Shown: piece by piece, positions 1-64,000 of the stretch
How positions within the stretch are numbered: position 1 is the stretch's first letter
Layout: the number at the start of each line of letters is the position of its first letter
Assembly: GCA_020635285.1 (NCBI GenBank)
Contig: JACKAB010000007.1
Location: forward strand, 385,120 to 449,119
Source of the DNA: Ignavibacteriales bacterium
GTDB taxonomy: Bacteria > Bacteroidota > Ignavibacteria > Ignavibacteriales > Melioribacteraceae
Direction of reading: 5' to 3'
Length of the DNA stretch: 64,000 nt
Notes under the pieces: model-generated
What the model was told of the DNA's origin: nothing
What the model saw: the letters and a program-made list of their open reading frames with translations, nothing else
Database searches by the model: none
Position numbers and translations under genes: made by a program

Positions 1-253
1 TTACAGTGCCTGAAATGGAACTATGAATTGGAGCGGAAACAAAACCTTCTTCAACGGCAACAAGACTTCCGGTTTTAACTAAATCTTTTTTAGTAACCAA
101 GGCTTTTGCCGATTTACCAATGTGTTGAGATAGTGGAAGAATAATTTGTTTTGGGGAAGGCATTGTTTCAAATGCGAGATTTTCGGTTAGATATTTGTAT
201 TCATTGGGATGAACACCGCCACTGAATGACCTTATTTTATTTAATACTTTCAT
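1..253 (-). CDS. rnfC: RnfC/RsxC-type electron-transport complex subunit C, N-terminal fragment (rest of the gene lies beyond the window start)
   Basis: Own reverse-strand translation from ATG at 253..251: MKVLNKIRSFSGGVHPNEYKYLTENLAFETMPSPKQIILPLSQHIGKSAKALVTKKDLVKTGSLVAVEEGFVSAPIHSSISGTV. The pattern GG(V/I)HP ... PL.QHIG ... SAP(I/V)H(S/A)S.SGTV is the conserved RnfC N-terminal region. It is absent from the ORF track because it runs off the window. Confidence 0.65.
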   Translation of the reverse strand, partial: MKVLNKIRSFSGGVHPNEYKYLTENLAFETMPSPKQIILPLSQHIGKSAKALVTKKDLVKTGSLVAVEEGFVSAPIHSSISGTV

Positions 254-521
254 TTGGTCGGAATATTTGTGTAACCTATGAACCTAATGATGGCTCATAA
301 AATATGCCAATACTTATAAACACGCAGAAAATAAAAAAAATGGGTTTAAGATAGATAGGATAAGTCTTTTCAAAACAGTTTTTATTTAGATTATTATTAT
401 TTCTCAATTTATAAAATGAATTCAGTTATTTGAGAAAATTAAGATATCAAGGGTTTGATTCGTATCTTATTACTCTCCTAAAAAATTAAAACTTAGATGC
501 AAATAAAATATAATTGCAATT

Positions 522-1283
522 TTAAAATCTAAGTGAAAGGCAGCTCAATCCACCATCTAACTTCCTAAATTCAGAAACATCCACTTCAATTATTGAGTAG
601 CCGGCATCAACAATTTTATCTCTTGTTTTAGGAAATCCCTTTGGTACAATAACGTAATTATTAACCCAAATACAATTTGCAGCATAACTTTCATCGTCAT
701 CAATCTCAATAATATTAAAATTCTTAAATTCATCTTCATGTAAAAATTCACCAAAGGCTAGTAAATTATTATTCTCAAGATAAGCAACACCAGTTTTTAA
801 GTGAAGCATATCTTTCATAAATATTGCGGAACCGCTATAACCATATTTATTTAAAATGGAAATCATTTGAGCGGCACCATCTTCATTAGTTCTTTTTGAA
901 AGTCCAATATAAAAGTGATCGCCAACCATCATTATATCTCCAGGTTCAACAGTTCCAGGAGATTCAACTTTTTCAATTGTTGAGTAATATGATTTAAGAA
1001 CTTGTTTCATTTCTTTTATTTCACCTTTTCTTGTTGGCGCGCCAGGATTTGAAATTATTGCACATTTTTTAGTCAGAAGTGCTGTATCCTCAACAAAGGT
1101 TGAGTCGGGATATTCTTCATCAGCAGGTAATACTTTTACTTTTAAGCCGCACATAATTAATGCATTTATATAATCTTGGTGCTGCTTAATGGCAAGATTG
1201 TAATCTGGCAAGCCTAAATTCGCTGTTGTTATTCCATTTACAAAACTTTTTGAGGGAGTTCGGACAATTGCGTTTGTGAACAT
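522..1283 (-). CDS. dimethylarginine dimethylaminohydrolase-like (amidinotransferase / guanidino-group-modifying superfamily) enzyme
   Basis: 253-aa ORF. The C-terminal LDGGLSCLSLRF carries the catalytic-Cys motif of this superfamily. Length and overall pattern (STFVEDTA, GDHFYIGLSKRTN) are DDAH-like. Confidence 0.7.
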   Translation of the reverse strand: MFTNAIVRTPSKSFVNGITTANLGLPDYNLAIKQHQDYINALIMCGLKVKVLPADEEYPDSTFVEDTALLTKKCAIISNPGAPTRKGEIKEMKQVLKSYYSTIEKVESPGTVEPGDIMMVGDHFYIGLSKRTNEDGAAQMISILNKYGYSGSAIFMKDMLHLKTGVAYLENNNLLAFGEFLHEDEFKNFNIIEIDDDESYAANCIWVNNYVIVPKGFPKTRDKIVDAGYSIIEVDVSEFRKLDGGLSCLSLRF

Positions 1284-1379
1284 TTATAATTCCCAAATTA
1301 CGAATGATTAGATATGTTAAAATAGCATAAAGATTTGAAAATAATGTTTAAGAACTTAGATTGGTGTTTAAAAATATTT

Positions 1380-1444
1380 GTCATTGCGAGTGAATGCGAA
1401 GCAATCTTTTGAGATTACTTCGTCACTCCATTCCTAGTAATGAC
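1380..1444. repeat. bipartite hairpin (REP/MITE-like) intergenic repeat, copy 1
   Basis: The sequence is gtcattgcgagtgaatgcgaagcaatc-ttttgagattacttcgtcactccattcctagtaatgac. Termini are inverted (gtcatt / aatgac). The first module, GTCATTGCGAG..CGAAGCAATC, is a hairpin. The architecture matches the copies at 6251, 34902, 42453 and 61646. Confidence 0.55.
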
Positions 1445-1499
1445 TAATTAAAATCTTCTATTTGGTGAATATTCCAATGGGGAAATTTCAGAAAAAGCC

Positions 1500-2594
1500 T
1501 TAGTTAAACAAATACACATAATCCTCATAGCCGTTTTCTTTCAATTCATCGTATTTGATAAATTTTAGCGAAGCAGAATTAACACAATATCTTAAGTTTG
1601 TTGGTTGGGGTCCATCGTTGAATACATGACCAAGATGAGAGTCACCACTTTTACTTCTAACTTCTACTCTTGCCATTCCCATTGAGTCATCTACAACTTT
1701 CTTAACATTTCTGATATCAACTGGTTTAGTAAAACTAGGCCAACCTGTTCCTGACTTAAATTTATCAGTTGATGAAAACAATACTTCTCCGGAAACCACA
1801 TCAACATAGATCCCCTTTTCATTATTGTCCCAATATTCATTTTGAAAAGCTCTTTCAGTTCCGTTTTCCTGAGTCACATAATACTGCAATTCAGTTAACT
1901 TTTCTTTGAGATCAGCTTTATTTTTCGACGTACGAGCTTTATCAGATTCCCAAACAGAGGCAATAAACGCATCTCTTCCCGAACCTTCTCTATATTTTTT
2001 ATAATGAGTCGGCTCTTTCAGATAGTAATCTTGATGATATTCTTCCGCTTTATAGAAATTTTTAAACTCTTCAACACGAGTAACAATGTTTTTACTAAAC
2101 ATACCAGACTTTTCTAATTCAGTTTTTGATGCTTCTGCAATTTCTTTTTGATAATTATCATGATAAAAAATCGCTGAACTGTACTGATATCCTCTATCGT
2201 AAAACGATCCGCCTTCATCAGTTGGATCAAATTGTTTCCAATATAAATCTAAAATTTCAGTATAGCTAACTATGTCTGGATCAAAATAAACTTGTACACT
2301 TTCTACATGTTTGGTTTTGCCGCTTGAAACTTGTTGATATGTAGGATTTTCTTCTGTTCCACCGGAATACCCGGAAATTACTGCTGCAACTCCATCCAAA
2401 TTTTCAAATGGGGTCTCAATGCACCAGAAACAACCGCCTGCTAATGTTGCAACTGAATATTTATCTGAATTTATTATTTCTTCTTCATTTTTCATCTCTG
2501 AGCTGTTCATTTTTGAACAACCCAGAAATATTATTAAAGGAATGAGTACTAATGCTATTTTTTTCATTTTTATCTCAATCTTATTGAACTTCAA
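1500..2594 (-). CDS. msrAB: fused peptide-methionine sulfoxide reductase MsrA/MsrB, lipoprotein
   Basis: GGCFWC (MsrA active site) lies in the N-terminal half and [11 protein letters not shown] (MsrB) in the C-terminal half. The signal/lipobox [17 protein letters not shown] begins at the 10th codon, so the true start is probably 2567. Confidence 0.9.
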
Positions 2595-2618
2595 ATTTGA
2601 TCTGTTTCATATACAACT

Positions 2619-3500
2619 CTATTTTGATGCGGTTCCAGTTGGAAACGAACCCAAATTTTTATCCATATCGTATGTTACGTGATCTGCTGCATCAGTTGGA
2701 ATCATTTTTACTAAGGGTTTTAATGTAAATGGGTTTGGACTGTTATCAGGATCTGGTTCAATTGAAATTACTGCTGTTCCTCCAGATAAATCTGTTGGGA
2801 ATGTTAATCCACTCGGAGCATTTACTAAATAATCCTCACCTGGAAATGGAGGACCTGGCTGAGTGCTGCTGAATGGATCAGCATCATCAACTTCAGTAAC
2901 ACTTGTGAATGTACCAGAAGTTACAGGAACACCATTAATTACTGTCCAACCTTCATATTTCCATCCTGCTGGTAATGTTGGTAAATCTAATCCAACTGCA
3001 GGAGTGCCGCTTGATAAATCTAAAAACCAAATACCGCTTTTTTCATCTGTATCAGCACCATTTGTTGGGGTTGCCAAAATATATTTGCCTGAAATCGAGG
3101 AAAAGTCATCTCCTAATGCTGCGCCGTGACCAACTGAAAGGGAAGCCGAACTTCCGTTAAAGTCACCTGCAATTATGTGCACATCACTTGGATTTGGACT
3201 TGGATCCGGATTTGGTTCAATAGTTAAAATAAATGCAGTTGCAGAACTTAAATCATCGGCATCAATTTCAAATGATGATTTACTGAGGTTTCCAGAAGCA
3301 TCAACTGTAAATGTACCTGTAGTTTTTGGTACTCCATCTACCATAATCCAGCCTTCATACATTGCAGAACTGCCAAGGTCTTCTAATCCAGAGATATTTA
3401 ATGTCATGGAAGATGTTGTGGGCTCGACTGAATTGTCATCATCGCTACAGCTAATAATTAAGAATGATAACGCAGCTAATAATAAAAATACTTTTTTCAT
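2619..3500 (-). CDS. secreted lipoprotein with two tandem RskA-C-like modules, function unknown
   Basis: Signal plus lipobox (LSFLIISC). There is an internal duplication: YEGWIMVDGVPKTTGTF ... LTIEPNPDPSPNPS versus YEGWTVINGVPVTSGTF ... ISIEPDPDNSPNP. The YE.W...G.P...GTF pattern recalls the extracytoplasmic domain of anti-sigma-K factor RskA; this similarity is weak and from memory only. Confidence 0.5.
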   Translation of the reverse strand: MKKVFLLLAALSFLIISCSDDDNSVEPTTSSMTLNISGLEDLGSSAMYEGWIMVDGVPKTTGTFTVDASGNLSKSSFEIDADDLSSATAFILTIEPNPDPSPNPSDVHIIAGDFNGSSASLSVGHGAALGDDFSSISGKYILATPTNGADTDEKSGIWFLDLSSGTPAVGLDLPTLPAGWKYEGWTVINGVPVTSGTFTSVTEVDDADPFSSTQPGPPFPGEDYLVNAPSGLTFPTDLSGGTAVISIEPDPDNSPNPFTLKPLVKMIPTDAADHVTYDMDKNLGSFPTGTASK

Positions 3501-3557
3501 AATGGTACTCCTTTTGTTAATTGGTAAATAATTTTATTAACTCAAAAGTACCCCCTT

Positions 3558-3580
3558 TTATCACGAAATTATCACAGGGT
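3558..3580 (-). promoter_or_regulatory. TATCAC-N5-TATCACAG(G)GGT direct-repeat motif upstream of the lipoprotein gene
   Basis: The plus strand reads ttatcacgaaattatcacagggt, 59-80 nt upstream of the start at 3500. A near-identical motif lies at 7075-7099 upstream of the response-regulator gene. The 11-bp periodicity is typical of winged-helix (OmpR/PhoB) tandem sites. It may overlap a TAnnTTTG-like -7 promoter box on the minus strand. Confidence 0.35.
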
Positions 3581-3784
3581 TTTAAACTATTCTGAATAGT
3601 GTATAACATATCTGAATTGGGTAAGATAGGTGACAAAAATGTAGGGAAATATATTTTTTTGTAACTTCTGAGTAAATCATTATAATAAATTTAAAAAACA
3701 GATTTGAAAATTTGGACAAATATTTTTTTGCTTAGACTCACGAGTTTAATTTTTGTTTTTCACATAATTGAAGGATCATCCATA

Positions 3785-4765
3785 TGGATTTTGTATTTAT
3801 TATTATTCTAATTGCATTTGTTGGCTTTTTTATTATTTAGGAAAGTGTACAAAGGTAGGTTTAGTTGGATTGAGCCAAATGATCCATTTCCCGTGCAATG
3901 GAGAGCTATATTAACTGGCAAAGTAGCTTATTATAATGCTTTATCGAAAGAAGAGAAAAGTTTATTTGAATATAAAGTTCAAGAGTTTCTCTTAAATTGT
4001 AGAATTACAGGAATAAAAACACAAATTGATACCACAGACAAACTGCTCGTAGCATCAAGTGCAATAATACCAATACTGAAGTTTAGTGAATGGAAATATA
4101 CAAACATTCGTGAAGTCTTAGTTTACCCAGCACTTTTCAATGAAGAATTTAAAACTGAAGGTTCGGGTAGACGAATTGCTGGAATGGTGGGAAATGGCTA
4201 TATGGAAGGCATGATGATTCTTTCTAAACATGCACTGAGGCTTGGCTTTGCAAATGAATCTGATAAGAAGAATACCGCAATTCATGAGTTTGTACACCTC
4301 ATAGATAAAACTGATGGATCAATAGATGGAATTCCAGAACTACTATTGGAAAAGCAATACACAATACCGTGGATAGATCTTATCAATAAAAAATTGATGA
4401 AATTTATAAGAATAAATCAGATATCAACCCTTATGGCGGTACAAATAAAGCAGAGTTCTTTTCAGTTGTGAGCGAATATTTTTTGAACGACCAAAGTTAC
4501 TAGCTAAGAAACATCCAGAATTGTATGACTTACTTGAAAAAAATATTTAAACAAGAAATGAAATCAAAAAGCTTGAACCTAAAAAAAAATAAGAATATCA
4601 AGAAATACACCTTGTCCTTGTAATAGTGGTCTTAAATTCAAAAAATGCTGTGGAATGTACATTACAATTGACAACAAATCTTATAAAAAGAATGCTGCCA
4701 ATTATTATAGAGTTAAATATTTAGAATCAAGCAAATTGATTGATTTTTGGTTTTTTGACTTATAA
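3785..4765 (+). pseudogene. MtfA-like (M90) zinc peptidase with N-terminal TM helix and C-terminal SEC-C motif; frame broken at least 3 times, 3' end uncertain
   Basis: ATG at 3785 gives MDFVFIIILIAFVGFFII, then a frame change into ORF 3812..4471, which carries HEFVHLID (HExxH). The protein continues in another frame as [55 protein letters not shown] (SEC-C metal-binding motif) lies at 4610..4654 in a third frame. Confidence 0.55.
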
Positions 4766-6220
4766 ACCGGAATATCAAATGAAAAAGTTGTTCCTTTGTT
4801 AGGTGCACTTGTTGTTGAAATTTCAACTTCATGAACTTCCAATATTTTCTTTACAATTGCCAAACCTAAACCCAAGCCCTTGGTCTTTTTTTTTCACTTC
4901 CTTGGTTAAATCTGTCATAAATGTGTGCAATTTCTTCCTCGCTTATTCCAACACCGCTATCAGAAACTTTAACCTTTATGCAGTCATTCTCATTTTTGAG
5001 TTGAACTAAAATCGATCCCCCTTCTGGAGTAAACTTTATTGCATTATCAATTAAATTTTGGAAAACCCGTTCAATCATTGCAATATCTGCAAAAGCTAAA
5101 GGTAAATCTTGTGGAGAATCTAACGTAAGATTAATATTTTTTTTAGATTCAGCTAAAATTAGGGTTCTTGTGTCTTATATCTTGTGCAAGTTCTGAAAGC
5201 TGAAAAGCTTCCAAATTTGGCTTTGTTTCTCTGGCTTCAAGTTTAGAAAGTTCAAATAGTTCCTCAACTAATTTTTTAAGCCGCTCTGTACTATTAAGTA
5301 TAGTTGTCAGATGTACCTTTCGTTCTTCTTCTGTCATAGTTTCACTTTTCATAAGAATAGTTTCGCTATAACCATGAATTGTGGCAAGGGGAGTTCTTAG
5401 ATCATGAGAAACATTTGCAACCAGTTCACGCCTTAAATTATCCATTGTTTTTAGATCTTGCATATTCTGAACAATTGTATCAGCCATTTCATTAAATGAG
5501 TTTGCAAATTCTTTTAGCTCTCCGGTTTGTTTTAAAGTTTATTCTGGCTTCTAAATCACCATTTTTAAATTGACGGATAACTCCAATCATTTTTCTAATG
5601 TTTTTTGTAATTAAAACTAAGGCAATGAAAGTAATAATTATAGCTGCAATAAGTGTAATAGCCGTTGACCGTAATGCCAGTCGGAGCATAAAACTACCGA
5701 ATAAAAATTGTGCAGCACTTTCAAATTCCTCACCGCTAATTATAATATATAAATAACCCCGCAATAAATTTCCTTCGTAAACTTCAGAAGCAGTAAATGT
5801 TGAATGTGCTTTTGGATCTCTGGGATTATTACCCATTACAAATTCTTTGCCTTCCTCAGCAACAAATTTTTTGTATGGGCTCAAGGTCAACGGATTCCAT
5901 TATTATTTTTTTCAGGAGCAAAATAAGTGATAATATTGCCGGTCGTATCCAATAAATAGACTTCCAAACTTGGATTTATAACCATTATTTCATGGAATAA
6001 TTTGTGTAATACTTCTTCATCTATTTCACCATTTGTGAAAAATTTATTTTCATCCACAATATGCGGAGCAATTTGAGATCCCATTTTTTGAACAGCTTCC
6101 TGGTAATACATTTCAGCAGTCCAAACTGCAATATAGAGGTAGACTGCTGACAATATCATTAGAATTGATAGGAAGGTAGATCCAATTTTCCAAGTAAGGG
6201 GTGTTAAAGAAATTCTTCAT
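4705..6220 (-). pseudogene. sensor histidine kinase (TM-sensor-HAMP-HisKA-HATPase), frame broken at least 5 times
   Basis: Fragments 5887..6159 (sensor), 5492..5890 (TM plus HAMP-like), 5149..5487 (HisKA: VSHDLRTPL) and 4866..5078 (HATPase: NLIDNAIKFTPEGG, DSGVGI). Own translation continues to [40 protein letters not shown] with a stop at 4705. ATG at 6220 gives MKNFFNTP, then shifts at a CCCC run into the TM helix. Confidence 0.8.
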
Positions 6221-6250
6221 AATTTATTCATTTTTTTCGTTTTTATTTTG

Positions 6251-6320
6251 TCTTCCTCGCTTATGCGTGGATTTAGTAATCTCATAATAGATTCTCGATA
6301 AAAACATTCGGGAATGACAG
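6251..6320. repeat. bipartite hairpin repeat, copy 2 (inverted orientation), between kinase and regulator genes
   Basis: The minus strand reads ctgtcattcccgaatgtttttatcgagaatc...gattactaaatccacgcataagcgagg. It has the same GTCATTCC..GA(A)TC first module and gattact second module as copy 1. Confidence 0.5.
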
Positions 6321-6334
6321 GATAGTTCTAAACT

Positions 6335-7036
6335 TTAATTCTCTAAAGAATCATTAAACCAATAACCTACACCCCAAGAGGTTCTAATAAATTTGGGATT
6401 TGAAAGGTCATCTTCAATTTTTGTCCTTAACCTATTTATATGAGAATTTACTGTGTGTTCATATCCATTATACTGGTAACCCCAAACAGTATTTAATAGC
6501 TGCTCTCTTGTATATGTTCTTCCGGGATGAGTTGCCATTAGCAGCAGTAAATCAAACTCTTTTTGAGTTAATTCAACTCTTTCACCATTCAAGATTACTC
6601 TTCTTTTTTGTACATCAATTTTAAGATCGCCTACATTAATAATTGTGTTATCAATGTCTGTTTTTTGAACGGCATCCACTCTGCGGAAGATTGCTTTTAC
6701 CCTGGCAATAAATTCTCTGATGCTAAATGGTTTTGTTAAGTAATCATCTGCCCCAATTTCTAATCCAAGAACCTTATCAAATTCCTCAGATTTAGCTGTT
6801 AACATCAAAATTGGCACGTAAATTTCTCTTTTCCTGACTTCTTTGCAGATTTCAATTCCATCTAAATTCGGCAGCATAATGTCTAATACTATTAAATCAA
6901 ATTGCTCATTAATTGCCAAATCTAATCCAACTTTTCCATCATTAGCCTTGGTAACTTGACAATTGAGATCAGTTAAATGAATTTCTAGAAGATCGGAAAT
7001 TTCTTTCTCGTCTTCAATTACTAATACTTTTCGCAT
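6335..7036 (-). CDS. OmpR/PhoB-family response regulator (receiver plus winged-helix)
   Basis: 233 aa. Receiver motifs DLIVLDIMLP and LMLTAK are present, and the C-terminal winged helix ends in TSWGVGYWF. Confidence 0.9.
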   Translation of the reverse strand: MRKVLVIEDEKEISDLLEIHLTDLNCQVTKANDGKVGLDLAINEQFDLIVLDIMLPNLDGIEICKEVRKREIYVPILMLTAKSEEFDKVLGLEIGADDYLTKPFSIREFIARVKAIFRRVDAVQKTDIDNTIINVGDLKIDVQKRRVILNGERVELTQKEFDLLLLMATHPGRTYTREQLLNTVWGYQYNGYEHTVNSHINRLRTKIEDDLSNPKFIRTSWGVGYWFNDSLEN

Positions 7037-7074
7037 TCTGGTATTCCAATTTTTAATGCAAAGTTAAGATAAAA

Positions 7075-7099
7075 TTATCACATAAATATCACAGAGGGT
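7075..7099 (-). promoter_or_regulatory. TATCAC-N5-TATCACAGAGGGT direct-repeat motif upstream of the response-regulator gene
   Basis: The plus strand reads ttatcacataaatatcacagagggt, 40-62 nt upstream of the start at 7036. It matches the motif at 3558-3580 at nearly every position. Confidence 0.35.
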
Positions 7100-7199
7100 A
7101 AACAAAAATTAATTGAATGAAATAAGGATTTTAGAGAAATATAGAAAATTAGTTAGTGGTGAGTTTATTTAAAAGAGTTGCCTTAGTTACCATTTAAAA

Positions 7200-7236
7200 T
7201 AAAAAATGCGGACATAAAAATAATCCGCATTTTTAT
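7200..7236 (-). terminator. rho-independent terminator downstream of the giant coiled-coil gene
   Basis: The stem atgcgga (7206-7212) pairs with tccgcat (7224-7230). A/T runs flank both sides, so the minus strand reads hairpin then TTTTTT. It lies 22 nt after the stop at 7258. Confidence 0.7.
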
Positions 7237-7257
7237 AATCTGTTTATTCAAAAATTC

Positions 7258-10200
7258 TTAATCTAAGTAACTTTGAATCGCGTCTTCTATGTTATCAAAA
7301 AGTTTAAATACTTTATCCATTCTAGTTATATAGAACATTGATGATTCGGTATTATCACCCCAAACAATTCTTAAATCGCCACCGAGACTCATTGTTTTTT
7401 TCAAAGAGCTAACTAAAACTCCAAGTACTGTTGAATCAACAAATTCGCATTGAGCTAAATCAATAATCAATTTTGAGTTATGATTCTCAAATAATGCGTT
7501 TAAATATTCTTTAAACTTAGAAGCAATTTCCATTGTTGCTCTTGGCAAGTTAACATTTACAACGCTCACATCTCCATAAAGCAAATGTGAAAATTGAGAG
7601 AATTGAGGCAAGTCTGAATCAAAAGAAGTAAGCTCACTAACAATTGAATTTTTATCAATTTTGTTATTTTCCTTAGTTAATTCTTCTAATTCGAGATCAT
7701 CGTTTTCAGAATGTTCAAAGTCAACTATTTCATCACTATCTGTAATTGGATTTCCAAAAGAGAATGTTGGGATATTTTCTTTTTCATCTGTAAGTTCTTC
7801 AAACTGTTCTTCAGTTGTTATTTCAACTTTAGTTTCTTGGTCAAACGGATTTGTATAAACTTGCATTGGTTCATTATCAACAGTAATATTCTCTGAAACA
7901 TTATTATTTGTGCTGTTATTCTGCGCTTTTAATAGATCAAGCTGCTCTTGAAGCTCAGCAATTTTTACAACTTGGTTTTCAATGATTAAGTTTAATCTTT
8001 CTTCATCAGATTCATTATCTAATGATTGATTGTTAATCATTTCAAGTCTTTGTGAAATAAGTTCAAGCTCTTCATTTTTCTTATTTGCTTCTGTCTTAAA
8101 ATGATTTTTTGCTTCATTTAATTTTTCAATTTCATTTTTAAAATCTTCAATCTGTTCTTTAAGTTTTATGAACTCAATTTCTCTATCAGTTTTTTGAAGT
8201 TTAACTTGTGAAAGCCTTCTTCCTTGCTCTTCTATTATTGAGTTTTTTTCTTCTATTACAGATTCAAAACTTCCTTTTGATTCATTAAGTTTTTCTAGCT
8301 CACTTTGTAATTCTTGTAATTTATCTTCATACTGTTTAGCAACTTCACTGGCAGTATCATCGCCATTAAAATTATTTACACTTGATTGAAGTTCAGCAAT
8401 CAACTCGGATTTATTATTAATCTCAGCTTCAAAAGATTCTTTAACTTCATTAAGTTCTACAACCGTTAATTCAAGAGCTTCGATTTTTTTCTTTAATAAA
8501 ATTGTCGTTTCACTGTCTCCATTTTTTTCTGCATTTAGTTCTTCTTCTAAAGTATCTAGCTTTCTATCTTTTTCAACTAACAGATTTTGTGCTTGCTCTA
8601 ATTGATGTTTTAATTTTTCAACTTCTTCAGAAATTGATTGTATTTGTTCGCTATCTGAATTATTAGAGTTATGAACATCATTTAGTTGATTTTTAAGATT
8701 TTCAATTTGTTCTACAAGCACTGCATTTTCTTCGTGAACATTTTTATTTTCTTCAATTACTACAGAATGTTCTAAAGTTAAATTTTGTAATTTTTCATTA
8801 AAATGTTCATATTGATTGTCAGCTAATTTTTCATTTTCTAATTCTTTTTCAATCTCAGAAATAGTTTGATTTTGTTCTTCAATGATCCTTTTGTTTTTTT
8901 CTAAAGCTTCCTCTTTCTCATTTAATTTTTCTTCAAACTGTTTTATCGTTTCAGCAAGTAAATCTATCTTCTGATCTTTTTCAGAAACATTAGAATTATA
9001 ATTAGAAAGTTTTTGATTTAATTCGGCAATTTGATTTTGAAGTTGTTCTTCAATAGAATTAAATTCTTCAGCTTTTAATTTATAATCATTAAGTTCTGTT
9101 TTAACTTGATTAAATTCATAATAATTATTTGAAATTTGTTTTTGATAAGCTTTTAAGTCTTCGTTTAGATTCTCTATTTCGGAATTAAGTTCTTTCAATT
9201 CAGAATTTTTAGAATCTAAATTATTTCTTAACTCATTTTCAACTGATTCAAATGACTCTAATCTATTATTTCCTTCAGCCAGTTGATTTTTTGCTTCAGT
9301 AACTTTTTCACTTAGCTCATTTATTTGCTGATTTAATTGAGCTTCCCGTGATTTATTTTCTTCAATCGCATTTTTGAATTCTTGAATTTGATTTTCTTTC
9401 TCAACCAGACTATTTTTTAATCTGCTTTCAGATTCTTTCCACAATTCAGAATTATTGCTTGTCTCTTCAAGTTCTTTTTCAACTTCTGAAATATTTTCAC
9501 TTAGTTCATTTATCTGCTGATTTAATTGAGCTTCCCGTGATTTGTTCTCTTCAATAGCATTTTGAAACTCTTGAATTTGATTTTCTTTTTCAGCCAGACT
9601 GTTTTTTAATTCATTTTCTGTTTCAATCCATGATTCTAAATTACTTTTACTTTCTTCAAGCTCATCTTTAACTGCAGCAATTTTTTCATTTAGTTCTTTA
9701 ATTTGTTGATTTAATAATAATTCAACTGAATTTTTATCTTCAAGTTTAATTTTGTAATTATTTAAGTCTGCTTTCAGTGATTCAACTTCTTCAGATTTTC
9801 CTTCAGCTTGATTTTTATAGATATCCAGATCGCTGCTTAAAAATTCAATTTCGGAAAAAACTTTATTATACTCTTTTTCTTTTTCTGATAAACTATTTCT
9901 TAATTCATTTTCAATTTGGTTTAGTCTTTCAATCTCAGCATTCTTTTCTTCAATTTGTTCTTCTTGAAAAGACTCAACTTCATTATGTCCTTTCTGTACT
10001 ATTTCCAGTTGTTCTTCAAGGTATAGAACAGATTTTTGTAATTCTTCAGCTTGACGTGTTTTATCAATAAGGCGCTTTTCAATTTCTGTAGTTTCTATTT
10101 TTAGTTCAGAACTTAATTCTTCGAGAGCTCGTTCTCTTTCCTCTATTGTCTTTTCTAAGATAGATATATGTTTTTTAAGATGAGTTAATTCTGATTCGGT

Positions 10201-13200
10201 CTCTTTTATTATTGATGAAAGATTTTCTTTGTCATCGGAAAGTTCTTCAATTTTAGAACTCAAATTATTTACTATTTCTTTATGCTTTTCAGAGTTTAAT
10301 TGAATTGCTTGGGTTGCTTCATTTAATTTATCGTTTAAATCAATAACTAAATTTTCTTTTTCACTTACTTGATCATGCAGAGTGTTAACTACATTAGAAA
10401 GCTCTTCTGCTTTATTCTTAATTATTTCATTAAGTTCAATTTGTTTGCTAATTTCAGCTTTTTGATTTGAATTAAACTCTACTTGAACTTTTATTTTTGC
10501 TTCAAGGTTCTTTTTCTCATCAGCAATTGATTCAATTTTTGCGCTTAAGTTGTTTATAATTTCTTTGCTCTTTTCTTTACTTTCTTTTAACTCAACTAAA
10601 TTAGATTCCCTTTCACGAATTTGTGTGTTCAAATCTTCAACCAAATTATTTGAGTAATCAACAGTTTCTTTTAACTTATTGATTTCTGTATCACGATTGG
10701 AAATATCTTCTCTTAATTTATCAATTGTGTTTTGGCTACCATCAACAATGATTTTGGTTTGGTTTATTTCATTGTTCAGTTCAGCAATTGAGTTTGTTAA
10801 TGAATTAATGTTTTCATCTTTCAAATCTAATTCAACAGTTAGCCCGTTAATTTGAGTTTGTTTTTCTTTTACATCATTGTTTAATTCATCAATTTGTTTT
10901 TGGTTAATTTCTATTTCAGATTTGAATGAATCGATCAAATTGCTTTTTTCATAAATAATATTATTAAGGCTTTCTACCTTTTCACTTAATGAACTAAGTT
11001 CGTTTTCTTGATCATAATTTTGTTGAGATAAATCATTTATGCGATTGTTTGAATCTTCAATATTTATTTTTAGAGATTCAATTTCAGAAACTTTTTCTTC
11101 AACGCTTAAAATTAATTTTTGTTCTGATTTGGTTCTTTCCAAGAGATCATTTTCCAGTTCAGTGTTTCTTTCAAAAGCCTTTTGATACTCAACTTTGATT
11201 TCTTCTAATTGTTTACTTGTGCCATCTAACTCAACATTTAATGAGTTAATGTTTTGATTTTGATTATTAACTACTTCTTTTAATTCATTTTCAGATGCTC
11301 TTAAGTTTGCAATTTTTAGTTCATCATCCTCTACAGTTTTGCTTAAATCGTTATTTATATTTATTAGTTCGTTAATTTGATTTTCTTTTTGATCTATGTT
11401 TTGTTTATAATTATCAACATCTTGATTAAGCTCTTCAATAACTTGTACTTTTTTAGTTAGTGAATCTATAGTTTCTGAAAGTTTAGTGTTTATGTTTTCT
11501 TTTTCATTATTACTAGCTTCCAACTCTTCTTTAAGTGATGAATTTAATTGTTCAAATTCATTTTTAGTCTTATTTAACTGGTTAATATCATTTTGAAGAG
11601 AATTTATATATTCATCTTTTTGTTCTAGATTTCTTCTTAATTCAAGTTCTTTGCCTTTAGCTTTTTCCAATTCTACGCCAACAGCTTCAACTTTGTTTTC
11701 TAAAGCCGCTATTAAATCTGCATTTTCTGCAAACTTTTGTTCATTTGATTTAAGTTTTTCTAGTAAGTTGTTGATTGAAGAATCTTTTTCAGTTATAAGT
11801 TTAATTTTCTCATCAAGCTGATCTGATAATGGTTTTAGTGCTTCTTCGGCCTCTTTTACCTTCTCGTTTAGATAATAAATATTTTTATTTAATTCGTTAT
11901 TTTCATCTTTAGTAATGGAGAGGTTGTCATTCAATTCAGTAATAAGGTGATCAGCTTCAGTAATTTTATGACTCTGTTTTACTATGATTTCGTCTTTGTC
12001 TTTTGCTGCTTTTTCTAACTCGTTTTTCTTATCTTCTATTACTTTAAAAGCTTGAGTTTGGTCTTCAATTATTTCATTTTTCTTATTAATAGAGTTGTTT
12101 AGTTTTGCCACTTGTGTCGAAAGACTTGAATTTTGCTCCTTTGCTTCTTTGATATTATTCTCATATCTACTTACATCAGCCTTTAGACTTTCAATTAGGT
12201 TACTTTTCGTGTTAATTTCAGCTTCATACTTCGCAACTTGCGTAGTTGCCTCAATTAGTTTAAAATTAAATATTTCCTTTTCTTCATTTAATTTTTCAAT
12301 TAAAGCTTTCGAATCATTTATAATTGCTTCATTCTCTTTGATCTTATCAAATTGTCTATCTATAATATCTTGTTTTTTTGAATCAGATTCTTTTAGGAAG
12401 TTTTCTTTTGCTTTTAATTCATCTAAGTGACTTGATTGTTTTGTAATTATTTCATTTTTATTTGCTTCAGAAATTTTCAATGATTCACTATATTCTTTTA
12501 ATTTTGTGATTTCATCATTCTTTAGCTCTAACTTTGCTCTCACCTCATAATTTTTATTTTCAAGAGATTTTTGAGCATTTAATGCGTTATTATAATTATC
12601 TTTAAGTGTATTTAATTGAGTTTCATAATTAGATACAACATCCTTAAATTTATTTAATTCATTGGTTGATTTTGAATATGAATCTTTCAATTGAGCAAGT
12701 TTATATGATTGTTCCCCAATCAACTCACTTTTATATTTATCTGCTTCTGAAATACTCTTTAATTCATCTTGTAGTTTTTGTAACTCTTTTGATTGTTCGT
12801 CTATTTTATTTTGTTTGATCTTATCATATTTTCCAATACTTTCAAATTTTTCTTCACTTTCACTCAATTTTTTATTTAGTATATTAATAGTTTTGTTCTT
12901 TTCCTCTTCTAGGGTTGAGTAAGAATTCTTAATATAATTTAATTCTTCAAGTTTGGCTTCATTTTGATTAAAATTATTTCGCAACGAACGCAATTCTTCT
13001 TGAAGTATTTTGTTGTTTTTAGAAAGCTCATCTTCTACAAGTTTGCTATTTTTTATCTGTTCTTCATATTCAAATAATTCCTCGGTAGATTTTTTCAAAC
13101 TTTCTTTTAAATTAATTAGTTCAGCTGAATTATTTTCATAATCTTGTTTTAAGTTATTGAATGATTTTTCCTTTGCTCTAAGATGTTCAATTTCATTTGA

Positions 13201-14226
13201 TAATTTTTTAATTTCTACTTTTATTTTTTCATCATCTGCTTTACTAAGATTTGAAGCAGATTTGAGATCATTTATTTGATCTCTAAAATTCTCAATTTCT
13301 ACTTCTGCTATACTTAACTTTTCCTTAAGGTCTTTCTCGCGTGTATTAAGTTCTTCTAATTTATTTTTTAGTGTTTTTATCTCAATTTCTTTTTCTTCAA
13401 AAATGCTCTCATCAATATTCTGAGAACTGTCAATACTTGAAATGGATTGTTCTAATTCAATAATTCTATTATTATGGTTGGTTATTTGTAATTTATAGCT
13501 TTTCTCGGCATCTAATAACCTAGAAAGCTGTTCATTTTGATTGTCAATTACATTATTCATTTGTCTAGTTGTGCTTTGGTATTCTTCAACTCTATTATAA
13601 AGGGAAGTGATCTGCTCTTCTTTTTTTCTGATTAAATCATTGTATCTGACTATTCTATCGTTTAATTCATCAATTACTTTTTCTTTCTTTTTAAGCTCGT
13701 TAAACGAAACTAAATCATCAGCATTTTGATTATTGAGATCAAATATTGATACTTTTTTTTGTCCAGATTCAAATTTAACATTTGCCTCTTTTAGTAATTT
13801 TTCAAGATTTGCCATTATGGTTTCATCAACATTTTCCATTGAGTTTTTTAAATTGCTTAGTATAGAATTGTATTGAACTAGAAGAATATCCATATTTTCT
13901 TTAGAAATTTCAGCAAGTTTTGAGTCCATAATTGATAAAGCAGTAGATTTGCGTTTAGAATTTGCAAAAAATTCTTCTTGTCCAAAAAACTCATTTGGAG
14001 AAATAATAGAAGTAGTGGTTTTAGAAAAGCTGTGTTTTTTTAATAAATTTATTTCACCTTCAATCACTAAATATATTGAATTTGAAGGATCACCATTTTT
14101 GAATAAGATTTCTCCTTCATCCAATTCAATTATTTCTAAATCCAAATCCTCAAGTGTAATATTTGAAATGTTAGTATTTTTAAATAAATCATTACTTTTT
14201 AACACAGTGCTAATGTTGTTTTGCAT
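7258..14226 (-). CDS. giant 2322-aa protein: N-terminal cyclic-nucleotide-binding domain, ~2000-aa coiled coil, C-terminal STAS (anti-sigma-antagonist-like) domain
   Basis: The single ORF is uninterrupted. The N-terminus LFKNGDPSNSIYLVIEGEINLLKK...FFGQEEFF...RKSTALS fits the cNMP-binding beta-roll pattern. About 2000 residues are E/K/N/L/I-rich with heptad character. The C-terminus LIIDLAQCEFVDSTVLGVLVSSLKKTMSLGGDLRIV...ITRMDKVFKLFDNIEDA fits SpoIIAA/STAS, with the DS(T) position conserved. Confidence 0.85.
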   Translation of the reverse strand: MQNNISTVLKSNDLFKNTNISNITLEDLDLEIIELDEGEILFKNGDPSNSIYLVIEGEINLLKKHSFSKTTTSIISPNEFFGQEEFFANSKRKSTALSIMDSKLAEISKENMDILLVQYNSILSNLKNSMENVDETIMANLEKLLKEANVKFESGQKKVSIFDLNNQNADDLVSFNELKKKEKVIDELNDRIVRYNDLIRKKEEQITSLYNRVEEYQSTTRQMNNVIDNQNEQLSRLLDAEKSYKLQITNHNNRIIELEQSISSIDSSQNIDESIFEEKEIEIKTLKNKLEELNTREKDLKEKLSIAEVEIENFRDQINDLKSASNLSKADDEKIKVEIKKLSNEIEHLRAKEKSFNNLKQDYENNSAELINLKESLKKSTEELFEYEEQIKNSKLVEDELSKNNKILQEELRSLRNNFNQNEAKLEELNYIKNSYSTLEEEKNKTINILNKKLSESEEKFESIGKYDKIKQNKIDEQSKELQKLQDELKSISEADKYKSELIGEQSYKLAQLKDSYSKSTNELNKFKDVVSNYETQLNTLKDNYNNALNAQKSLENKNYEVRAKLELKNDEITKLKEYSESLKISEANKNEIITKQSSHLDELKAKENFLKESDSKKQDIIDRQFDKIKENEAIINDSKALIEKLNEEKEIFNFKLIEATTQVAKYEAEINTKSNLIESLKADVSRYENNIKEAKEQNSSLSTQVAKLNNSINKKNEIIEDQTQAFKVIEDKKNELEKAAKDKDEIIVKQSHKITEADHLITELNDNLSITKDENNELNKNIYYLNEKVKEAEEALKPLSDQLDEKIKLITEKDSSINNLLEKLKSNEQKFAENADLIAALENKVEAVGVELEKAKGKELELRRNLEQKDEYINSLQNDINQLNKTKNEFEQLNSSLKEELEASNNEKENINTKLSETIDSLTKKVQVIEELNQDVDNYKQNIDQKENQINELININNDLSKTVEDDELKIANLRASENELKEVVNNQNQNINSLNVELDGTSKQLEEIKVEYQKAFERNTELENDLLERTKSEQKLILSVEEKVSEIESLKINIEDSNNRINDLSQQNYDQENELSSLSEKVESLNNIIYEKSNLIDSFKSEIEINQKQIDELNNDVKEKQTQINGLTVELDLKDENINSLTNSIAELNNEINQTKIIVDGSQNTIDKLREDISNRDTEINKLKETVDYSNNLVEDLNTQIRERESNLVELKESKEKSKEIINNLSAKIESIADEKKNLEAKIKVQVEFNSNQKAEISKQIELNEIIKNKAEELSNVVNTLHDQVSEKENLVIDLNDKLNEATQAIQLNSEKHKEIVNNLSSKIEELSDDKENLSSIIKETESELTHLKKHISILEKTIEERERALEELSSELKIETTEIEKRLIDKTRQAEELQKSVLYLEEQLEIVQKGHNEVESFQEEQIEEKNAEIERLNQIENELRNSLSEKEKEYNKVFSEIEFLSSDLDIYKNQAEGKSEEVESLKADLNNYKIKLEDKNSVELLLNQQIKELNEKIAAVKDELEESKSNLESWIETENELKNSLAEKENQIQEFQNAIEENKSREAQLNQQINELSENISEVEKELEETSNNSELWKESESRLKNSLVEKENQIQEFKNAIEENKSREAQLNQQINELSEKVTEAKNQLAEGNNRLESFESVENELRNNLDSKNSELKELNSEIENLNEDLKAYQKQISNNYYEFNQVKTELNDYKLKAEEFNSIEEQLQNQIAELNQKLSNYNSNVSEKDQKIDLLAETIKQFEEKLNEKEEALEKNKRIIEEQNQTISEIEKELENEKLADNQYEHFNEKLQNLTLEHSVVIEENKNVHEENAVLVEQIENLKNQLNDVHNSNNSDSEQIQSISEEVEKLKHQLEQAQNLLVEKDRKLDTLEEELNAEKNGDSETTILLKKKIEALELTVVELNEVKESFEAEINNKSELIAELQSSVNNFNGDDTASEVAKQYEDKLQELQSELEKLNESKGSFESVIEEKNSIIEEQGRRLSQVKLQKTDREIEFIKLKEQIEDFKNEIEKLNEAKNHFKTEANKKNEELELISQRLEMINNQSLDNESDEERLNLIIENQVVKIAELQEQLDLLKAQNNSTNNNVSENITVDNEPMQVYTNPFDQETKVEITTEEQFEELTDEKENIPTFSFGNPITDSDEIVDFEHSENDDLELEELTKENNKIDKNSIVSELTSFDSDLPQFSQFSHLLYGDVSVVNVNLPRATMEIASKFKEYLNALFENHNSKLIIDLAQCEFVDSTVLGVLVSSLKKTMSLGGDLRIVWGDNTESSMFYITRMDKVFKLFDNIEDAIQSYLD
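9240..9720 (-). repeat. in-gene 189-bp (63-aa) tandem repeat within the coiled-coil gene
   Basis: The stretch ttttcacttag(c/t)tcatttat(t/c)tgctgatttaattgagcttcccgtgattt... recurs with a 189-nt offset (9309 versus 9498). The protein units are NSLAEKENQIQEFQNAIEENKSREAQLNQQINELSE... and NSLVEKENQIQEFKNAIEENKSREAQLNQQINELSE..., with diverged flanking copies. Confidence 0.8.
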
Positions 14227-14524
14227 TTCCTCGTCCTCTTGAACTTTCTAGATTAAATTATTATCGAGCAGTTTAGATTTTTTTTTAATTTTGTTTAAAT
14301 TTCCTCACTGATACTTTTAATTTCAAATATTGTGCCGTAAAACGTAAAAAGTGGTAATTTTTACTTGCTGTTTTTGTAGATTTTCATTCACAACCTTGAT
14401 GCTTAAAAACTGTTAGATTTGCAATGAAAATCAATTTGGTAATATAAAAATCCATATAGATGCAAATACAACTATATCTGGTGGTTTTATAATTCCCGAT
14501 TAATGTAACAATATGATACAGAAC

Positions 14525-14538
14525 GTGATCTGTGTCAC
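14525..14538. promoter_or_regulatory. CRP/FNR-like palindrome GTGA-N6-TCAC in the divergent intergenic region
   Basis: cGTGAtctgtgTCACt lies at 14525-14538. It overlaps a second palindrome, ACAGAacgtgaTCTGT (14516-14531). The site sits between the cNMP-domain giant gene and the cytochrome cluster. Confidence 0.25.
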
Positions 14539-14686
14539 TATTATAAGAATTCCTTATTTGTAACTCTGGCTAAAAATAGCCAAATAGGTGTTGAGGCATT
14601 TTGTTGTTATAATAAAATACTTTTGCTAATTTACACTAAGCTTTATAGCCTAAATTATTTTTTCAACTAAAATTGAGAAATTTGCT

Positions 14687-15576
14687 ATGAATAAACTTGT
14701 GCATAAATTTTATATTGGTTTTTTTATAGTTGTTACCATTTCTGTTTTGGTTTTGTTAATTATAAACGGATACTCTTATTATACTTCGCCATTTGAAGAA
14801 CGCTTTTTTTACCTAACCACAATTCATTAAAACCAAGTGGATTTATTGGTCATGGAATAGGAATTATAGGTTCATTTGTTAATGATTTTTGGAGTTTTAA
14901 TTTATATGATTAGAAAAAGAGTTAAATTTTTATGCGCTTAGGAATTTTAAACATTGGCTTGAACTGCATATTTTTTTTGCACTGTTGGACCAATTTTAGT
15001 TCTATTTCACACTGCTTTTTTAAGTTTGGTGGAATTGTTTCTGTTAGTTTTTGGAGTATGGTTGCAGTTTTTTTAGTGGAATTATTGGAAGATTTATTTA
15101 TGTTCGCATCCCTCGTACAATTGAAGGAAATGAAATGAATATGCAGCAAATAAATAATCTCAATGATAATCTTACAATAAATCTGGCTACAAATTATAAT
15201 TTACAAAAATACAACTTTAGAAAAAATTGCTGAACTATCTGATATTAAAAGTAAAGGAAGAGGTTCATTTAAATGAATTGTTTTTATCTCTGATTCCAAA
15301 TTATTTTGAAAAAGGAAAAAAATAAATACTATCAATTTCAGCATTAAAATTAAAAGCAAATAATATTTCTAAAACAAATAGAAAAGAAATTATTAAGATT
15401 ATAAAAAAAAAATCAGTACTTCAAATAAAATACATTATCTTCGTTTGATGCAAAGTTTGTTTAAATATTGGCATGTCGCACATTTACCGTTTGCTTTAAT
15501 TATGCTTATAATAATGTTTATTCACATTGTTGTTACTATTACTTTTGGTTATAGGTGGGATTTTTTAAATGCTTAA
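14687..15576 (+). pseudogene. polytopic membrane protein with conserved His residues (possible b-haem or ferric-reductase-like anchor), heavily frameshifted
   Basis: Stitched from several frames: MNKLVHKFYIGFFIVVTISVLVLLIINGYSYY ... KPSGFIGHGIGIIGSFVMIFGVLIYMIRKR ... LGILKHWLELHIFLCTVGPILVLFHTAFKFGGIVSVSFWSMVAVF..GIIGRFIYVRIPRT ... YWHVAHLPFALIMLIIMFIHIVVTITFGYRWDF. At least 5 frame changes, mostly at A/T runs. Confidence 0.45.
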
Positions 15577-15734
15577 AAATGAGAATAATTGTTCGATATT
15601 TTAATACTACATGTATTAATTACATGTAATATTGTGATACTATATTATAAATTGTGTTTATAGACCAAGTACTATCAATATTTTTAGTTTGGTATATAAA
15701 TTGATGGACTATCTTATTAATTATTTTTAGGTAA

Positions 15735-17091
15735 ATGGATTGGAAGTATTAATTGAATATATTTTTTACAGTTTTAGTAGTTATTATCTTAATTGCAATA
15801 GTCCTTTTTGCTTACTACAGTAAACATAAAAAGCAATCTCAAGTATAACTACCCGTAAAATTGATAAAGCAAAAGAATTTGGATTTCATGAACCAGTTTC
15901 ACTTCACCCTGTGATTAATGAAGATATTTGCATTGGAAGTGCTGCATGTGTAGCAGCTTGTCCAGAAAATGATATTTTAGGTCTTAGTTGGTGGAAAAGG
16001 TAGACTTGATTAATGCTTCACATTGTATATAGGGCATGGCGCTTGTTTTCATGCATGTCCTGTTGAGGCTATAACATTAGTAATGGGAACAGAAAAACGT
16101 GGTGTTGAATTACCTCATGTTAGTCAAGATTATGAAACAAACGTTAAAGGTATTTACATTGCTGGAGAATTAGGCGGAATGGGTCTAATTAAAAATGCTG
16201 TTGAACAAGGCACAAAAGCAATGGAAAAGCATTCTCAAAAATCCTTCCCAAAAAATAAAAAAGTAAATATGATGTAATTATAATTGGTGCAGGTCCAGCT
16301 GGAATTGCTGCATACTTTAACTGCGGCAAAAAACAATCTAAAATTTTTAACACTTGAACAAGATAGCTTGGGAGGAACTGTTTTTACATTTCCAAGAGCT
16401 AAAAAATTGTTATGACTTCACCAATGGAATTGCCATTATACGGCAAAAGTAAAACTACAAGAAACTTCAAAATCTGAATTACTTGATTTATGGAATGAAG
16501 TTTTATCAAAGAATAATATTACAATAAATCAAAATTTGAAAAAGTTTTGGAGATAATTAAATACCAAGATTATTTTGAGATAATTACAAATCAAGAAAAA
16601 TATACTTGTTCTAAAGTTTTACTCTCTATCGGTAGAAGAGGTTCTCCAAGAAAATTAGGAGTTCCAGGCGAAGATACAGAGAAAGTTGCCTATCGTCTAT
16701 TAGAGCCAGAATTAATTAAAAATAAAAAGGTAATTGTTGTTGGTGGTGGAGATTCAGCAATAGAATCAGCCCTATTATTGGCTGAGGATGAAACAAATCA
16801 AGTTACACTTTCGTATAGATCTAATTCATTTTTTAATAGAATAAAACCAAAGAATCTAGAAAAAATTGAACTAGCAAAAAATCAAAATAAGATAAATGTT
16901 AATTTATGAATCGAACTTAGTTGAAATAAATGAAAGTTGATGTAAAAATGAAATTAAAAAATGGAAGTATTGTTCCAATAGAAAATGATTTAGTTTACAT
17001 TTTTGCTGGAGGAGAACTACCAAATAAATTTCTTGATAAAATTGGCATTAAGATTACGAAGAAATATGGAGAGGTGGTATTAAAACATTAA
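15735..17091 (+). pseudogene. TM-anchored 4Fe-4S ferredoxin domain plus FAD/NAD(P)-dependent (thioredoxin-reductase-like) oxidoreductase, heavily frameshifted
   Basis: Stitched translation: CIGSAACVAACPENDIL ... CIGHGACFHACPVEAI (two CxxxCP-containing Fe-S motifs, each preceded by an upstream Cys), YDVIIIGAGPAGIAA (dinucleotide fold), KVIVVGGGDSAIESALLL (second fold), FAGGELPNKFL. ORFs 16023..16277 and 16547..16909 are fragments. At least 6 frame changes. Confidence 0.6.
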
Positions 17092-18665
17092 TCAAAATAT
17101 TATTTCTGTCATTAATATTTATAGATGTTTTAAAAGCTCAAATTTCACCCGGCGATTTGAGTAATGCTCATGCAGAATTTGAAGGAATTAGTAATTGTAC
17201 AAAATGTCATGACTTAGGGAAATCAGTTTCAAAAGCAAAATGCTTAAACTGCCATACAGAAATAATTGATTTAATAAACGAAAATAGAGGTTATCACCTA
17301 CAAAAAGAAGTAATTCAAAAAGATTGCTGGGTTTGTCACGGGGAACATTTTGGAAGAAATTTTCAAATAGTAAAATTTGATGAAAAGAATTTTGATCATG
17401 ATAAAAGTGGATTTGAACTAAAAGGAAGTCATAAAAAGTTAGAATGTAATAAATGTCATAAAGCCGAATTTATCACAATAGAAAAATTTAAGAAAAAAGA
17501 AAAAACATTTATAGGCTTAACTCCGCAATGCAAAACCTGTCACGAAGATGTTCATCAAGGAACTCTTGATGACAATTGTGCAACTTGCCACAATGAAGAA
17601 AAATTTAAACCCGCAATTAATTTTAAACATGATAACACACAGTTCAAGCTTACGGGAACTCACTTAAAAGTAGATTGTGAAAAATGTCATGTTAAGGAGA
17701 ATAGAAATAACAAAACGTTTCAAAAATTTGCTGATGTAAAATTTAATAGTTGCAATTCGTGTCATAAAGATTTTCACCAGGGTAAATTTGGTAATGAATG
17801 TGAAACTTGTCACAATACAAATTCATTTAATGAAGTAAATGTTTTAAATGGATTTGATCATTCCAAAACTAATTTTCCCTTATTGGGTAAGCACAATAGA
17901 GTTAAATGCGAAAATTGTCATAAAGAAAGTTTAACAAGTAAACCTAAATTTGCTAAATGTTATGATTGTCATGAAGATTTTCATAAAGGTGAATTTATTA
18001 AAAATAATATTCAGACAGACTGCAAAGAATGCCATAATGAAAAAGGCTTTTCACCTTCTCAGTTTACAATTGAAATGCATAACAAAACCAGTTTTGAATT
18101 GATAAATTCCCATGCAGCAATTCCTTGTATATCGTGTCACTTAAAAGAAGAAAGTTGGAAATTTAGAATCAGTGGCGAAAAATGTATCTCATGCCATTCA
18201 AACATCCATGAAAGTGAAATTGGCGCAGATTTTTTTGATGAAAATAATTGTCAATTTTGTCACTCAACATTATCTTGGAAAAATGTAAAGTTTGATCATA
18301 CCACGACCGAGTTTGAGTTAATAGGCAAACATAAATCAACGGAATGCAGAGATTGTCATTTCACTTTTGATGGATCAAAAATAATTGCTCAAAAATTTAA
18401 GCAACTAAATAGTAATTGTACACAATGTCACAATGATATTCATATTGGACAATTTATTGAGGATGGAAAAGAGCTTTGCAAAAACTGTCATACTTCATTT
18501 AATTGGCAGCCAAGTTTATTCGATCATAGTAAAACAAGATTTGCATTAGCTGGTGCACATCTAAATGTAAAATGTGAACAATGCCATAAACAAATTGTTG
18601 AAAATGATATTACTTTTATCAAATATAAAATTGAGGATGTAAGATGCATAAGTTGTCATTCTTAA
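17079..18665 (+). CDS. multihaem c-type cytochrome, 20 CxxCH motifs
   Basis: I counted 20 CxxCH motifs in ORF 17157..18665 (CTKCH, CLNCH, CWVCH ... CEQCH, CISCH), with recurring F.H......L.G.H....C..CH units. A signal-like segment KTLIKILFLSLIFIDVLKAQ is in frame upstream back to 17079 with no in-frame ATG. An ATG at 17066 is one base out of frame, so the true start is uncertain. Confidence 0.85.
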   Translation: MKTLIKILFLSLIFIDVLKAQISPGDLSNAHAEFEGISNCTKCHDLGKSVSKAKCLNCHTEIIDLINENRGYHLQKEVIQKDCWVCHGEHFGRNFQIVKFDEKNFDHDKSGFELKGSHKKLECNKCHKAEFITIEKFKKKEKTFIGLTPQCKTCHEDVHQGTLDDNCATCHNEEKFKPAINFKHDNTQFKLTGTHLKVDCEKCHVKENRNNKTFQKFADVKFNSCNSCHKDFHQGKFGNECETCHNTNSFNEVNVLNGFDHSKTNFPLLGKHNRVKCENCHKESLTSKPKFAKCYDCHEDFHKGEFIKNNIQTDCKECHNEKGFSPSQFTIEMHNKTSFELINSHAAIPCISCHLKEESWKFRISGEKCISCHSNIHESEIGADFFDENNCQFCHSTLSWKNVKFDHTTTEFELIGKHKSTECRDCHFTFDGSKIIAQKFKQLNSNCTQCHNDIHIGQFIEDGKELCKNCHTSFNWQPSLFDHSKTRFALAGAHLNVKCEQCHKQIVENDITFIKYKIEDVRCISCHS

Positions 18666-21600
18666 TATTTACATTTTTCATATCCTCATTGATATTTTCT
18701 CAATCTCCCCATGGAGATAACTTTAACTTTGATTGCGAGGAATGTCATTCAACTGAAAACTGGAAAATAGATTTTAAAACTTTAGATTTTGATCATTCCG
18801 AAACTAACTTTGAATTAATTGGTCAACATAAAATATTAGATTGTCAATCATGCCACCAAACATTAAAGTTTTCAGAAACAAAAAATAATTGTCTTGATTG
18901 TCACAGTAATGTTCATCAAAATACAGTTGAACCTAATTGCCAGCAATGTCATAACTCAAACTCTTGGGTTGTTACTAATATTGATGAAATGCATGATATG
19001 AGCAGATTTCCTTTGCTGGGTGAACACAAACGTGCTGATTGCAAACAATGCCATGCATCTGTTAATAATTTGTTGTTTCCCACTATTGGGGTTCAATGTA
19101 TTGATTGTCATTTGAGTGATTATCAGTCAGCACAAAATCCAAATCATATTTCTGCCGGTTTTTCAAAAGAGTGCGAAGATTGTCATCAAGTAACTGATTT
19201 AGAATGGAATAAGGCAAATGTTACTCACGACTTTTTCCCTTTAAACGGTGGTCATAAAATCAGCAATTGTTTTGATTGTCATTCACAAAATACTTTTGAG
19301 GGATTAACTCAAGAATGTGTAACGTGTCATCAGAAAGATTTTAATTCCACCAGTGATCCAAATCATGTTAGCGCTGGATTTACAACTAATTGTATTGAAT
19401 GCCACACAACTAATCCGGGTTGGCAGCCTGCATCATTTAAGGAACATGATAATTTCTTCGCTCTAATTGGCGCGCATAAAGTAATTGAAAATGATTGTGC
19501 AAAATGTCATACAACCGGCTATTCTAATACACCGGATCAATGCTATGATTGTCATCAATCAAATTATAATAGCACAAAAGATCCTGCACATCAAGCAGCG
19601 GGATTTGGAACTGATTGTGAGAGTTGTCATAATACAGTAGCTTGGGAGCCAGCAAGTTTTGACCACGATAATCAATTTTTCCCAATTTATTCTGGCAAAC
19701 ATAATAACCAATGGAATGATTGTGCAGATTGCCATACTAATTCAGCAAACTTCCAAGTTTTTGCGTGTGTTACGTGTCATGAACATAATCAGTCAGATAT
19801 GGATAAAGAGCATAGTGGAATTGGAGGATATACTTATGAAAGCACAGCTTGCCTTGCTTGTCATCCAACCGGAAATAAAGAAGATGGATTTAATCATTCA
19901 ACAACTAATTTCCCATTGCTTGGTGCTCATACAACTATTCAATGTTCTGATTGTCATTCTGCTGGATATCAAGGAACATCAATGGAATGTAGTTCTTGCC
20001 ATTTAGCTGATTTTCAAAGTTCTACCAATCCAAATCACCAACAAATTGGTTTAGATCAAAATTGTGAACAGTGCCATACAACTAATCCAGATTGGCAGCC
20101 GGCAACTTTTCCAGTTCATAATGATTTTTATTTATTAGAAGGCGCTCATGCAAGTATAGCCAGCGATTGTAATAGTTGTCATTCAGGTGATTACGTGAAT
20201 ACAGGTAATCTTTGTATTGATTGCCATACCAATGATTATAACAATACCAGCAATCCCAACCATCAATCAACTGGTTTTGGAACAGATTGTGAAACTTGTC
20301 ATTCTCAAAATGCTTGGCAGCCTGCAACCTTTGATCATGATAATCAGTTCTTCCCAATATACTCGGGCAAGCACAATAATGAATGGAATGAATGTTCAGA
20401 CTGCCATACTGCATCAACAAATTTTCAAGTTTTTGAGTGTATTAACTGTCATGAACATAATAAAACAGATACAGATGATAAGCATAAAGAAGTTCAAGGT
20501 TATCAATATATCAGCACAGAATGTTTAGCATGTCACCCAACAGGAACATCAGATGGCGCTTTTAATCATGCTACTTCGGCTTTCCCATTAACAGGCGCGC
20601 ACACAACTCAAGAATGTTCAGATTGTCATCAAGGTGGATATTCTAATGTCTCATCGGAGTGTTCTGAATGCCATCAGCAAGATTTTAATAGTTCTCTTGA
20701 ACCAAACCATGTTGAAGCAGGAATTGAAATTGCTTGTGTAGATTGTCACAATACTGTGGCTTGGAAACCTTCAACATTCAATCATGAAACAACCGGCTTT
20801 GAATTGATTGGAGGACACAATTTGAATCAATGTTCTAATTGTCACTCAGGAAGCACATCAAATGCTACATCAATTTGTTATGATTGTCATCAAAGCGATT
20901 ATACAACGGCACCTGAACATACTGCACAAAGTTATCCGCAAACTTGTCAGGATTGTCATAATACAACAAATTGGAATCAAACAACTTTTGATCATAATAA
21001 CACTAACTTTGCATTAACAGGAGCTCATTTAAATACAACTTGCGCTTCTTGTCATACATCTGGATATGCTGGAACTTCTACAGAATGCAATACTTGTCAT
21101 CAGACAGATTTTACAAGCGCGGTTAATCCAAATCATTCGGAAGCTGGAATTTCAAATAAGTGTGAAGATTGCCATTCTACAAATGCTTGGAATCCATCTG
21201 AATTTAATCATTCAGCGACCGGATTTGAGTTAATTGGAGGACATAATTTATCTCAATGTTCAAGCTGTCACAATGTAAGCACAGCAAATGCAACTCCAGA
21301 ATGTTACTCTTGTCATTCTGCAAATTATAGCAACGCACCAGATCATGTTTCACAGAATTATCCAAAGACATGTCAAGATTGTCATAACACCACAAATTGG
21401 AATGACACAAACTTTGATCATAACAATACAAATTTTGCATTAACCGGTTCTCACACTAACGTGAATTGCAATGATTGTCATTCAGCTGGATACTCTGGTA
21501 CTTCTACTGTTTGTGCTGATTGCCACCTTACTGATTTTAACAATTCATCAAATCCAAATCATAGCAGTTTAAGTCTATCAACAAATTGTGAAACTTGTCA

Positions 21601-22123
21601 TACAACAAATCCAAATTGGCAACCAGCGACTTTTGCTGTACATAATGATTTTTACGTTTTGGAAGGTGCGCATGCATCAATATCAAATGATTGTGCAACT
21701 TGTCATAATAGTAATTATAACAATACTTCAAATACATGCTACGGTTGTCATCAAAGCGATTATAATGCCACAACAAATCCAACTCATTCAAGCTCGGGTT
21801 TTGGAACTGCATGTGAAGATTGCCATTCACAAAATGCTTGGCAACCTGCAACTTTTGATCATGATGGGCAGTACTTTCCAATATATTCTGGTAAGCATAG
21901 GCAAGAATGGAATGCCTGCACAGATTGTCATACAAATCAATCTGACTATTCCATATTCTCTTGTTTAGAATGTCATGAACACAACAAGACAAAAATGGAT
22001 GATAAGCATAAAGAGGAAAATGGATATTCTTATACTAGTGCTGCTTGTTATGATTGTCATCCACAAGGGAAATCTAACGCTCAACTTGAAAGATTCTTTC
22101 GAATAGAGAGTATTCAGAGATGA
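18644..22123 (+). CDS. giant multihaem c-type cytochrome, 1159 aa, 46 CxxCH motifs, modular
   Basis: Signal peptide MHKLSFLIFTFFISSLIFSQ. I counted 46 CxxCH motifs. Modules of ~150-165 aa recur (NP.H...GF...C..CH, FDHD.QFFPIYSGKH, CHEHN). The start overlaps the upstream cytochrome by 22 nt. Confidence 0.9.
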   Translation: MHKLSFLIFTFFISSLIFSQSPHGDNFNFDCEECHSTENWKIDFKTLDFDHSETNFELIGQHKILDCQSCHQTLKFSETKNNCLDCHSNVHQNTVEPNCQQCHNSNSWVVTNIDEMHDMSRFPLLGEHKRADCKQCHASVNNLLFPTIGVQCIDCHLSDYQSAQNPNHISAGFSKECEDCHQVTDLEWNKANVTHDFFPLNGGHKISNCFDCHSQNTFEGLTQECVTCHQKDFNSTSDPNHVSAGFTTNCIECHTTNPGWQPASFKEHDNFFALIGAHKVIENDCAKCHTTGYSNTPDQCYDCHQSNYNSTKDPAHQAAGFGTDCESCHNTVAWEPASFDHDNQFFPIYSGKHNNQWNDCADCHTNSANFQVFACVTCHEHNQSDMDKEHSGIGGYTYESTACLACHPTGNKEDGFNHSTTNFPLLGAHTTIQCSDCHSAGYQGTSMECSSCHLADFQSSTNPNHQQIGLDQNCEQCHTTNPDWQPATFPVHNDFYLLEGAHASIASDCNSCHSGDYVNTGNLCIDCHTNDYNNTSNPNHQSTGFGTDCETCHSQNAWQPATFDHDNQFFPIYSGKHNNEWNECSDCHTASTNFQVFECINCHEHNKTDTDDKHKEVQGYQYISTECLACHPTGTSDGAFNHATSAFPLTGAHTTQECSDCHQGGYSNVSSECSECHQQDFNSSLEPNHVEAGIEIACVDCHNTVAWKPSTFNHETTGFELIGGHNLNQCSNCHSGSTSNATSICYDCHQSDYTTAPEHTAQSYPQTCQDCHNTTNWNQTTFDHNNTNFALTGAHLNTTCASCHTSGYAGTSTECNTCHQTDFTSAVNPNHSEAGISNKCEDCHSTNAWNPSEFNHSATGFELIGGHNLSQCSSCHNVSTANATPECYSCHSANYSNAPDHVSQNYPKTCQDCHNTTNWNDTNFDHNNTNFALTGSHTNVNCNDCHSAGYSGTSTVCADCHLTDFNNSSNPNHSSLSLSTNCETCHTTNPNWQPATFAVHNDFYVLEGAHASISNDCATCHNSNYNNTSNTCYGCHQSDYNATTNPTHSSSGFGTACEDCHSQNAWQPATFDHDGQYFPIYSGKHRQEWNACTDCHTNQSDYSIFSCLECHEHNKTKMDDKHKEENGYSYTSAACYDCHPQGKSNAQLERFFRIESIQR

Positions 22124-23737
22124 TAAAAAAAATAATCATATTACTTCTATTTATTGTCGGTGCTTTATCAGGTCAACAAAATGATGATAATAAAAATTTT
22201 AACAGGTAAAGTCGAATATATTTCTTCTCAATTTATTTACGTAAATTTTGAAAATACTGATGGAATAAATATTGGCGATACTCTCATTATATCAGAAAAC
22301 GAAAAAATGATTCCCAAATTAATAGTCCAAACAAAATCTTCGCGTTCTTGTGCAACTTTTCCAATTAAAGAAAAATTAAAAAAAGGAGATGAAGTTTTTG
22401 CAATTATAATAAATCAAATCGATACAAATTTAATTTTAGCAGAGGAGAAAAAAAACGAAATTGCAGTTATTGAATCAGAAGAAGTAAAACCAATAACAAA
22501 AAGTAGTTATGGAAAGTTTAATACTTCGAAAGATAATATTTATGGAAGGTTTAGTGCGACCGGCTATTCAAATCTATCAAATGAAAATAGTAATGAGAAT
22601 TATCAAAAGTGGCGATATTCTTTATCCTTTAATGCCGATAAAATTAATAACTCTAAATTTTCTTTTTCAAATTATATTACTTTTAGATATAGAGCCGATG
22701 AATGGAATTACACCACTTCGCACATAGGTGATGCAGTTAAAATTTATGATCTCGCATTAACTTATGAATTAATTGAGAAAACAAATTTTATTCTGGGTAG
22801 AAAAATTAACCCTAAAACTGCAAATATTGGTGCTGTAGATGGTTTGCAATTTGAAACTAATTTTAATAAATATTCACTTGGAGCTATAATAGGTTCTAGA
22901 CCAAACTTTAATGATTATGGTTATAACATAAATCTTTTCCAAATGGGTGGATATGTAAGTTGGGATGATTCTATTGGAGTTGGAGCAATGCAGAATACAT
23001 TTTCAATTTTTCAGCAAATGAATCATGGCAGTACGGACAGAAGATTTTTTTATTTACAGCACACCAATAACATTGTTAGTAATGTATATTTATTTTTATC
23101 CTCGGAAGTTGACTTATTTAAAAAAGAAAACAATAAAAATAGCAATGATTTTAGACTCACAAGTTTTTATACTTCGCTAAGATATTCTCCAGTCAGATGG
23201 CTTTCCGCAAATGCAAGTTATGATGCAAGGAAAAATGTTATTTATTACGAAACATTTAAGAATTATGCTGACCAACTAATAGAATCAGCACTTAGGCAAG
23301 GGTTTAGATTAAGATTAAATCTGCGACCAATAAATTATGTATTTGTAAGTTTATATTCCGGTTATAGATTTAGGGATTCAGATATCAGACCATCAAGGAA
23401 TTTTGGAGGTTCTATAACCCATTCAAGAATTCCATATTTAAGACTTTCTGCAAACCTTAATTTCATTGGGCTTAACACAAGTTATTTAGATGGAAATATA
23501 ATTGGATTACGTTTAACAAAAGATTTATTTGATGGTTTAGTAAATACCACTTTAGGTTATAGAAAAGTCAATTACACTTTTATCAGTACGGATAGTAAAT
23601 TACTGCAAGATATTTTTCAAATGGATTTATCATTAAGAGTTAATAAAAGTCTTTCATTTTCTCTAAGTTTTGAAGGAACTTATGAAGACAAATCAAGTTA
23701 TTCAAATATTTATACAAGCTTCTCATGGAGGTTCTAA
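22120..23737 (+). CDS. outer-membrane beta-barrel protein (putative porin partner of the cytochromes); one frameshift after the signal peptide
   Basis: ATG at 22120 overlaps the cytochrome TGA (ATGA) and gives MIKKIIILLLFIVGALSGQQNDDNK. A frame change at an A/T run near 22190 leads into ORF 22154..23737. The protein has alternating hydrophobic and Y/R/S/N-rich strands throughout and ends in SFSWRF, an aromatic OMP terminus. Confidence 0.65.
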
Positions 23738-24512
23738 ATACTTATTTCACCTTCCAAATAAAGAGCTGCATTGCCGGAAATTTTTACTCTTTTATCCAAA
23801 TATTCACAGAACAATTCACCGCCTCTTTTAGAAACTTGTAAAGCATTGAGTTTTGTTTTATTCAATCTTTTAGCCCAATAAGGAATTAACAAAGTGTGAG
23901 CATAGCCGGTAACTGGGTCTTCATCAATACCAACATCTGGTGCAAAAAATCGTGAAACAAAATCTACATCATTTCCTTGTGATGTAATTATTACTCCATG
24001 TGTGTTTAGTTTTAAAAAATCTTTTATTTGAGGTTTTAATTTCCTAACAATTTCTTCATTCTCAAAAACACAAATAGTTGATTTGTCGAATAAAATTTCA
24101 CTTGGTTTAACTCCTAATGCTGCGATTAAAATCTCATCAAACTCAATTGGCTTGGGATTTCTTGCCGGAAAATTTAAACTGATTAATTCATTTTCCTTCG
24201 TTACAATTAATTTGCCGCTTCTTGAGTTAAACTCAATTTTGTTTTCTGTAAAATTCAAAATATTGAATAATACAAATGAAGATGCCAGCGTGGCATGACC
24301 ACATAAATCAACTTCGCTGGTTGGCGTGAACCATCTAATTCTATAACCAGAGTCTTCCAAAACAAAAAAGCAGTTTCGGCTAAATTATTTTCTGCAGCAA
24401 TGTTTTGCATCACCAAATCATTCAACCAATTTTCTAAAGGAACAACTGCTGCGGGATTTCCGTTAAAAATATTTTTTGTAAATGCATCTACTTGGTAAAG
24501 TTTTAATTTCAT
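23734..24512 (-). pseudogene. PhzF-family isomerase-like protein, one frameshift
   Basis: ORF 24255..24512 (MKLKLYQVDAFT..FNGNPAAVV...AAENNLAETAF) and ORF 23734..24360 (IRWFTPTSEVDLCGHATLAS...) together make a full-length PhzF-like protein. The frames overlap around 24300. Confidence 0.75.
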
Positions 24513-24601
24513 TGCTTACCCATTTATTTATAATTTTGAAAAACTATATTTATCAAATTACAAAAAATAATTGAGATTCTTATAATGACAAAACAAAAGA
24601 T

Positions 24602-26011
24602 ATGCCAATTTCTGAATTTAGAAAATATGGCCACGAGATGATTGATTTTATTGCAGACTATATTGATAATGTTGAATCAAAACCCGTATTAGCAAAAGTT
24701 AATCCCGGTGAAATAAAGGAAAACTTCCCCAAAGTCCGCCAGTAAAAAGTGAAAGTATGGAAGATGTTTTTAATGATATCAACAAAATTATTATGCCGGA
24801 ATTACTCATTGGAATCACCCAAACTTTATGGCGTATTTCAACTCAACTGCATCAATGCCGGGTATATTAGGAGAAATTTTAAGCGGAGCGTTTAACACAA
24901 ACGGAATGATTTGGAAAACGGCCCCTGCTTCAACTGAATTAGAAGAAGTTGTATTAGTTGGTTCCGGCAAATGCTTCAACTTCCACAAAAGTTTTTTGGG
25001 ATTATATATGACTTAGCTTCTGTAAGCTCAATGCATGCAATTGCCGCAGCTAGAGAAGAGGCAAAACAAAAATACCATAACTTTGATATTATAAAACTTA
25101 GACTTTATTGCTCCGAGCAAGCACATTCATCAATAGAGAAGGGAGCAATTACGTTGGGTTTACCATTATCATCAGTTGTGAAAATTAAAACTGATGAACA
25201 ATTTAGAATGATTCCTTCTGAGCTGAATAATGCAATTAGAGAGGATATTGAAAAAGAACTTCAGCCATTTTGTGTTGTTGCAACTGTTGGAACTACATCA
25301 ACAACTAGCATAGATCCAGTTGATGAAATTGTAAAAGTTTCTAAACAATATAATTTGTGGTTGCATGTGGATGCCGCTCATGCCGGCTCTGCAGCAATAG
25401 TTCCGGAAGTTAGACAAATTTTAAGCGGAGTTGAAGATGCGGATTCATTAGTTGTTAATCCGCACAAATGGCTTTTTGTTCCTATAGATTTAAGCGTTTT
25501 ATTTACGAGTAAACCTGAGGTAATAAAAAAAGCTTTTTCTATTGTGCCGGAATATTTGAAAACCGATGAAGAAGAAAAAGTTATTAATTACATGGATTAT
25601 GGAATTCAACTTGGCAGAAGATTTCGTTCGCTAAAATTGTGGTTTGTATTTCGTTATTTTGGAGTTGAAGGATTGCAAAATATTATTCGTGAACATTTGC
25701 GAATAGGAGAATTATTTGCTGATTTTATTGATCGAAACCCAAACTTTGAAAGATTGGCTCCAACTCCATTAAGTACAATATGTTTTAGAGCATTGCCAAA
25801 TAAGAAGATGAGCGAAAATCAGCTAAATGAATTCAATAAAAGATTAATGGATGAAATAAATAATTCTGGTAAATTATTATTAAGTCACACAAAATTAAAC
25901 GACAAATTTACAATTAGATTAACAATCTCGGGAATAAGAACAGAAGAAAAACACATTCTTCAAGCGTGGGAATTGATAAAAGAAAAGTTTAATATGTTAA
26001 TCCAAAACTAG
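24602..26011 (+). pseudogene. pyridoxal-dependent aromatic-amino-acid (DDC/TyrDC group II) decarboxylase, at least 3 frameshifts in the 5' third
   Basis: Stitched translation: MPISEFRKYGHEMIDFIADYIDNVESKPV ... GITHWNHPNFMAYFNSTAS ... then ORF 24971..26011 with NPHKWLFVPIDLS (PLP-Lys motif). Confidence 0.8.
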
Positions 26012-26020
26012 GATTTTAAT

Positions 26021-26659
26021 ATGAATAACTTGTTGGAGTTTGTTGTATTAGCTTTTACCTCTTTATTTACTATGATAAATCCGCTTGGGGTGATCCCTGT
26101 TTACATTTCTTTAACATCCAAGCTTACACCTAAAGAAGCCAAAAAAGTAGCTTACAAAGCCGTTCTAACCGGATTTTTGATACTTGTACTATTTGCCGTT
26201 ACGGGTAATTTTATATTTGATTTTTTTGCTATTTCAATTCATAGTTTAAAAGTTGTTGGCGGCATAATATTTTTTATTGCTGGTTATGATATGCTGCAAG
26301 CCAGATTGAATAGAACAAAATCAAGTGAAGATGATAGTTTTGATGAAACAAAGGATGTGGCAATCAGCCCTTTAGGAATTCCATTAATTACCGGACCAGG
26401 TGCAATTACTGTTTCTATTGTTCTCTATAATGATGCTGTTGATATTTCACAAAAGCTAGTTTTGTTTATAGTAATTATTCTGATAATGACAATAATGTTG
26501 GCGGGATTATTAACCGGCAGAAGGGTAATGAGATTTTTGGGTGAGACTGGGAATAAAGTATTGATGAGAATTATGGGATTAATTGTCATGGTAATTGCTG
26601 TTGAATTTATGTTTAGTGGATTGACCCCATTGGTTAGAAAAATGTTAATATTAGAATAA
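26021..26659 (+). CDS. MarC-family (UPF0056) integral membrane protein
   Basis: 212 aa, ~6 TM helices. The MarC-like N-terminal motif FTMINPLGVIPVYISL is present. Confidence 0.75.
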   Translation: MNNLLEFVVLAFTSLFTMINPLGVIPVYISLTSKLTPKEAKKVAYKAVLTGFLILVLFAVTGNFIFDFFAISIHSLKVVGGIIFFIAGYDMLQARLNRTKSSEDDSFDETKDVAISPLGIPLITGPGAITVSIVLYNDAVDISQKLVLFIVIILIMTIMLAGLLTGRRVMRFLGETGNKVLMRIMGLIVMVIAVEFMFSGLTPLVRKMLILE

Positions 26660-26674
26660 ATATTAAGGATTAAA

Positions 26675-26708
26675 AATCCTTCCACATTTATATTAATGTG
26701 GAAGGATT
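26675..26708. terminator. bidirectional hairpin terminator between convergent genes
   Basis: aatccttccacat (26675-26687) pairs perfectly with atgtggaaggatt (26696-26708), a 13-bp stem in an AT-rich context. It lies between the stop at 26659 (+) and the stop at 26716 (-). Confidence 0.7.
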
Positions 26709-26715
26709 TAGATTA

Positions 26716-29700
26716 TTATTTTTTTGAGGATTTCTTTTCAGTAGAATTATTTCTCTTTACAACTGCAAATTTAGCAGCAGCTAAAGTTTCCCTATTAACT
26801 TTTTCCGTAATTTTCCCTCTGGTTATATCTTCAATATTTAAGTAACCATTCATCAATAATAACTGAAGAATCATATTATTTTCAATTGTCTCTCTACTAT
26901 AACCTTCTGCAATGTACAGCTTTTCACAATCTTTATAAAACTCATCAGCAAAATCTTGATTATTTGGCAAATCCATTAGCTGTTCATAGGTTTCTGTAAA
27001 TCCACTTAACTCAACATTTATATTAGGAGTAACAAGCAAGGGACTGAATCCGTGTTCTTTTTTAATTGGACAAAAACCTTTTATTGAACTCAAATCAACT
27101 TTTGCTTTTTCATCATCAATTCTAACAAATTCAGCTTTTCTCATTTGCTCTAATTGGAACAAGAAAAAATTATATCTGTTGACTTCTGAATTTTGTTTTA
27201 CTCCATTAAAAATATTCGGATATTTTTCTTTAACAATGTTTCTGATGAAGTTTTTATTCTTGTTAATTTCCGGTTTAGAAATTCTTACTTCCTGAATCAT
27301 CTTAACCATATCTTTTGCAGCGGCTTGTGGACCAGTAATTTCTTTTCCTTCCCTTCCTAAATCAGTTGAGAGTAATCCAAATTGTATATGTCTTCCAGCT
27401 CCTTTTTCTTTCACTCCGCCTTTCAAAATATTAACAAGATGTTTCATCTGTTCATATTGATTTTCTTCAGCAATAAATGGTTGTCCGGCTGGTGTGCTTG
27501 CCAATGAATTGAATAAATTGCTAAAAATGGCTCTGTCCAAAATAATATCTTTAGCTGAAACAGTTTCATCATTAGTTTTTGTGCAGCTGGCAATAAATCT
27601 ATTTTTTATGATGTCAAACTTTACAGAATCTATTGAATAATTATTGCCATCTGAATGTTTAAAAGTTTTTTTATCGAACAATTTATTTACTACATCTTCA
27701 ATATCAATTTTATCAATCAATTTATAAGACGAACACAAATAAAATTTGCCTGTAAATTCATCTTTTTCCCAATCGAGTACATCATCAAGGTAATTGCCGT
27801 GTTTATCCATAACTTCAACAACATTTTTATCATTTGTGTAACGCAATAACGTTCTTTGAAAATTAGGATTATCCGAACTGGTTGCTTTTTCTTTCCGTTC
27901 ACCATGTGAATGTCTGTAAAGCAAAAAGTTTTCCGGATTTTTGAAAACCGTAATTCCAGCTTCTTGCCGGCCGAAGTTACTTGCAGTCAACATTATATCA
28001 ATTTTATAGGGCATTCTGATATCACATAATCCGCTTATTGTACTGCGACTGTTTAAGTCTTCAACGTTGCTGTCTGCGGCACTTTGAAATAACGAATTGT
28101 AATACTTAATAAATTCCGGATCAAAATCTGTCACTCTTGAAAAGTCGCCTTGTTCAGTTCCAATTCCATATAAATTTCCTTCAGAATCAGGAAAGACGTA
28201 AAACATATCGCCGGCAATTAATTTGATAGAACGAATTCCCGGTAAATCTTTTTTAAGCCACTTTAACATCATTGCTGCCAGCATTTCAGATTTTCCAACA
28301 CCACTATCACCATCAACTTGAATTACGAAAATACTTCCGTCTTCTTCTTCAACAGCAAACAAAGAACCGTGAACTGGCATTCCCCCCATTTCCTTAACTT
28401 TTTCATTCATCATGGTAAGCCAAGGTTTTTTGATGTTACCGAAATAATCAGTCTTCGATTTGAGAGGAGTAACTAAAGTTTTAATATTTCCGTTTGGTCC
28501 TTTAATATTGAAGTAACCAATTTGCGGGTAAGAAATTACTTTTTCCGGAGCTCCATAAAATAAAATTACATCTGGCACAAAATCTTTTAAGTCATTTAAT
28601 CCAACTTCGTCCGCAGTAATTAATCGGTGGTTATCTGTCAAATATTTTATATACGATTTTTGAATTATATATAAAACTTTTACCAAACCATGCTTAATAA
28701 TTTTGCATCTGTAATCATTGGCATCCATATTATCAACAAATTTTGCCAAACGCTTCTTGAAGAAAACCGCAGTAGGTTTAGTATCTAAATTTTTAATGTA
28801 TTGATTAACGTCATCATAATTTCTTTCTAAAGTTTTGTCATCTTCTCTGTCAATTCTGTGCATTGCATATTCACGTTTCTTTGCGTCTGTGGCAATTCTT
28901 GTATGGCTTTGCACAGGTTGCTCAGATGCAATTACACCGCATTTTTTCATCACATCTTCAATCCATTTTAACGAACCATTGTCATAAGAATCAAGTGCAT
29001 TGCTGCTAAAATCATAATTTCTGTGCAGAGTAATTCCATGTTGAATCATCTCGTTAATAGAAGAGTTTTGCTGTATGTAAGAAGTTTCAACAAACTTTAT
29101 TAAAGAATGTGTGTATTTATCGTAGTATTCAGTTGAACGAGTTTTGTTGATAATTCTAACAAATAGTAAAATTATATCACGTGTAGTTTGATGTAATTTA
29201 TCTTGTGTGATTTTTTCATTTTTATACCGGAAAATTTCACCAAAGACTCCATCAATTTCTGTTTGGATAATTTCAAAAATAAATTCTTCAGTAAATAATT
29301 TTACTTCGCCATTTTCTTTTTCAGATAATTTATTTGATAGAAGTTGAACCTTCTTATTCAGCATATTTAAAAAGTTATCTTCCTTGTTTAACAAGTAAAA
29401 ATTAAGAAGCTGATTTGAAGTTGTTAAATTTTTACTAAAAATATTATTCATTAATGATTGATGAACAATTCCATCTAACTTAGCTGATAATAAATTTGGT
29501 TCTAATTTTTTAAGAATTTTATCAAGAAAAATATTTGCATACTGTTTTAAGTTAAATTCGTTTACAGAAAATCCAACAACTTCTTTAAACTTCTCAACGG
29601 AAGTATTAACAAGCTGTTCATAACTTGGTTCAATAATTTCTTGTTCAAAAGGAAGATTAAAATGAAGTAATAATTCTTTAACAAATTTTCTTAAAATTAT

Positions 29701-30954
29701 ATTTGTTCCTTCAAGCTTAGCAATATCAGCTGAGAAATTTTGAGAAGCATCTAGAGCCATAATTTTTACTTTTGAATCTGAAAAAAGAATCTTTTCCATT
29801 TCAATAAGTATTTCGGTCATTATAATTCTTTCTTCGGGATCATCAAGTACATGGTCGTTGGGCTTGTAATCCATTTTGTTATTAATATATTTTTGGATGG
29901 TAGGCTTGCCAAATTTATTAATAACTGTATTGAAATCTAAATTTTTAATTAGTGGAATTGATTTATAAATCTGAGGCAACAAATTTTCATAGATTTTTGA
30001 GAAAGCCTTACTTCGAATAAAACTTTCCAAATCTCTGCACTCACCAATATTTTCATAAAATTCAATAACAGCATTGGGTGATTTATTAATTGCATTAATT
30101 GTAACTCCGCAATCTTTTGGGAATGCATTGTAAAGCGACATAATATTGCTGATAGTTAAACTATTCTTTTTTTGCTTCTTAATATTTTTTATAATATTAA
30201 AATCACTAAGAATGTTTTTAATGAATTCCTTATCGGTTTGGTAAGAAAAAATTTCATCTAAAATATCATCCGAACGTTTTTCGCTATTATCGCAATTGGT
30301 TTTTTCAGTTTTAAATTTATCCCAATATTTCAAAACTATTCTTAAGGCATTTTCAAATTCTTTTTTGAAAACGTCATAACTTTTATCAGAGCCATGAATA
30401 TAATCGCCAATAGAAAATCGTAAAAATCCGGATTGATAAGGAATAACAGCTATTCCGCGCTCAGCAGCTAACTTTTTTGTAAACTTTTCTAAATCTTGAT
30501 AGAAGAAAAAGTCTTTTAATTTTAGATTAAAAAGGAATGAGCCATCAGATGGAAGAACCTCAATATTATCATTATTATTTTCACTAAGTATTGAAGCTGC
30601 AACTTCTTTAGCAAGTTTTAATCTCTTTAAAGATTCAGCGCCAAAATTTTTATTAACTCTAAATTTGTTTATTTCGGAAACCAAATGTTTTTGATAATAA
30701 CTAAAAAACGGTTCGCTTTTATACTTAAAATCATCTGGCAAATCTAGAACATCAAGTTTATCAAGAGAAGTCAGTTCGTCCAATAAAAATAAATGGAGCG
30801 GACTTCCTTCAAACGGAGAAAATCTTTTTATTGCTTTACCTTGTTTTACTATGGCTTTCTTATCGTTAAAACTTTCTATCTCATCAATAATATATTTCTC
30901 AATTCTTGCTTTTATTTTATAACGAGATGCTTCTTTTGGAAGTTCCCGTTCCAT
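26716..30954 (-). CDS. 1412-aa multidomain protein: aminotransferase C-terminal subdomain, long helical region, PEPCK/HprK-like P-loop phosphotransferase domain, C-terminal region; probably the 3' part of a ~1940-aa gene
   Basis: Near the N-terminus, ERGIAVIPYQSGFLRFSIGDY matches the small-domain pattern of class I/II aminotransferases. Mid-protein, TDYFGNIKKPWLTMMNEKVKEMGGMPVHGSLFAV...VIQVDGDSGVGKSEMLAAMM...IKLIAGDMF...GIGTEQGDFSRV...DPEFIKYY...ADSNV...KIDIMLTASNFG runs parallel, segment for segment, to ATP-dependent PEP carboxykinase as recalled (YGGEMKK..F.MMN...G...MHCS...GLSGTGKTT...LIGDDEH...EGGCYAK...EPEIY...ENV...VIFLTADAFG). Confidence 0.6.
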   Translation of the reverse strand: MERELPKEASRYKIKARIEKYIIDEIESFNDKKAIVKQGKAIKRFSPFEGSPLHLFLLDELTSLDKLDVLDLPDDFKYKSEPFFSYYQKHLVSEINKFRVNKNFGAESLKRLKLAKEVAASILSENNNDNIEVLPSDGSFLFNLKLKDFFFYQDLEKFTKKLAAERGIAVIPYQSGFLRFSIGDYIHGSDKSYDVFKKEFENALRIVLKYWDKFKTEKTNCDNSEKRSDDILDEIFSYQTDKEFIKNILSDFNIIKNIKKQKKNSLTISNIMSLYNAFPKDCGVTINAINKSPNAVIEFYENIGECRDLESFIRSKAFSKIYENLLPQIYKSIPLIKNLDFNTVINKFGKPTIQKYINNKMDYKPNDHVLDDPEERIIMTEILIEMEKILFSDSKVKIMALDASQNFSADIAKLEGTNIILRKFVKELLLHFNLPFEQEIIEPSYEQLVNTSVEKFKEVVGFSVNEFNLKQYANIFLDKILKKLEPNLLSAKLDGIVHQSLMNNIFSKNLTTSNQLLNFYLLNKEDNFLNMLNKKVQLLSNKLSEKENGEVKLFTEEFIFEIIQTEIDGVFGEIFRYKNEKITQDKLHQTTRDIILLFVRIINKTRSTEYYDKYTHSLIKFVETSYIQQNSSINEMIQHGITLHRNYDFSSNALDSYDNGSLKWIEDVMKKCGVIASEQPVQSHTRIATDAKKREYAMHRIDREDDKTLERNYDDVNQYIKNLDTKPTAVFFKKRLAKFVDNMDANDYRCKIIKHGLVKVLYIIQKSYIKYLTDNHRLITADEVGLNDLKDFVPDVILFYGAPEKVISYPQIGYFNIKGPNGNIKTLVTPLKSKTDYFGNIKKPWLTMMNEKVKEMGGMPVHGSLFAVEEEDGSIFVIQVDGDSGVGKSEMLAAMMLKWLKKDLPGIRSIKLIAGDMFYVFPDSEGNLYGIGTEQGDFSRVTDFDPEFIKYYNSLFQSAADSNVEDLNSRSTISGLCDIRMPYKIDIMLTASNFGRQEAGITVFKNPENFLLYRHSHGERKEKATSSDNPNFQRTLLRYTNDKNVVEVMDKHGNYLDDVLDWEKDEFTGKFYLCSSYKLIDKIDIEDVVNKLFDKKTFKHSDGNNYSIDSVKFDIIKNRFIASCTKTNDETVSAKDIILDRAIFSNLFNSLASTPAGQPFIAEENQYEQMKHLVNILKGGVKEKGAGRHIQFGLLSTDLGREGKEITGPQAAAKDMVKMIQEVRISKPEINKNKNFIRNIVKEKYPNIFNGVKQNSEVNRYNFFLFQLEQMRKAEFVRIDDEKAKVDLSSIKGFCPIKKEHGFSPLLVTPNINVELSGFTETYEQLMDLPNNQDFADEFYKDCEKLYIAEGYSRETIENNMILQLLLMNGYLNIEDITRGKITEKVNRETLAAAKFAVVKRNNSTEKKSSKK

Positions 30955-30962
30955 TCTGTCTT

Positions 30963-32546
30963 TTATCTTTTTGCAAGCTGAGCGGTTTCCAAAGTATTAA
31001 CAAGCATATAAAGAGAATTGGTATTTCCTTTTTCAATTCCATTCTGCTGTTTAGCAAAATCGATAACATCTTTTTTTGCCGGTGTTGCAACCAATGATCC
31101 TAAACGACTTCCCGTTGCCCCGAGATTTTTTGTTGTGGAAAGTGACGACACCGCACTGATATTGCTCAATGAAGAAATGTTATTCATTATGTAGCGAGAA
31201 ATTGTTCTCCACTTTGGCTCTTGCGGATTTTCAATTTTAACTGCGTCGCTGTAAGCTTCATCCAACAATAAAGTAATTTTGCTATTGTTTAAAAATTTGA
31301 GAAACTTAATTAATGAAACATTATTAAAGTCAGTATAGCCCGAAGGATTTGAAGGATCATTAATTATTATTGTTAAGTTTTCGCAGAATTTATCCCACAA
31401 ATTTCCTGTATCATCAAATAGTTGAAAATTAATTTTCATTCTATTTAATCGTTGGTGTAGTCTTTCAAAATCTATTCTTCCAGTTTCATCCAGACCAATT
31501 TCCAAATCAAAAGGATTTATATCAAAGCGGTCCTCGGGAAATAAATCTTTATATTCCCATGAAGCTTCTTGGTTAAATAAAATATAGGGCATTAGAACGT
31601 TATCAGAAAGTATATCTCTAATAATCATCTGAACATCATCTGCAATAGTGGTGATTTCCAAATTGGCTAAATTGCTTACAAACTCTTTAATTATTTCTTT
31701 TTCTTCTGCTGTTCTTATTTCATACGAATCTTTTATTCCCAAATCAATGAGCAGATTGTTAAATCGCCCAGTATTATCAGACTCATTCTGCACTTTTGTA
31801 ATAAACTCTTTATACTTTTCTAAGAATAAATTAATCCCAAAGTTTTTATGAAAATGGTTTTTTAAAGTTCGCTGATAATTATCCGGAATAATATCAATAA
31901 CAGTTTTACACTTTTTAATAATTTTGGAGTTAAGCGGTTTTAATTTTCTTTGAAGTAAATAACTTCCGTAAGTTCTAATTTGTCCGCGCCCACCGCCTTC
32001 GACAATTGTTGCAATTTGCACTTGCTCAATGTTCGAATAAATATATGCTTTTGTTCTTGTTTCAAACTCAGAAATTAATGCTTTGTTTGTTTTTTGAAGT
32101 GACTTTGGATTTTTACAATTTTGAACAAGTACAATAAAATCGTGCAATTTTGTAATCGCGTACTTATCCTTAATAATTTGCTTAACAAAATGGTTAAACT
32201 TATACAGATTGAGATTCTTTAAATTATTCTCTGTTTCGCCAAGTTGCTCAAGCTCAAACTGTTTTAGCTCTTCTTCATAATCTGCAATTTTTTGTTCTGC
32301 GCAACTTCTAAAAGTTTCTAAGTTTTTGTCATTCACTTTATCTAAAATTAAGCGGAGGTTTAATTGACTATTAGCTAGAGCGCCTAATTTTTTTGTGTGA
32401 ACTTTATTTAATGTGTTTACAATTTTATTATGAAAACAAAAAACCAATGAAGTGTTTGTGCTTTTCGATTCTGGAGAATCATCAACCAACACAATTCTGG
32501 TTAAGTATGGAAACCATTTTTTATCATTGAAAATATTCTTTCTCAT
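30963..32546 (-). CDS. 527-aa protein: unknown N-terminal region plus class I/II PLP aminotransferase large domain with an insertion; probably the 5' part of the same gene as 26716..30954
   Basis: Motifs appear in the canonical order: IVEGGGRGQI, INDPSNPSG (N-P-x-N-P-x-G), LLLDEAYSD (DEAY), SLSTTKNLGATGSRLG (S-x-S-K...G-x-R-x-G, PLP lysine retained). The ORF stops 8 nt before the next ATG, inside an A5 run. Confidence 0.6.
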   Translation of the reverse strand: MRKNIFNDKKWFPYLTRIVLVDDSPESKSTNTSLVFCFHNKIVNTLNKVHTKKLGALANSQLNLRLILDKVNDKNLETFRSCAEQKIADYEEELKQFELEQLGETENNLKNLNLYKFNHFVKQIIKDKYAITKLHDFIVLVQNCKNPKSLQKTNKALISEFETRTKAYIYSNIEQVQIATIVEGGGRGQIRTYGSYLLQRKLKPLNSKIIKKCKTVIDIIPDNYQRTLKNHFHKNFGINLFLEKYKEFITKVQNESDNTGRFNNLLIDLGIKDSYEIRTAEEKEIIKEFVSNLANLEITTIADDVQMIIRDILSDNVLMPYILFNQEASWEYKDLFPEDRFDINPFDLEIGLDETGRIDFERLHQRLNRMKINFQLFDDTGNLWDKFCENLTIIINDPSNPSGYTDFNNVSLIKFLKFLNNSKITLLLDEAYSDAVKIENPQEPKWRTISRYIMNNISSLSNISAVSSLSTTKNLGATGSRLGSLVATPAKKDVIDFAKQQNGIEKGNTNSLYMLVNTLETAQLAKR

Positions 32547-32587
32547 ATTTTCAATTTTTACTATAAAGATACTTGTTGTATCTGATT

Positions 32588-33364
32588 CTATTTGTTTAAA
32601 TAGGTCATCGGCATTTTAAAATCAATTACTTTTACATCTTTGTTGTTAAAAATTTCTTCAGAAAGTAATTCCACAACTGTGTTTGAGCCACCGCCAACAA
32701 CTGTTTTTATGAAACCATCTAAACCTTTAAAATTTACCGTTAAGAAAGTTCTATTTAGAAAATCTTGTTTTTCGGCATTGGTCGTGTAATGAGAACTTTG
32801 AATTATCATTTGCTCAAGCACATCCATAAAATAATTCCATTGTGCTTCCTCAATATCGCCGTTTACCCCAATTACATCTCTGAATTTTCTTAATTCAGTT
32901 ACATCATCACCCAAAACCATTTTGTACATTAGGTCTAAATGAGCTTCTGTAACCGGCGGAGTTCCCACAGAATAATCATGTGAATTAAGAATGTTAAGTG
33001 TTTGCTCTTTTGTTTGTGAATCAACAGCTTCAGTATCAATAAAATATTTTAGTTTATTTTCAAAACTTTGTTTTTGTGTTCTATATTGAAACGCTTTCGA
33101 ATCTTCATGCGGGAAGATCATTAAAGAAACATCGGTATATCCAGGAATGGATTCTTTTAGTTCTAATATGTATTTATCTATTTCTGCTAATTGTTTTGAG
33201 GGATCAATTGGTTCTTCATAACAAATCCTTACAAAGTTTTTAAGCAGATTAAGCGTATCATTGGGCATAAAATTTTCAGCCCGTTCGCCCAGTAATAAGA
33301 ATAAATTTATATAATCATGTGCTTCAGATCGCAATTTTATTTTTGGTTTTCCAGTTATTTGCAT
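32588..33364 (-). CDS. hypothetical 258-aa protein, first gene of the aminotransferase/PEPCK-like operon
   Basis: Clean ORF on the same strand, 41 nt upstream of the next gene. I recognise no motif. Confidence 0.5.
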   Translation of the reverse strand: MQITGKPKIKLRSEAHDYINLFLLLGERAENFMPNDTLNLLKNFVRICYEEPIDPSKQLAEIDKYILELKESIPGYTDVSLMIFPHEDSKAFQYRTQKQSFENKLKYFIDTEAVDSQTKEQTLNILNSHDYSVGTPPVTEAHLDLMYKMVLGDDVTELRKFRDVIGVNGDIEEAQWNYFMDVLEQMIIQSSHYTTNAEKQDFLNRTFLTVNFKGLDGFIKTVVGGGSNTVVELLSEEIFNNKDVKVIDFKMPMTYLNK

Positions 33365-33671
33365 AATTCTTTCAAAATTAGTTGAACAAAATTAAATTTA
33401 GGTTGTAAAAGGCAGATAATTGTAAATTTTTATGTATTGACTTTCTAAAAATATTCAGTTTATTATATGCCGTAAAGTGAAGGTGAAAATGTAACTAAAA
33501 CATAAGTTTCAAATATACTTAACTTTTTTATTTTTTTGTCGATTATGGGGGATAAATTAAAAAATTGTGCTTTTAGTTTAAATCGAAAAAGAAAATAATT
33601 ATAAGAACCCCTCAAATTTATTGTTTCTTTTGCATCTAAATGTATAAAAACTAAATAATTTAAAATAACTA

Positions 33672-33700
33672 TTGACTTTAAGTTCAAAAAGCCTTATATA
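33672..33700 (+). promoter_or_regulatory. candidate sigma-70-type promoter for rpoD
   Basis: TTGACT (33672-33677), a 17-nt spacer, then TATATA (33695-33700), about 70 nt upstream of the TTG start at 33773. Confidence 0.35.
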
Positions 33701-33772
33701 CCTAAGATTTTTTAGACAAATAAGTTTATGTGTCTTAATATGAGAATTTTCTAAACACAAGGGAGTATCTAC

Positions 33773-34633
33773 TTGAAAATCACTAAACAAATAACCAACA
33801 GAGAAAGCCAATCGTTGGACAAATATTTCCAAGAAATTGGTAAAGTTGATCTTATAACACCAGAAGAAGAGATCACTTTAGCAATTCAAATCCGTGAGGG
33901 AAATAAAGCCGCCTTGGATAAGCTTACAAAAGCTAATTTAAGGTTTGTGGTAAGTGTTGCTAAACAATACCAGCACCAAGGACTGCCACTAAGTGACTTA
34001 ATTAACGAAGGAAATCTTGGTTTGATTAAAGCTGCAAAGAAATTTGACGAGACAAGAGGATTTAAATTTATATCCTATGCCGTATGGTGGATCCGTCAAT
34101 CAATTATGCAAGCAATAGCAGATCAATCAAGAATGGTTCGTTTACCCTTAAACAGAGTTGGAGAATTGTCCAAAATTTCTAAAGCTGCAAGCTCACTTGA
34201 GCAAGAACTTGAACGCAAACCTAGCGTTGAAGAAATTGCAGAAGTTTTAGAAATGAATGTTGATGATGTAGCTTATACATTGCGCCATTCTGGCAGACAA
34301 GTTTCTGTTGATGCTCCATTTTCACAAAGCGAAGATAGTAAAAGCAGTCTTTTGGATATTATGCCAAATGACGATCAACCGACACCAGATCATTCTTTAA
34401 TGAGTGAATCATTAAGAAATGAAATCGAGCGAGTGCTTTCTACTTTATCTGATAAAGAGGCAACTGTAATTAAATTGTACTTTGGATTTAATACAGAATA
34501 TACTGCAACTTTAGAAGAAATTGGTGAAATATTAAATCTTACTCGCGAAAGAGTTAGACAAATTAAAGAGCAAGCTTTAAGAAAATTGCGTCACGCTTCA
34601 AGAAGCAAAAAACTTAAAGTCTATCTTGGTTAA
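33773..34633 (+). CDS. rpoD: primary RNA polymerase sigma factor (short, FCB-type RpoD/SigA)
   Basis: 286 aa. The N-terminus [23 protein letters not shown] is typical of Bacteroidota-type SigA. Region 2 reads [32 protein letters not shown]...[16 protein letters not shown] and region 4 reads [24 protein letters not shown]. Confidence 0.9.
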
Positions 34634-34650
34634 TAATACCAATTGATATT

Positions 34651-34683
34651 AAAGCGGTTAAGGAAACTTGACCGCTTTTTTTA
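34651..34683 (+). terminator. rho-independent terminator of rpoD
   Basis: aagcggt (34652-34658) pairs with accgctt (34671-34677), followed by a T-run, 18 nt after the stop. Confidence 0.7.
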
Positions 34684-34703
34684 TGTCCGCGAAAAAAAAG
34701 TTA

Positions 34704-34733
34704 TTGACATTTACTATCAAATTAAATTATCTT
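34704..34733 (+). promoter_or_regulatory. candidate promoter of the trp operon
   Basis: TTGACA at 34704-34709, a 17-18-nt spacer, then TTATCT or TATCTT at 34727-34733. It lies immediately upstream of the leader ORF. Confidence 0.3.
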
Positions 34734-34743
34734 GCAACATAAA

Positions 34744-34812
34744 ATGAAAAAGACAAATACAACATATAATTTTAACTGGCAATGGTGGTGGAGAAAATCC
34801 AAGCAGCATTAG
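34744..34812 (+). CDS. trpL: tryptophan-operon leader peptide (22 aa, 4 Trp codons)
   Basis: ATG AAA AAG ACA AAT ACA ACA TAT AAT TTT AAC TGG CAA TGG TGG TGG AGA AAA TCC AAG CAG CAT TAG encodes MKKTNTTYNFNWQWWWRKSKQH. A terminator hairpin follows, and the ORF lies directly upstream of trpE. Confidence 0.7.
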   Translation: MKKTNTTYNFNWQWWWRKSKQH

Positions 34813-34841
34813 TCAGTGAATTATATCTTTTAAAAATTTAA

Positions 34842-34877
34842 ACCCTTCAAAGTAATTCGCTGCGAAGGGTTTTTTGT
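34842..34877 (+). terminator. attenuator terminator of the trp leader
   Basis: acccttc (34842-34848) pairs with gaagggt (34864-34870), followed by TTTTTTG, 30 nt after the leader stop. Confidence 0.6.
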
Positions 34878-34901
34878 TATATATGCTCATATTTTATTAA
34901 T

Positions 34902-34968
34902 GTTATTCCAAACTCCATCCGGAATCAAATTAATAATAATAAAGATGCTGAAATGAATTCAGCATGAC
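34902..34968. repeat. bipartite hairpin repeat, copy 3, between the trp attenuator and trpE
   Basis: The sequence is gttattccaaactccatccggaatc-aaattaataataataaag-atgctgaaatgaattcagcatgac. The 24-nt second module is identical to 61703-61726. Confidence 0.6.
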
Positions 34969-34990
34969 AAACAAATGGATTAAGACTAAA

Positions 34991-36469
34991 ATGAACAAAG
35001 ACGAATTTAAAAAATATGCTGAAGAATATAACGTAATCCCAATTTATGAAACAATTACTGCGGATTTACTTACGCCCGTTTTAGCTTACTTACGAATTAG
35101 GGAAAAAGGAAAGTATAGTTTCCTTCTTGAATCGGTTGAAGGTATTGGAAGATTAGCGAGATATTCGTTTATTGGCCATTCGCCATCCTCAATAATTGTT
35201 TCAGATAAAAATAAAATTGTCATCTCTGATGAAAAGAAAAATGAGGAAGTAAAATCAAAACTTTTAGATTATTTAAGTAATAAAGTGGATTCATACAAAC
35301 ATCCTAAAATTGACGGACTTCCCGATTTTACCGGCGGTATTGTTGGTTATTTAGGATTTGAAATAATGAGAGAAATTGAAAACACAATTATTTTTAATAA
35401 TAAAAAAGATGATGAATTTCCCGAAGCAATACTTGGATTATTTGATTCCATAATTGCTTTTGATCACTTTAAACACCGTATAATTCTTATTCAAAATGTG
35501 TTTGTTGAAGAAACTTCTAATCTTGAAGAATTATACGCAACTGCAAAAAATAAAATGGAAATCTTAAAAACCACAATTCAAAAACCAGTTGAATTACCTG
35601 AAACATTTATATTGACAGGGAAAATTCAAGATGAAATTAATAAAGAATTATTTAATCAGAAAATTGAGAAGAGTAAAAAGAATATTTATGATGGCGATGT
35701 TTTCCAATTGGTTCTTTCAGAAAGATTCAGCTCTGAGTATAAAGGCGATTTGCTCAATGTTTATAGGGCTTTGCGGATTATCAATCCTTCTCCATATATG
35801 TACATAATGGAGTTTGAGAATGATTTATCAATAATTGGAACTTCACCAGAGGACTTGTTAAAAGTCAATAAAAAGAAAGCAACTATTTTGCCAATTGCCG
35901 GAACAAGAAGGCGCGGCAAAACTTTTGAAGAAGACTTAGAATTGGAAAAAGAATTGCTTGCAGATAAAAAAGAAATTGCTGAACATACCATGTTAGTTGA
36001 TTTAGCCAGAAATGATTTGGGAAGAGTCTGCAAACACAACACCGTTAAAGTTACAGAAATGATGAATGTTCACCGCTTTTCTCATGTGATGCATATTGTC
36101 TCCAGAGTTGAAGGTGAATTGAAAGACGATCAAAATTGTATTGATGCTTTGAAAGCTAGCTTTCCGGCAGGAACAGTTTCAGGTGCTCCAAAAATTAGAG
36201 CAATTCAATTAATTGAAGATTATGAAGAAATTAGTCGTGGACCTTATGCAGGCTCGGTTGGCTACATTGATTTTAAAGGTAATTTAGATATGTGCATAGC
36301 AATAAGAACATTATTTGCAGATAGCAAAAAAATTTACTGGCAAGCCGGAGCTGGAATTGTGGCAGATAGTAAAGCAGAATTAGAGTTGAAAGAAATTAAA
36401 AATAAATCGGCTGTTTTAGAAAGTGCATTAAAATTTGCAGAGGTTATTGATGAAAATTTTAGTAATTGA
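34991..36469 (+). CDS. trpE: anthranilate synthase component I
   Basis: Motifs LESVEG, TSPE.LLKV, PIAGTRRRG and FPAGTVSGAPK are present. The ORF-track ATG at 34964 lies inside the hairpin repeat. MNKDEFKKYAEEYNVIPIY from 34991 matches typical TrpE N-termini. Confidence 0.9.
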   Translation: MNKDEFKKYAEEYNVIPIYETITADLLTPVLAYLRIREKGKYSFLLESVEGIGRLARYSFIGHSPSSIIVSDKNKIVISDEKKNEEVKSKLLDYLSNKVDSYKHPKIDGLPDFTGGIVGYLGFEIMREIENTIIFNNKKDDEFPEAILGLFDSIIAFDHFKHRIILIQNVFVEETSNLEELYATAKNKMEILKTTIQKPVELPETFILTGKIQDEINKELFNQKIEKSKKNIYDGDVFQLVLSERFSSEYKGDLLNVYRALRIINPSPYMYIMEFENDLSIIGTSPEDLLKVNKKKATILPIAGTRRRGKTFEEDLELEKELLADKKEIAEHTMLVDLARNDLGRVCKHNTVKVTEMMNVHRFSHVMHIVSRVEGELKDDQNCIDALKASFPAGTVSGAPKIRAIQLIEDYEEISRGPYAGSVGYIDFKGNLDMCIAIRTLFADSKKIYWQAGAGIVADSKAELELKEIKNKSAVLESALKFAEVIDENFSN

Positions 36470-37016
36470 TAATTATGATTCATTTACGTTTAATCTTGTG
36501 CAACTTGTCGGAAAATTTACATCCGATATAATTGTAAAAAGAAATGATAAAATAAATTTAGATGAAATTAAAAAGTTAGCTCCGGATAAAATAATTATTT
36601 CTCCGGGACCGGGCAGACCGGAAGATTCTAAAATTTCACTAGATATAATCAAAGAACTTGGAAAAACCATACCAGTATTAGGCGTGTGTTTGGGTCATCA
36701 AGGAATTGGAATTTGTTTTGGAGCAAACATAATAAATACACCAATTTTAATGCACGGAAAAACTTCAAAAGTTACGCATGATAATAAAACAATATTTAAA
36801 GATGTTCCACAAAATTTTGAAGCAGGAAGATATCACTCACTGATCATTGATAGAACAAGTTTAAATGGCGAACTGGAAATAACATCAGAAACTGCTGATA
36901 ATATTATTATGGGGGTAAGACATAAAAAATATCCAATTGAAGGAATTCAATTTCATCCCGAATCAATTTTAACGCCGCAAGGTGAAAACATAATTAAAAA
37001 CTGGCTGGCATTATGA
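36450..37016 (+). CDS. trpG: anthranilate synthase component II (glutamine amidotransferase)
   Basis: Motifs MKILVIDNYDSFTFNLVQ, GVCLGHQ and IQFHPES are present. The start overlaps the end of trpE. Confidence 0.9.
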   Translation: MKILVIDNYDSFTFNLVQLVGKFTSDIIVKRNDKINLDEIKKLAPDKIIISPGPGRPEDSKISLDIIKELGKTIPVLGVCLGHQGIGICFGANIINTPILMHGKTSKVTHDNKTIFKDVPQNFEAGRYHSLIIDRTSLNGELEITSETADNIIMGVRHKKYPIEGIQFHPESILTPQGENIIKNWLAL

Positions 37017-38032
37017 AAGAGCAATTAGAAAAAGTAATAATAGGTGAGAGCTTAACCTTTGATGAAGCATACAAAATTATGCACTCGATAATGAGTGGTG
37101 AAGAAAACAATTCTAAAATTGCTTCGCTGCTAACAGCACTAAAAATTAAAGGTGAAACCGCTGAAGAAGTTGCAGGCTTTGTAAAAGCGATGAGAGAAAA
37201 AGTTATAAATATTAAATGCGAGAATGAAAGGGTTATTGATGTTTGTGGAACGGGCGGAGATGGTTCGGGCACGTTTAATATTTCTACAGCTGTTTCTTTT
37301 GTTGTTGCGGGAGCTGGTATAAGCGTTGCTAAGCATGGTAACAGATCAATCTCAAGCAGAAGTGGAAGTTCTGATGTTCTGCACGAATTGGGAGTTGATG
37401 TACAGTTAAATCCTGAGTTATCTGAAAAAGCATTAAACGAAATTGGTATTGCATTTTTGTTTGCACCACTCTATCACCCAGCAATGAAGCATGTTGCACC
37501 TATTAGGAAGGAATTAGAGTTTCGATCAATATTTAATATTCTTGGTCCTCTTACAAATCCGGCCGGAGTAAAAAGACAATTAATTGGCACTTTTAGTGAT
37601 AAGACAGCTAAACTAATGAGTGAAGCTATAAAATTATTGGAGATGCAAAAAGTAGCTTTTCTATGTACCAATAATGCTTATGATGAAATCACTTTAACCG
37701 ATACAACAAAAGTATTTGAAGTCAATCACGATCATTCGATGTATTTATATTCATTAACCAATGAAAATTTCAACTTTCCTAAAATTACATTAGATCAACT
37801 TCATGGCGGTTCCGCAAAAGAAAATGCAGAAATAATTTATAATATATTTTCAGGCAAAACATCAGGACCAACATACGAGGTCGTTATTGCTAATGCAGCA
37901 ATGGCCTTGAAGACTTCTGGAATTTCTGATGATCTACTGGAGTGTAAAAACATTGCAGAAGAATCAATAAAATCTGGTGCTACGTTAAAAAAACTAAATG
38001 AACTAAAAGACTTTGGTGATAAATACAAATGA
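37013..38032 (+). CDS. trpD: anthranilate phosphoribosyltransferase
   Basis: Motifs [31 protein letters not shown] and [10 protein letters not shown] are present. The start overlaps the end of trpG by 4 nt. Confidence 0.9.
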
Positions 38033-38824
38033 CAATTCTTGAAGAAATAAATGAAGTAAAAAAAGAAGAAGTAAAAAAACTTAGAAAAGAATATACCCTT
38101 TCACGATTCACTGATTCAGAAAATTTTAATAAGAAGAGATTAGAATTTGGAAAAGCTATATCCAATCAAGGTAAAATATCAATTATCGCAGAGATTAAAA
38201 AAGCCAGTCCATCAAAAGGAATTATAAAGGAAGATTTTAATCATCTTAAAATAGCAGAAACCTATATGAAATATGGTGCTGATGCAATTTCTATTTTAAC
38301 TGATGTAAACTTTTTTTAAGGGAAGCATAAAATTCTTAAATGATATTGCTAAATACAAATCTGTGCCGCTGTTAAGAAAGGATTTTATAATTGATGAATT
38401 TCAAATTTATGAAGCCAAAGCTAACGGAGCGGATGTAATCTTTTTAATTGCTGAATCCCTTTCTGCAAATCAAATAAATGAATTAACTGCTGCAGCAATT
38501 GAAACAGATTTAGAAGTCTTATTGGAATTACATTCGGTGGATCAAATTGAGAAAATTAATTTTAAACAGAATAGAATAATTGGAATTAATAATCGTGATC
38601 TAAAATCCTTCAAAGTTGATTTGAACACTGTGAATATAATTTCAGAATTCATTCCAAAAGAAAATATTTTAGTCGCAGAAAGCGGAATTAAAACCAAAGA
38701 AGACATTGATTTTATTAAACAAACTAGAGCAAACTCAATTTTAGTCGGTGAACATTTAATGTCATCAAATAATACAGCGGATTCATTACGACAACTTGTT
38801 GATTGGTGCAGACATGAGAGTTAA
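38029..38824 (+). CDS. trpC: indole-3-glycerol-phosphate synthase, one frameshift at a T7 run (38311-38317)
   Basis: ORFs 38029..38319 and 38363..38824 join if one T is removed: ...[41 protein letters not shown]... Canonical motifs are [12 protein letters not shown] and LRKDFI. Confidence 0.85.
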
Positions 38825-39411
38825 AGTTTGCGGAATTACAAATATTGAAGATGCTATACTTTGCTATAATCTCGGAGCGGATGCTATCGGATTTATATTT
38901 TACGAAAAAAGTAAAAGATATATCAAACCTGAAGAGGCCAAAATAATTATTAGTGAATTACCCGCATTTATTTTAAAAGTTGGAGTATTTGTAAATGAAA
39001 CTCCACAACTAATAAATGAAGTGGCAAAAGACATAAAACTAAATGCAGTTCAATTACACGGTGATGAAACACCTCAAGATATTGATAATATTGATTTGCC
39101 CGTAATTAAAGCTTTTAGAGTTGAGTTGATGATGAATTTGATTATGATGTTCTAACTCAATATAAAAATGTACTTTTCTCTTAGATACTTTTAATAAGAA
39201 TGAATTTGGCGGCACCGGAGAAAAATTTAATTGGAATAAAATTCCCAAAGAAATAAAAAGTAAAATAATTCTTGCTGGCGGAGTATCAATTGAAAACTTA
39301 GAAAATATTTACAAGCAGATTAATCCAGCTGCTATTGATGTTTCTTCATCATTAGAAATAATACCCGGTAAAAAAGACAAAAAGAAAGTTGAATTATTTT
39401 TAAAAAATTAA
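38814..39411 (+). CDS. trpF: phosphoribosylanthranilate isomerase, about 2 frameshifts (39125-39180)
   Basis: [10 protein letters not shown]...GADAIGFIF...KSKRYI...VQLHGDE, then after frame changes LLDTFNKNEFGGTGEKFNWNKIP...ILAGGVSIENL...IDVSSSLE. Confidence 0.8.
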
Positions 39412-39430
39412 ACGAGTTAAGGAAACTTTA

Positions 39431-40447
39431 ATGTTAATTCTGATGAATTTAAACGCACCACGACAAGATGTGGAAGATATAAAAAATAAAATCAAATCAC
39501 ATAATTGCCAAGCCCATGAAATCCCAGGTGAAATAAATCTAGCAATTGGAATTACTGGACCCTCGGAATTATTATATGAAGATGACTTTAGACTTATGAA
39601 ATCAGTTGTTGACGTAGTTCGCGTGAGCAAAAAGTATAAACTCGTTAGTCGCCAAATGAAAAATAATGATACAATTATTAACACAAAATATGGAAAGATT
39701 GGCGGAAAAGAATTAACAATTATTGCCGGACCTTGCTCGGTGGAAAATAGAGACCAGATATTTAGGATTGCGGAAATTCTTAAAAATGCTGGAGTAAAAT
39801 TCTTAAGAGGTGGTGCTTATAAACCGAGAAGCAGTCCATATGCGTTTCGTGGATTGAAAGAAGAAGGCTTAAAACTTTTGGATGAAGTTAAAAAAGAATT
39901 TGAGTTGGGAATTGTGACAGAAGTTCTTAGTCCGGATACGATTCATTTAGTTGAAGAAGTTGCAGATATAATTCAAATTGGTGCGCGCAATATGCAGAAT
40001 TTTATTTTGCTAGACGAAGTGGGTAAAACAAAAACCCCAATTTTACTTAAGCGTGGACTCTCAGCTACTGTTGAGGATTTATTATTGAGTGCTGAATATA
40101 TTATGGCTCAAGGCAACTTTGACGTAATACTTTGTGAAAGAGGAATTCGAACTTTTGAAACTGCAACAAGAAATACTTTGGACTTAAATGCTGTTCCGGT
40201 AATTAAAAAAAATACACATTTACCAATACTAGTTGATCCATCGCATGGAATTGGAATTAGAGATAAAGTGCAACCAATGGCTTTGGCAGGTGTTGCCGCC
40301 GGCGCAGATGGATTAATAATTGAAGTTCATCACGATCCGGATAATGCTTTGTCAGATGGAAGTCAGTCTTTAACACCCGAACAATTTCAAAAATTATATG
40401 ATAAACTCAAATCTTTAGCGCCAATAGTTGATAAGGAATTATTATAA
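39431..40447 (+). CDS. 3-deoxy-7-phosphoheptulonate (DAHP) synthase, type I-beta, with N-terminal ferredoxin-like regulatory domain
   Basis: Motifs [31 protein letters not shown] and VDPSH are present. An ~75-aa N-terminal extension precedes the barrel, as in Thermotoga-type regulated DAHPS. Confidence 0.85.
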
Positions 40448-40449
40448 AT

Positions 40450-41658
40450 ATGAAAGAAGAAATCAAATATAACTTTCCAACCAAAGAAGGAAAGTATGGA
40501 AAATATGGCGGAAAGTTTGTGCCCGAAACTCTAATTACAGCTTTGAATGAATTAGAAGAAGCATATACAAAACTTCGATCGGATCAAACTTTCATTAATG
40601 AATTAGACGATCTCCAATCAACTTATAATGGAAGACCAACGCCGCTTACTTTTTCTAAAAGATTAACCGAACATTATGGCGGCGCAAAAATTTATTTGAA
40701 GAGGGAAGATCTTTGTCATACTGGTGCGCATAAATTAAATAATGCATTGGGACAAATATTAATCGCAAAGTATTTAGGCAAAAAAAGAATTATAGCGGAA
40801 ACCGGAGCCGGTCAACACGGAGTGGCAACTGCAACAGTTTGTGCAAAGTTTGGTTTAGAATGTTTAGTTTATATGGGCGAAGAAGATATTGAGCGTCAAA
40901 AACTAAATGTTTTTAGAATGAGATTATTAGGCGCAAAAGTAATTCCAGTTAGCTCAGGAAGCAAAACATTAAAAGATGCAACTAATGAAGCCATTCGTGA
41001 TTGGATAGCAAATGTTAGAGACACACATTATATAATTGGTTCCGTTGTTGGTCCGCATCCTTATCCAATGTTGGTCAGAGATTTTCAGTCAATTATTGGC
41101 AAAGAAACAAAAGAACAAATTATTAAAGTCGAACAGAAATTACCTAATTATGTTTTAGCTTGTGTTGGCGGGGGCTCTAATGCTATTGGAATTTTTCATG
41201 AATTTATCAAAAATGAAGAAGTGAACTTAATTGGAATTGAAGCAGCCGGTCTTGGAATTGATACAAATCTACATTGTGCAACTTTGACACTTGGCAGCGA
41301 GGGAATTTTTCACGGAATGAAAACCTATCTTCTTCAAAATGAAGATGGACAAATATTGCCTGTTCATTCAATATCTGCAGGACTCGATTATCCGGGAGTT
41401 GGTCCGGAACACAGCTTGCTTAAAGATTTAGAAAGAGTAAATTATCAATCAATTACAGATGGTGAATCACTTGACGCAATTATGAAGGTCTCAAAACTGG
41501 AAGGAATTTTAGTGGCTTTGGAAACAGCACACGCATTTGCATATTTAGAAAAGTTAATGCCAAATACTAAGAAAGATGAAATTGTTGTTGTAAATGTAAG
41601 CGGCAGAGGCGATAAAGACTTAAACACAATTATAGAAAAACTTGGGGATAAAATTTAA
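40450..41658 (+). CDS. trpB: tryptophan synthase beta chain
   Basis: Motifs [21 protein letters not shown] and GGGSNAIG are present. Confidence 0.95.
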
Positions 41659-42446
41659 TGAGTAAAATTAAAACACATTTAGAATCCCTTAATAATAAAG
41701 GCGAAAAAGCGCTCACCATATTTTTAACAGCTGGTTATCCTAACATTAATAGCTTTACTGAATTGGCAGTTAAAGTTATAGAAGCTGGTGCAGATATTTT
41801 GGAAATTGGATTACCTTTTGCAGATTCACTTGCAGATGGACCAGTTATTCAGTCATCTTATACAGAAGCTCTGAAGCAAAATGTAAACTTAAAACTCACT
41901 TTAAAACTAATTAGTGAAATAAGGGAGAAGACAAATATTCCAATAGTATTAATGAGCGCTAGTAATCCTATATTAAATTATGGAATTAGTAAATTTAGGG
42001 ATGATGCAATTGAATTGGGAGTAAATGGAGTAATTATTCCTGACATTCCGCTTGAAGAATACGATAATTTTTTCCAAAATAGTTTTGATGGACTAGATAC
42101 AATTATTCTCACAACTCCAACATCATCTGAAGAAAGAATTAAATCGATTGATAAGCGAAGCAGCGGTTTTTTATACTGTGTAAGTGTTGTGGGTACAACC
42201 GGCATAAGAAATAAATTTGACGATTATGTATTAGAAAATTTAGAAAGAACTTATAAACTTGTTGAAAATAATAAAATGCAAATTGGTTTTGGAATTTCAT
42301 CGGGCGATGACGTGAAAAGATTCTCACCTTTTTGTGATGGAGTAATAGTTGGCAGCGCAATTATAAAATCCTTATCAAATGATGATTCGAATTTTACAAA
42401 TACAATCAAATTGGTTAAAGAATTAAAATCAGCTTGTAAGAATTAA
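41658..42446 (+). CDS. trpA: tryptophan synthase alpha chain
   Basis: Motifs GADILEIGLPF.DSLADGPVIQ and GFGIS are present. The ATG overlaps the trpB stop. Confidence 0.9.
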   Translation: MSKIKTHLESLNNKGEKALTIFLTAGYPNINSFTELAVKVIEAGADILEIGLPFADSLADGPVIQSSYTEALKQNVNLKLTLKLISEIREKTNIPIVLMSASNPILNYGISKFRDDAIELGVNGVIIPDIPLEEYDNFFQNSFDGLDTIILTTPTSSEERIKSIDKRSSGFLYCVSVVGTTGIRNKFDDYVLENLERTYKLVENNKMQIGFGISSGDDVKRFSPFCDGVIVGSAIIKSLSNDDSNFTNTIKLVKELKSACKN

Positions 42447-42452
42447 ATCTAT

Positions 42453-42525
42453 CTGTCATTCCCACGAAAGTGGGAATCTAGGAAAATGAAATTGATTCCC
42501 GATCGATGCATTTGGGATTGATACA
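42453..42525. repeat. bipartite hairpin repeat, copy 4, downstream of trpA
   Basis: The sequence is ctgtcattcccacgaaagtgggaatc-taggaaaatgaaattgattcccgatcgatgcatttgggattgatac. The first module is a ttcccac/gtgggaa hairpin. Confidence 0.55.
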
Positions 42526-42532
42526 TAATAAG

Positions 42533-43546
42533 TTATTCACTAAACTCAATCCAAATTGATTTTGTAATTTCTGGTTTTAGAATTATAGTGTTTACTTTCC
42601 CTCTGTTCTGTTCAATAAAATCAGTACTCAAATTAGATTTTACAGTATTCTTAATTATTTTAATGTCTTCAACAAGAATTGTAATCCCGCTAATTTCATA
42701 TTTATCTGATTCAATTAGAATAATTTCGAAATTATTGTTTTTAAATCGTATCACTTTTCCTGTTGCTTCTGGAATTTTATAATTGTCAATAGCATCAAAT
42801 CCAAAATTGACTAACTCTTTTGCAGTTTGCTTAATATCTTTCGTAGAAATCCAAATTGCCGAAATTCTTTTAGCTTTATTTTTATGATTTGTTAAAACGT
42901 TATTATTTTCACTATTGTATTGAATGAAAAATATTGGTAATTCAGAATTAATATTTTTTAAGGAAAGAGTATTATAAGTATTGTTTACGCTTAGTTCTGT
43001 AAAGCCTTTGTTTAATTGAGAGAAACTGGATTTTAATTTATTAATTTCATCAACTCTAACTGCGAATTGCAATCCGTATTTGTTTGCGTTTATAAGATTT
43101 CCATATTCTTTAGAAAGTTCATCGGTTGGATTATCAACTTCCATTAATTCAATTTCACTTCCATCAATAAATTCAACAAAGCTATTCGTTATTCCATTTT
43201 TGTGCTTATTACCCTCTTTAACTAAAAATCCTAAATTGGTAAATAATGTTGAGCTTTTATTTAAATTATTTGTTCCGATAATAACATGATCAAAAAATGA
43301 GTTTTTAACTATTGAGAAAACCTCAGATTCTGCTGTTTTTTTTTCAATTAAACTTTTTTGTTCTTTTAATTGTCCAATTGTGTCGGAAAGTGCCTCGATT
43401 CTTATTTTATTAGAATCTTTTTGTGCTTCTAATTGCTGAGCTTCATTTTGAGTAATTTTTTTTGATTCTTCAACATTTGACTGATTGTTGCAATTATAAG
43501 CTAATAGAGAAAAAATAACTAAGATAAATATTAATTGAACTTTCAA
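42533..43546 (-). CDS. lipoprotein with N-terminal coiled coil and glyoxalase-like (VOC) domain
   Basis: Signal/lipobox LLAYNC. FDHVIIGTNNLNKSSTLFTNLGFLVKEGNKHKNGITNSFVEFIDGSEIELMEV matches the glyoxalase-like domain pattern (DH..l...dL......f..lGF.v..Gg.H...Gt.N....f.dg.yiEl). Confidence 0.55.
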   Translation of the reverse strand: MKVQLIFILVIFSLLAYNCNNQSNVEESKKITQNEAQQLEAQKDSNKIRIEALSDTIGQLKEQKSLIEKKTAESEVFSIVKNSFFDHVIIGTNNLNKSSTLFTNLGFLVKEGNKHKNGITNSFVEFIDGSEIELMEVDNPTDELSKEYGNLINANKYGLQFAVRVDEINKLKSSFSQLNKGFTELSVNNTYNTLSLKNINSELPIFFIQYNSENNNVLTNHKNKAKRISAIWISTKDIKQTAKELVNFGFDAIDNYKIPEATGKVIRFKNNNFEIILIESDKYEISGITILVEDIKIIKNTVKSNLSTDFIEQNRGKVNTIILKPEITKSIWIEFSE

Positions 43547-43628
43547 AATTTGTCCTATTTTTTTGGGTACTACAATAAATTGTAAAATTGTATTTTTGTT
43601 ACATTAAAAATAACATAATAATAATTCA

Positions 43629-46600
43629 ATGACTCTTAAACTTATAACTTATAGTTACATATTGCTACTTTGCTTAAACCCACTTTTTGCACAGAACAAG
43701 ATTTTAATAAACGAATTATTATCATCAAATATTAACGGATTAGTTGATAATGAATCTGGCGAATATTCTGATTGGATTGAACTTTATAATCCAAATGATT
43801 CATTGGTTGATATTTCTGGTTTTTACCTTTCTGATAAACATGAAGACCCATTTTTGTGGAGATTTCCTAATAATACTTTTATTGATTCAAACTCGTTTTT
43901 AATTGTTTGGGCTGATGATAAAAATTATGAACTGCATACTAACTTTAAACTTAGTAATGATGGCGAAAAATTATTTCTATATTCTAAAGATTCAGTTTTA
44001 GTTGACTCAATAACTTATGGTAAACAACGCGATGATGTTTCTGTTGGCAGAGATACAAGTAATTTCGAATGGTTATTTTTTGATGAACCAACACCTGGGA
44101 AAATGAATTTGACAAAAAGGGTAAGACCAATAACAAACTTTCTGATAAACCAATATTTTCAATTGAAAGCGGATTTTATTCATCAAGTGTAATTCTAGAA
44201 ATCACCTCCGAAGATAGTAGTGAAATTTATTATACCTTAGATGGCTCGACTCCTTTCAAATCATCAGCACAATTATATACAGAACCAATTAATATTGATT
44301 CAACTTCAATAGTATCCGCAATTTCTATTGAACAAAACAAACTTTCCAGCAACGTAGTTTCAAAATCATTTTTTATTGATGTGGATACAGAACTGCCCGT
44401 AATTTCTATAACAACCGACCCGAAAAATCTTTGGGATGATAATATCGGAATTTATACAAAGGGAACTAATGGCATAAGTTTTTGGAGTGTAAAGGCTAAT
44501 TATTGGCAAGAATGGGAACGACCGGCAAAAGTTGAATTTTTTGAAGATGACAAAACAATAGCATTTGAATTAAATGCCGGAATATCTATAAATGGAGCTA
44601 GAAGAAATATGCTCCAAAAGTCATTAAGAATTTTTGCTAGAGATAAATACGGAGCCCCTTCAATTAATTATAAAATATTTCCGGATAAAGAAATAAGAAA
44701 TTTCACTTCACTTGTTTTAAGGAATGGCGGCTACCCCGAATTTATTTCAACATTGTTTAGAGATGGATTTATCCAAACATTAATTTCAAATGAAATGGAT
44801 ATTGATTATCAAGCTTACAGACCGAGCATTCTTTATTTAAATGGCAAGTATTGGGGAATTTATAATATTCGCGAAAAACAAAATGAAGAATACTTAAAAG
44901 AAAATAATGGAGTGGATCCAGATAATTTAGATATTCTTGAAAACAATATGGTAGTTGTTGAAGGTGATAGTAACCATTACCAAAATATGATTGATTTTAT
45001 TTCAGCAAATGATTTATCTATTCAAGAAAATTATGATTCAGTGAAAAATTTTATGGAGATTGATAATTTTATTAATTATCAAATTGCACAATTATATATA
45101 GCAAATGCTGATTGGCCTGGAAATAATATTAAATTTTGGCGACCCAAAACTAACGATGGGAAATGGAGATGGCTAATATTTGATCTTGATGGAGGTTTTG
45201 GATTATGGCACAATTATGATTTTAATTCAATAGAATTTGCAACTGAAGAAAACAGTTCAGAATGGAATAACGCTCCTTGGTCAACATTCCTTTTTAGAAA
45301 TTTATTAAAGAATCAAGAATTTGCAGATGAATTTGTTCAAAGGTTTGCCGCATATTTAAGCTATAGTTTTAACAGAGAAGATGTAATAGAGTTAATGACT
45401 TCATTCCAAAATAGAATAGAAAAAGAGATTCCCAATCACATAAATAGATGGGCTCCTAACTGTTCAATTACTAATCCGGAATCTAAAGATGGCTGCATGT
45501 TTGAAGATATTTCAACATGGTACGAAAATATAAATATAGTTAAAGAATTTGCAGTCAAAAGACCAAATTATGTAATGGAACATTTGATGAATTACTTTTC
45601 CATTTCTGATACAATAAAAGTTTTAGTTTCTTCAAATAGTACTGAAGGTGGAAATGTTTTTGTTAATGAAGTTAATTCCAAGTTTGGTGTTGAGGCTAAA
45701 CTTTTTAGCGAGAAAAAAATAACATTTCTTGCTAAACCAAAAGCCGGATATAGATTCGTTGGATGGAAGGGCGATATTACTGCAAAAATTCCAACTTTAG
45801 AAATATTACGACAAGATGATTTTTCTATTGAAGCAGTTTTTCAACCGATAAATAATTCAGTAGTTCCTTCAATTATAAATAGTGATTTGGTTCTAACTGC
45901 AGGTAATAGTCCGTATTATACAGAGGATGATATTTATATTTATGAAGATGCAACTCTTACAATTGAACCTGGAGTTGAATTAAATTTATCAGCAGAAAAA
46001 AGTATTTATGTTTATGGTAATATAGAAATGTTTGGTATCGAAGAAGATCCTATCTTAATAAAATCCTCAGTAACTGGCATTAATTGGGGGTCAATTAATT
46101 TTGTTAATGCAAAGAAAAAATCAAAAATATTCCATACAAAAATAAGTGGTACTAGTAATGGTAAAGATAAAATTGATCAAATCGGGGGGATATCCAGTTT
46201 CAATTCTGATTTAGAATTGAACTATGTTGAAATGGATAATGTACAATTCCCAATTTTTATACAGTATGGAAATTTCGTAATGAGAAACAGTAAAATTCAC
46301 ACGGAAGTCACTTCCGATTTTGTGAATGTTAAATATGGCAAAGCTGTAATTGAAAATTGCGAGTTTATTGGAAACCTTGCTCCGGATACTGATGCTATTG
46401 ATTATGATGATGTTAATGCTGGGATAATAAGAAGAAATAAAATTCATAGTTTTTATGGTGATAATAGTGATGCTATTGATATTGGAGAAGGAGCTAAAGA
46501 TATTTTAATAGAAGAAAACTTAATCTATAATTGTTCAGATAAAGGTGTCTCTATTGGCCAAGAATCAACCGCAATTATAAAAGGTAACGTAATTGCTAAT

Positions 46601-47773
46601 TGTAATCTGGGAGTTGGAATTAAAGATGACAAATCATATGGTTTTATTGACCATAATACGTTTTACAATAATAATATTGCAGTTTCTTGTTTTGAAAAAA
46701 ATATTGGAAGAGGCGGGGGTAAAGCAGATATAACCAATTCAATTTTATCAAACTCAACAGAATCAGATATTTTTGCCGATCAATTTTCTGAAATTAATAT
46801 TTCATATTCTCTATCCGATAAAAACAACATTGAGGGAGTAGGAAATTTATTTGGAGAACCAAATTTCTTAAATCCAGATTCATTAGATTTTAGAATTAGC
46901 GAAAGCTCTCTTGCTTTTAATAGTGGCGACCCAAATTATAAACTAGATGCTGATGGCAGCAGAACCAATATGGGTGCTTCTTTTTATAATTTTGTAAACT
47001 TTAATAAAATTGTAATTACAGAAATAAATTATCACTCAAGTGTTAATTTTAATACAAAAGATTGGATTGAATTTTATAATCCAAATAAAAACTCGGTTGA
47101 TCTTTCCGGTTGGATTTTTAAAGATAGCGAAGATGCACATATCTATACCTTTCCTTCAAATGCAATTTTAGGAGCGGAAAAATATTTAATTCTATCTGAA
47201 GATATCACAGAGTTTAAAACATTTTATCCAACCACAAAAAATGTGATTGGTAATTTTGATTTTGGTTTGAATAACTCTGGAGAGACCGTAAGGTTATTTG
47301 ATAATTATGGAAACATAATTGATTCATTAACATATGATGATAAAGATCCTTGGCCCATTGATGCTGATGGGAATGGTTATACATTGCAGTTAATAAATCA
47401 CGAACTTGATAATTCGCTTGCAGAAAATTGGGCTTCCCCAATAATTTATGGTACACCTGGAAATCTTAATATTGTTTCTGATATTGAAAATGATGAAGTA
47501 AAAATACCTAAAGAATATTCATTATCACAAAATTATCCAAATCCGTTTAATCCAAGCACATCAATTAAATTTGAAATTCCTAAGAACGCAAATGTGACAT
47601 TGAAAGTATTTGATGTACTGGGAAGAGAATTAAGAACTATTGTGGATAAAAATATGAAAGCCGGTTCTTATATTTTCCAGTTCAATGCAATTTATCTTTC
47701 AAGTGGTATTTATTTTTATCAGTTAATTGCAAATGATTTTCATAAAACTTATAAAATGATTTTATTAAAGTAA
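43629..47773 (+). CDS. secreted multidomain CotH-kinase-family protein: LTD, chitobiase-C-like domain, CotH, beta-helix, LTD, T9SS C-terminal domain; one frameshift near 44110
   Basis: LTD: ILINELLSSN...GEYSDWIELYNPNDSLVDISGFYLSD. CotH-like core: LPVISITTDPKNLWD...AKVEFFED...SLRIFARDKYG...LVLRNGG...FRDGFIQ...YRPSILYLNGKYWGIYNIREK. Parallel beta-helix repeats follow (NCSDKGVSIG, NCNLGVGI). A second LTD reads IVITEINYHS...KDWIEFYNPNKNSVDLSGW. The protein ends NYPNPFNPSTSIKFEIP...VTLKVFDVLGRE...GIYFYQL...KMILLK. ORFs 43629..44192 and 44381..47773 join through the frame encoding SDKPIFSIESGFYSSSVILEITSED. Confidence 0.8.
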
Positions 47774-47884
47774 AATCATTTTATAAAAAATAGTGTCAAA
47801 CGTAATCAAATCTCTATTATTTATTTAAAGTATATCTTTATCTGCTTTTTATTATTTTTAAATTTTAAAATTTTACAATAACGT

Positions 47885-48946
47885 ATGCTAAAAAATCGAA
47901 ATATAATCTTTGCAATTATCATTTTAATATTGATAATCTTTCTAATTCTTCCAATTGAATATCCTAGAACAATAAAATCCAAAGGGAAGCTTCTCCCTTA
48001 TAAAACTTGGACTTTAGCAAAAGGAACAGATGGCAGACTTATAACATCTCTAAATGATAACTTGACGGGCATTAATGATGGTTTTACAGTGACTCAATTT
48101 GAGCGGGGCGATGCAGTTCAGTTTAAATTAAAAACCGAAGTAATTTCTAAAGACTTTATAAGTAAAGGCGATACAATTGGTTATGTAATTTCAAACATTA
48201 TTGAAAAAGATATTGAAAAATTAAAAGGTGAACTTGAAACTGCGAAAGCCTCGCTCAACATTCAAACAAGCAGCGAAAAAGAATCTGTAATTGATGCTGA
48301 AAAAAGTAAATTAGTTTTTGCAGAAAAAGAATTGGAAGAACAGACAAAAGTGTTTGATAGAAAAAAACTATTGTTTGAACGTCAGTTAATATCGCAGCAA
48401 GAATATGAGGCAGATGAGGCTAAGTTTGAGCTAGCTAAAATAAATGTTAACATTGCAAAAGAAAGATTACGAACAGTACAAAGCGGAGCAAAAAAAGAAG
48501 AAATAAATTTTGCTGCATCACAAATAAGTGCTTTAGAGAATGAAATTAGAATTCTGCAAAAAAGATATGAAAGTAATAATATAGTTACGCCAATTGGAGG
48601 AAATGTTAATAAAACTTTTTCTTCCGATACCTTATTGGTGATTAATGATACAAGTAAAAATGTAATTTTAATTCCAGTTAAATGGAGTGATATTAACAAA
48701 ATACAGGTCAATCAAAGCGTAATTATTTCTTCTGCCGAAGTTGATGAAGTGATAAATGGTAAAATTATATCAATTGGAAATAATGTAAAAACTGCTAATA
48801 ACTTTCAATATGTTTTAGTAACTGTTATCTCCGAGGACAGGATGAAGCAGCTAAAATCTGGGTTGTACGTTGATTGCAAAATAGAATGCGGCTCTGAAAC
48901 AGCTCTTGATATTCTATCCGATTTTTTAAAACCAATCTTCAAATAG
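47885..48946 (+). CDS. HlyD-family membrane-fusion (periplasmic adaptor)-like protein, no adjacent pump
   Basis: An N-terminal TM anchor, a lipoyl-like segment (KGDTIGYV), a long alpha-hairpin coiled coil (~aa 110-230), IVTPIGGNV, and a C-terminal beta-domain. Confidence 0.55.
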   Translation: MLKNRNIIFAIIILILIIFLILPIEYPRTIKSKGKLLPYKTWTLAKGTDGRLITSLNDNLTGINDGFTVTQFERGDAVQFKLKTEVISKDFISKGDTIGYVISNIIEKDIEKLKGELETAKASLNIQTSSEKESVIDAEKSKLVFAEKELEEQTKVFDRKKLLFERQLISQQEYEADEAKFELAKINVNIAKERLRTVQSGAKKEEINFAASQISALENEIRILQKRYESNNIVTPIGGNVNKTFSSDTLLVINDTSKNVILIPVKWSDINKIQVNQSVIISSAEVDEVINGKIISIGNNVKTANNFQYVLVTVISEDRMKQLKSGLYVDCKIECGSETALDILSDFLKPIFK

Positions 48947-48952
48947 AATATC

Positions 48953-49744
48953 ATGAGATTAGAATATAAATTTTTAGTAAATAATTATGATTTAGAACGG
49001 TTAAGAAAAAAACTATTACCTTTTGTTGAGTTAGATCAATTTGTAAAAGAAAGTAACGGAAATGAGTATACAGTAAGAAGCATATATTTTGATTCATCCA
49101 ATTTTGATTATTATCATGAAAAAATAGATGGAATTAAAATTAGAAAAAAATTAAGAATAAGAAGTTACGATACTAAAGCAGATAACAATTTGGTTTTTTT
49201 AGAAATTAAAAATAAGTATGATAATTTTATTGGTAAAAATAGGGCACCTATTTTATTTCATAATCTAAAAAATTTATTAAATACAAATGAAATTGAAACT
49301 TACGCCTTAACGAATAACGGGTATTCAAATTCTTTGCAAGATGGCGAAAAATTTATGCACCATATTTATAAAAGCGGAATGAAACCAACAATTTTAATTG
49401 TATATGAGCGCGAAGCTTTTTTCTCAAAGTTTGATAATAGTTTAAGAATCACTTTTGATAAAAATATTAGATTTTACGATAATCCTAATATTGATAGTCT
49501 TTATAGAGATTCTGATTTAGAAATCGCAACTCCAAACCATTTTGTATTAGAGCTTAAATTTAATAACGGTTATCCAAAGTGGCTGCAGGATATCGTTCAA
49601 GAGTTTGGATTAATTAGAAGATCGGTTTCTAAGTATACAATTTGTATTGATTCATCAAAAAGAATTAATCCGATGCGAAAGAATTTAAGTACATCAAATT
49701 ACTCATTATTCTATGACCAGAATAATGAAGAAGGAATATTTTAA
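48953..49744 (+). CDS. VTC-domain protein (CYTH-like triphosphate-tunnel, polyphosphate-polymerase-type domain)
   Basis: RLEYKFLV...YTVRSIYFDSSNFDYYHEKIDGIKIRKKLRIRSY...VFLEIKNKYDNFIGKNR fits the bacterial VTC-domain pattern (E.KY.v...Y.v.SlYfD......y.....g...R.KlRiR.Y....vflEiK.K). It begins 6 nt after the upstream gene. Confidence 0.75.
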   Translation: MRLEYKFLVNNYDLERLRKKLLPFVELDQFVKESNGNEYTVRSIYFDSSNFDYYHEKIDGIKIRKKLRIRSYDTKADNNLVFLEIKNKYDNFIGKNRAPILFHNLKNLLNTNEIETYALTNNGYSNSLQDGEKFMHHIYKSGMKPTILIVYEREAFFSKFDNSLRITFDKNIRFYDNPNIDSLYRDSDLEIATPNHFVLELKFNNGYPKWLQDIVQEFGLIRRSVSKYTICIDSSKRINPMRKNLSTSNYSLFYDQNNEEGIF

Positions 49745-49746
49745 AT

Positions 49747-50421
49747 ATGCTGCAAGATATTAATAATATTTTTAATGTTGGAATTACACCCCAAGAAATG
49801 TTTCTAAATTTATTAGTCGGTTTAGTTGCGGGAATAATCATTTCAATTTTTTATCGTAAATCATATAATGGTCCGGGTTACCAGGCATCATTTGTAAACT
49901 CGTTGATTTTATTGGTTATAATCACATCAATTGTAATAATGGTGATTGGAAATAATCTTGCGCGTGCATTTGGTTTAGTCGGTGCCATGTCAATTATTAG
50001 ATTTAGAACCGCTGTTAAAGAAACTCAAGATATAATGTATATTTTCTTTGCCCTTGCAATTGGTATGGCTGTTGGAGTTGGACAGCACGGACTAGCAATT
50101 TTTAGTTCTTTCTTTATTGGAATAATTACTTATGTGCTTTCTAAATCAAAATTTTCCACACCAATTAAAAGTGACCTTTTGCTTCAGTTTACATATAATG
50201 CAAATGGAAATGGAGTTGCAGATTACACAAAATTGATTAATGATTATTGCAAAAATAGTAAGTTAATAAATGCCAAAGCTATTGGTTCAGAAGAAATGTT
50301 AGAACTCTCCTATTATGTTGGATTTAGGAATAAAGAAAAAACCACAGAATTTGTTCAAAAATTAAGAAAAATTGAAGGTGTGCTTAACGTAAACCTTTTT
50401 TATGATGAAGAATATTTTTAA
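49747..50421 (+). CDS. DUF4956-family membrane protein
   Basis: Several TM helices are present. The signature GLVGAMSIIRFRTAVKETQDIMYIFFALAIGMAVGVG is typical of DUF4956. It begins 2 nt after the VTC gene. Confidence 0.7.
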   Translation: MLQDINNIFNVGITPQEMFLNLLVGLVAGIIISIFYRKSYNGPGYQASFVNSLILLVIITSIVIMVIGNNLARAFGLVGAMSIIRFRTAVKETQDIMYIFFALAIGMAVGVGQHGLAIFSSFFIGIITYVLSKSKFSTPIKSDLLLQFTYNANGNGVADYTKLINDYCKNSKLINAKAIGSEEMLELSYYVGFRNKEKTTEFVQKLRKIEGVLNVNLFYDEEYF

Positions 50422-50488
50422 ACTAATTCTTACTTCCTAAAGACATTAAATCTTATTAAATTATCTTTTCAACTACGAAAGGTATGTT

Positions 50489-52803
50489 ATGAAAACAAAA
50501 TTTCTCATGCCTCTATTTTTATTTCTATTTTTTTCAATGATTTCACTTTCTCAAAATGATGAAAGCTGGAAAGTTTATGATGATTCTGAAGTCGCAGAAA
50601 TTAGAATCACTATGAATCCAGGTGATTTGCAATATCTGTACGACTATCCTGAGAAAGAAAATGATTCAATGATGGTTTCAAGTATTAATTTCAAAAATGC
50701 ATTAATTGATGAAACTATAGACTCAGTTGGAATAAGAATAAGAGGGAATACATCAAGGGAATCTGCAAAAAAATCTTTTAAGCTTTCTTTTAATACATTC
50801 ATAAAAGGCAGAAAATTTTATTCACTTGAAAAAATGAATTTAAATGGAGAACATAATGATCCTTCAATTATTAGGAGCAAATTATGTTGGGATTTTTTTA
50901 ACAATATAGGAATAGTTTCTTCCCGAGCATCTCACGCAGCAGTTTATATAAATGGGGATTATTACGGTCTTTACATTTCAGTTGAACATATTGATGAAAA
51001 CTTCATTAAAAAAAACTTCAAAGATGATTCTGGAAATTTATGGAAATGTTTATATGGAGCTAATTTAACTCCTCTAAATAACAATAATATTTCTGCGTAC
51101 ACATTAGAAACCAATACTGGAGCTAATGATTTTTCTGAGTTAGATACGCTGACAAAAATAATCAATAATACAACACTTAGTAATTTTGAAAATTCAATTG
51201 ATAAATATTTTAATGTAATGGAATATTTAAAAATACAGGCAGTTGATATTATTACCGGAAGTTGGGACGATTATTCAGTACTGAGTAATAACTTTTATTT
51301 ATATCATGATCCTTCAACCGATAGATTTCATTGGGTCCCATATGATTATGATAATACTTTTGGTATTGATTGGCTTGGATTTGATTGGGCAAATGAAAAT
51401 CCATACACTTTCGGGAAATTGCTTAACCAGCCACGCCCTTTAATAAATAGGCTCTTGGAAATTCCAAGGTATAAAAATATGCTTTCTCATTTTATGGAGT
51501 TTTATCTTGAAACATATATGCAAGCTGAAAAATTTAATGGACATGTGGATTCAATAAAGACAATAATTGAAGCATTTGCGTTGGTAGATGATTATAAATC
51601 ATATGATTGGGGTTTTACTAACGAAGATTTTCAAAATTCCTTTGATGCTGAAAATTTTACAATAGATCCGCATGTAAAGTATTCAATTAAAGAATACAAT
51701 TTGCTGCGAAAAAATTCTTTGAATTCACAAATAGATTACGTCGACTCGGAACCAATTATATATAATATTAGTTTATCAAACACAAAACCAGCTTATGATG
51801 AATCCATAAAAGTGAATGCTTCGGTCTTTTCAGTAAACCCAATTCAATTGGCATATGCAGAGTTAGAATATAAAGATGGGAGCAAAAGCAATATTCCTTT
51901 AACTTATACGCCCGTAAATAATACTAATAAAGTTGAATTGAATGATAATTGGGAAACGGAAATTCCTGTACTAGGAAAAAACCAAAATGTTAAAATAAGA
52001 ATATATGTTGAAGATAATCTTGGGACAAATGCATTTTATCCAGCCGATGGAATAAGTATTAAAACTGCAGGAGAAATAACAAAAGAAGTAGTATTTAGTG
52101 AGTTGATGAGTTCCAATGTTTCAACAATTCAAGATAATGTTGGGGAATATGATGATTGGCTGGAAATTTATAATCCGCAAGATACAACGGTAAATTTAAG
52201 TGGTAAATTTTTAACAGATAAAATAGATAAACTAATAAAATGGCAAATCCCAGCAAATGTAAAAATAGAACCAAAAGAACAAATCTTAATATGGTGCGAT
52301 GAGGATCAAGACCAATAAGGTCCACATATTAATTTTAAGTTAAGCTCAAACGGAGAATTTATTGCAATTGTAAATAATGATGGGACAACCATTTTGATTC
52401 AATAACAATTCCAGCATTAGGTGAAAATAATTTTTATTCAAAATTTGATAATGATATTTGGGAAATTACAAATAACCCAACACCTGGTGCCCCGAACATA
52501 ATTACGGATATTAACGAAATCAAGTTTAGATTTGAAAATAATTTATCGGCATTTCCAAATCCTTTAACCCAAAAAACAAATATTGAATTTTCAACGAATG
52601 TTATTACTGATATTAATCTAAGGATATTTAACATAATGGGGAAACAGTTTGGACTACAAAATTGAAAAAGCATCCCTAGGTAAGCATTTAATAGAATGGG
52701 ATAGTCTCAATAATTTTGGAAACAAATTACCAAGTGGCATTTATTTTTTTTACAAGCTATTGGCTCTAACTTTAATATAATTATTAAGTTAGTCTTATTG
52801 AAA
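50489..52803 (+). pseudogene. secreted CotH-family protein with C-terminal LTD and T9SS domain (copy A); in-frame stop at 52316 plus frameshifts in the 3' part, end approximate
   Basis: ORF 50489..52318 has a signal peptide and CotH-like core (IRIRGNTSRESAKKSFKLSFN...MNLNGEHNDPSIIRSKL...AVYINGDYYGLYISVEHIDENF) plus an LTD (EYDDWLEIYNPQDTTVNLSG). Copy A reads caa-taa-ggt where copy B has caa-gca-ggt. The protein continues as GPHINFKLSS...FPNPL...IEF...LRIFNIMGKQ...SGIYFF...KLVLLK with further frame changes. Confidence 0.75.
50552..52385 (+). repeat. tandem duplication, unit A (~1.83 kb, high identity to 52965..54800)
   Basis: Line-by-line comparison, for example caaaatgatgaaagctggaaagtttatgatgattctgaagtcgcagaaattagaatcactatgaat at both 50552 and 52965. 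Identity persists to ...ggtccacatattaattttaagttaagctcaaa. The offset is ~2413 nt. Confidence 0.9.
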
Positions 52804-52904
52804 GAAGTTATTTTAAAATATTTTCTTCTGAAAAAAAGTTTACAAATTTTCATTCAATCTTATTTCTGTTTATTTTATAAATATTTTAATATGAAGAGAA
52901 TTGT

Positions 52905-55229
52905 ATGAAAAATTGTAAATATATAATAATATTATTTTTTATCCTCGTTGTATCAAACCAAGCACAAAATGATGAAAGCTGGAAAGTTTATGATGATTCT
53001 GAAGTCGCAGAAATTAGAATCACTATGAATCAGGTGATTTGCAATATCTGTACGACTATCCTGAGAAAGAAAATGATTCAATGATGGGTTTCAAGTATTA
53101 ATTTCAAAAATGCATTAATTGATTGAAACTATAGACTCAGTTGGAATAAGAATAAGAGGGAATACATCAAGGGAATCTGCAAAAAAATCTTTTAAACTTT
53201 CTTTTAATACCTTCATAAAGGTCGTAAATTTTATTCACTTGAAAAATTGAATTTTAAATGGAGAACATAATGATCCTTCAATTATTAGGAGCAAATTATG
53301 TTGGGATTTTTTTAACAAATATAGGAATAGTTTCTTCCCGAGCATCTCACGCAGCAGTTTATATAAATGGGGATTATTACGGTCTTTACATTTCAGTTGA
53401 ACATATTGATGAAAACTTCATTAAAAAAACTTCAAAGATGATTCTGGAAATTTATGGAAATGTTTATATGGCGCTAATTTAACTCCTCTAAATAACAATA
53501 ATATTTCTGCGTACACATTAGAAACCAATACTGGAGCTAATGATTTTTCTGAGTTAGATACGCTGACAAAAATAATCAATAATACAACACTTAGTAATTT
53601 TGAAAATTCAATTGATAAATATTTTAATGTGATGGAATATTTAAAAATACAGGCAGTTGATATTATTACCGGAAGTTGGGACGATTATTCAGTACTGAGT
53701 AATAACTTTTATCTATATCATGATCCTTCAACCGATACGTTTCATTGGATCCCATATGATTATGACAATACATTTGGTATTGATTGGCTTGGATTTGATT
53801 GGGCAAATGAAAATCCATACACTTTTCGGAAATTGCTTAACCAGCCACGCCCCTTTAATAAATAGGCTCTTGGAAATTCCAAGGTATAAAAATATGCTTT
53901 TTCATTTTATGGAGTTTTATCTTGAAACATATATGCAAGCTGAAAAATTTAATGGGCATGTGGATTCAATAAAAACAATAATTGAACCATTTGCTTTGGT
54001 AGATGATTATAAATCATATGATTGGGGTTTTACTAATGAAGATTTTCAAAATTCCTTTGATGCTGAAAATTTTACAATAGATCCGCATGTAAAGTATTCA
54101 ATTAAAGAATACAATTTGCTGAGAAAAAATTCTTTGAATTCACAAATAGATTACGTCGACTCGGAACCAATTATATATAATATTAGTTTATCAAACACAA
54201 AACCAACTTATGATGAATCCATAAAAGTGAATGCTTCGGTCTTTTCAGTAAACCCAATTCAATTAGCATATGCAGAGTTAGAATATAAAGATGGGAGCAA
54301 AAGCAATGTTCCTTTAACTTATACGCCCGTAAATAATACTAATAAAGTTGAATTGAATGATAATTGGGAAACTCAACTTCCTGCACTAGGAAAAAACCAA
54401 AATGTTAAAATAAGAATATATGTTGAAGATAATATTGGGACAAATGCATTTTATCCTAACGATGGAATAAGTATTAAAACAGCAGGAGAAATAACAAAAA
54501 GAAGTAGTATTTAGTGAGTTGATGAGTTCCAATGTTTCAACAATTCAAGATAATGCTGGGGAATATGATGATTGGCTGGAAATTTATAATCCGCAAGATA
54601 CAACGGTAAATTTAAGTGGTAAATATTTAACAGATAAAATAGATAATTTAATAAAATGGCAATTCCCAGCAAATGTAAAAATAGAACCAAAGGAACAAAT
54701 TTTAATATGGTGCGATGAGGATCAAGACCAAGCAGGTCCACATATTAATTTTAAGTTAAGCTCAAAAGGAGAGTTTATTGCAATTGTAAATAATGATGGA
54801 ATTACAATAGTTGATTCAGTAACAATACCCGCGTTGAATGATAATGAATCTTTTGCGAGAGAAAATAATATCGGCGATTGGTTTCTCACAACTTCTAGCA
54901 CACCAGGTGCAAGCAACATTGTAACTAGCATTTCAGATCAATTAATTCCCAAATACTCTTATAAGCTGGAAGCATTCCCAAATCCTTTTAATCCTTCTAC
55001 CAATATTGAATATGAAATTGCCTCACCAATGAATGTAGAGTTAAAAATTTATGATATTTTAGGAAGGGAAGTTTGGAGTACAAGTAAGATTAAAAAAGAA
55101 GCTGGAATACATCAATTGCAATGGAATGGAAGTGATTACGCAAGTAATGAATTATCAAGTGGAATATATTTGCTTAATATTAATAGTGAAACTTATAATA
55201 AAACTATAAAGCTTATGTTGCTTCGGTAA
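52905..55229 (+). pseudogene. secreted CotH-family protein with LTD and T9SS domain (copy B); at least 8 single-base indels relative to copy A
   Basis: ATG at 52905 gives MKNCKYIIILFFILVVSNQAQNDESWKVYDD... Indels versus copy A include aatcaggtg versus aatccaggtg, gatgggtttc versus gatggtttc, attgattgaaac versus attgatgaaac, and ccacgcccctttaat versus ccacgccctttaat. The intact 3' ORF 54519..55229 has the LTD and FPNPFNPSTNIEYEI...ELKIYDILGRE...GIYLL...KLMLLR. Confidence 0.8.
52965..54800 (+). repeat. tandem duplication, unit B
   Basis: See unit A. It differs by scattered substitutions and at least 8 mostly homopolymer-associated indels. Confidence 0.9.
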
Positions 55230-55293
55230 ATAATCATAGTAATTTTCGATAATTATTTGTAATGTTTACAAAACTATTTAGTTGGAGATTGCA

Positions 55294-56139
55294 ATGTCTA
55301 AAAAAAAATCTGACACAAAAAAATCAGATAAGAATTCTAAAAGTGAACTAGAAGTTGATAAGAAAAAATTAGAAAAAAAATTTTATGAAAAGGAATTAAG
55401 TAAACTTCAAATTGAACTTGTAAAATTACAAGAATGGATTAAAGAGAAAAGACTAAAAGTAGTTGTAATATTTGAAGGAAGAGATGCTGCCGGCAAGGGT
55501 GGAGTAATAAAAAGAATTAACCAAAGTTTAAATCCTAGAATTTGCAGAGTAGTTGCATTAGGTACACCAACTGAAAGAGAAAAATCACAGTGGTATTTTC
55601 AAAGATATGTTACGCATCTACCAGCCGGTGGTGAAATGGTTCTGTTTGATAGAAGTTGGTATAATAGAGCTGGCGTTGAAAAAGTAATGGGCTTCTGTAC
55701 TGATGAGGAGCATAAAGAGTTTTTAAGATCTTGCCCCGAATTTGAACGTATGCTTGTCCGATCCGGCATAAAGGTAATTAAGTATTATTTTTCAGTTAGC
55801 GATGAAGAACAAGAAAAACGTTTTCAAGCGAGAATACATGATAGAACAAAGCGCTGGAAATTAAGCCCAATGGATTTAGAATCACGCTCAAAATGGGTTG
55901 AGTATTCAAAAGCCAAAGATGAGATGTTTGCATATACAGATATTAAACAAGCTCCATGGTATGTTGTAAATGCTGATGATAAAAAGAAAGCCAGATTAAA
56001 TTGCATGAGTCATTTATTAAGTCTTATTAATTATGAAGACTTGACACCCGAGCCAATTAAATTACCTCCGAGACAAAAAGATAAAGGTTACATTCGTCCG
56101 CCAATTACTGATCAAACCTTTGTCCCGGACAAATATTAA
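55294..56139 (+). CDS. ppk2: polyphosphate kinase 2 (PPK2 family)
   Basis: VVIFEGRDAAGKGGVIKRI (Walker A), RVVALGTPTEREKSQWYFQRYVTHLPAGGEMVLFDRSWYNRAGVE and ERMLVRSGIKVIKYYFSVS are present. The ATG at 55294 (MSKKKSD) is preferred over the TTG at 55282. Confidence 0.9.
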   Translation: MSKKKSDTKKSDKNSKSELEVDKKKLEKKFYEKELSKLQIELVKLQEWIKEKRLKVVVIFEGRDAAGKGGVIKRINQSLNPRICRVVALGTPTEREKSQWYFQRYVTHLPAGGEMVLFDRSWYNRAGVEKVMGFCTDEEHKEFLRSCPEFERMLVRSGIKVIKYYFSVSDEEQEKRFQARIHDRTKRWKLSPMDLESRSKWVEYSKAKDEMFAYTDIKQAPWYVVNADDKKKARLNCMSHLLSLINYEDLTPEPIKLPPRQKDKGYIRPPITDQTFVPDKY

Positions 56140-56141
56140 TT

Positions 56142-56903
56142 TTATATTTTTATTGATAATCCAATTTTAGTATATGTATCCAAATCTTTTACGGTATCTG
56201 GAGGTTTACTGTCGTATCTTAATCCAAGACTAACTGATATGGAAACTTTCTCATTCAAACCAACACTAAGATGATTTTCACTTAACATTCTTATATCTTT
56301 AAAATTATCAAATCTTGGCTGCGCATAAATGATAATAGAAAGAGTTGAATTATCAGTTAAAGAATTTGTATAACTTAAATAATTACTCCACCTATGATGA
56401 TCCGTTAATGATGGATGAAAATTATCTGGACTTAAATCTAATTTTTCATGCTCAAACATATAAGCCGTTCCAAATGTTAAATTACTATTCTCAGTGCTTA
56501 ATAAACCAGATCTAACTCCCACTCCAATTAGGCTGCGGAATAATATCAATTGTTTTTTGTTATAATTTATTTGGGCAAAAAATTCCGGAGATATAAAAGT
56601 TTCAGTTTCCTTAATCAATCTAAAATGTAATAAAGCATTGTTTGAATATTCTTTTCCATTGTTCCATCCATAATCACCAAGTGCAATTAAAAATGAATTA
56701 AAACTATCTTTGTGATAATTTATTCTTCCGTCAACTCCAAATTCTTGAATATCGGTATTACCGGTTTTTGCCGAAACATAAAAAGAAAGATTTCCAAACA
56801 ACCCATCCGATTGATTTACTTTATTGTACTTTTCGATGTTTACTTGTGCGTGTATTGTAATAGAAAATATACTGAGTAATAAAAGAAATTTTAAAGTGTT
56901 CAT
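56142..56903 (-). CDS. outer-membrane beta-barrel protein, DUF481 (YdiY)-like
   Basis: 253 aa with a signal peptide, beta-strand periodicity and AKTGNTD near the N-terminus. Size and pattern resemble DUF481; this is from memory only. Confidence 0.4.
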   Translation of the reverse strand: MNTLKFLLLLSIFSITIHAQVNIEKYNKVNQSDGLFGNLSFYVSAKTGNTDIQEFGVDGRINYHKDSFNSFLIALGDYGWNNGKEYSNNALLHFRLIKETETFISPEFFAQINYNKKQLILFRSLIGVGVRSGLLSTENSNLTFGTAYMFEHEKLDLSPDNFHPSLTDHHRWSNYLSYTNSLTDNSTLSIIIYAQPRFDNFKDIRMLSENHLSVGLNEKVSISVSLGLRYDSKPPDTVKDLDTYTKIGLSIKI

Positions 56904-57055
56904 ATTTTTAATTTTATTTGTGAAAAAATGAACCGTAAAAATAATAAAAATATTTTTCTTGATGGTTACAATAAAACCTCTTACTTTCGTAATATAATAT
57001 TGATTAAATTTAATTAAAGTATTTTTCTAGAAAATTTATTTTTAATTTTCATATT

Positions 57056-57874
57056 ATGACCAAAGAAAAAATAAAACCAACTTTAAAACACAAACTTCAC
57101 GAAATAATTTTTGAAGCAGATACTAAAGCAGGCAAGCTATTTGATGTTGTACTTATTGCGAGTATTGTAATAAGTGTAATTGTTGTAATGTTGGATAGTG
57201 TTAGAGCAATAAGCGATAAATACGGAGAATTTTTTTTCTACATCGAATGGTTCTTTACAATAATTTTTACAATTGAGTATTTATTAAGAACATACACAGT
57301 TGGAAAACCATTTAAATATGTTTTTAGTTTTTTTGGAGTTGTTGACTTCCTTGCAATAATTCCAACATATGTCGCATTTTTTTTCCCCGCCACAAGATAT
57401 TTTGCTGTAGTAAGAATTTTAAGGGTTCTAAGAATTTTTAGAGTTTTAAAATTTGTTCAATATCTTGGCGAAGCAAAAATTTTAATGTCAGCTTTAAAAT
57501 CAAGCAGAAGAAAAATTACAATATTCATTTTTACTGTTTTCACTCTAGTTGTAATTCTTGGTTCGTTAATGTATATAATTGAAGGTGAAGAGAACGGTTT
57601 CACCAGCATCCCACGTAGTATTTACTGGGCCATTGTTACGTTAACAACTGTTGGATATGGAGATATTTCACCTCAAACAAATTTAGGTCAAACTCTTGCT
57701 GCATTTATTATGATTTTAGGTTATGGAATTATTGCTGTACCAACGGGAATAGTTACATCCGAATTATCCAACAAAGAATATAAAGTTGTTTCAACACAAG
57801 TGTGTAAAGAGTGTAGTATGGAAGGACACGATGTAGATGCTAAGTATTGTAAATATTGCGGAGCAAAAATATAG
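57056..57874 (+). CDS. voltage-gated-type K+ channel (6TM, TVGYGD filter) with C-terminal zinc-ribbon tail
   Basis: The S4-like segment is VRILRVLRIFRVLKFVQ and the selectivity filter is TLTTVGYGD. The C-terminus VCKECSMEGHDVDAKYCKYCGAKI contains CxxC-N12-CxxC. Confidence 0.85.
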   Translation: MTKEKIKPTLKHKLHEIIFEADTKAGKLFDVVLIASIVISVIVVMLDSVRAISDKYGEFFFYIEWFFTIIFTIEYLLRTYTVGKPFKYVFSFFGVVDFLAIIPTYVAFFFPATRYFAVVRILRVLRIFRVLKFVQYLGEAKILMSALKSSRRKITIFIFTVFTLVVILGSLMYIIEGEENGFTSIPRSIYWAIVTLTTVGYGDISPQTNLGQTLAAFIMILGYGIIAVPTGIVTSELSNKEYKVVSTQVCKECSMEGHDVDAKYCKYCGAKI

Positions 57875-57942
57875 TTTTTATATAAATTATATTGTATTAC
57901 AATTATTGTCCTCATTTAATAATAAAGAAGGAGGAATACAAA

Positions 57943-58239
57943 ATGGCAACCTACATTTTATTAACAAAGTTATCCCCGGATGAATCCAAAAAAGTGCATA
58001 ATCGCGCAAAGCTAGGTCACGTTTGGTTAGAAGAGGTTAAAGCTAAATGCCCCGAAGTAAATTTTGTTTCACATTATGCCTTATTGGGCAGATATGATTT
58101 TATGGATATCTATGAAGCACCTAATGAAAAAGTTGCGGCAAAAGTCAGCATGATAAGTTTAGCAAATGGCGCTTATACATCAGAGAGTATTACAGCAATT
58201 CCTTATAAAGAATTTACTGAGCTGCTTTCTGAGTTATAA
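57943..58239 (+). CDS. GYD-domain protein
   Basis: MATYILLTKL... and LGRYDFMDIYEAPNEKVAAKVSMISLANGAYTSESITAIP. A Shine-Dalgarno-like aaggagga precedes the ATG at 57943, so the ORF-track start at 57892 is too early. Confidence 0.7.
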   Translation: MATYILLTKLSPDESKKVHNRAKLGHVWLEEVKAKCPEVNFVSHYALLGRYDFMDIYEAPNEKVAAKVSMISLANGAYTSESITAIPYKEFTELLSEL

Positions 58240-58328
58240 TTTTATGCAATTGAGCTTTGTACAAAATTGTGATTGTTCATGATTTACTATTTAGATTAGA
58301 TATGAAACCCCAAAAATAATATTATTAA

Positions 58329-58365
58329 ATTGCCCTGCTGTTTTAGCAGGGCATTAAAAATTTTT
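58329..58365. terminator. bidirectional hairpin terminator between convergent genes
   Basis: tgccctgct (58331-58339) pairs with agcagggca (58345-58353), flanked by A/T runs. Confidence 0.55.
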
Positions 58366-58387
58366 GTAGAATAAAAATAATCTATAT

Positions 58388-59449
58388 TTACTCTGCGTTC
58401 TTGCCAAGTCCAAAAATACCAACTGATACTTTCACAACTCCAGTGCCTGCCTGTGGTGGTTGTCCATATGGTAGATTTGCATTTGCAATATAGATACTTG
58501 TCCAATTTCCCCAACCCCTTCCAAATGCGAGACTTGTTGGAGTATCAAATAAGCTGTTATCTAAAACTATCGGAGTAACAATACCACTCCGCGTATCAAG
58601 TTTTACAACTGGAGGTAAGCCAAAACCAAGTGTACATCCAGGAAGGACACCGTAAATATTCTCATAAATATCAACGGCTATACCATCTATGGTTGTGAGC
58701 AATGGATCTTGTTTAACAAGTTCGATAATAGGATGATTTCTATTTTTTCCTATCGTTACCTGACATATAAGACCTTGAGAAGTATTAGCAATGTATAACT
58801 TGTTTGGCGGATAGAAGGCAATGCCATTGGCTCCTGGTATTTTGCCGAAAGCAGGATCAAGAGCGCCGTTAAGCAATTTATCTTTAATCAGAATGTTGAA
58901 CTTTCGATCTCGTGCGTTGTAACACCATACTGCACCTTCTAATTCGAGACCTTTGTAACTATCTGTGGCATATAGGTTTCCCTTCCAGTCAAATGTAAGT
59001 GAATTAGGCGAACCAATTTCTTCTGAGCCTTTTAAGCGAACGGGAATCCTACTGTGTCCAATACGATAGACACCTTTCATTTCGGGGTTATCTGCGAAAG
59101 CCGCATAAATATTTCCAAATAAATCGGCTACTAGTCCGCGTACTTGGCCGGCTCCTGGTAACGTAGCATAAACTTCCCAGTTTCCATTATTTGTGAATTT
59201 TAAAATCTCATTTATTGAGCGATTTTCACCTCGAGTGTTGCTCACATACATATTTCCTCTTAAGTCAATTGCAATGCCTTCAGTTGAATTTCCGGGCGCT
59301 AGTGATAAAATTGGTGTAACTTCTCCAATAGTTTTATTTAATACTTCTTCTTCAACAGGTGTTTCAGATACTAATGGTGGTTCATCAGCGCATTTCCAAA
59401 TGAATAGTGAAAGCAACGCGAAAATTAGGATTAAGATTTTGTTTTTCAT
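58388..59449 (-). CDS. secreted SMP-30/gluconolactonase/LRE-like six-bladed beta-propeller protein
   Basis: A signal peptide plus repeated blade motifs (EGIAIDLRGNMYVSN, GLVADLFGNIYAA, NSLTFDWKGNLYATD, NGIAFYPPNKLYIAN, DGIAVDIYENIYG). Confidence 0.55.
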   Translation of the reverse strand: MKNKILILIFALLSLFIWKCADEPPLVSETPVEEEVLNKTIGEVTPILSLAPGNSTEGIAIDLRGNMYVSNTRGENRSINEILKFTNNGNWEVYATLPGAGQVRGLVADLFGNIYAAFADNPEMKGVYRIGHSRIPVRLKGSEEIGSPNSLTFDWKGNLYATDSYKGLELEGAVWCYNARDRKFNILIKDKLLNGALDPAFGKIPGANGIAFYPPNKLYIANTSQGLICQVTIGKNRNHPIIELVKQDPLLTTIDGIAVDIYENIYGVLPGCTLGFGLPPVVKLDTRSGIVTPIVLDNSLFDTPTSLAFGRGWGNWTSIYIANANLPYGQPPQAGTGVVKVSVGIFGLGKNAE

Positions 59450-59669
59450 TTTTGCTTCTCCTTTTGTTAGTTGGATGGATTTATTTTCAGGAATGGATGA
59501 ATTTTACAGACTTAACAATTAAATGCGGATAGTTTTTTTAATCCTTCAAATTAATTCGGAGCTTTTATTTTTATTAATATAAGATTTGAAATTTTTATTT
59601 CATTGTATAAAAGGGACTTTAAACTGTATAGAAGGGACATTTTACAGCAGAATGAAAAAAATAATTCTT

Positions 59670-61133
59670 TTAGAATAATTTTATAATGTTACCAATATCA
59701 GAGTTATCAATATAATCTCCGTAAACGGGATCTGTTCCTTTAATATTTTCTATGAATAATTGACTACCCTTACCTTTTGCATAAAAAGGAACAAGCGAAT
59801 TAGTATGATGAGAACTGAACCATTCCACCTCAGGCATTTGACCTTTACCTTTTCCAATAAGGGGCTTCCATTTTTTATAATTATTCTGCGTATTCTGTCT
59901 GTTAGAATTTGGTCCAAGAAGATAGCCGGTTTCATGATCTGCCGTAACTATAATTAAAGTTTCATCCCAGCTGCTATTTTCTTCTACCCAATTACACGCA
60001 GCTTCTACAGCTAAATTAAAATCGATTTGTTCTTCAATTGTTCGGCTTAAATTATTATCATGTGCGGCCCAATCTACAGCACCTCCTTCAGACATCAGAA
60101 AAAAACCTTTTGGATTTTCATCAAGGACATTTATTGCAGCTAATGTCATTTCTTTTAATGTTGGAATTGTTTGAATGAAGGGGACTGAAAATGGAGTCCA
60201 TTTTTCATTGGTTGTATCTCTTTCTACTTGAGTGGCTTGACCACTTTTAAAAACTCCTATTAATCTTTTGGGAGTTTCCCCGTTCATAAATTCTTGAAAG
60301 GATTCTCTATCTTGGATTAATGTCCATTCATCAAATACACCATCACCGTCTGCATCATTTCCGGCAGTTCCTTTACTTAACATATCCCAAGTATCTTTTC
60401 CTCCAACATATCTGTATTTTGATTCTGGAAGTAATTTGCCTTCTTCATCGATTATAGGTTTACCACCATTATTCATGTCCCATATTTCTTTAGATCCTAT
60501 ATATCGCTCGCTAAATTCACTTACTAGTTTTCCAGCAGCAGTATAAAATGGATGTCCACCACCCATAATTACATCAACTTTACTTTTTAAAATCATCTCC
60601 TCAGCAATCTCTTTATAGTTTTGACGACTCTTATTATGTGCTACAAATGCAGCCGGAGTGGCATTGCTAAATGGCACCGTTGAAATTACACCTGTTGATT
60701 TTCCTTGTTTTTCAAACTTATCAATAATTGTTTCCATAGGATTATTTAAAGTATCGACTGATAAAACACCCTTATCAGTTTTTTTGCCTGTAGCAATTGC
60801 AGATCCTGAAGCCGCAGAATCAGTTGGTCTTTTAATCACCCAACTGAAATCTGTCCATGCAGAATCCGGATCATATTTCAAACCTTTTGTGTAATATGTT
60901 GACATTGCCAGTCTTACAGGAAATTTCTCATATATTTGTTCACCTGTTTTACCAAATTGGTAGTAACTTGCTATATCAACATGATTAAAACCGCATCCAT
61001 CACTGATAAATAAAATTACATTTTTGGGCTTTTGTTGTTTTGCTATTTGTTCTAATTCCTTTGAGGTGCAGCAGTTTTGTAAAACTACTGTGAGAAGTGC
61101 GAGTTTAATAACGATACTAAATTTCTTTTTCAA
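59670..61133 (-). CDS. alkaline phosphatase (PhoA family), secreted
   Basis: ILFISDGCGFNH (metal-binding Asp), TDSAASGSAIATGKKT (active-site Ser motif D-S-A-A-S), ADHETG and HT..LVPFYAKG are present. Confidence 0.85.
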   Translation of the reverse strand: MKKKFSIVIKLALLTVVLQNCCTSKELEQIAKQQKPKNVILFISDGCGFNHVDIASYYQFGKTGEQIYEKFPVRLAMSTYYTKGLKYDPDSAWTDFSWVIKRPTDSAASGSAIATGKKTDKGVLSVDTLNNPMETIIDKFEKQGKSTGVISTVPFSNATPAAFVAHNKSRQNYKEIAEEMILKSKVDVIMGGGHPFYTAAGKLVSEFSERYIGSKEIWDMNNGGKPIIDEEGKLLPESKYRYVGGKDTWDMLSKGTAGNDADGDGVFDEWTLIQDRESFQEFMNGETPKRLIGVFKSGQATQVERDTTNEKWTPFSVPFIQTIPTLKEMTLAAINVLDENPKGFFLMSEGGAVDWAAHDNNLSRTIEEQIDFNLAVEAACNWVEENSSWDETLIIVTADHETGYLLGPNSNRQNTQNNYKKWKPLIGKGKGQMPEVEWFSSHHTNSLVPFYAKGKGSQLFIENIKGTDPVYGDYIDNSDIGNIIKLF

Positions 61134-61458
61134 CTAATCTCTCCAAATGATTTAGCAAAATGAACAAATCTGGAAAGCACAGAAAGATTCTTTTTGTAGA
61201 TTACTGTGCAATAACCTAAATAGTATTCTTTTATAGATTTAAAATAGACAATATATATAAAGAAATAAAGATCGATATATCATATATAGTGTATGTATGG
61301 ACGTTGGTTTTATGATAGTTAAGTAGACTTAGTTTCAATTTATTGAATAGTTAGTTCTGTTAGGCTCTGCATAGCTATTGACAAATCGTTAAACATATCT
61401 ATTAGAATGTTTTTGGCAGAGCCCAATTGATATTCTATAATTCTTTATAGAGAAGAAT

Positions 61459-63486
61459 TTATTTTACAAGAACCATTTTTACAGTTTTATTAAATGTACC
61501 AGCAACCAATTTATAAAAATAAACTCCGCTAGGTTTAGTGCTTGAATCCCAAATAACTTCATAAGTCCTGGTTTTTGATTTTGGCTTACTAGTGTTTCAA
61601 CTTCGCCGCCAATAATATCGTAGACTTTAATGTTACATTCACATTGTCATCCCGAACCTGCCTGCCGGCAGGCATGGCTTGTTTCGGGATCTCATTATTT
61701 AAATGCTGAAATGAATTCAGCATGACTGATGGTGATGGTATTGAATATTTTATTGTTGTGCTTGGATTAAAGGGATTTGGATAATTTTGATGTAAAATAA
61801 AATCATCTGCAAGTGTTTCTTCATTATTAATATTTGTTGTTAAATTAAATGTAATGGGTACTTTAATTTCTTTTGAAAAAGTTGATTCTTTATTTTCCAA
61901 ATCATAAGAAGTTATTTTATAATAAGCGTAGCCGTAAGTATTCGCATTTGTTGCCATGCACTCAATTGAATCTGTATAAGAGCTGATTGAAACTGTATCA
62001 TATAATTTATAGTCTTGGTGATCAAATTTTTTATAGACTTTATAGTATTCAAAATCAGGCTCTAAGTTTTGTGACCAACTAAATTTTACTTGGCTACCTT
62101 TTATAAGTTCAATATTTCTGGGAGTTGATGGAGATGCATTCTCAGGATATTTTTGGTAAAAATCTACAACATAATGATCATCATTACATTCAACGATTTC
62201 AAGCCCGCAGTTACTGGTAGGCTTCGTATTTGGAACCCAATAATATCCGCATCTGGATTGTCTGCAATCCGACCAAGGATTTATTACTCTTATATTATTT
62301 TCACCGGGGAACATGAAGTGATTACAGTTGGAACAAAGGTTTCCGCATGAGTGCATCAGCATTACATAATTCCCGGTTAGTTTTCTCCAGATAAGAATCC
62401 CGTTATTTAATGAAACATTTTTTATGTGCGAATTATAATCCGGAATTAAATGATCTCCCAATTTCATTTTGGAATTGAAATTCCTATATTCAACTAAGAA
62501 AAAATCAAAAGAACAATTGTCCTGCAGTTTATAAATATCTGAATCGGTTAGGTTATATTTAATTTCTTTTTTAATCGATTCATTTATAATTTTCATAGAG
62601 TTCCAACCTAATACCCAACGGAAGTAAGGATTAATTGGGGCTGGGCATGATCCTTCAAGTCTAGGACCATTAAAACAACCCTTAGACATCAAACAAAAAT
62701 ATTCGTTATCGCAGCCATGTAAAAGATCTTTAAATCCTAAAAGATGGCAAAATTCATGTGCGTGAATACCTATATGTGAAAAATGTGAGACAGGATATGA
62801 AGAAGAATCATCTCGCTCTTCCAAATAAGGATAGCATGATGCAAATCTTTCGCCCATAATATACTCGTGTTCATCAGTGAATGCTTCCGGATTTAATGAA
62901 TTACTTTTTCCGCTGCGATATATATGTCCAGCATAAATTATAACAAGAAAAGTTTCATCATCTTTTGGATATCTAATCCTAATGATTTTGCTTTTTGTTT
63001 TGCTTCTGCTCTAAATTTTTTCCTCTCTCTGCATTGTAATATTCTTTTGTATTATCCAACATTATCCAATCCGGCACATTATCTTTATTTAAATCTTCAT
63101 TAAGAATATATCCGGTAAGCTCCAAATTTCCATCTGACATTATGCTGTAGTAATCTCTTAAGCTTCCAAATACTTCCTTTCCATCAGGTGAATACATGTT
63201 TGGTGAACAATATTTATTGACTGAAAAAACATATTATTAAAATCATTATAAGTATAAGCTGGTAAAGTAAGTGTAGATGGATATTGCGGATTTCTGTGTC
63301 TCACATCTTGGAATTCTACTAAGAGTACTTTTAAGGTAATGGTTTCATTTAAGATTTGTTTTATTTCGTTTGGATTTTTCTGATTTTTAACACCATTATC
63401 TTTGCTGTAGATATTATAATTTACAACAAGTGAGCAAAGAAAATGATGTTTAAAATTATTTTTAATTTATTATTTTGTTTCCTCAT
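61459..63486 (-). pseudogene. M6 (immune-inhibitor-A-like) metalloprotease with T9SS C-terminal domain; at least 4 frameshifts plus a repeat-element insertion
   Basis: ATG at 63486 gives MRKQNNKLKIILNIIFFAHLL. Fragments: FGSLRDYYSIMSDGNLELTG (62979..63197), AEAKQKAKSLGLDI in another frame, HAHEFCHLLGF (HExxH, 61589..62857), and NYPNPFNPSTTIKYSIPSPS. After the inserted element come NVTLKVYDIIGGEVETLVSQNQKPG.YEVIWDSSTKPSGVYFYKLVAGTFNKTVKMVLVK and a stop at 61459, which needs two more frame changes. Confidence 0.75.
61646..61727. repeat. bipartite hairpin repeat, copy 5, inserted inside the T9SS-domain coding region of the M6 protease gene
   Basis: The sequence is gtcatcccgaacctgcctgccggcaggcatggcttgtttcgggatc-tcattatttaa-atgctgaaatgaattcagcatgac. 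It is translated within the ORF as VMLNSFQHLNNEIPKQAMPAGRQVRDD, between ...YSIPSPS and NVTLK... Confidence 0.65.
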
Positions 63487-63572
63487 TTCCCCCTCCAAAT
63501 TTTTGTGGTATTTATTAATTAAAAAAGACGATCCCACCTTTGTGAAAAGTGGAACCGTCAGGGAGAGGGTAT

Positions 63573-64000
63573 TTATTTCCTAAAATCGCTTAACTTGTAG
63601 CCATTAAATTCTTTTTCTTCTGCAAGTTGAATTTCTTCAACCTCAACTTTACTTTTAATTTCATCAAGCATTATTCTGTTATAAAAAATTTGGCACATTC
63701 TACTTACTCTTTCGCTATCAGAAAATTTGATGGCTCTTTTTACTGCAAAGATTCCTCTGTCAGAATGAATTTTGCATAATGAGAGAGCAGCAATTATTTT
63801 CATTTCATCATTAGCACCGTTGTGGAATAAACTTAATAACGGAAGAATAGCTTTATCAGATTTGATCTCGCCAAGAAAGTATGCAGAACTAAATTTTAGA
63901 CCCTCATTGTCGGATGATAATCCGACTAAAAGATTTTCTTCAATTTGATCGTATGTGCATTTGGTATTTGTTTTTAGGGAATCTTCAGCGAATAAACTTG
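63573..64000 (-). CDS. HEAT-repeat (PBS-lyase HEAT-like) protein, C-terminal part; 5' end outside the window
   Basis: The reverse-strand frame is open from the window edge: ...SSAYFLGEIKSDKAILPLLSLFHNGANDEMKIIAALSLCKIHSDRGIFAVKRAI..., a HEAT_2-like repeat pattern. Confidence 0.5.
   Translation of the reverse strand, partial: SLFAEDSLKTNTKCTYDQIEENLLVGLSSDNEGLKFSSAYFLGEIKSDKAILPLLSLFHNGANDEMKIIAALSLCKIHSDRGIFAVKRAIKFSDSERVSRMCQIFYNRIMLDEIKSKVEVEEIQLAEEKEFNGYKLSDFRK

Follow-up and report, generated by a model that had tools for sequence, protein, structure and literature searches.

A giant cytoplasmic protein of Ignavibacteriales combining a cyclic-nucleotide-binding-type domain, a coiled-coil rod and an anti-sigma-antagonist-type STAS domain

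The giant gene and its terminal domains

The stretch of DNA analyzed here (the window) comprises 64,000 nucleotides of contig JACKAB010000007.1 from an Ignavibacteriales bacterium. On its reverse strand it carries a gene for a giant protein, beside a divergently oriented cluster of Fer4-oxidoreductase and multiheme cytochrome genes. The original prediction, made from the DNA letters, described a single uninterrupted ORF of 6969 nt, and we confirmed one ATG-initiated frame; no other frame overlapping it exceeds 111 aa, and an N-terminus beginning with MQN is common to the protein and its orthologs. The features of the gene outside its rod are as follows:

7258..14226, minus strand: complete gene of 2322 codons plus stop, with an ATG start and the Shine-Dalgarno-like GAGGACGAGG upstream
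14227..14686, no strand: divergent intergenic region of 460 nt between the giant gene and a frameshifted gene of the 291-aa type
13777..14226, minus strand: cyclic-nucleotide-binding (CNB) domain and the helices following it, residues 1-150 (Pfam PF00027 and PDB matches)
13876-14127, minus strand: core of the CNB domain as delimited by PF00027, residues 34-117
13936..13989, minus strand: phosphate-binding cassette FFGQEEFFANSKRKSTAL, residues 80-97, aligned to the PKA-R cassette FGELALMYGTPRAASV
13702..13767, minus strand: non-helical connector from the CNB domain to the rod with a conserved QKK.SIF.L, residues 154-175 (AF2)
7582..7923, minus strand: acidic, proline-containing, variable linker, residues ~2102-2215 (composition and alignment)
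7261..7581, minus strand: C-terminal STAS domain of the anti-sigma-antagonist (SpoIIAA/RsbV) type, residues 2216-2322 (Pfam, AF2 and Foldseek)
7432..7434, minus strand: Ser2265 codon (DST motif, N-terminal end of STAS helix 2), equivalent to the position phosphorylated in SpoIIAA/RsbV
7423-7443, minus strand: 'FVDSTVL', containing D2264-S2265-T2266

The frameshifts against which the original prediction set this ORF are real in the neighboring genes, but they are clustered (e.g. at 14687-17088 and 4902-6159) rather than filling the window. As further long ORFs, of 1159, 1412 and 1130 aa, are intact too, the intactness of the giant one is not in itself remarkable. From the N- to the C-terminus the protein displays the CNB domain, a short connector, a heptad rod of ~1,900 residues, an acidic tether and the STAS domain. 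The gene is real and intact, and its product is a cytoplasmic CNB, coiled-coil and STAS protein; since it has neither a signal peptide nor a membrane segment, and both end domains are of cytoplasmic types, the earlier comparison of the rod with the thickness of the cell envelope is beside the point. A lookup of the exact 2322-aa sequence returned no record, and automatic annotation would give only 'CRP-like cAMP-binding protein' or confuse the gene with SMC.

Both terminal domains that had been proposed pass profile searches, and the STAS domain passes a fold search too. The N-terminal one was recovered by the Pfam cNMP_binding profile (E 5.5e-14; 52.4 bits against a cut-off of 27.5), with residues 34-117 matching profile positions 3-87 of 89, and the corresponding domains of the orthologs obtain similar scores. 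Its sequence matches in PDB are Crp/Fnr regulators and PKA/PKG regulatory domains (~1e-8), and column identity across orthologs is 60-64% in this region. Like CRP/FNR and the PKA regulatory subunits, which are of the same family, it keeps the cassette arginine and threonine: Arg92 and Thr95 align with the R and S of the PKA-R cassette, the pattern FFGQ..R[KV]STA is invariant in eight of eight giant proteins, that of the window included, and the phosphate-binding Arg92 is invariant also in a broader alignment. As in CRP, the CNB domain is directly followed by helices, which would form a dimer interface, but the DNA-binding output of CRP and the kinase-binding output of PKA-R are both absent. 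A further difference concerns the canonical cassette glutamate (FGE), which contacts the ribose 2'-OH: its place is taken by glutamine in all giants (Gln83; FGQ) and by histidine in the short forms of the family. Epac1 has a glutamine at this position, yet binds cAMP. Given the replacement of the glutamate, cyclic-nucleotide binding is predicted but not assured, and since the residue after the arginine is lysine or valine, a preference for cAMP or cGMP is unreadable from sequence. The same CNB subfamily also occurs fused to GAF and histidine kinase domains, which we counted in favor of a sensor role. An AF2 model of the N-terminal 260 aa, built from an eight-sequence alignment, was too poor for use in the CNB domain (pLDDT <50); beyond it, AF2 predicts no helix at residues 154-168 and a continuous helix from 169 onward (pLDDT >85).

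The C-terminal domain is, as predicted, a STAS domain of the SpoIIAA type (Pfam match at residues 2234-2316; E 7.4e-10; 39 bits against a cut-off of 22.6), although it scores 40.9 bits with the NCBIfam anti-anti-sigma model (TIGR00377), below the cut-off of 53.45. Its AF2 model (pLDDT 91.8) shares the fold of TM1081, SpoIIAA (in complex with SpoIIAB), TM1442 and RsbV, which are the best Foldseek matches (TM 0.77-0.82); the top matches are all anti-sigma antagonists, ranked above the STAS domains of SLC26. Column identity is 57-82% across orthologs. The DST motif aligns with the phosphoserine motif 'MDSAGLG' of TM1442 and lies at the N-terminus of the model helix 63-78, just as SpoIIAA and RsbV have the serine of D-S-[ST] at the N-terminus of helix 2. 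The original prediction had noted the conservation of this position, and Ser2265 proved invariant in all relatives. A second likeness to the SpoIIAA/RsbV circuits is that a gene for a PP2C phosphatase of the SpoIIE family is a conserved neighbor in relatives of the window protein. Unlike those single-domain antagonists, this STAS domain ends a 2322-aa chain, in which an acidic tether joins it to a predicted 280-nm rod; also unlike those circuits, no RsbW/SpoIIAB-type kinase or anti-sigma factor was found at the loci screened, for which reason the phosphorylation of Ser2265 remains putative. The segment 2068-2215 contains 38 D/E, 8 K/R and five of the nine prolines of the protein, and the acidic linker is probably a disordered tether.

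A near-continuous heptad rod

The interior of the protein contains the following features:

7924..13701, minus strand: coiled-coil rod, residues 176 to ~2101, with ~1,900 heptad residues
11941..12738, minus strand: five in-phase copies of the motif [KN]-E-I-I-x-x-Q-[ST]-x-K-[IL], at residues 497, 588, 616, 714 and 742
9305..9715, minus strand: tandem repeat at residues 1504-1641 with 2.2 copies, 81% identical, of a 189-nt unit that encodes 63 aa and spans exactly 9 heptads
8107..8286, minus strand: conserved rod island, residues 1981-2040 (..EEKNSIIEEQGRRLSQVKLQKTDREIEFIKLKEQ..; column identity)

Whereas about 2000 heptad-rich residues had been placed between the two domains, ~1,900 are in heptads and the last ~115 before the STAS domain constitute the non-heptad linker. 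The heptad periodicity is strong on formal analysis: hydrophobicity peaks at 3.50, 2.33 and 7.0 residues, and the 3.5-residue band has a z of ~32 relative to shuffled sequences. A register Viterbi called heptads over residues 176-2067 with seven breaks, the longest unbroken run comprising 966 residues (353-1318). This procedure is a home-made heuristic that under-calls the rod in the proteins of loci L008 and L009 and in the short forms, so their rod lengths were taken from domain boundaries. Position a is occupied by I/L/V and position d by L, the rod contains a single proline, and its net charge is ~-155 per chain. As a continuous two-stranded coil it would be roughly 280 nm (~0.28 micrometer) long, and few of the heptad rods predicted in bacteria match it in length and regularity.

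Going by sequence statistics and this register model, two chains most likely pair parallel and in register. There are 37 attractive and 16 repulsive g-e' pairs, as against 27 and 26 in shuffles, and such an excess of attractive pairs is expected for this arrangement. The best NCBIfam similarities of the protein are to the coiled-coil arms of SMC/Rad50, which raises the alternative of an intramolecular, antiparallel fold-back of ~140 nm; in such a hairpin the CNB domain would lie next to STAS and cNMP binding would gate STAS directly, a simple two-domain-sensor logic. However, these scores are all far below the cut-offs (at best 218 against 567 bits) and concern coiled coil only; the ATPase head and hinge are absent, the termini being CNB and STAS, and we therefore rejected an SMC/Rad50 identity. 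Moreover, the unbroken run crosses the rod midpoint without a loop, and the asymmetry of a=Ile/Val and d=Leu, like the excess of g-e' salt bridges, fits parallel pairing. The 63-aa duplication, located in one place and nine heptads long, would be harmless to a parallel dimer but would unbalance a hairpin, as would the differences in length between orthologs. These considerations make a fold-back quite improbable.

The glutamine of the five-copy motif occupies heptad position d, and orthologous copies are found in both giant and short members of the family. Conserved glutamines at d, as buried polar layers, are one candidate mechanism for register-keeping, and, if the scaffold model is right, the family would provide a clean natural test-bed for this problem in very long homodimeric coiled coils. 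The island at residues 1981-2040 shows 44-49% column identity, compared to ~20% in the flanking rod.

In having a long cytoplasmic coiled-coil rod as the bulk of the protein, the giant resembles crescentin, FilP, Scy and Ccrp. Its rod differs from those of crescentin, FilP and Scy in its near-continuous canonical heptads and its greater length (~1,900 residues; the total lengths of crescentin and Scy are ~430 aa and ~1,300, respectively), and globular signaling domains at both ends set it apart from all four. To our knowledge, the nearest case of a sensor domain on a rod is that of the cytoplasmic Myxococcus proteins FrzS and AglZ, in which an N-terminal receiver domain is followed by a long coiled coil. 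Here the input domain is CNB rather than receiver, the rod is several times longer and the C-terminus carries a STAS output; FrzS/AglZ showed no sequence relationship to the window protein.

The family and its gene neighborhoods

Homology searches of an index of 5.8 billion proteins worked with the two terminal segments as queries. There are ~14 intact giant orthologs of 1769-2504 aa in Ignavibacteriales/Melioribacteraceae MAGs and metagenomes, as well as relatives of 750-1250 aa with the same architecture. The giants are 27-47% identical over the whole protein, and their rod is AT-rich. Column identity amounts to 57-82% at the ends and 10-30% in the rod; the ends are thus the best-conserved parts, which together with the intact orthologs and the invariance of Arg92 and Ser2265 we counted as evidence of selection. 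The length of the rod differs by a factor of three to four among members of the family, between roughly 500 and 2,100 residues. Judged by their sequences, these proteins are an undescribed family of Ignavibacteriales/Melioribacteraceae and related uncultured bacteria; a full-text literature search found neither an account of proteins built from CNB, coiled-coil and STAS parts nor one of giant coiled-coil proteins from Ignavibacteria. With intact orthologs, profile-supported and conserved ends and strong heptads, the 'long rod with signal-responsive ends' of the original prediction is a fair description. In long-read MAGs the gene is often fragmented.

In about 22 of the 38 related loci the gene adjoins a block coding for a PAS histidine kinase, a sigma54 response regulator and a receiver-PP2C phosphatase; the receiver-PP2C gene is adjacent in at least 15 related loci, and ~7 further contigs, which are cut off, show other parts of the block. 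The order giant gene, PAS histidine kinase, sigma54 regulator and receiver-PP2C is seen at L002, L003 and L005-L008; it is kept at L001 as far as the contig reaches, and at L009 without the kinase. The sigma54 regulators beside giant genes are 80-92% identical among loci, and at L022-L024, L026 and L049 a sigma54 regulator and a PP2C gene are also found downstream of the giant gene. Loci of short forms display the order [histidine kinase], sigma54 regulator, stand-alone STAS, CNB-coiled-coil-STAS and receiver-PP2C, with the exception of L015, where the phosphatase gene precedes the CNB-coiled-coil-STAS gene. Their neighbors are orthologous to those of the giant loci (65-68% identity for the sigma54 regulator, 48-52% for the receiver-PP2C and 37% for the histidine kinase), and their stand-alone STAS protein is a paralog of the fused domain, 43-48% identical to it and with the same DST.

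The PP2C/sigma54 block recurs in both deep branches of the family with differing gene orders, though synteny seen inside one bacterial order could be due in part to common ancestry and not to function. The gaps of 250-550 nt between the giant and histidine kinase genes do not show co-transcription. Neither in the window nor at 17 related loci do the 500 nt preceding the gene contain a promoter of the form TGG-N9-TGC, and the gene is thus not an obvious target of the neighboring sigma54 regulator. The receiver-PP2C proteins (380 aa and 520 aa) contain Response_reg and SpoIIE domains only, without an RsbW-like kinase domain. Nor was an RsbW/SpoIIAB-type kinase found among ~31 window ORFs, selected neighbors in the genome collection or the annotations of L015-L021; L022-L088 were screened for PP2C, sigma54, STAS and CNB domains, not for this kinase type. 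Such a kinase may be encoded at another place in the genome.

About 16 of the 38 loci have no such block within 10 kb; this group includes the window as well as an entire clade of giants (L010-L014, L028 and L029). The original prediction that partner-switching genes are missing nearby accordingly holds for the window ORFs scanned, but not for the relatives. No SpoIIE or RsbW-type domain was detected among these ~31 ORFs, which comprised the giant, an OmpR regulator, two others and, in the part from 26.7 to 62.9 kb, those of 110 aa or more; other ORFs at 1-7 kb and 14-26 kb lay outside the scan. A tblastn search of the window with the receiver-PP2C proteins of relatives gave receiver-level matches only. 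As the block stands beside relatives, its absence here looks like a local rearrangement that has parted the gene from the kinase and phosphatase, and not like a property of the family.

What does adjoin the gene in the window is the cytochrome cluster, which is headed by the frameshifted 291-aa-type gene. The divergent layout and the 460-nt gap at 14227-14686 had been described correctly, and from them a functional link through a shared control region had been proposed; one version of such a link would be a scaffold for extracellular electron transfer. The arrangement does recur at L003; beyond this only L022, at ~10 kb, has cytochromes in the neighborhood, so that two of ~38 loci share it and the gene is far from always being next to such clusters. 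We accordingly rejected cytochrome coupling as a family property. The upstream neighbors of the gene at L009 and L024 correspond to window genes 12-20 kb away, which suggests that the cytochrome region has been inserted. No shared regulatory element was found: the 460-nt region yielded no conserved or sigma54-type element, and scans of the two flanks for consensus promoters and terminators gave nothing above shuffled expectation. The cytochrome neighborhood is probably incidental, and a coupling to it is hardly credible.

The family data also bear on the alternative that the protein is chiefly a structural, intermediate-filament-like cytoskeletal element whose ends tune assembly, with an incidental PP2C link. 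The very long, regular and highly charged rod would suit such a role, as would its sub-threshold similarity to the tropomyosin (19.1 against 38.6 bits) and crescentin (Rod_CreS; 17.7 against 100 bits) rod profiles; the variation in rod length fits a building block better than a precise device, and many loci are without the signaling block. Conservation, however, sits in the ends and not in the rod, and the block recurs in both deep branches despite varied gene orders. The net charge of the chains disfavors simple lateral self-association without counter-ions or partners, and the filaments themselves are hypothetical. On balance this alternative is unlikely.

A possible scaffold-borne STAS switch

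STAS partner switches and coiled-coil-rich proteins have each been well studied, separately. The STAS switch proteins known to us are small and soluble, and we know of no bacterial coiled-coil scaffold with sensor domains at both ends. New in this family is the predicted union of a second-messenger sensor, a heptad rod and a STAS output of the phosphorylatable type, tied by synteny to a cassette of histidine kinase, sigma54 regulator and PP2C phosphatase.

The closest parallels to this cassette are the Syp system (SypF/RscS, SypG, SypE and SypA) of Vibrio fischeri, in which SypG is sigma54-dependent, and the HptB-HsbR-HsbA system of Pseudomonas, in which the domain make-up of HsbR includes an RsbW-like kinase domain. 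The same set of parts, namely a histidine kinase, a sigma54-type response regulator, a receiver-PP2C protein and one or more STAS proteins, is clustered in relatives of the window protein, though not in the window. In the Syp system the STAS protein SypA is under the phosphorylation control of SypE, which combines receiver, kinase and PP2C domains and operates alongside SypG (PMC3610818); the phosphorylation state of the STAS protein is set by a receiver-controlled enzyme and acts downstream of transcription (PMC3610818, PMC4517449). Unlike SypE and HsbR, the receiver-PP2C proteins of the relatives lack the RsbW-like kinase domain; further differences are the fusion of one STAS domain to CNB and a giant coiled coil, and the lack of an associated polysaccharide locus.

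Our best reading, to which we assign a probability of about one half, is that the protein carries, on a scaffold, the STAS switch of a partner-switching module that is under two-component control and receives an additional cNMP input. Partner switching, already suspected in the original prediction, is strengthened by the receiver-PP2C/sigma54 block of the relatives and by the stand-alone STAS paralog of the short forms, but weakened in that no RsbW-type kinase was found at the loci screened for it. Two parallel, in-register chains would form the ~280-nm rod, one end of which would thus bear a pair of cNMP sensors and the opposite end a pair of tethered STAS domains. The working output would be STAS, with Ser2265 toggling between phosphorylated and unphosphorylated states. 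The receiver-PP2C phosphatase conserved next to the gene in relatives would dephosphorylate this serine, and the adjacent PAS histidine kinase would control the phosphatase in parallel with the sigma54 regulator, a logic akin to that of SypF/SypG/SypE/SypA or HptB/HsbR/HsbA; the phosphorylation state of STAS would then select its binding partner. The rod may be a scaffold or a spacer, perhaps one that self-assembles, and would set the cellular site of the switch, and cNMP at its far end would be a second input, most plausibly acting on assembly or localization.

Allostery through the rod is unlikely because the predicted disordered tether parts it from the STAS domain. This bears on a further alternative, a stretched version of the sensor-helix-STAS proteins YtvA and RsbR, in which a cNMP signal would travel mechanically along the coil. 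The order of parts (sensor, helical linker, STAS) is indeed the same, and the structural search with the STAS model lists YtvA as one of its weaker matches (rank 50); but the ~115 residues of variable, acidic, proline-containing and non-helical linker intervene, rod length is not conserved, and transmission of a signal across 280 nm is physically implausible, all of which renders this alternative very improbable.

A more speculative extension, which we regard as doubtful, is a regulated cytoskeletal or positioning 'ruler' of 0.1-0.3 micrometer with cNMP-gated assembly or position, phospho-dependent capture of partners by STAS and competition from the soluble stand-alone STAS paralog. The parallel coiled coil would here be comparable to the width of a cell and might assemble, for example, head-to-tail through CNB-STAS contacts; partner switching would be spatial, by sequestration on the scaffold, and not purely stoichiometric. 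If the scaffold-borne switch model is true, partner switching could likewise be spatially organized on a scaffold, and the family would offer a natural series of rods, from ~500 to ~2,100 heptad residues, for asking whether length matters.

Architecture of the giant protein

The giant gene (7258..14226, minus strand) reads from an ATG through 2322 codons without interruption, in a region of 26% G+C with a strong AT skew, and the other five frames across it hold no ORF longer than 111 aa. Pfam profiles recovered a cyclic-nucleotide-binding (CNB) domain at its N-terminus and a STAS domain at its C-terminus, both above cut-off.

Domain calls in the giant protein
residues 34-117: cNMP_binding (Pfam), E = 5.5e-14, 52.4 bits against a cut-off of 27.5
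residues 2234-2316: STAS (Pfam), E = 7.4e-10, 39 bits against a cut-off of 22.6

No single family spans the whole protein in either of the profile libraries searched, NCBIfam and Pfam; NCBIfam gave matches to SMC/Rad50 coiled-coil arms, all sub-threshold, and a sub-threshold anti-anti-sigma match (40.9 vs 53.45). The original prediction had read an uninterrupted ORF, these two terminal domains with a DST motif in the second, a heptad-rich middle and no nearby partner-switching genes from the sequence, and these observations are correct in view of the ORF, domain, periodicity and neighbour results reported here.

The protein is dominated by E (16.5%), N (11.8%), K (11.3%), L (11.2%), S (8.7%) and I (8.3%), and its 9 prolines include just one in the stretch from 150 to 2085. 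Fourier analysis of the hydrophobic pattern over residues 151-2085 gave the strongest peaks at 3.50, 2.33 and 7.0 residues; in the 3.5-residue band the summed power exceeded that of 500 shuffles by 32 standard deviations. A home-made Viterbi procedure, a heuristic and not COILS, assigned a heptad register to residues 176-2067, broken by only 7 shifts, with a longest unbroken run of 966 residues (353-1318). Position a is occupied by I (35%), L (26%) and V (10%) and position d by L (39%), while e and g are rich in K/E/N/Q. A helical, heptad-like stretch with a conserved motif continues past residue 2067 to about residue 2101. Residues ~2102-2215 are acidic, variable and proline-containing, and we therefore regard them as a tether rather than coiled coil; the segment 2068-2215 has 38 D/E against 8 K/R. 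Thus, of the roughly 2000 heptad residues originally envisaged, about 1,900 stand, and the last ~115 before the STAS domain are a linker.

A tandem repeat at 9305-9715 comprises 2.2 copies of a 189-nt unit (63 aa, 9 heptads), and the rods of the family lengthen via in-phase tandem duplication. A conserved, recurrent motif of the rod, [KN]-E-[IL]-[IL]-x-x-Q-[ST]-x-K-[IL]-x-E-L, always has its Gln at position d; five in-phase copies cluster at 11941-12738 (residues 497-762), separated by 91, 28, 98 and 28 residues, and others occur at ~8260 and ~7960. This spacing suggests an ancient 126-residue (18-heptad) duplication. The motif is also seen at orthologous sites in relatives from the locus scans (L002, L005, L009, L011, L012, L014) and the protein search (P0022, P0057), with 4-10 copies per giant protein vs 1-2 in shuffles. 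These motifs may form buried polar layers that stop a homodimer of 2,000 residues from slipping out of register, or may be repeated sites for docking.

The terminal domains and their conservation across relatives

PDB sequence searches with the N-domain recovered Crp/Fnr regulators and PKA/PKG regulatory domains (e-values 1e-8 to 1e-9). The cassette FFGQEEFFANSKRKSTAL (13936-13989) aligned on FGELALMYGTPRAASV of a PKA regulatory subunit, with the phosphate-binding Arg (R92) and following Thr retained and the ribose-binding Glu replaced by Gln. The pattern FFGQ[ED]EF....R[KV]STA is invariant in all eight full-length giants compared, including that of the window; short relatives have FFGH here. 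Epac1 has Gln at the same position and binds cAMP, which makes cyclic-nucleotide binding by this domain plausible. Its AF2 model, built from an eight-sequence alignment, is poor and confident only for the helix starting at residue 169.

The same CNB subfamily (MENQL..LLKNADIS..NDFFGHEEFF..SRTSTAVAL) also heads different proteins of 771-871 aa, in which a long acidic low-complexity linker leads from it to a GAF domain and a histidine kinase (L040, L046, L048, L051-L061, L063, L066, L067, L069, L070 and L073; e.g. L051:10001-12316). In these fusions the sensor module is joined to a second type of output, which supports taking the CNB domain as a true input module. In two loci a second CNB-headed ORF, cut by the contig end, directly follows the CNB/coiled-coil/STAS gene (L018:3803-4513 and L036:3060-3713), suggesting tandem paralogues in some short-form loci.

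The AF2 model of the STAS domain is of high confidence (pLDDT 91.8; 56-sequence alignment), and its top Foldseek ranks are TM1081, SpoIIAA bound to SpoIIAB, TM1442, a mycobacterial antagonist and RsbV (TM 0.77-0.82), with transporter STAS domains ranking below these anti-sigma-factor antagonists. Ser2265 (codon 7432-7434), directly preceded by an invariant Asp, aligns with the MDSAGLG motif of TM1442, and lies at the N-terminus of model helix 63-78, the place of Ser58 in SpoIIAA. The giant protein thus has the fold and key residues of both SpoIIAA-type STAS and CNB domains; it belongs neither to SMC/Rad50 nor to the crescentin rod family.

A motif-guided scan of one genome per GTDB species yielded 13 loci, 11 of them titled as Ignavibacteriales, Ignavibacteriae or Melioribacteraceae MAGs and 2 only as 'Bacteroidetes bacterium' or 'bacterium'; a metagenome scan seeded by the CNB alignment added 67. 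The following relatives are intact: each begins MQN...CNB and ends in STAS, as the window's protein does.

Intact giant relatives
L002: 2313 aa
L005: 2177 aa
L008: 1769 aa
L009: 2445 aa, on a complete 4.55-Mb chromosome (OZ245062.1)
L011: 2504 aa
L012: 2389 aa
L014: 2214 aa
L022: 2181 aa
L023: 2080 aa
L024: 2207 aa
L026: 2040 aa
L028: 2320 aa
L029: 2317 aa

The original prediction was to be abandoned were the gene absent or fragmented in all relatives; 13 are intact. In L001, L003 and L007 the gene is split into 2-4 ORFs, and we read these breaks as assembly errors since their points differ between near-identical sequences (L001 and L007 are 96-99% identical). Relatives are 27-47% identical overall to the window's protein, with column identity of 57-82% in the STAS domain, ~60% in the CNB domain and 10-30% in most of the rod. 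Exhaustive profile searches with the STAS domain further recovered short forms of 750-1250 aa with the same order of CNB, coiled coil, acidic linker and STAS (P0022, P0027, P0036, P0049, P0051, P0055, P0057 at 1018 aa, P0087 and L031), so that rods in the family range from roughly 500 to 2,100 residues. A full-length query against a word-indexed collection of 5.8 billion proteins gave no match, coiled-coil words taking up all 8,000 candidate places; the family is present there as fragments only, of at most 403 aa, and one annotation source labels such fragments 'CRP-like cAMP-binding protein' or 'anti-anti-sigma factor'. Gene catalogues systematically split or under-represent giant coiled-coil genes of this kind.

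While each module is known, their combination is not: full-text literature searches gave no description of a CNB/coiled-coil/STAS protein, or of giant coiled-coil proteins in Ignavibacteria, and the multidomain cases in a review of STAS proteins are only transporters and one glycosyltransferase fusion (PMC8256260).

A conserved signalling block and the predicted working of the protein

Six loci (L002, L003, L005-L008) share a giant gene followed by genes for a PAS-HisKA-HATPase histidine kinase, a sigma54-type response regulator (460 aa, 80-92% identical among loci) and a receiver-PP2C protein (380 aa, a SpoIIE-family phosphatase). L001 keeps this order up to the contig end (the kinase, then the start of another gene), L009 has the block without the kinase, and in L022-L024, L026 and L049 a home-made HMM screen located sigma54 regulator and PP2C genes on the downstream side of the giant gene. 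The short-form order, seen in L016 and L019, is (kinase), sigma54 regulator, stand-alone STAS (112 aa), CNB/coiled-coil/STAS and receiver(-receiver)-PP2C; in L015 the phosphatase gene precedes the CNB/coiled-coil/STAS gene, and the short contigs L018, L033, L036, L039, L043 and L044 have the stand-alone STAS gene, sometimes with the sigma54 regulator, upstream of it. Stand-alone and fused STAS domains are paralogous (43-48% identity) and share the CEF[IV]DST motif. The blocks of the two branches, giant and short, are orthologous (identities: sigma54 regulators 65-68%, receiver-PP2C 48-52%, kinases 37%).

The block is present at least in part in ~22 of ~38 informative loci and is not within 10 kb in ~16 (the window, L004, L010-L014, L017, L020, L021, L028-L031, L037 and L038). 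An OmpR-type regulator (6335-7036) and a histidine kinase broken by frameshifts (4902-6159) are encoded downstream of the window's giant gene; they match the block only at the level of generic domains. A scan of ~31 window ORFs, mainly those of 110 aa or longer at 26.7-62.9 kb and few of those at 1-7 kb and 14-26 kb, detected neither PP2C nor RsbW-type domains, and the loci examined for an RsbW-type serine kinase showed none.

What is established is the architecture, the regularity of the heptads, the synteny and the conservation of both ends, key residues included. From them we infer that the rod is a parallel, in-register homodimer, because position a is beta-branched and position d Leu, g-e' pairs are 37 attractive and 16 repulsive vs 27 and 26 in shuffles (z about +/-2.4), the tandem duplications are one-sided and the rod midpoint is without a loop; at 0.1485 nm per residue it would be ~280 nm long. 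The STAS domain is likewise predicted to be a phospho-switch, given its invariant Ser, its anti-sigma-antagonist fold and the receiver-PP2C phosphatase adjoining the gene in relatives. This phosphatase would be governed by the adjacent histidine kinase, with the sigma54 regulator driven in parallel. Rigid transmission of a signal from CNB to STAS is unlikely because the acidic tether intervenes, and the rod would rather be a scaffold or spacer with two independent regulatory ends. The closest precedent is the Syp circuit of V. fischeri, where SypE, a receiver protein, controls the phospho-state of SypA, a STAS protein, at a step downstream of the response regulator SypG (PMC3610818; PMC4517449); the HptB-HsbR-HsbA circuit of Pseudomonas is similar (PMC5085249, PMC6482189). 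We regard the giant protein as a probable partner-switching STAS protein borne by a giant coiled coil with a sensor at its tip; its architecture and module are new and testable, and the proposed function is deduced from sequence and synteny.

The cytochrome cluster and other window genes

A divergent gap of 460 nt separates the giant gene from a multihaem cytochrome cluster.

Features of the cytochrome cluster
14687-15564: frameshifted homologue of a 291-aa gene of L003, heading the cluster across the gap
15740-17088: frameshifted Fer4/Pyr_redox (pyridine-nucleotide) oxidoreductase, at least 4 frame changes in 1.35 kb
17157-18665 (+): multihaem cytochrome, 502 aa, 20 CxxCH, 72% identical to a protein encoded in L003
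18644-22123 (+): multihaem cytochrome, 1159 aa, 46 CxxCH
22154-23737: 527-aa ORF without a Pfam match, after the two cytochromes

The gap had been proposed as a shared control region. Its divergent layout is real; the shared element is not seen, with no sigma54-type element found on the upstream side of the giant gene and no excess of promoter-like sites in the 460 nt, and the arrangement recurs only in L003 and, ~10 kb away, in L022. In L009 and L024 the giant gene is flanked upstream by a MarC-like gene and an RpoD-like sigma gene, the latter at 2-5 kb; in the window these lie on the same side at 12 kb and 19.5 kb, so the cytochrome region looks like an insertion between the giant gene and these neighbours. 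The association with the cytochromes is probably incidental. The RpoD-like sigma-70 gene is 95-96% identical across the three (window 33773-34633 (+); L009:329-1186; L024:4883-5740), and its position fits insertion of the 14.7-26 kb segment, cytochrome cluster included, in the window lineage.

Frameshift-like breaks cluster in certain window genes, including the kinase and the first two cluster genes, and the long ORFs (1130-2322 aa) are unbroken; the giant gene has 4.0 A/T homopolymer runs of at least 6 per kb, not fewer than the 3.5 per kb elsewhere. The breaks are either assembly errors or pseudogenes.

Other frameshifted genes and long ORFs
23734-24512: frameshifted PhzF-like gene, named by eye
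24828-26011: frameshifted decarboxylase-like gene, named by eye
26716-30954 (-): 1412-aa ORF, no Pfam match at E <=1e-5, no homologue in any fetched locus
30963-32546 (-): 527-aa ORF adjoining the 1412-aa ORF, partial aminotransferase match only
38032-39155: frameshifted trpC/trpF

In the segment 43629-56139 (+), clustered genes for CotH-kinase and lamin-tail-domain proteins alternate with VTC, DUF4956 and PPK2 (polyphosphate) genes; some of the CotH-kinase and lamin-tail proteins end in a T9SS C-terminal sorting domain. The short family member of L021 likewise has a DUF4956 gene and a similar CotH-LTD-Por_Secre_tail gene beside it.

What the first reader, a model, noticed from the sequence alone, without database searches (positions are those of the whole stretch)
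14687..23737. Five-gene candidate extracellular-electron-transfer conduit with 66 haem-binding motifs
Seen in the sequence, in co-directional order:
- a polytopic His-rich membrane protein;
- a TM-anchored 2x[4Fe-4S] plus FAD/NAD(P) oxidoreductase;
- a 20-CxxCH cytochrome;
- a 46-CxxCH cytochrome, whose start overlaps the previous gene by 22 nt;
- a 538-aa beta-barrel ending in SFSWRF, whose ATG overlaps the cytochrome stop (ATGA).

Established knowledge: porin-cytochrome complexes (the Mtr and Pcc types) pair multihaem cytochromes with an OM barrel.

Inference: this would be a complete electron path, from NAD(P)H or ferredoxin through the inner-membrane module and a periplasmic 20-haem wire to an OM barrel sheathing a 46-haem protein. 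The gene content and the flavoprotein input differ from the Mtr and Pcc paradigms.
Basis: partly seen in the sequence, partly recalled or inferred. Interest (0 to 1): 0.65.

Follow-up and report, generated by a model that had tools for sequence, protein, structure and literature searches.

The report
Giant-cytochrome electron conduit gene cluster
This is one copy, damaged here most likely only by sequencing-assembly errors, of a five-gene cluster conserved in hundreds of Ignavibacteria and Bacteroidota species. The cluster probably carries electrons from inside the cell through two giant haem proteins to the outside.

Summary
The 66 CxxCH motifs (20 + 46), the gene order and the gene overlaps are real. 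In this window, however, only the two cytochrome genes have unbroken reading frames. The membrane protein and the flavoprotein carry about 20 frameshifts and 2 stops. The barrel has a +1 frameshift 70 nt after its ATG, so the "538-aa ORF" does not exist as written.

These lesions are private to the window. Closely related MAG contigs and four short-read metagenomes have intact frames. Substitutions look selection-shaped. Many insertions juxtapose the bases of two natural alleles. Similar 1-nt indel patches hit unrelated neighbouring genes. They are most likely assembly artefacts, not gene death.

The cluster itself is strongly conserved. At least 583 GTDB species genomes encode the membrane protein. 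In 50 of 55 long loci the order is the same: membrane protein, Fe-S flavoprotein, 20-haem cytochrome, 13–69-haem cytochrome, barrel.

The membrane protein carries the exact signature published for the "PCC3/PCC4" inner-membrane protein: 5 TM helices, SGxxG, and two Wx3Hx13H motifs. The barrel is predicted to have 22 strands and gave no hit to the MtrB/PioB Pfam model.

Best reading: a PCC3-like trans-envelope conduit with an added NAD(P)H-type Fe-S flavoprotein input. It is a new variant of a predicted, still uncharacterised kind. No function was tested.

The parts
14687..15576 (+). Inner-membrane protein (orthologues are 291 aa): 5 TM helices, Wx3Hx13H on TM3 and TM5, SGxxG on TM4. Predicted two-haem-b transmembrane electron carrier. 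In the window it is broken by 9 frameshifts and 1 stop.
   Evidence: Frameshift-aware alignment to the L001 orthologue: 77% identity once stitched. Intact 291-aa orthologue in L003. Motifs and invariant His. Sub-threshold DUF4405 and Ferric_reduct hits in relatives.
15753..17091 (+). Membrane-anchored Fe-S flavoprotein (orthologues are 443 aa): N-terminal TM helix, atypical dicluster ferredoxin domain (CxxSxxCxxxCP + CxxHxxCxxxCP), and a YpdA/TrxR-like FAD + NAD(P) domain without a CxxC. In the window it is broken by 11 frameshifts and 1 stop.
   Evidence: All indels are private to the window.
17079..18665 (+). 20-haem c-type cytochrome with about 6.5 c7-like trihaem modules, presumed periplasmic. 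Probable ATT start after GGAGAGG. Signal peptide (M)KTLIKILFLSLIFIDVLKAQ. The reading frame is intact.
   Evidence: 20 CxxCH plus exactly 20 further His. Pfam Cytochrome_C7, Cytochrom_c3_2 and Mtrc-MtrF_II-IV. The ATT/SD arrangement is conserved in L001, L003 and L004, and L008 has an ATG at the equivalent place. Orthologues have 20 haems in nearly all loci.
18644..22123 (+). 46-haem c-type cytochrome of 1159 aa: 15 tandem trihaem modules of 70-78 aa plus one terminal haem, 25 aa per haem. It has an SPase-I signal peptide and no lipobox. It is intact and overlaps the previous gene by 22 nt.
   Evidence: Orthologues carry 13-69 haems. The 22-nt overlap is conserved in L001, L003, L004, L006, L007 and L008.
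22120..23737 (+). Outer-membrane protein (orthologues are about 536 aa): signal peptide MIKKIIILLLFIVGALSGQQ, a small N-terminal beta domain, a disordered linker, then a predicted 22-strand beta-barrel ending in F. In the window a 4-nt insertion at 22186-22193 shifts the frame.
   Evidence: AlphaFold model with pLDDT 86.5 and 22 strands by DSSP. Contigs of three of the four metagenomes (no X4 contig covered the site) and L002 lack the 4 nt. No Pfam, NCBIfam or PDB-sequence match.

Best explanation
The locus is the Ignavibacteriota/Bacteroidota version of a 'PCC3-like' trans-envelope electron conduit.

Proposed path (inferred):
1. A cytoplasm-facing, membrane-anchored flavoprotein takes electrons from NAD(P)H via FAD and passes them through two atypical Fe-S clusters.
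2. The electrons move to a five-helix inner-membrane protein that holds two b-type haems. Each haem is ligated by one His of TM3 and one His of TM5.
3. They then enter a periplasmic 20-haem chain.
4. They continue into a 46-haem chain built of 15 c7-type trihaem modules, which passes through or docks on a 22-strand outer-membrane barrel and extends outside the cell.
5. They reach insoluble or macromolecular acceptors: Fe/Mn oxides, humics, electrodes or partner cells.

In effect the first two proteins would form a split, NOX-like (ferric-reductase-like) transmembrane input that bypasses or supplements the quinone pool.

The frameshifts that break four of the five genes in this window (counting the missing canonical start of the 20-haem gene, which is really a conserved ATT start) are most likely errors of a mixed-strain long-read consensus, not biological pseudogenisation.

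Shown here: gene content, motifs, conservation of the cluster, the predicted barrel fold, and that the lesions are private to the window. Inferred: cofactor binding, localisation, direction of flow and physiological role.
For: Cluster conservation:
- The intact syntenic cluster is present in L001, L003, L006 and L008.
- The membrane protein is encoded in at least 583 GTDB species genomes.
- 51 of 55 long loci have all partners, 50 of them in the same order and strand.
- The 22-nt cyt20/cyt46 overlap is conserved in all six relatives examined.

Membrane protein:
- W91x3H95x13H109, S131GxxG135 and W260x3H264x13H278 occur in 115 of 116 full-length homologues.
- They remain invariant in family members only about 30% identical to one another (named ones are Acidobacteriota and Calditrichota).
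- This is exactly the PCC3/PCC4 inner-membrane-protein signature of He et al. 2017 (PMC5566968).
- There are recurrent sub-threshold Pfam hits to DUF4405 (12 of 21 members) and Ferric_reduct (6 of 21).

Flavoprotein: Fer4 dicluster + Pyr_redox_3 / YpdA-like domains, GAGPAG and GGGDSA motifs, no CxxC, an N-terminal TM helix.

Cytochromes: 20 and 46 CxxCH with matching numbers of extra His for bis-His ligation, trihaem repeat modules, and 25-26 aa per haem. This resembles the PCC3 cytochromes, with median haem counts of 21 and 34.

Barrel: 22 strands, C-terminal Phe in 114 of 120 homologues, and a signal peptide.

Evidence that the lesions are artefacts:
- The flanks are 99-100% identical to L003 and to the metagenome contigs, but every indel is private to the window.
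- In the gene 2 stretch compared three ways (15858-17007) there are only 8 window-private substitutions against 13 private indels there, and substitutions are concentrated at third codon positions.
- 7 of 13 insertion events juxtapose allele-A and allele-B bases at a variable site, for example CTT/TTA giving CTTA.
- Similar private 1-nt indel patches occur at 3550-5867 and 24363-24957, in unrelated genes, while the 7-kb ORF in between is clean.
- No listed public run holds more than 0.51 of the sampled words of 14687-18700.
Against: - No experiment and no transcript data: no RNA run was found.
- The membrane-protein model has low confidence (pLDDT 68.8) and gave no significant fold match.
- Pfam Ferric_reduct and DUF4405 hits are all below the gathering thresholds.
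- Foldseek finds only generic outer-membrane barrels, with no MtrB among the top 50.
- Homology to proteobacterial PCC3 proteins or to Geobacter OmbB could not be tested.
- Neither cytochrome has a lipobox or a T9SS C-terminal domain, so how the 46-haem protein would reach the cell surface is unknown.
- He et al. proposed that the inner-membrane protein talks to the quinone pool, which would make the flavoprotein accessory rather than the input.
- The window's allele of genes 1-2 is not seen in any short-read run, so real decay in that one strain cannot be strictly excluded.
Confidence: 0.6

Rival explanations
1. The envelope conduit is the same, but the inner-membrane protein is a quinol oxidase / quinone reductase, as He et al. 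proposed for PCC3. On this reading the flavoprotein is not the electron entry point. It could feed the menaquinone pool like a type-II NAD(P)H dehydrogenase, or serve a side function such as regulation or repair.
For: He et al. 2017 liken the Hx13H x2 protein to quinone-active cytochromes b. Proteobacterial PCC3, as they describe it, has no flavoprotein gene. About half of the FCB loci have another gene (TPR/CcmH-like in L006 and L007) between the two genes, so they are not always directly adjacent.
Against: The flavoprotein gene lies next to the membrane-protein gene in 78 of 80 loci and is co-oriented with it in 50 of 55 long loci. It carries its own membrane anchor and an Fe-S relay with an invariant His-substituted cluster motif. 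By my reading, that arrangement suits protein-to-protein electron transfer. No quinone-site motif was identified.
Confidence: 0.2
2. The conduit works inward, taking up electrons from Fe(II), reduced minerals or cathodes, as proposed for PCC3 in iron oxidisers. Alternatively, the giant cytochromes act mainly as an electron store (capacitor).
For: PCC3 was defined in Fe(II)-oxidising Proteobacteria and modelled as an uptake route. Large haem numbers have been proposed to act as capacitors.
Against: From my own knowledge, not tested here: Ignavibacteria and Bacteroidota are mostly organoheterotrophs, and cultured Ignavibacteria reduce Fe(III), a point the literature cited also makes. All haems appear bis-His ligated, and c7/c3-type bis-His haems are usually low-potential. 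Reducing NAD(P)+ from such haems against the membrane potential is energetically unfavourable.
Confidence: 0.1
3. In the organism from which this window was sequenced, the cluster is truly being lost. On this reading genes 1 and 2 and the barrel are real pseudogenes.
For: The window sequence as given has over 20 frameshifts. One metagenome (X2) has a low-depth joint, 14672 to 17079, that deletes both genes (depth 2.3 against about 116). The region is allelically hypervariable among strains.
Against: There are more private indels than private substitutions in the compared gene 2 stretch, and the substitutions are mostly synonymous-type. Insertions dominate and merge the bases of two alleles. 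The same kind of private 1-nt indel hits housekeeping neighbours. All natural contigs at these sites are in frame. From my own knowledge, natural decay would show a deletion bias and many more substitutions.
Confidence: 0.1

Closest known systems
PCC3 porin-cytochrome cluster (He, Barco, Emerson & Roden 2017, PMC5566968; Gallionellaceae survey PMC9900912). It is predicted only, not biochemically characterised.
   Same: The four-part architecture matches: an outer-membrane beta-barrel, a very large repeat-built 'extracellular' multihaem cytochrome, a periplasmic cytochrome of about 21 haems (20 here), and an inner-membrane protein of about 300 aa with 5 TM helices, SGxxG on TM4 and Wx3Hx13H on TM3 and TM5. 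The low residue-per-haem ratio (about 25) and the variable haem number in the large cytochrome also match.
   Different: PCC3 has been reported only in Alpha-, Beta- and Gammaproteobacteria; this cluster is in Ignavibacteriota and Bacteroidota. This cluster has an additional, constantly associated membrane-anchored Fe-S flavoprotein. Its barrel has 22 predicted strands, whereas PCC3 porins were predicted with up to 42 TM segments. Sequence homology to proteobacterial PCC3 proteins was not tested.
MtrCAB / MtoAB / PioAB
   Same: The principle is the same: a multihaem cytochrome chain passing an outer-membrane barrel. The cytochromes hit Pfam Mtrc-MtrF_II-IV_dom above its cut-off and give weak hits to the DmsE/MtrA decahaem family.
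   Different: The barrel does not match Pfam MtrB_PioB or any PDB sequence. It has 22 predicted strands; from my knowledge MtrB has 26. There are 20 + 46 haems rather than 10 + 10. There is no lipoprotein cytochrome. The inner-membrane input is a haem-b protein plus a flavoprotein rather than CymA.
Geobacter Pcc (OmbB-OmaB-OmcB) and the Ignavibacterium album IALB_1837-1840 cluster (Shi et al. 2014, PMC4245776)
   Same: Both are porin-cytochrome clusters, and one is known to occur in Ignavibacteria. The barrel is smaller than MtrB.
   Different: The I. album Pcc cluster has a 400-aa 14-haem periplasmic cytochrome and an outer-membrane cytochrome with atypical motifs, so it is a different locus. 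Here all 66 motifs are canonical, the haem counts are far larger, and an inner-membrane module is encoded in the cluster. Homology of the barrel to OmbB was not tested.
NADPH oxidase / ferric reductase (FRD domain, PF01794) and MsrQ-type di-haem-b proteins
   Same: Two Hx13H pairs on TM3 and TM5 are predicted to bind two stacked haems b that carry electrons from a cytoplasmic flavin/NAD(P)H site across the membrane. Sub-threshold Ferric_reduct and DUF4405 hits recur in relatives.
   Different: There are five rather than six TM helices. A roughly 100-aa helical cytoplasmic insert lies between TM4 and TM5. The dehydrogenase is a separate two-dinucleotide-binding-domain flavoprotein with an Fe-S relay, not a fused FNR-like domain. 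The acceptor is a cytochrome c chain, not O2 or Fe(III) chelate. The Pfam thresholds are not reached.
Geobacter c7-polymer 'nanowire' cytochromes (GSU1996 type, TIGR04257)
   Same: Both are tandem c7-type trihaem modules of about 70-78 aa with bis-His haems.
   Different: This protein has 15 modules; from my knowledge GSU1996 has 4. The TIGR04257 score (30.2) is below its cut-off (40). This gene is linked to an outer-membrane barrel gene.

Membership tests
PCC3 (He et al. 2017) | Inner-membrane protein of about 300 aa with five TM helices, SGxxG on TM4 and Wx3Hx13H on TM3 and TM5 | tested here: met
   W91LELH95-x13-H109, S131GIVG135 and W260HVAH264-x13-H278 in the 291-aa orthologue. Present in 115 of 116 full-length homologues and invariant in distant members. 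Five TM helices in the model.
PCC3 (He et al. 2017) | Periplasmic multihaem cytochrome with about 21 (21-27) haems encoded in the cluster | tested here: met
   20 CxxCH. The count is constant at 20 in most of the 80 loci and is 23 in Saprospiraceae/Lewinellaceae. The periplasmic location is inferred from the signal peptide only.
PCC3 (He et al. 2017) | Second, very large, repeat-built cytochrome with a low residue-per-haem ratio, predicted extracellular | tested here: inconclusive
   46 haems, 25.2 aa per haem and 15 repeat modules fit the description. The extracellular location could not be tested.
PCC3 (He et al. 2017) | Outer-membrane beta-barrel gene adjacent to the cytochrome genes | tested here: met
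   Predicted 22-strand barrel with pLDDT 86.5. It is adjacent and translationally coupled (ATGA). It is conserved in 51 of 55 long loci.
PCC3 (He et al. 2017) | Sequence homology to the PCC3 proteins of Sideroxydans or Leptothrix | not tested
   No reference sequences could be fetched with the tools.
MtrB/PioB porin family (PF11854) | Match to the MtrB_PioB profile or to the solved MtrB sequence | tested here: not met
   No Pfam or NCBIfam hit for the barrel. The profile search against PDB sequences found nothing relevant. MtrB is not among the Foldseek top 50.
MtrC/OmcA-type outer-membrane lipoprotein cytochromes | Lipobox (L-x-x-C) at the signal-peptide cleavage site | tested here: not met
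   The cyt46 N-terminus is MHKLSFLIFTFFISSLIFSQSPHG, and its first Cys is in haem motif 1. The same holds for cyt20.
Ferric-reductase-like transmembrane domain (PF01794) / DUF4405 di-haem clan | Profile match above the Pfam gathering score | tested here: not met
   The best E-values are 2.6e-4 (Ferric_reduct, 6 of 21 members) and 1.6e-5 (DUF4405, 12 of 21 members), all below the cut-offs. The fold search was uninformative. The four-His geometry is nevertheless present.
2x[4Fe-4S] bacterial ferredoxin domain | Two CxxCxxCxxxCP motifs (8 Cys) | tested here: not met
   The motifs are CxxSxxCxxxCP and CxxHxxCxxxCP, with only 6 Cys, in 119 of 119 homologues. The Pfam Fer4_10 domain itself is matched. 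The cluster type (3Fe-4S, or Ser/His-ligated 4Fe-4S) is unknown.
Thioredoxin-reductase / YpdA-type disulfide reductases | Equivalog-level score; redox-active CxxC (TrxR) | tested here: not met
   TIGR04018 scores 164 against a cut-off of 340, and TIGR01292 scores 91 against 343. There is no CxxC in any of 120 homologues. Only the FAD/NAD(P) fold is shared.

The most novel reading that the evidence does not exclude
Ignavibacteriota and many Bacteroidota (Bacteroidales, Prolixibacteraceae, Rikenellaceae, Saprospiraceae and others) share a dedicated, quinone-independent, NOX-like route. In it a membrane-anchored Fe-S flavoprotein and a di-haem-b protein pass NAD(P)H electrons directly into giant c7-polymer cytochromes and out through a 22-strand barrel. 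This would be a widespread 'electron-disposal' form of extracellular electron transfer in fermentative FCB bacteria that has not been described.
Probability: 0.3. Interest if true: 0.75.

Novelty: new variant of a known kind. Interest (0 to 1): 0.55.

Why it matters
If the cluster works as inferred, extracellular electron transfer capacity would be far more common in Bacteroidota and Ignavibacteriota than the Mtr and Pcc models suggest. These bacteria are abundant in sludge, sediments and anode biofilms.

The constant Fe-S flavoprotein would give the first concrete hypothesis for what feeds the PCC3-type inner-membrane protein. Its partner has been unknown since 2017.

The locus is also a practical warning. 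In this assembly apparent 'pseudogenes' occur in patches that are consensus artefacts, so gene-decay calls from such MAGs need read-level checks.

Tried and rejected
- Structure of the membrane protein: the model has low confidence (pLDDT 68.8) and Foldseek found nothing with E < 1. It was not used as evidence.
- Profile searches of the barrel and the membrane protein against PDB sequences gave only noise.
- Foldseek on the barrel returned only generic outer-membrane barrels (ushers, Occ porins, TonB-dependent receptors) with TM scores of 0.3-0.45. No family assignment was made.
- The idea that the 20-haem gene is frameshifted at its 5' end (the ATG at 17066 is in another frame) was rejected. 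The same arrangement, with an in-frame ATT after GGAGAGG, is present in intact relatives.
- The idea that genes 1 and 2 supply thiol reductant for cytochrome maturation was rejected. The flavoprotein has no CxxC, and the membrane protein has a single conserved Cys.
- The RNA-seq search found no run.
- Two cluster look-ups for organism names gave only Acidobacteriota and Calditrichota labels.
- No paper in the library holds both 'PCC3' and 'Ignavibacteria'. A further search combining Bacteroidota/Bacteroidetes, multihaem-cytochrome and porin-cytochrome terms turned up no paper that describes this cluster.

Full report
**1. What is in the window**

The window has about 30% G+C. Homologues of its proteins are labelled Ignavibacteriae or Melioribacteraceae.

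On the + strand between 14687 and 23737 only three long ORFs exist:
- 17157-18665, which has 20 CxxCH motifs;
- 18644-22123, which has 46 CxxCH motifs, 92 Cys and 96 His;
- 22154-23737, which has no Cys-rich motif and ends in SFSWRF.

No CxxxCH, CxxxxCH or CxxCK variants occur. The two cytochrome ORFs overlap by 22 nt. An ATG at 22120 overlaps the TGA of the 46-haem gene. The count of 66 haem motifs and the gene order are therefore confirmed.

**2. What is not as described**

*Genes 1 and 2.* The stretch 14687-17100 holds only fragments of 25-120 aa in all three frames. A frameshift-aware protein-to-DNA alignment against the intact orthologues of a related 4.5-Mb MAG (L001) gave these results:
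- gene 1 (14726-15564) needs 9 frameshifts and 1 stop;
- gene 2 (15819-17088) needs 11 frameshifts and 1 stop;
- once stitched, the products are 77% and 80% identical to those orthologues, no lower than the intact cytochrome (73%) and barrel (68%).

*The barrel.* The ATG at 22120 encodes a good signal peptide (MIKKIIILLLFIVGALSGQQ) in one frame, but the body lies in another. ATG to stop is 1618 nt, so the "538-aa ORF" is a repaired reading.

*The 20-haem gene.* It has no ATG, GTG or TTG ahead of its signal peptide. The same in-frame ATT preceded by GGAGAGG is present in L001, L003 and L004, and a more distant relative (L008) has an ATG at the equivalent place. This is a conserved AUU start, not a lesion.

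**3. Are genes 1 and 2 dead?**

Contig L003, from a closely related MAG (GCA_020437665.1), has both genes intact at 291 and 443 aa. Window and L003 differ by 0-1.5% across most of the flanks (12429-14228 bins up to 3%, 14429-14828, and 17029-18628). One intergenic bin at 14229-14428 reaches 15%. Between 14829 and 17028 they differ by 9-26% plus indels.

A second natural allele (L005, from MAG GCA_020437685.1) is 93% identical to the window over 15858-17007 and is in one frame. A three-way comparison gave these results:

| Site class | Count |
|---|---|
| window = L005, not L003 | 158 |
| window = L003, not L005 | 52 |
| window-private | 8 |
| all three different | 6 |

Substitutions are concentrated at third codon positions. 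All 13 indel events in this stretch are private to the window, and all 13 are insertions in the window.

Seven of the insertions place the allele-A base or bases next to the allele-B base or bases at a variable site. Examples:
- Leu CTT / TTA becomes CTTA at 15983;
- CTC / TTG becomes CTTG at 16008;
- GC-TAC / GC-ATC becomes GCATAC at 16312.

Contigs of four metagenomes (three activated sludge, one labelled marine sediment) behave the same way. Their flanks are essentially identical to the window. Their centres are about 5% different with many gaps. In run X4 the depth stays at about 8.8 throughout. No listed run holds more than 0.51 of the sampled words of 14687-18700.

The 4 extra nt that break the barrel are absent from L002 and from the contigs of three metagenomes; no X4 contig covered that site.

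The same kind of private 1-nt indel also hits unrelated neighbours:
- PhzF, 1 frameshift;
- a PLP-dependent decarboxylase, 3 frameshifts;
- a patch at 3550-5867.

The 7-kb ORF at 7258-14226 has none.

Private indels outnumber private substitutions in the compared stretch. Insertions dominate and merge alleles. The distribution is patchy. Together these point to a mixed-strain consensus or polishing artefact, of the kind seen in other long-read contigs of this lineage (L007). Real decay in this strain is not strictly excluded; I give it about 0.1.

**4. The system is conserved and widespread**

- Barrel: more than 1251 homologues of about 536 aa, all labelled hypothetical.
- Flavoprotein: at least 8000 homologues (all 8000 scored candidates matched), of about 443 aa in those listed.
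- Membrane protein: 7359 hits, mostly 289-291 aa among those listed, and 3384 clusters at 50% identity with E ≤ 1e-3.

The best 80 are Ignavibacteriota and Bacteroidota: Bacteroidales, Prolixibacteraceae, Rikenellaceae, Saprospiraceae, Lewinellaceae and Lentimicrobiaceae.

The flavoprotein gene lies next to the membrane-protein gene in 78 of these 80 loci. Of the 55 loci with at least 9.5 kb downstream, 51 also encode the flavoprotein, the 20-haem cytochrome and the barrel, and 50 have them in the same order and strand.

The first cytochrome has 20 haems in most loci, with 23 in a few. The second varies from 13 to 69 haems. Among verified complete genes the counts are 28, 46, 46 and 52. In about half of the loci a further gene sits between genes 1 and 2; in L006 and L007 it is TPR/CcmH-like. 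The 22-nt overlap of the two cytochrome genes is identical in length in all six relatives examined.

**5. The parts**

*Membrane protein.* It has five helices in the model. His95, His109, His264 and His278 are invariant, as are W91, W260 and S131-G132-x-x-G135. These survive in members only about 30% identical to one another; the named relatives are from Acidobacteriota and Calditrichota. By the positive-inside rule (my inference), H95 and H264 lie near the cytoplasmic face and H109 and H278 near the periplasmic face. This is the geometry of two stacked bis-His haems b. Pfam gives only sub-threshold but recurrent hits to DUF4405 (12 of 21 members) and Ferric_reduct (6 of 21). The fold search was uninformative.

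*Flavoprotein.* It has an N-terminal TM helix followed by basic residues and a Fer4 dicluster domain. The second Cys of each Fe-S motif is invariably Ser (motif 1) or His (motif 2). It also has a YpdA/TrxR-like FAD + NAD(P) domain with GAGPAG and GGGDSA motifs and no CxxC.

*Cytochromes.* Both hit the c7, c3 and MtrC-domain profiles. The 46-haem protein consists of 15 trihaem modules of 70-78 aa plus one haem, with 50 further His. The 20-haem protein has exactly 20 further His. All haems are therefore probably bis-His ligated. Neither protein has a lipobox.

*Barrel.* The AlphaFold model has pLDDT 86.5. It shows a small N-terminal beta domain, a disordered linker and 22 strands. It has no Pfam, NCBIfam or PDB-sequence relative, and its fold matches are generic.

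**6. Comparison with what is known**

He et al. 2017 (PMC5566968) defined "PCC3" by four components:
- a porin;
- an extracellular multihaem cytochrome with a median of 34 haems;
- a periplasmic cytochrome with a median of 21 haems;
- an inner-membrane protein of about 300 aa with five TM helices, SGxxG on TM4 and two Wx3Hx13H motifs on TM3 and TM5, likened to the ferric-reductase domain.

Every one of these features is met here. The localisation of the large cytochrome and direct sequence homology were not testable.

PCC3 has been reported in Alpha-, Beta- and Gammaproteobacteria. It remains uncharacterised biochemically. No paper in the library holds both "PCC3" and "Ignavibacteria".

The porin-cytochrome cluster already known in Ignavibacterium album (IALB_1837-1840, with a 14-haem, 400-aa periplasmic cytochrome) is a different locus. 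Arbour et al. 2020 noted Ignavibacteria cytochromes with 33-40 haems, and a Burkholderiales "24 + 49 haem + porin" cluster of the PCC3 kind.

What is new here is the phylogenetic range (the FCB group) and the constantly linked Fe-S flavoprotein.

**7. Mechanism proposed**

Inferred path: NAD(P)H → FAD → two atypical Fe-S clusters → haem b (cytoplasmic side) → haem b (periplasmic side) → 20-haem chain → 46-haem chain through or at the 22-strand barrel → extracellular acceptor.

This amounts to a split NOX-like input feeding a PCC3-like envelope wire. Outward flow is favoured on thermodynamic grounds and by the heterotrophic, Fe(III)-reducing or anode-associated lifestyle reported for Ignavibacteria.

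The rivals are a quinone-coupled inner-membrane protein with an accessory flavoprotein, inward electron uptake or a capacitor role, and true pseudogenisation. They are listed with their tests in the rival explanations.

**8. Verdict**

The cluster is a new variant of a predicted but uncharacterised kind. The apparent gene death is most likely an assembly artefact.

Noticed in passing
window 3550-5867 and 24363-24957: There are patches of 1-nt indels private to the window. Natural metagenome contigs differ at 3550, 3653, 3724, 3826, 4387, 4478, 4537, 4581, 4651, 4750, 4886 and 5867, and at 24363, 24561, 24594, 24717, 24797 and 24955. They break PhzF (1 frameshift near 24365-24371) and a PLP-dependent decarboxylase (3 frameshifts). 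The patch at 3550-5867 spans the Peptidase_M90 ORF (3812-4471) and the ORF-poor stretch after it. The assembly appears to have unpolished patches.
   Followed up: partly
window 17066-17090 (and L001, L003, L004): The 20-haem cytochrome appears to start at ATT (17079), 5 nt after GGAGAGGTGG and overlapping the stop of the flavoprotein gene. The ATT and the Shine-Dalgarno-like sequence are conserved in relatives with about 70% identical proteins. A more distant relative uses ATG at the same position.
   Followed up: partly
window 18644-18665: The 22-nt overlap between the two cytochrome genes is conserved in length in six relatives. The same bases encode the last haem motif (CISCHS*) of one protein and the start of the signal peptide (MHKLSF) of the next.
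   Followed up: partly
window 14829-17028 compared with L003, L004 and L005: Strains whose flanks are 99-100% identical carry alleles of the membrane-protein and flavoprotein genes that differ by up to 19% in DNA (L005 vs L003 is 80.9% identical), mostly at third codon positions. This is a local hot spot of allelic diversity or recombination.
   Followed up: partly
window 14672-17079: One activated-sludge run (X2) has a low-depth contig (2.3 against about 116) that joins 14672 to 17079 through 25 unrelated bases. This is a variant lacking both the membrane-protein and the flavoprotein gene.
   Followed up: no
window 15911-16075 (flavoprotein ferredoxin domain): Both Fe-S motifs lack the second Cys (CxxSxxCxxxCP and CxxHxxCxxxCP). 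This is invariant in 119 of 119 homologues and suggests 3Fe-4S or Ser/His-ligated clusters.
   Followed up: partly
window 7258-14226 (- strand): This ORF encodes a 2322-aa protein that looks coiled-coil by its E/K/N-rich sequence (not tested), with an N-terminal cyclic-nucleotide-binding domain and a C-terminal STAS domain. It is a conserved neighbour (2369 aa in L001). Metagenome contigs show internal length variants, for example a joint from 9591 to 12545.
   Followed up: no
window 26716-32546 (- strand): Two ORFs of 1412 aa and 527 aa, separated by 8 nt, correspond to a single 2211-aa gene in L001 (Aminotran_1_2 domain). This may be another break or a real split.
   Followed up: no
L006 10885-11490; L007 10886-11470: In about half of the related clusters an extra gene sits between the membrane-protein and flavoprotein genes. 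In L006 and L007 it is a TPR protein with a CcmH/CycH-type TPR domain, possibly an apocytochrome chaperone. It is absent from the window.
   Followed up: no
window 44381-47773: This ORF encodes a 1130-aa CotH-kinase / lamin-tail-domain / beta-helix protein with a T9SS C-terminal sorting domain, so the organism likely has a type IX secretion system. Neither cytochrome of the cluster carries such a domain.
   Followed up: no

Follow-up and report, generated by a model that had tools for sequence, protein, structure and literature searches.

A conserved giant protein of an Ignavibacteriales bacterium with predicted class-I aminotransferase and phosphoenolpyruvate carboxykinase-like modules

The window analysed here, a 64,000-nucleotide stretch of an Ignavibacteriales bacterium genome (contig JACKAB010000007.1), carries on its minus strand three consecutive ORFs with motifs of PLP-dependent aminotransferases and of phosphoenolpyruvate carboxykinase (PEPCK), which raises the question of how many genes are present and what their product might do. 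The original prediction, which takes the ORFs of the window as they stand in the assembly, was a three-gene operon in which a 258-aa leader protein accompanies a ~1,940-aa fusion protein split between two frames. We regard that arrangement as refuted, or at least exceedingly unlikely, both because its junctions are 1-nt homopolymer deletions (frameshifts 1 and 2, Table 1), the second of which creates an apparent TAA stop at 30963-30965, and because the inspected homologues are each one single protein of ~2,210 aa containing the 258-aa segment. The supposed leader is thus the N-terminus of the same polypeptide, and the orthologues are fused rather than separate genes. Restoring one A in each of the two runs gives a single 2,216-aa ORF that aligns end to end with the full-length homologues and shares 84% identity, along its whole length, with P0001, a 2,212-aa protein from Melioribacteraceae. 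The three ORFs are, with near certainty, one fused gene.

Both frame breaks are probably single-base assembly or sequencing errors. In the same window trpC, trpF, PhzF and a PLP decarboxylase gene likewise carry breaks, which lie at T6-T7 runs in the cases checked, and all of these are unbroken in a syntenic Ignavibacteriae locus (L085); because the neighbours are likewise frameshifted at homopolymers, the breaks in the giant gene are probably assembly errors too. One gene with two frame disruptions, with several adjacent genes disrupted as well, could also reflect genome decay, in which case the frameshifts would be genuine and the giant gene a decaying pseudogene in the source organism. This is improbable, as the disruptions inspected (in the giant gene, trpC and PhzF) all lie at A/T homopolymer runs, and indels at such runs are a signature of sequencing error. 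Moreover, there is no stop codon over 6.6 kb apart from the two frameshift sites, 84% identity to an intact orthologue is retained, and biosynthetic trp genes are broken in the same manner.

Table 1. Features of the giant gene, in window coordinates; residue numbers refer to the repaired protein.
Feature	Position	Strand	Basis or remark
Repaired single gene, ~2,216 aa	26716..33364	-	Continuous repaired ORF; full-length match to P0001
Three ORFs as assembled	32588-33364, 30963-32546, 26716-30954	-	
N-terminal region, residues 1-444	32034..33364	-	Model 2 pLDDT mostly 85-95
Frameshift 1	32614..32617	-	Coding-strand A4 (plus-strand T4); homologues need A5 (DFK/NADDLFKQIE)
Aminotransferase module (class I, fold-type I, PLP), residues ~445-1025	30292..32033	-	Pfam, Foldseek, hhalign
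Motif NDPSNPSG	31338-31361	-	
Motif LDEAYSD	31245-31265	-	
Motif STTKNLGATGSRLG	31098-31139	-	
Codon of Schiff-base lysine K746, motif STTK	31128..31130	-	Invariant in 90 core homologues and 16 distant giants
Frameshift 2	30968..30972	-	Coding-strand A5 (plus-strand T5); homologues need A6 (LAKKIKDRMERE)
Motif GFLRFSIG	30406-30429	-	
Middle region, residues ~1026-1439	29050..30291	-	Conservation profile; model 1 secondary structure
PEPCK-like module, N- and C-domains of PEPCK fold, residues ~1440-1960	27487..29049	-	Foldseek, hhalign
PEPCK-specific motif DYFGNIKKPWLTMMNEKVKEMGGMPVHGS	28363..28449	-	PckA alignment and conservation
Motif DYFGNIKKP	28423-28449	-	
Motif VHGS	28363-28374	-	
Walker A / kinase-1a loop GDSGVGKSE, residues 1686-1694	28285..28311	-	Aligns with PckA GLSGTGKTT
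Motif LIAGDMF	28201-28221	-	
Motif IMLTASNFG	27970-27996	-	
C-terminal region, residues ~1961-2216	26719..27486	-	Conservation profile; model 1

The fusion of an aminotransferase fold with a PEPCK-like P-loop module, as originally predicted, is upheld by Foldseek, hhalign and Pfam, and the motifs on which that prediction was built are all present where it had placed them, far beyond chance expectation (Pfam, Foldseek, hhalign and invariance in 90 homologues). Judged from the AlphaFold model that includes it (pLDDT 83, pTM 0.83), the first module is a complete class-I aminotransferase fold with large and small domains. Every one of the 50 best Foldseek matches is a class-I fold-type-I PLP enzyme, in most cases an aminotransferase (TMt 0.41-0.58, probability 1.0), and Pfam PF00155 (Aminotran_1_2) matches at 36.4 bits against a gathering cut-off of 19.7 (E 4.6e-9), covering profile positions 127-244 only. 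The fold crosses frameshift 2, so that the small domain does run on across the ORF boundary, as had been proposed. Like other class-I enzymes (AspAT subgroup I-gamma, S. aureus Sar2028 (2x5f), ACC synthase and HisC), the module is of fold-type I and has the PLP-site Asn, Asp, Tyr, Ser, Lys and Arg as well as the alpha-carboxylate Arg; unlike them it forms part of a giant fusion protein and is ~580 rather than ~400 residues long because of two large helical insertions.

With PLP-ligand and alpha-carboxylate roles assigned by motif correspondence, not superposition, the active-site set comprises GGGR 457-460, N673, D702, Y705, S743, K746, R754 and R983 (the alpha-carboxylate Arg). All of these are invariant in 90 sequences and kept in the ~30%-identical giants, and the PLP lysine in particular is conserved as the original prediction would have it. 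The closest sequence-profile match is an AspAT-type enzyme (hhalign probability 98.5%, E 3e-15), and the best NCBIfam matches, to GntC, TyrAT and CobD, have E-values of 1e-5 to 1e-6 and fall far under their cut-offs. The 2x5f/PRK08637 type is the top structural match, and is also the neighbour of one stand-alone PEPCK-like gene (see below). Specific descent from this type was considered and set aside: at profile level the AspAT-type enzyme matches better (98.5% vs 81%), and we claim no specific ancestry for the module.

The second module is, on the predicted structure, a two-domain PEPCK fold, in keeping with the fold first suggested for the P-loop region. All of the 50 best Foldseek matches are PEPCK (probability 1.0, E down to 4.9e-5, 238-599 columns aligned), with low TM-scores of ~0.25-0.3 normalised to the target. 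The best of them are GTP-dependent enzymes (rat cytosolic 4ywb/2qf1, C. glutamicum 2zci and Polaromonas 9e35), matched at E 5e-5 to 1e-3 with probability 1.0 and, for most of the best-scoring, ~340-475 columns, at 9-14% identity, TMt ~0.25-0.32 and rmsd 6-15 Å. Alignment with E. coli PckA (PF01293; b3403) by hhalign gives E 1.4e-6 and probability 81% over 394 columns, and a global hhalign spans PckA residues 1-466. Pfam PF01293 has no match on the giant at E<=1, and the NCBIfam PEPCK model (PRK09344) gives a weak one (13.5 bits vs a cut-off of 806, E 0.018). A fold search was needed for this module because a PDB sequence search with the 1,412-aa ORF alone returned no match and a search with the full-family profile returned aminotransferases only.

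In common with PckA the giant has, in order, Y-x-G-x-x-K-K, MMN, H-[CG]-S, the P-loop G-x-S-G-x-G-K-[TS], a hydrophobic strand ending in Asp, N-[TS]-R, [IL]-x-L-T-A-x-x-F-G and the lid segment. Thus DYFGNIKKP...VHGS...GDSGVGKSE aligns with YGGEMKKG...MHCS...GLSGTGKTT of PckA, with the residues invariant. The giant differs from PckA in its ~19% identity, below family-model thresholds, in its P-loop GDSGVGKSE, in a single kinase-2 Asp, and in that the module is embedded in a protein of 2,216 aa. The motif DYFGNIKKPWLTMMNEKVKEMGGMPVHGS provides counterparts of PckA Y207, K212, K213 and H232, and further counterparts exist for S250, K254, T255 (a Ser in the giant), one of the two kinase-2 Asp residues and R333, as well as for the lid segment and the IFLTADAFG strand. 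Core family, distant giants and a stand-alone family all conserve these positions. The G, K, S and E of the Walker A loop vary neither in the giants nor in the stand-alone family, and the R333 counterpart (N-S-R-S-T) is conserved in all sets. The PEPCK substrate and metal ligands Y207, K212, K213, H232 and R333 all have conserved counterparts. Loss of the second Asp of the GDD motif had also been proposed. One Asp is indeed replaced (AGDM, vs D268 and D269 of PckA), but position by position LIAGDMF/LIGDDEH makes it the first rather than the second, and which one is replaced varies with the alignment, the hhalign profile alignment being ambiguous at this segment. For PckA R65 three alignments disagree on the equivalent, the candidates being R1490, K1496, K1497 and R1498, of which R1498 alone stays conserved in the distant giants.

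Outside the two modules lie ~1,100 residues of strongly conserved sequence with no recognisable homologue, which make the giant a target for structural discovery. In the N-terminal region a small alpha/beta domain (~219-326) is accompanied by a helical domain and by long helices; the region has no match in Pfam, NCBIfam or PDB sequences. The middle region has a small alpha/beta unit followed by a long helical bundle without a family match, and includes the segment that varies most in the whole protein (~1241-1400 in the conservation profile). The C-terminal region is highly conserved and mostly helical, again with no recognisable homologue. A simple two-step pathway has no obvious need of these ~1,100 residues. 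PADLOC gave no match to a defence system.

Relatives are encoded in 271 species genomes of Ignavibacteriales, Bacteroidales and Calditrichaceae, and nearly all of the best 120 homologues are 2,207-2,286 aa long. Orthologues occur in Marinilabilia, Ancylomarina and Odoribacter, and the carriers M. salmonicolor and A. euxinus are in culture. Motif invariance, scored over 90 core homologues, holds for the quoted motifs of both modules, and the active-site residues of both are retained in a distant set of 16 giants at ~30% identity. The giant family is conserved across relatives; it is also uncharacterised, and a literature search found no paper on an aminotransferase plus PEPCK-like fusion and no characterised member, in agreement with the original prediction. 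Current database annotation of the giants reads only 'aminotransferase class I/II-fold PLP-dependent enzyme'.

The nearest relative of the kinase module is a family of stand-alone PEPCK-like proteins of ~550-635 aa, typically ~570 (P0211-P0268; one member, MBD3385702.1 from a KSB1 bacterium, is named 'phosphoenolpyruvate carboxykinase'), which are 29-40% identical to it over ~150-300 residues. They have DYFG-x-KK, HG[AS], GDSG-x-GKSE, DM, GTE-x-G-x-F-x-R and N-x-R in common with the giant, and reach 25.2 bits with Pfam PEPCK_ATP, just under the threshold of 26.5. Unlike the giant they keep the DD pair, and in place of an aminotransferase module they often have an adjacent aminotransferase gene. 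Aminotran_1_2 is the commonest same-strand neighbour in a Pfam count (6 of 39), and includes an AspAT-type enzyme and a 2x5f orthologue. This enrichment is visible only by family-level Pfam counting: BLAST clustering of the neighbours gives no dominant orthologous neighbour, and by BLAST there are only three independent class-I aminotransferase adjacencies among the 39. Further stand-alone genes lie within asd-aspartokinase operons, after an aspartokinase, or before thrC.

Among the giants themselves, the core-family gene is mostly monocistronic; ORF clustering over 80 genome loci yields only antisense artefacts within the gene, and among 27 same-strand neighbours scanned with Pfam no common theme emerges. 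Five loci of distant giants were inspected, four of them in one common synteny block, and in two of those four an asparaginase gene lies just upstream on the same strand, these loci representing one lineage. The gene neighbourhoods of the relatives indirectly support, without proving, a role around PEP, oxaloacetate and aspartate.

A plausible explanation of these observations, and one that in our estimate stands about evenly between right and wrong, is that the giant ties together PEP, oxaloacetate and aspartate. Both predicted catalytic modules are apparently intact, and it is likely that both are catalytic; the specific assignment to the PEP-oxaloacetate-aspartate node is more tentative, falling somewhat short of probable. 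In this model a single cytoplasmic enzyme of ~2,216 residues would work with a class-I aminotransferase module that, by family analogy, is probably dimeric. The kinase module would carry out the nucleotide- and metal-dependent interconversion of PEP + CO2 + NDP and oxaloacetate + NTP, and the aminotransferase that of oxaloacetate and aspartate, using the glutamate/2-oxoglutarate pair. We infer that unstable oxaloacetate may be handed between the sites of one polypeptide; modules joined at oxaloacetate would be the most likely chemistry, with the substrates and flux direction likewise predicted.

The same architecture might instead serve other substrates, in a new PLP-plus-kinase pathway that does not involve aspartate, with an aminotransferase acting on a different amino or keto acid and a kinase module that phosphorylates another enolate or carboxylate, or has decarboxylase or ATPase activity. 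The aminotransferase module has diverged too far for its specificity to be read (the GntC, TyrAT and CobD matches being what they are), one kinase-2 Asp is changed, the Arg65 counterpart differs between alignments, large domains are unexplained, and the core-family neighbours offer no metabolic hint. Nevertheless we consider this rather unlikely, as the counterparts of the PEPCK-specific Mn2+ and oxaloacetate/PEP-carboxylate residues Y207, K212, K213, H232 and R333 are all kept, as is the alpha-carboxylate Arg of the aminotransferase, and relatives are repeatedly associated with Asp-family genes.

Far less likely is a signalling or scaffold protein, in which an HprK/P-like kinase/phosphorylase or regulatory NTPase would be joined to a ligand-sensing pseudo-aminotransferase, as in MocR/GabR. 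The Walker A sequence GDSGxGKSE is that of HprK/P, whose C-terminal domain has a fold of the PEPCK-like class, and a very large, mostly monocistronic protein with long helical regions would fit such a role. Membership of HprK/P was nonetheless rejected: Pfam gives no Hpr_kinase match, and the 50 best Foldseek matches, which extend across both PEPCK domains, include no HprK entry. Unlike HprK/P, the giant has an N-terminal PEPCK domain and conserves PEPCK-specific motifs that HprK is not known to have, while the HprK signature loop is presumably missing from it. Pfam and NCBIfam scans reveal no DNA-binding or signalling domain, and the PLP catalytic residues are all invariant. That a PEPCK can be very large, with lobes added to a conserved core, has a precedent in the PPi-dependent enzyme (~130 kDa), which uses PPi and is not known to have a Walker A loop; the giant differs from it in its canonical P-loop and its additional aminotransferase, and PPi-PEPCK is absent from the 50 best Foldseek matches of the kinase module.

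Carbon and nitrogen metabolism have a central branch point in the PEP-oxaloacetate-aspartate node. If the proposed link between PEP, oxaloacetate and aspartate holds, many anaerobic Bacteroidota, Ignavibacteriota and Calditrichota would possess an undescribed form of enzyme at this node, a natural two-enzyme fusion able to channel labile oxaloacetate, and the database annotation of the giants would be corrected. It would also add a divergent PEPCK class beside the ATP, GTP and PPi types already described, and offer a function for the stand-alone family. A wider and more speculative reading, which we think doubtful, is that the GDSGxGKSE-type PEPCK-like proteins, stand-alone family included, constitute an unrecognised PEPCK/enolate-kinase class, of which the giants would be a fusion with the partner aminotransferase on a new scaffold of ~1,100 residues, channelling between PEP + CO2 + glutamate and aspartate or making a new phosphorylated keto-acid metabolite. 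The stand-alone ~570-aa family is found in at least 557 metagenome stretches and is abundant in metagenomes, those of the human gut included.

The reverse-strand segment at 26716–33364 reads as three successive ORFs (258, 527 and 1,412 aa) in the ORF map of the window, which the original prediction had taken as separate genes of an operon. We reject this reading on the evidence of full-length relatives and of single-A gaps at both junctions. The 1,412-aa ORF as query recovers 352 proteins, the best 120 of which are almost all 2,207–2,286 aa long. The best match, P0001 (2,212 aa, 84% identical, from a Melioribacteraceae MAG), runs through all three ORFs, aligning to the 258-aa ORF at its start, then to the 527-aa and 1,412-aa ORFs. 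At each junction the window lacks one A of a homopolymer relative to relatives, and restoring it joins the three into a single unbroken ORF of 2,216 codons, whose product we refer to as the giant protein.

A gene with two frameshifts might be a genuine pseudogene in the source organism, although we consider this improbable given the condition of the surrounding sequence. The window shares synteny with a locus of an Ignavibacteriae MAG (L085), in which the trp operon is followed by sigma-70, the giant gene, a PLP decarboxylase, PhzF and multihaem cytochromes, and four genes that are intact there are frameshifted in the window (see table). In the subset of broken neighbours inspected, the breaks fall at T6–T7 runs; the assembly is error-prone at homopolymers. 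Because neighbouring genes are also broken in this way, and because the 6.6 kb of the giant ORF is free of stop codons apart from the two frameshift sites, the frameshifts in the giant gene are probably not genuine; the pattern fits sequencing error at homopolymers.

Features of the giant gene and protein (residues of the repaired product) and frameshifted neighbouring genes (window positions)
Feature	Position	E. coli PckA counterpart	Basis or remark
Frameshift 1	32614–32617		+ strand T4 run, gene on − strand; GATTTTAAAA / TGCC is DFKNADDLFKQIE in relatives
Frameshift 2	30968–30972		+ strand T5 run, gene on − strand; GCAAAAA / GATAAAAGACAGAATG is LAKKIKDRMERE in relatives
PhzF, frameshifted	24320–24390		L085 counterpart intact
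PLP decarboxylase, frameshifted	24590–26011		L085 counterpart intact
trpC, frameshifted	38300–38400		L085 counterpart intact
trpF, frameshifted	39120–39180		L085 counterpart intact
Aminotransferase module	residues ~445–1025		Pfam PF00155, predicted fold, invariant PLP-site residues
PEPCK-like module	residues ~1440–1960		predicted fold, ordered motifs versus E. coli PckA
DYFGNIKKPWLTMMNEKVKEMGGMPVHGS		segment with Y207, K212, K213, H232	
GDSGVGKSE		GLSGTGKTT	S250, K254, T255 (as Ser)
LIAGDM		LIGDDE	kinase-2 Asp
LNSRST		TENTRVS	R333
IMLTASNFG		IFLTADAFG	strand
GERKEKATS		lid segment	mobile lid

The giant proteins are a conserved, uncharacterised family of predicted bifunctional enzymes, and the original observation holds up and is a significant one. 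The database label is only 'aminotransferase class I/II-fold PLP-dependent enzyme', and our literature searches found no publication on an aminotransferase–PEPCK-like giant architecture. Scanning one genome per species, we found relatives of the query encoded in 271 stretches; the 80 loci retained come from Ignavibacteriales/Melioribacteraceae, Calditrichaceae and many Bacteroidales (including Marinilabilia salmonicolor, Ancylomarina euxinus, Draconibacterium, Odoribacter, Rikenellaceae, Salinivirgaceae and Marinifilaceae). Across these three groups the C-terminal 1,200 aa are 53–83% identical, and the core family of close full-length giants is very highly conserved over nearly its full length, residues ~1241–1400 being the only variable stretch. 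With the C-terminal 1,200 aa as query, HMMER run exhaustively over 1.84 billion cluster representatives separates the core family from two further groups: at least 16 distant giants (2,008–2,217 aa, 27–33% identical) and a stand-alone family of about 500–635 aa that matches the kinase region only.

Pfam PF00155 matches the aminotransferase module at profile positions 127–244 only (E 4.6e-9), and the closest profile match is an AspAT-type enzyme (hhalign 98.5%, E 3e-15, 230 columns). In the AlphaFold2 model of residues 1–1100 (pLDDT 83, pTM 0.83) the predicted fold is complete and spans frameshift 2, as its best 50 hits in the PDB belong without exception to class-I fold-type-I PLP enzymes, most of them aminotransferases (TMt ≤0.58), among them 2x5f, ACC synthase, HisC, KAT II and YbdL; the small domain does continue over the ORF boundary, as originally suggested. 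Two helical insertions (roughly residues 480–590 and 782–930) enlarge the module. GGGR 457–460, N673, D702, Y705, S743, K746, R754 and R983 show no variation across 90 sequences and are also retained in the distant giants; following the standard class-I motif map, we take this set to comprise the phosphate loop, O3' Asn, pyridine-N Asp, stacking/O3' Tyr, Schiff-base Lys, phosphate Arg and alpha-carboxylate Arg. Judged by sequence and model, the giant protein qualifies as a member of the aminotransferases, although one of atypically large size.

The PEPCK-like module has no match in Pfam and none in a profile search of the PDB, and its NCBIfam PEPCK match is weak (E 0.018). However, the best 50 PDB matches of the 1017–2216 model (pLDDT 78, pTM 0.66) are all PEP carboxykinases (E down to 4.9e-5, probability 1.0), which bears out the earlier proposal of a PEPCK-like segment around the P-loop; with 238–599 aligned columns they cover both PEPCK domains, more than the P-loop domain. 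The TM-scores are modest (~0.3) and the relationship is therefore remote. Profile alignments to E. coli PckA (from NC_000913.3) support it, with E 1e-4 for the giant family alone, 1.6e-5 for the stand-alone family and 1.4e-6 over 394 columns for the merged profile in global mode. The motifs occur in the same order in both, and the corresponding positions vary little or not at all in the core family, distant giants and stand-alone family, although the giants have a single kinase-2 Asp where PckA has DD; which Asp of the pair it matches depends on the alignment. R1498, at an alignment-ambiguous position, is the sole candidate counterpart of Arg65 conserved in distant giants. We rejected an identity as HprK because of the missing Pfam match, the absence of HprK from the top structural matches and the presence of PEPCK-specific motifs. 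Since the giant protein has the fold and most active-site features but falls below the PEPCK family-model threshold, we call this part PEPCK-like rather than PEPCK.

The stand-alone family (P0211–P0268; metagenome loci L089–L171) appears uncharacterised, and its Pfam PEPCK_ATP score lies just under threshold. Its consensus includes DYFGYxKK, GDSGAGKSE, IFDDMG and GTEIGAFVRLDDL, and at least 557 metagenome stretches, human gut assemblies included, encode a relative among the 600 pattern matches listed. The gene frequently adjoins aminotransferase or aspartate-pathway genes. In the 80 loci kept there are 39 same-strand neighbours within 200 nt, of which Aminotran_1_2 is the commonest Pfam family (6/39), followed by others including Aminotran_5 (2). 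As PF00155 accounts for roughly 0.3% of the genes in a bacterial genome, this is a large enrichment. Among these neighbours are an AspAT-type enzyme, an orthologue of S. aureus 2x5f (E 5e-99), an AspC/TyrB-like enzyme, aspartokinase and threonine synthase; a KSB1 bacterium has a tight asd–aspartokinase–PEPCK-like operon, and on an Acholeplasmatales contig an aminotransferase fragment adjoins the PEPCK-like gene. As BLAST leaves three independent class-I aminotransferase adjacencies (PEPCK-like lineages 42–52% identical to one another), the signal is suggestive, not decisive. Fusion in one lineage together with adjacency elsewhere makes a classic Rosetta-stone case that the two activities share a pathway.

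The neighbourhoods of relatives are more informative than those of the core family, whose gene is mostly monocistronic and whose loci have no conserved or thematically related neighbours by clustering and Pfam scan. Four of the five distant-giant loci inspected (L082, L083, L086 and L088) have a block in common, made up of PPDK (not visible in the L086 stretch, which ends inside the GDH gene), glutamate dehydrogenase, a trio of small genes of unknown function and an opposite-strand LTD/cohesin gene, and all four have a conserved 77–80-aa ORF directly upstream of the giant gene. An asparaginase gene lies just upstream on the same strand in two of these four, and argG-argF-argC-argD-argB-argH lies downstream in one. 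The fifth locus, L087, lacks both this block and the small ORF.

Retention of catalytic residues at ~30% identity argues that both modules are enzymes. Asp-type transamination yields oxaloacetate, on which PEPCK acts: oxaloacetate is decarboxylated to enolpyruvate on Mn2+, which NTP then phosphorylates, or the reaction runs backwards. Read most simply, in a plausible but unproven scheme, the giant protein would act as an aminotransferase and a PEPCK combined, a bifunctional enzyme at the PEP–oxaloacetate–Asp node. In this model, labile oxaloacetate would be handed between the two sites, and flux could be anaplerotic or aspartate-forming, or else gluconeogenic, starting from Asp/Asn. No homologues were detected for the ~1,100 residues that lie beyond the two modules (N-terminal 444, middle ~410, C-terminal ~255), which are presumably scaffold, oligomerisation or regulatory parts.

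Elsewhere in the window, a second giant ORF (7258–14226, − strand, 2,322 aa) is found in strongly AT-skewed DNA of ~26% GC; its N-terminus carries a cyclic-nucleotide-binding domain (E 5.5e-14) and its C-terminus a STAS domain (E 7e-10), and the ~2,100 residues between them have no domain match. Two CotH-kinase-domain proteins with lamin-tail domains are encoded at 44381–47773 and 50489–52318 (+ strand), and one of them also has a beta-helix and a C-terminal T9SS sorting domain. At 17157–22123 (+ strand), two large multihaem c-type cytochromes (502 and 1,159 aa) with Cytochrome_C7 and MtrC/MtrF-like domains are encoded side by side, which suggests a capacity for extracellular electron transfer.

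What the first reader, a model, noticed from the sequence alone, without database searches (positions are those of the whole stretch)
43629..55229. Three T9SS-exported LTD-CotH proteins bracket the VTC operon
Seen in the sequence:
- The three large genes are 43629-47773, 50489-52803 and 52905-55229.
- Each combines a CotH-family core with lamin-tail domains (SDWIELYNP...V(D/N)LSG) and a C-terminal NYPNPFNPST...KMILLK-type sorting domain.
- All three should therefore be exported by a type IX secretion system and displayed on or released from the cell surface.
- The first also carries a chitobiase-C-like module and a parallel beta-helix.

Established knowledge: CotH is an atypical protein kinase fold in Bacillus spore coats.

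Inference: an extracellular kinase needs an extracellular phosphoryl donor, which is notable given the adjacent polyP-related genes. The function of CotH in non-sporulating diderm bacteria is essentially unexplored.
Basis: partly seen in the sequence, partly recalled or inferred. Interest (0 to 1): 0.65.

Follow-up and report, generated by a model that had tools for sequence, protein, structure and literature searches.

The report
Secreted CotH kinases beside polyphosphate genes
An activated-sludge Ignavibacteria-type bacterium carries a conserved cluster that pairs surface-exported CotH-type kinases with a yeast-like polyphosphate polymerase and its membrane partners, but the three kinase genes are broken in this assembly, most likely by sequencing errors, and the kind of cluster is already partly known.

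Summary
The domain reading is correct. Lamin-tail, CotH, chitobiase-C-like, beta-helix and T9SS type A sorting domains all pass curated profiles. The CotH catalytic aspartates are retained in all three cores. The modelled gene 2 core superposes on Bacillus cereus CotH (TM 0.86).

None of the three genes is a single ORF in the window. Gene 1 has a 2-nt frameshift. Gene 2 has an in-frame TAA and four frameshifts. Gene 3 has nine 1-nt homopolymer indels. Independent short-read metagenome contigs remove almost every lesion. trpC, trpF and other genes in the window are broken in the same way, so assembly error is the likeliest cause. The gene 2/gene 3 tandem varies between strains, and gene 2 looks chimeric. 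Relatives carry one small CotH gene, with or without the large one.

In 80 species, VTC is followed by DUF4956 in 76 and preceded by a HlyD-like adaptor in 69. CotH lies within 9 kb in 38, and it usually carries lamin-tail and T9SS domains. PPK2 adjacency is lineage-specific. A CotH–VTC–DUF4956 triad is already published for Gram-positive Pel loci.

This is a diderm, T9SS-linked variant of a known but uncharacterised module. PolyP as an extracellular phosphoryl donor remains speculation.

The parts
43629..44113 (+). Gene 1, first frame. Sec signal peptide (MTLKLITYSYILLLCLNPLFA|QN...) and N-terminal lamin-tail domain.
   Evidence: The ORF is listed. Pfam LTD scores 62.2 bits. It is collinear with residues 1-167 of the intact 1381-aa orthologue in L002.
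44114..44115 (+). Two extra bases in an A-run (ACAAAAAGGG) that break gene 1.
   Evidence: Short-read contigs of X1 (depth 25.7) and X3 (depth 120.3) both lack 2 nt here. Removing them gives a clean 1380-aa ORF.
44116..47773 (+). Gene 1, second frame. Domains: CHB_HEX_C_1/Fn3_assoc (~44165-44362), CotH core (~44603-45574), InlB-B-repeat-like (~45707-45850), right-handed beta-helix (~46274-46675), second LTD (~47003-47335), T9SS type A CTD (~47534-47761).
   Evidence: Pfam. TIGR04183 scores 42.4 bits. It is 60.6% identical to L002 bigCotH residues 165-1381.
47885..48946 (+). HlyD-family membrane-fusion (periplasmic adaptor)-like protein with an N-terminal transmembrane helix.
   Evidence: Pfam HlyD_3 scores 27.6 bits against a cut-off of 22.2. 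It lies directly upstream of VTC in 69 of 80 species loci. A 271-nt metatranscriptome contig is identical to 47896-48166.
48953..49744 (+). VTC-domain protein, a homologue of the triphosphate-tunnel polyP polymerase.
   Evidence: Pfam VTC scores 160.7 bits. The profile hits the yeast Vtc4 catalytic domain (3g3q) at E 6.6e-13. Vtc4 K200, R264 and R266 align to the invariant K6, R68 and R70.
49747..50421 (+). DUF4956 membrane protein: five predicted helices plus a C-terminal ACT-like domain. It has an invariant basic motif, NNLARAFGLVGAMSIIRFRTAVK.
   Evidence: Pfam DUF4956 scores 58.5 bits. Alignment A3 gives the invariant columns. The AF2 model has pLDDT 76. Foldseek returns ACT-domain hits. 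It lies directly downstream of VTC in 76 of 80 loci.
50489..52318 (+). Gene 2, open part. Signal peptide, CotH core (~50732-51640), Ig-like domain (~51755-52063), first two-thirds of the LTD. It ends at an in-frame TAA (52316-52318).
   Evidence: The AF2 model has pLDDT 86.6 and matches 5JDA with TM 0.86. The only short-read contig that covers 52316 reads GCA, but it belongs to the single-copy strain.
52319..52803 (+). Gene 2, broken C-terminal part (rest of the LTD plus the T9SS CTD). Frameshifts at 52391, 52637, 52657 and 52744.
   Evidence: A 2688-nt contig in X1 and X4 corrects all four. After read-through the CTD scores 41.9 bits on TIGR04183.
52905..55229 (+). Gene 3. Own signal peptide, then a CotH core 97% identical in DNA to gene 2 but with nine 1-nt homopolymer indels, then an intact LTD and T9SS CTD (54519-55229).
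   Evidence: All nine indels are corrected in short-read contigs. The corrected sequence is a 773-aa ORF with no stops. dN/dS against gene 2 is 0.19. TIGR04183 scores 49.3 bits.
55282..56139 (+). Polyphosphate kinase 2. It belongs to the neighbourhood only in the closest relatives.
   Evidence: Pfam PPK2 scores 360 bits. TIGR03707 scores 384 bits, above its cut-off. It is adjacent to VTC in only 3 of 80 loci.
56142..56903 (-). DUF481 protein. From my own knowledge, not tested here, this is an outer-membrane beta-barrel-type family. Its membership of the system is doubtful.
   Evidence: Pfam DUF481 scores 73.2 bits. It recurs only in L004.

Best explanation
The region is one copy of a gene cluster conserved in Ignavibacteriota and allied FCB-group phyla. 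The gene order is: large CotH protein (LTD, chitobiase-C-like, CotH, beta-helix, LTD, T9SS CTD), HlyD-like periplasmic adaptor, VTC-type polyphosphate polymerase homologue, DUF4956 membrane/ACT protein, then one or two small CotH proteins (CotH, Ig, LTD, T9SS CTD).

Shown:
- The CotH proteins have Sec signal peptides whose predicted cleavage exposes Gln.
- They have a kinase fold with the two catalytic aspartates.
- They have type A T9SS sorting domains. They are therefore built to be exported and displayed on, or released from, the cell surface.

Shown with high probability:
- The frameshifts and stop that break all three genes in this window are errors of an indel-prone assembly, not biology.
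- The gene 2/gene 3 pair sits at a strain-variable hotspot. Gene 2 as written joins the N-part of the dominant single-copy allele to the C-part of a minor strain's paralogue.

Inferred:
- VTC polymerises polyP from a nucleotide triphosphate at the cytoplasmic face.
- DUF4956, which has an invariant Arg/Lys-rich helix, passes the chain through the inner membrane, with the adaptor bridging the periplasm.
- The surface CotH kinases act on extracellular protein or polysaccharide in the same process.
- Whether polyP is their phosphoryl donor, their substrate or only a co-product is open. I put about 0.2 on the donor idea.
For: Domains and CTDs.

Catalytic residues:
- The equivalents of B. subtilis D228 and D251 (named in PMC7821199) are invariant in all three cores and in 32 family members.
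- The AF2 model matches 5JDA at TM 0.86, E 6e-22.

Artefact reading:
- Short-read contigs from independent studies remove the gene 1 frameshift, all nine gene 3 indels and all four gene 2 frameshifts.
- trpC and trpF are also frameshifted. Most or all of four runs from four studies disagree with the window at 38311, 39118, 39163 and 39396.
- More genes look split or truncated: PhzF, a PLP decarboxylase, an M90 peptidase, a HisKA kinase and a Pyr_redox enzyme.
- Corrected gene 3 has no stops, and dN/dS against gene 2 is 0.19.

Synteny:
- L001 and L002 have intact orthologues in the same order.
- Across 80 species loci: DUF4956 76/80, adaptor 69/80, CotH 38/80.
- 38 of 45 nearby CotH genes carry a CTD and 40 of 45 an LTD.

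VTC: the tunnel residues are conserved.

DUF4956: helices plus an ACT domain.

Adaptor distribution: among the 11 loci where no adjacent adaptor was detected are both Anaerolineae loci. The Gram-positive triads are described without one (PMC7112168).

Genetics: in S. intermedius, deleting the CotH or the DUF4956 gene lowers Pel-dependent aggregation (PMC12345266).
Against: - No run holds the window's exact sequence. The best word share is 0.78 even in an intact gene. Real strain-specific frameshifts therefore cannot be excluded read by read.
- No contig from a strain with gene 2's own C-part covers the TAA at 52316.
- T9SS machinery genes are not in the window and were not checked.
- About half of VTC-DUF4956 loci have no CotH within 9 kb, so CotH is an accessory, not an obligate partner.
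- No biochemical data exist for any bacterial VTC, DUF4956 or LTD-CotH protein.
- CotH from Bacillus uses ATP. No kinase of this fold is known to me to use polyP (own knowledge).
- The transmembrane part of DUF4956 has no structural match.
- RNA evidence is one 271-nt contig.
Confidence: 0.6

Rival explanations
1. The lesions are real. In this strain the three CotH genes are pseudogenes or phase-variable genes that slip at homopolymer tracts, so the locus is decaying or switched off.
For: All gene 3 indels and the gene 1 lesion lie in homopolymer runs, where slippage also happens in vivo. No public run reproduces the window exactly, so the source strain itself was never inspected. The locus varies strongly between strains.
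Against: The same kind of lesion hits trpC, trpF and several other ordinary genes, and most or all of four independent runs contradict the window at each trpC/trpF site. Corrected gene 3 has no nonsense codons, and dN/dS against gene 2 is 0.19. Lesions cluster where short-read depth of the dominant strain is near zero, as expected for poorly polished consensus.
Confidence: 0.15
2. The CotH proteins are ordinary ATP-dependent surface or secreted kinases. Alternatively they act in the periplasm before export. They phosphorylate matrix proteins or exopolysaccharide. VTC-DUF4956-adaptor makes or exports polyP as a separate matrix or storage product, or regulates phosphate balance. PolyP is not the kinase's donor.
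For: Bacillus CotH is an ATP/Mn-dependent Ser/Thr kinase with the same catalytic residues (PMC7821199). Half of the VTC loci lack CotH. In S. intermedius the triad affects a polysaccharide-dependent phenotype (PMC12345266).
Against: ATP supply outside a diderm cell is unexplained. The strong co-location (38 of 80 within 9 kb) still argues for a shared process.
Confidence: 0.3
3. The CotH domains work as binding or adhesin modules rather than enzymes, like the Mucorales CotH invasins. The LTD, Ig and beta-helix parts make a surface adhesin.
For: Mucorales CotH proteins act as host-receptor ligands (PMC9973265). The multi-domain architecture with beta-helix, Ig-like and LTD modules resembles adhesins.
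Against: The catalytic Asp/Asn/Asp set and other active-site columns are invariant across 32 family members at 43-67% identity. That is not expected for a pure binding module.
Confidence: 0.1
4. The adjacency of CotH genes and VTC genes is coincidental.
For: CotH/LTD/CTD proteins are very numerous in these phyla (2848 hits at E<=1e-10, a lower bound because only 8000 candidates were scored).
Against: CotH lies within 9 kb of VTC in 38 of 80 species from many phyla, on the same strand and usually directly flanking the core. The same triad occurs in Firmicutes and Actinobacteria (PMC7112168).
Confidence: 0.03

Closest known systems
Bacillus spore-coat kinase CotH (PDB 5JD9/5JDA)
   Same: Pfam CotH family. 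phmmer E 1e-29. Predicted fold TM 0.86. The catalytic Asp (D228), Asn and metal-binding Asp (D251) equivalents are conserved.
   Different: The organism is a non-sporulating diderm. The proteins have a Sec signal peptide, lamin-tail, Ig-like and T9SS sorting domains, and the large paralogue also has chitobiase-C-like and beta-helix modules. Substrates are unknown and there are no CotB/CotG-like neighbours.
CotH - polyP polymerase (VTC) - DUF4956 accessory genes of Gram-positive Pel loci (S. intermedius SIR_1594/1593/1592; PMC7112168, PMC12345266)
   Same: A secreted CotH, a VTC-domain protein, and DUF4956 with an MgtC-like membrane part plus an ACT domain, side by side on one strand.
   Different: No pel genes lie in the 64-kb window. 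An extra HlyD-like adaptor is present. CotH is exported by T9SS and carries an LTD instead of FN3. There is no DUF4832. The host is a diderm. The mBio paper reports not finding the triad outside Pel loci, and this cluster and the 80 loci examined here are such cases.
Yeast VTC complex (Vtc4 polyP polymerase coupled to membrane translocation; PDB 3G3Q, 7YTJ, 8I6V)
   Same: Homologous catalytic tunnel domain with conserved basic residues. The enzyme is paired with a membrane component.
   Different: No SPX domain. No fused DUF202-type transmembrane helices. The membrane partner is the unrelated DUF4956. Activity has not been tested.
T9SS cargo proteins of Bacteroidota (e.g. P. gingivalis PPAD, gingipains)
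   Same: Signal peptide, catalytic domain, Ig-like domain, type A CTD (TIGR04183). The Ig-like domain of gene 2 matches the PPAD IgSF in Foldseek.
   Different: The phylum is Ignavibacteriota, where T9SS presence is only suggested (PMC11285876). The cargo is a kinase-fold protein, and no paper in the library links CotH to T9SS.
Secretory-pathway kinases of the Fam20C type
   Same: CotH is reported as distantly related to Fam20C (PMC7821199). Both act outside the cytosol.
   Different: Fam20C works in the Golgi lumen, where ATP is imported. Here the compartment is the cell surface or the medium.

Membership tests
CotH kinase family (PF08757) | Profile match above the curated cut-off. | tested here: met
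   149.5 bits (gene 1) and 213.9 bits (gene 2) against a cut-off of 23.8. The gene 3 core is 97% identical in DNA to gene 2.
CotH kinase family (PF08757) | Catalytic Asp and metal-binding Asp (B. subtilis D228 and D251) retained. | tested here: met
   5JD9 chain D224, N229, D247 and D249 are invariant columns in all three cores. D260, N268, D286 and D288 are invariant in 32 homologues. Mapping chain numbering to D228/D251 rests on motif and identical spacing, which is inference. The primary paper could not be read.
CotH kinase family (PF08757) | Atypical protein-kinase-like fold. | tested here: met
   The AF2 model of gene 2 has pLDDT 86.6. Foldseek hit 5JDA has E 6e-22, TM (target) 0.86 and rmsd 3.1. 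Gene 1 and gene 3 were not modelled.
CotH kinase family (PF08757) | Phosphotransfer activity. | not testable with these tools
   Needs a recombinant protein assay.
T9SS type A cargo | C-terminal sorting domain matching TIGR04183 / PF18962. | tested here: met
   TIGR04183 scores 42.4 (gene 1), 41.9 (gene 2, only after indel read-through) and 49.3 bits (gene 3), with a cut-off of 23. PF18962 scores 32.4 and 37.9 against 27.
T9SS type A cargo | N-terminal Sec signal peptide in the same polypeptide as the CTD. | tested here: not met
   Signal-peptide-like N-termini with Gln after the predicted cleavage site are visible by eye (Q-rule, PMC5837995). In the window sequence as given, each gene is interrupted between signal peptide and CTD. 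The feature is met only after the corrections seen in short-read contigs. No signal-peptide predictor was available.
T9SS type A cargo | T9SS machinery encoded in the genome. | not tested
The literature only suggests T9SS in Ignavibacteriota (PMC11285876, PMC5837995).
Lamin-tail domain (PF00932) | Profile match above the cut-off. | tested here: met
   62.2, 72.1, 35.2 (truncated) and 49.7 bits against a cut-off of 34.3.
CotH-VTC-DUF4956 module | The three genes are adjacent and co-oriented. | tested here: met
   Window gene order. The same order is seen in L001, L002 and many of 80 loci.
CotH-VTC-DUF4956 module | Association with a pel exopolysaccharide locus, as in the described Gram-positive cases. 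| tested here: not met
   The flanks are a trp operon, a glyoxalase-like gene, PPK2, an ion channel and others. No pel-like gene appears among the window proteins scanned.
VTC-type polyP polymerase (PF09359) | Profile match and conserved tunnel residues (Vtc4 K200, R264, R266). | tested here: met
   160.7 bits. Aligned K6, R68 and R70 are invariant in A2. Which Vtc4 residues are catalytic comes from my own knowledge of the Vtc4 structure paper, not from a paper read here.
VTC-type polyP polymerase (PF09359) | PolyP synthesis activity coupled to membrane translocation. | not testable with these tools
   Needs biochemistry.

The most novel reading that the evidence does not exclude
HlyD-like adaptor + VTC + DUF4956 form a previously unrecognised envelope-spanning machine in diderm bacteria. 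It synthesises polyphosphate and extrudes it to the cell surface. The T9SS-displayed LTD-CotH kinases then use that polyP as phosphoryl donor, or attach or cap it, to modify surface or matrix molecules. This would be a bacterial route to extracellular polyP and to ATP-independent extracellular phosphorylation.
Probability: 0.15. Interest if true: 0.85.

Novelty: new variant of a known kind. Interest (0 to 1): 0.45.

Why it matters
How bacteria get polyphosphate outside the cell, and what secreted CotH-fold kinases do in non-sporulating bacteria, are both open questions. A 2026 preprint reports PPK-independent extracellular polyP in the Bacillus cereus group with no known pathway (PMC13484657).

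This cluster offers a concrete, widely conserved candidate system. It combines a cytoplasmic VTC polymerase, a membrane partner with an invariant basic helix, a periplasmic adaptor detected next to VTC in 69 of the 80 loci and in neither Anaerolineae locus, and surface-exported kinases. The organism lives in activated sludge, where polyP turnover has practical importance.

The practical lesson is separate. The window comes from an indel-prone assembly, so gene counts and 'pseudogenes' read from it need checking against accurate reads.

Tried and rejected
- Alternative genetic code as the cause of the interruptions. Rejected because the reading frame changes at each lesion, and only one in-frame stop exists.
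- True pseudogenisation. Considered and ranked low.
- Look-up of the window's own 609-aa product to identify the source record. It is not on record.
- The primary CotH structure paper (PNAS 2016, PMC4922149) is not held. Catalytic residues were taken from PMC7821199 instead.
- Sigma-70 promoter and terminator scan of 43.4-56.4 kb. Counts were no better than shuffles, so it says nothing about operon limits.
- PDB sequence search with DUF4956. Nothing significant. Foldseek matched only the ACT-like C-terminal domain, not the membrane part.
- RNA evidence. Only one 271-nt metatranscriptome contig lies on the adaptor gene, and two transcriptomes labelled organism A gave nothing.
- Search for a run holding the exact window sequence. 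The best word share was 0.60 for the CotH region and 0.78 for an intact gene.
- PPK2 as part of the system. Its adjacency is confined to the closest relatives, 3 of 80 loci.

Full report
**1. Observation**

- Pfam gives LTD for 43629-44189.
- For the frame running 44099-47770, Pfam gives CHB_HEX_C_1/Fn3_assoc, CotH, a weak InlB-B-repeat, Beta_helix, a second LTD and Por_Secre_tail.
- For 50489-52315 it gives CotH plus a truncated LTD, and for 54519-55226 it gives LTD plus Por_Secre_tail.
- NCBIfam TIGR04183 (T9SS type A sorting domain) scores 42.4, 41.9 and 49.3 bits against a cut-off of 23.

None of the three is a single ORF.
- Gene 1 changes frame near 44114.
- Gene 2 stops at a TAA (52316-52318). 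It then needs four frame changes (52391, 52637, 52657, 52744) to reach its CTD, and there is no stop codon after LLK at 52803.
- Gene 3 is 97% identical in DNA to gene 2 over 50560-52390 versus 52975-54806, but it carries nine 1-nt length changes in homopolymer runs.
- The last ~450 nt of genes 2 and 3 are only ~62% identical.

**2. Are the lesions real?**

I laid Logan contigs of public activated-sludge metagenomes on the window.
- X1 and X3 both lack 2 nt at 44114. That restores a 1380-aa gene 1, collinear with an intact 1381-aa orthologue in L002.
- All nine gene 3 indels are reversed in contigs of X1, X3, X4, X5, X10 or X11. Applying exactly those nine edits gives a 773-aa ORF with no stop.
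- The substitutions that separate it from gene 2 give dN/dS 0.19. That is purifying selection, not decay.
- The four gene 2 frameshifts are reversed in a 2688-nt contig present in X1 (depth 8) and X4 (depth 31).

The lesions are not special to CotH.
- trpC is split over two frames and trpF over three.
- Most or all of four runs from four different studies disagree with the window at 38311, 39118, 39163 and 39396.
- A PhzF-like gene, a PLP decarboxylase, an M90 peptidase, a HisKA kinase and a Pyr_redox enzyme also look truncated or split.
- A free-living bacterium with a broken trp operon and this many split genes is much less likely than an indel-prone, probably long-read, consensus.

The caveat is that no public run holds the window exactly. 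The best 31-mer share is 0.78 even in an intact gene, so the source strain itself was not inspected.

**3. The tandem pair**

Three variants of the gene that follows DUF4956 coexist in X4 and X1.
- (i) A dominant allele matches the window's gene 2 N-part and runs straight into a gene 3-type C-part. It is a single gene. X2 contig 15 joins 52209 to 54626, skipping 2416 nt. X4 contig 19 reads GCA instead of TAA at 52316 and continues with gene 3-type sequence.
- (ii) A second allele is about 82% identical.
- (iii) A minor strain has a contig that runs from the end of DUF4956 through a CotH N-part less than 80% like the window. It continues through the window's gene 2 C-part without frameshifts, the intergenic spacer and the start of gene 3.

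So a two-gene arrangement does exist, but with diverged paralogues. The window's gene 2 joins allele (i) to the C-part of (iii) at 52316-52391, exactly where the TAA and the first frameshift lie. I read this as a chimeric assembly join, or less likely a recent gene conversion.

Close species have one small CotH (L001, L003-L005), and some also have the large one (L002). 'Three' is therefore the maximum for some strains, not a fixed feature.

**4. What the proteins are**

The organism belongs to the Ignavibacteriales/Melioribacteraceae. The nearest species representative is L005, a Melioribacteraceae MAG with 90% VTC identity. L083 is a relative 96.9% identical in DNA.

The architecture CotH + LTD + Por_Secre_tail at about 770-800 aa is very common. 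There are 2848 proteins at E<=1e-10, which is a lower bound, and they are annotated 'CotH kinase family protein' or 'T9SS type A sorting domain-containing protein' in Ignavibacteriota, Chlorobi, Caldithrix and Marinimicrobia MAGs.

- Gene 2 matches B. cereus CotH at E 1e-29.
- The residues aligned to the aspartates whose mutation inactivates B. subtilis CotH (D228Q and D251A, PMC7821199) are invariant, as are a neighbouring Asn and a second Asp. This holds in all three cores and in 32 homologues.
- The AF2 model (pLDDT 86.6) superposes on 5JDA with TM 0.86.
- Residues 423-525 form an Ig-like domain that resembles the IgSF domain of the T9SS cargo PPAD.
- All three predicted mature N-termini start with Gln. 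This fits the Q-rule reported for Bacteroidetes and for Ignavibacterium album (PMC5837995).

**5. The neighbourhood**

Between the CotH genes lie three genes.
- A HlyD-family adaptor-like protein (47885-48946).
- A VTC-domain protein (48953-49744). Its profile hits the yeast Vtc4 catalytic domain at E 6.6e-13, with Vtc4 K200, R264 and R266 aligned to the invariant K6, R68 and R70.
- DUF4956 (49747-50421). It is modelled as five helices plus an ACT-like domain, and it has an invariant basic motif, NNLARAFGLVGAMSIIRFRTAVK.

I scanned 80 species-representative loci fetched with a VTC profile, using HMMs built from the window and its relatives.
- DUF4956 follows VTC in 76 of 80 loci.
- The adaptor precedes VTC in 69 of 80.
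- CotH lies within 9 kb in 38 of 80, or 25 of the 47 loci with long flanks.
- PPK2 is adjacent in only 3.
- Of 45 nearby CotH genes, 38 carry a CTD in the same ORF and 40 have an LTD nearby on the same strand.
- No adjacent adaptor was detected in the two Anaerolineae loci, in the WOR-3 and Stahlbacteria loci and in a few others, some of them at contig edges. The published Gram-positive triads are described without one.

Against relatives, VTC, DUF4956 and PPK2 are 75-92% identical. CotH (50-66%) and the adaptor (42-67%) are much less conserved. Together with the three coexisting alleles, this marks the exported parts as fast-evolving.

**6. Mechanism**

Shown: a conserved, co-oriented cluster that joins a cytoplasmic polymerase homologue, a membrane protein, a periplasmic adaptor and exported kinase-fold proteins.

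Inferred, by analogy with the yeast VTC complex, which couples polyP synthesis to translocation:
- VTC makes polyP.
- DUF4956, with the adaptor in diderms, moves it outward.
- The surface CotH proteins act in the same extracellular process.

I rate the idea that polyP is the phosphoryl donor at about 0.15-0.2. The more conservative rival is ATP-dependent kinases plus a separate polyP product, at about 0.3.

Genetic support comes only from S. intermedius. There, deleting the CotH or the DUF4956 gene lowers Pel-dependent aggregation (PMC12345266).

**7. Comparison and novelty**

The CotH-polyP polymerase-DUF4956 triad has been described next to Gram-positive pel loci (PMC7112168, PMC12345266) and is visible in C. 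perfringens NELoc-2 (PMC2879425).

The 2025 paper states that the triad was not found outside Pel loci. The window and the 80 loci examined here show it without pel genes, in diderm phyla, with an added adaptor and T9SS-type export.

The library holds no paper that links CotH to T9SS. Only five papers mention DUF4956.

I therefore file this as a new variant of a known, functionally uncharacterised module. The proteins themselves are ordinary members of large annotated families.

**8. Verdict**

- Interest is moderate (0.45). The system is worth testing, but the specific 'three genes' picture rests on an error-bearing, probably chimeric stretch of assembly, and the central idea is not new for Gram-positives.

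Noticed in passing
window 38029-39405: trpC (IGPS) is split over two frames and trpF (PRAI) over three. Short-read contigs from most or all of four independent runs differ from the window by indels at 38311 (-1), 39118 (-5), 39163 (+A) and 39396 (+T). This marks the window as an indel-prone assembly.
   Followed up: yes
window 3812-4468, 5152-5890, 16547-16906, 23737-24360, 24971-26008: Several other genes match only part of their Pfam profile or appear as adjacent fragments. They are an M90 peptidase, a HisKA kinase, a Pyr_redox enzyme in the otherwise ORF-poor 14.2-16.5 kb stretch, a PhzF-like gene and a PLP decarboxylase. Further frameshifts are the likely cause.
   Followed up: partly
window 50422-52330 (reads of X1, X4): At least three alleles of the CotH gene directly after DUF4956 coexist in one sludge sample: window-like, about 82% identical, and under 80% identical. 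The flanking genes stay about 97-99% alike. This is a strain-level hypervariable surface-protein locus.
   Followed up: partly
window 47514-47560 and 55032-55152: The NPFNPST part of the T9SS sorting domain attracts many contig joints and loose ends, and depth rises about five-fold there (170 to 680). The same short DNA words occur in many other cargo genes of the community.
   Followed up: no
window 61462-62857 (-): Another protein with a T9SS-CTD-like C-terminus, also split between two frames (-1 and -2). The 422-aa upstream ORF has no Pfam match.
   Followed up: partly
window 59673-61133 (-): An alkaline phosphatase family protein lies about 3.5 kb downstream of PPK2. It is a further phosphate-related gene near the cluster.
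   Followed up: no
window 7258-14226 (-): A 2322-aa intact ORF with an N-terminal cyclic-nucleotide-binding domain, long coiled-coil-like stretches and a C-terminal STAS domain. It sits in the most AT-rich part of the window (GC about 26%, AT skew about -0.30).
   Followed up: no
window 17157-22123 (+): Two adjacent multihaem cytochrome genes (502 and 1159 aa) have cytochrome c7/c3 repeats and MtrC/MtrF-like domains. This suggests extracellular electron transfer.
   Followed up: no
window 22154-23734 (+), 26716-30954 (-) and 32591-33364 (-): Three ORFs (527, 1412 and 258 aa) have no Pfam match at E<=0.001.
   Followed up: no
L010 8857-10947; L026, L032, L045, L048, L061, L064, L068, L079: One Calditrichaceae locus has a protein of four lamin-tail domains plus a CTD, without CotH, right after DUF4956. 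No HlyD-like adaptor was detected next to VTC in loci from Anaerolineae, WOR-3, Stahlbacteria and one Bacteroidales MAG.
   Followed up: partly
window 43629-43700, 50489-50560, 52905-52970: All three CotH proteins have predicted signal-peptide cleavage that leaves an N-terminal Gln (LFA|QN, SLS|QN, NQA|QN). This matches the 'Q-rule' described for Bacteroidetes and for Ignavibacterium album.
   Followed up: partly
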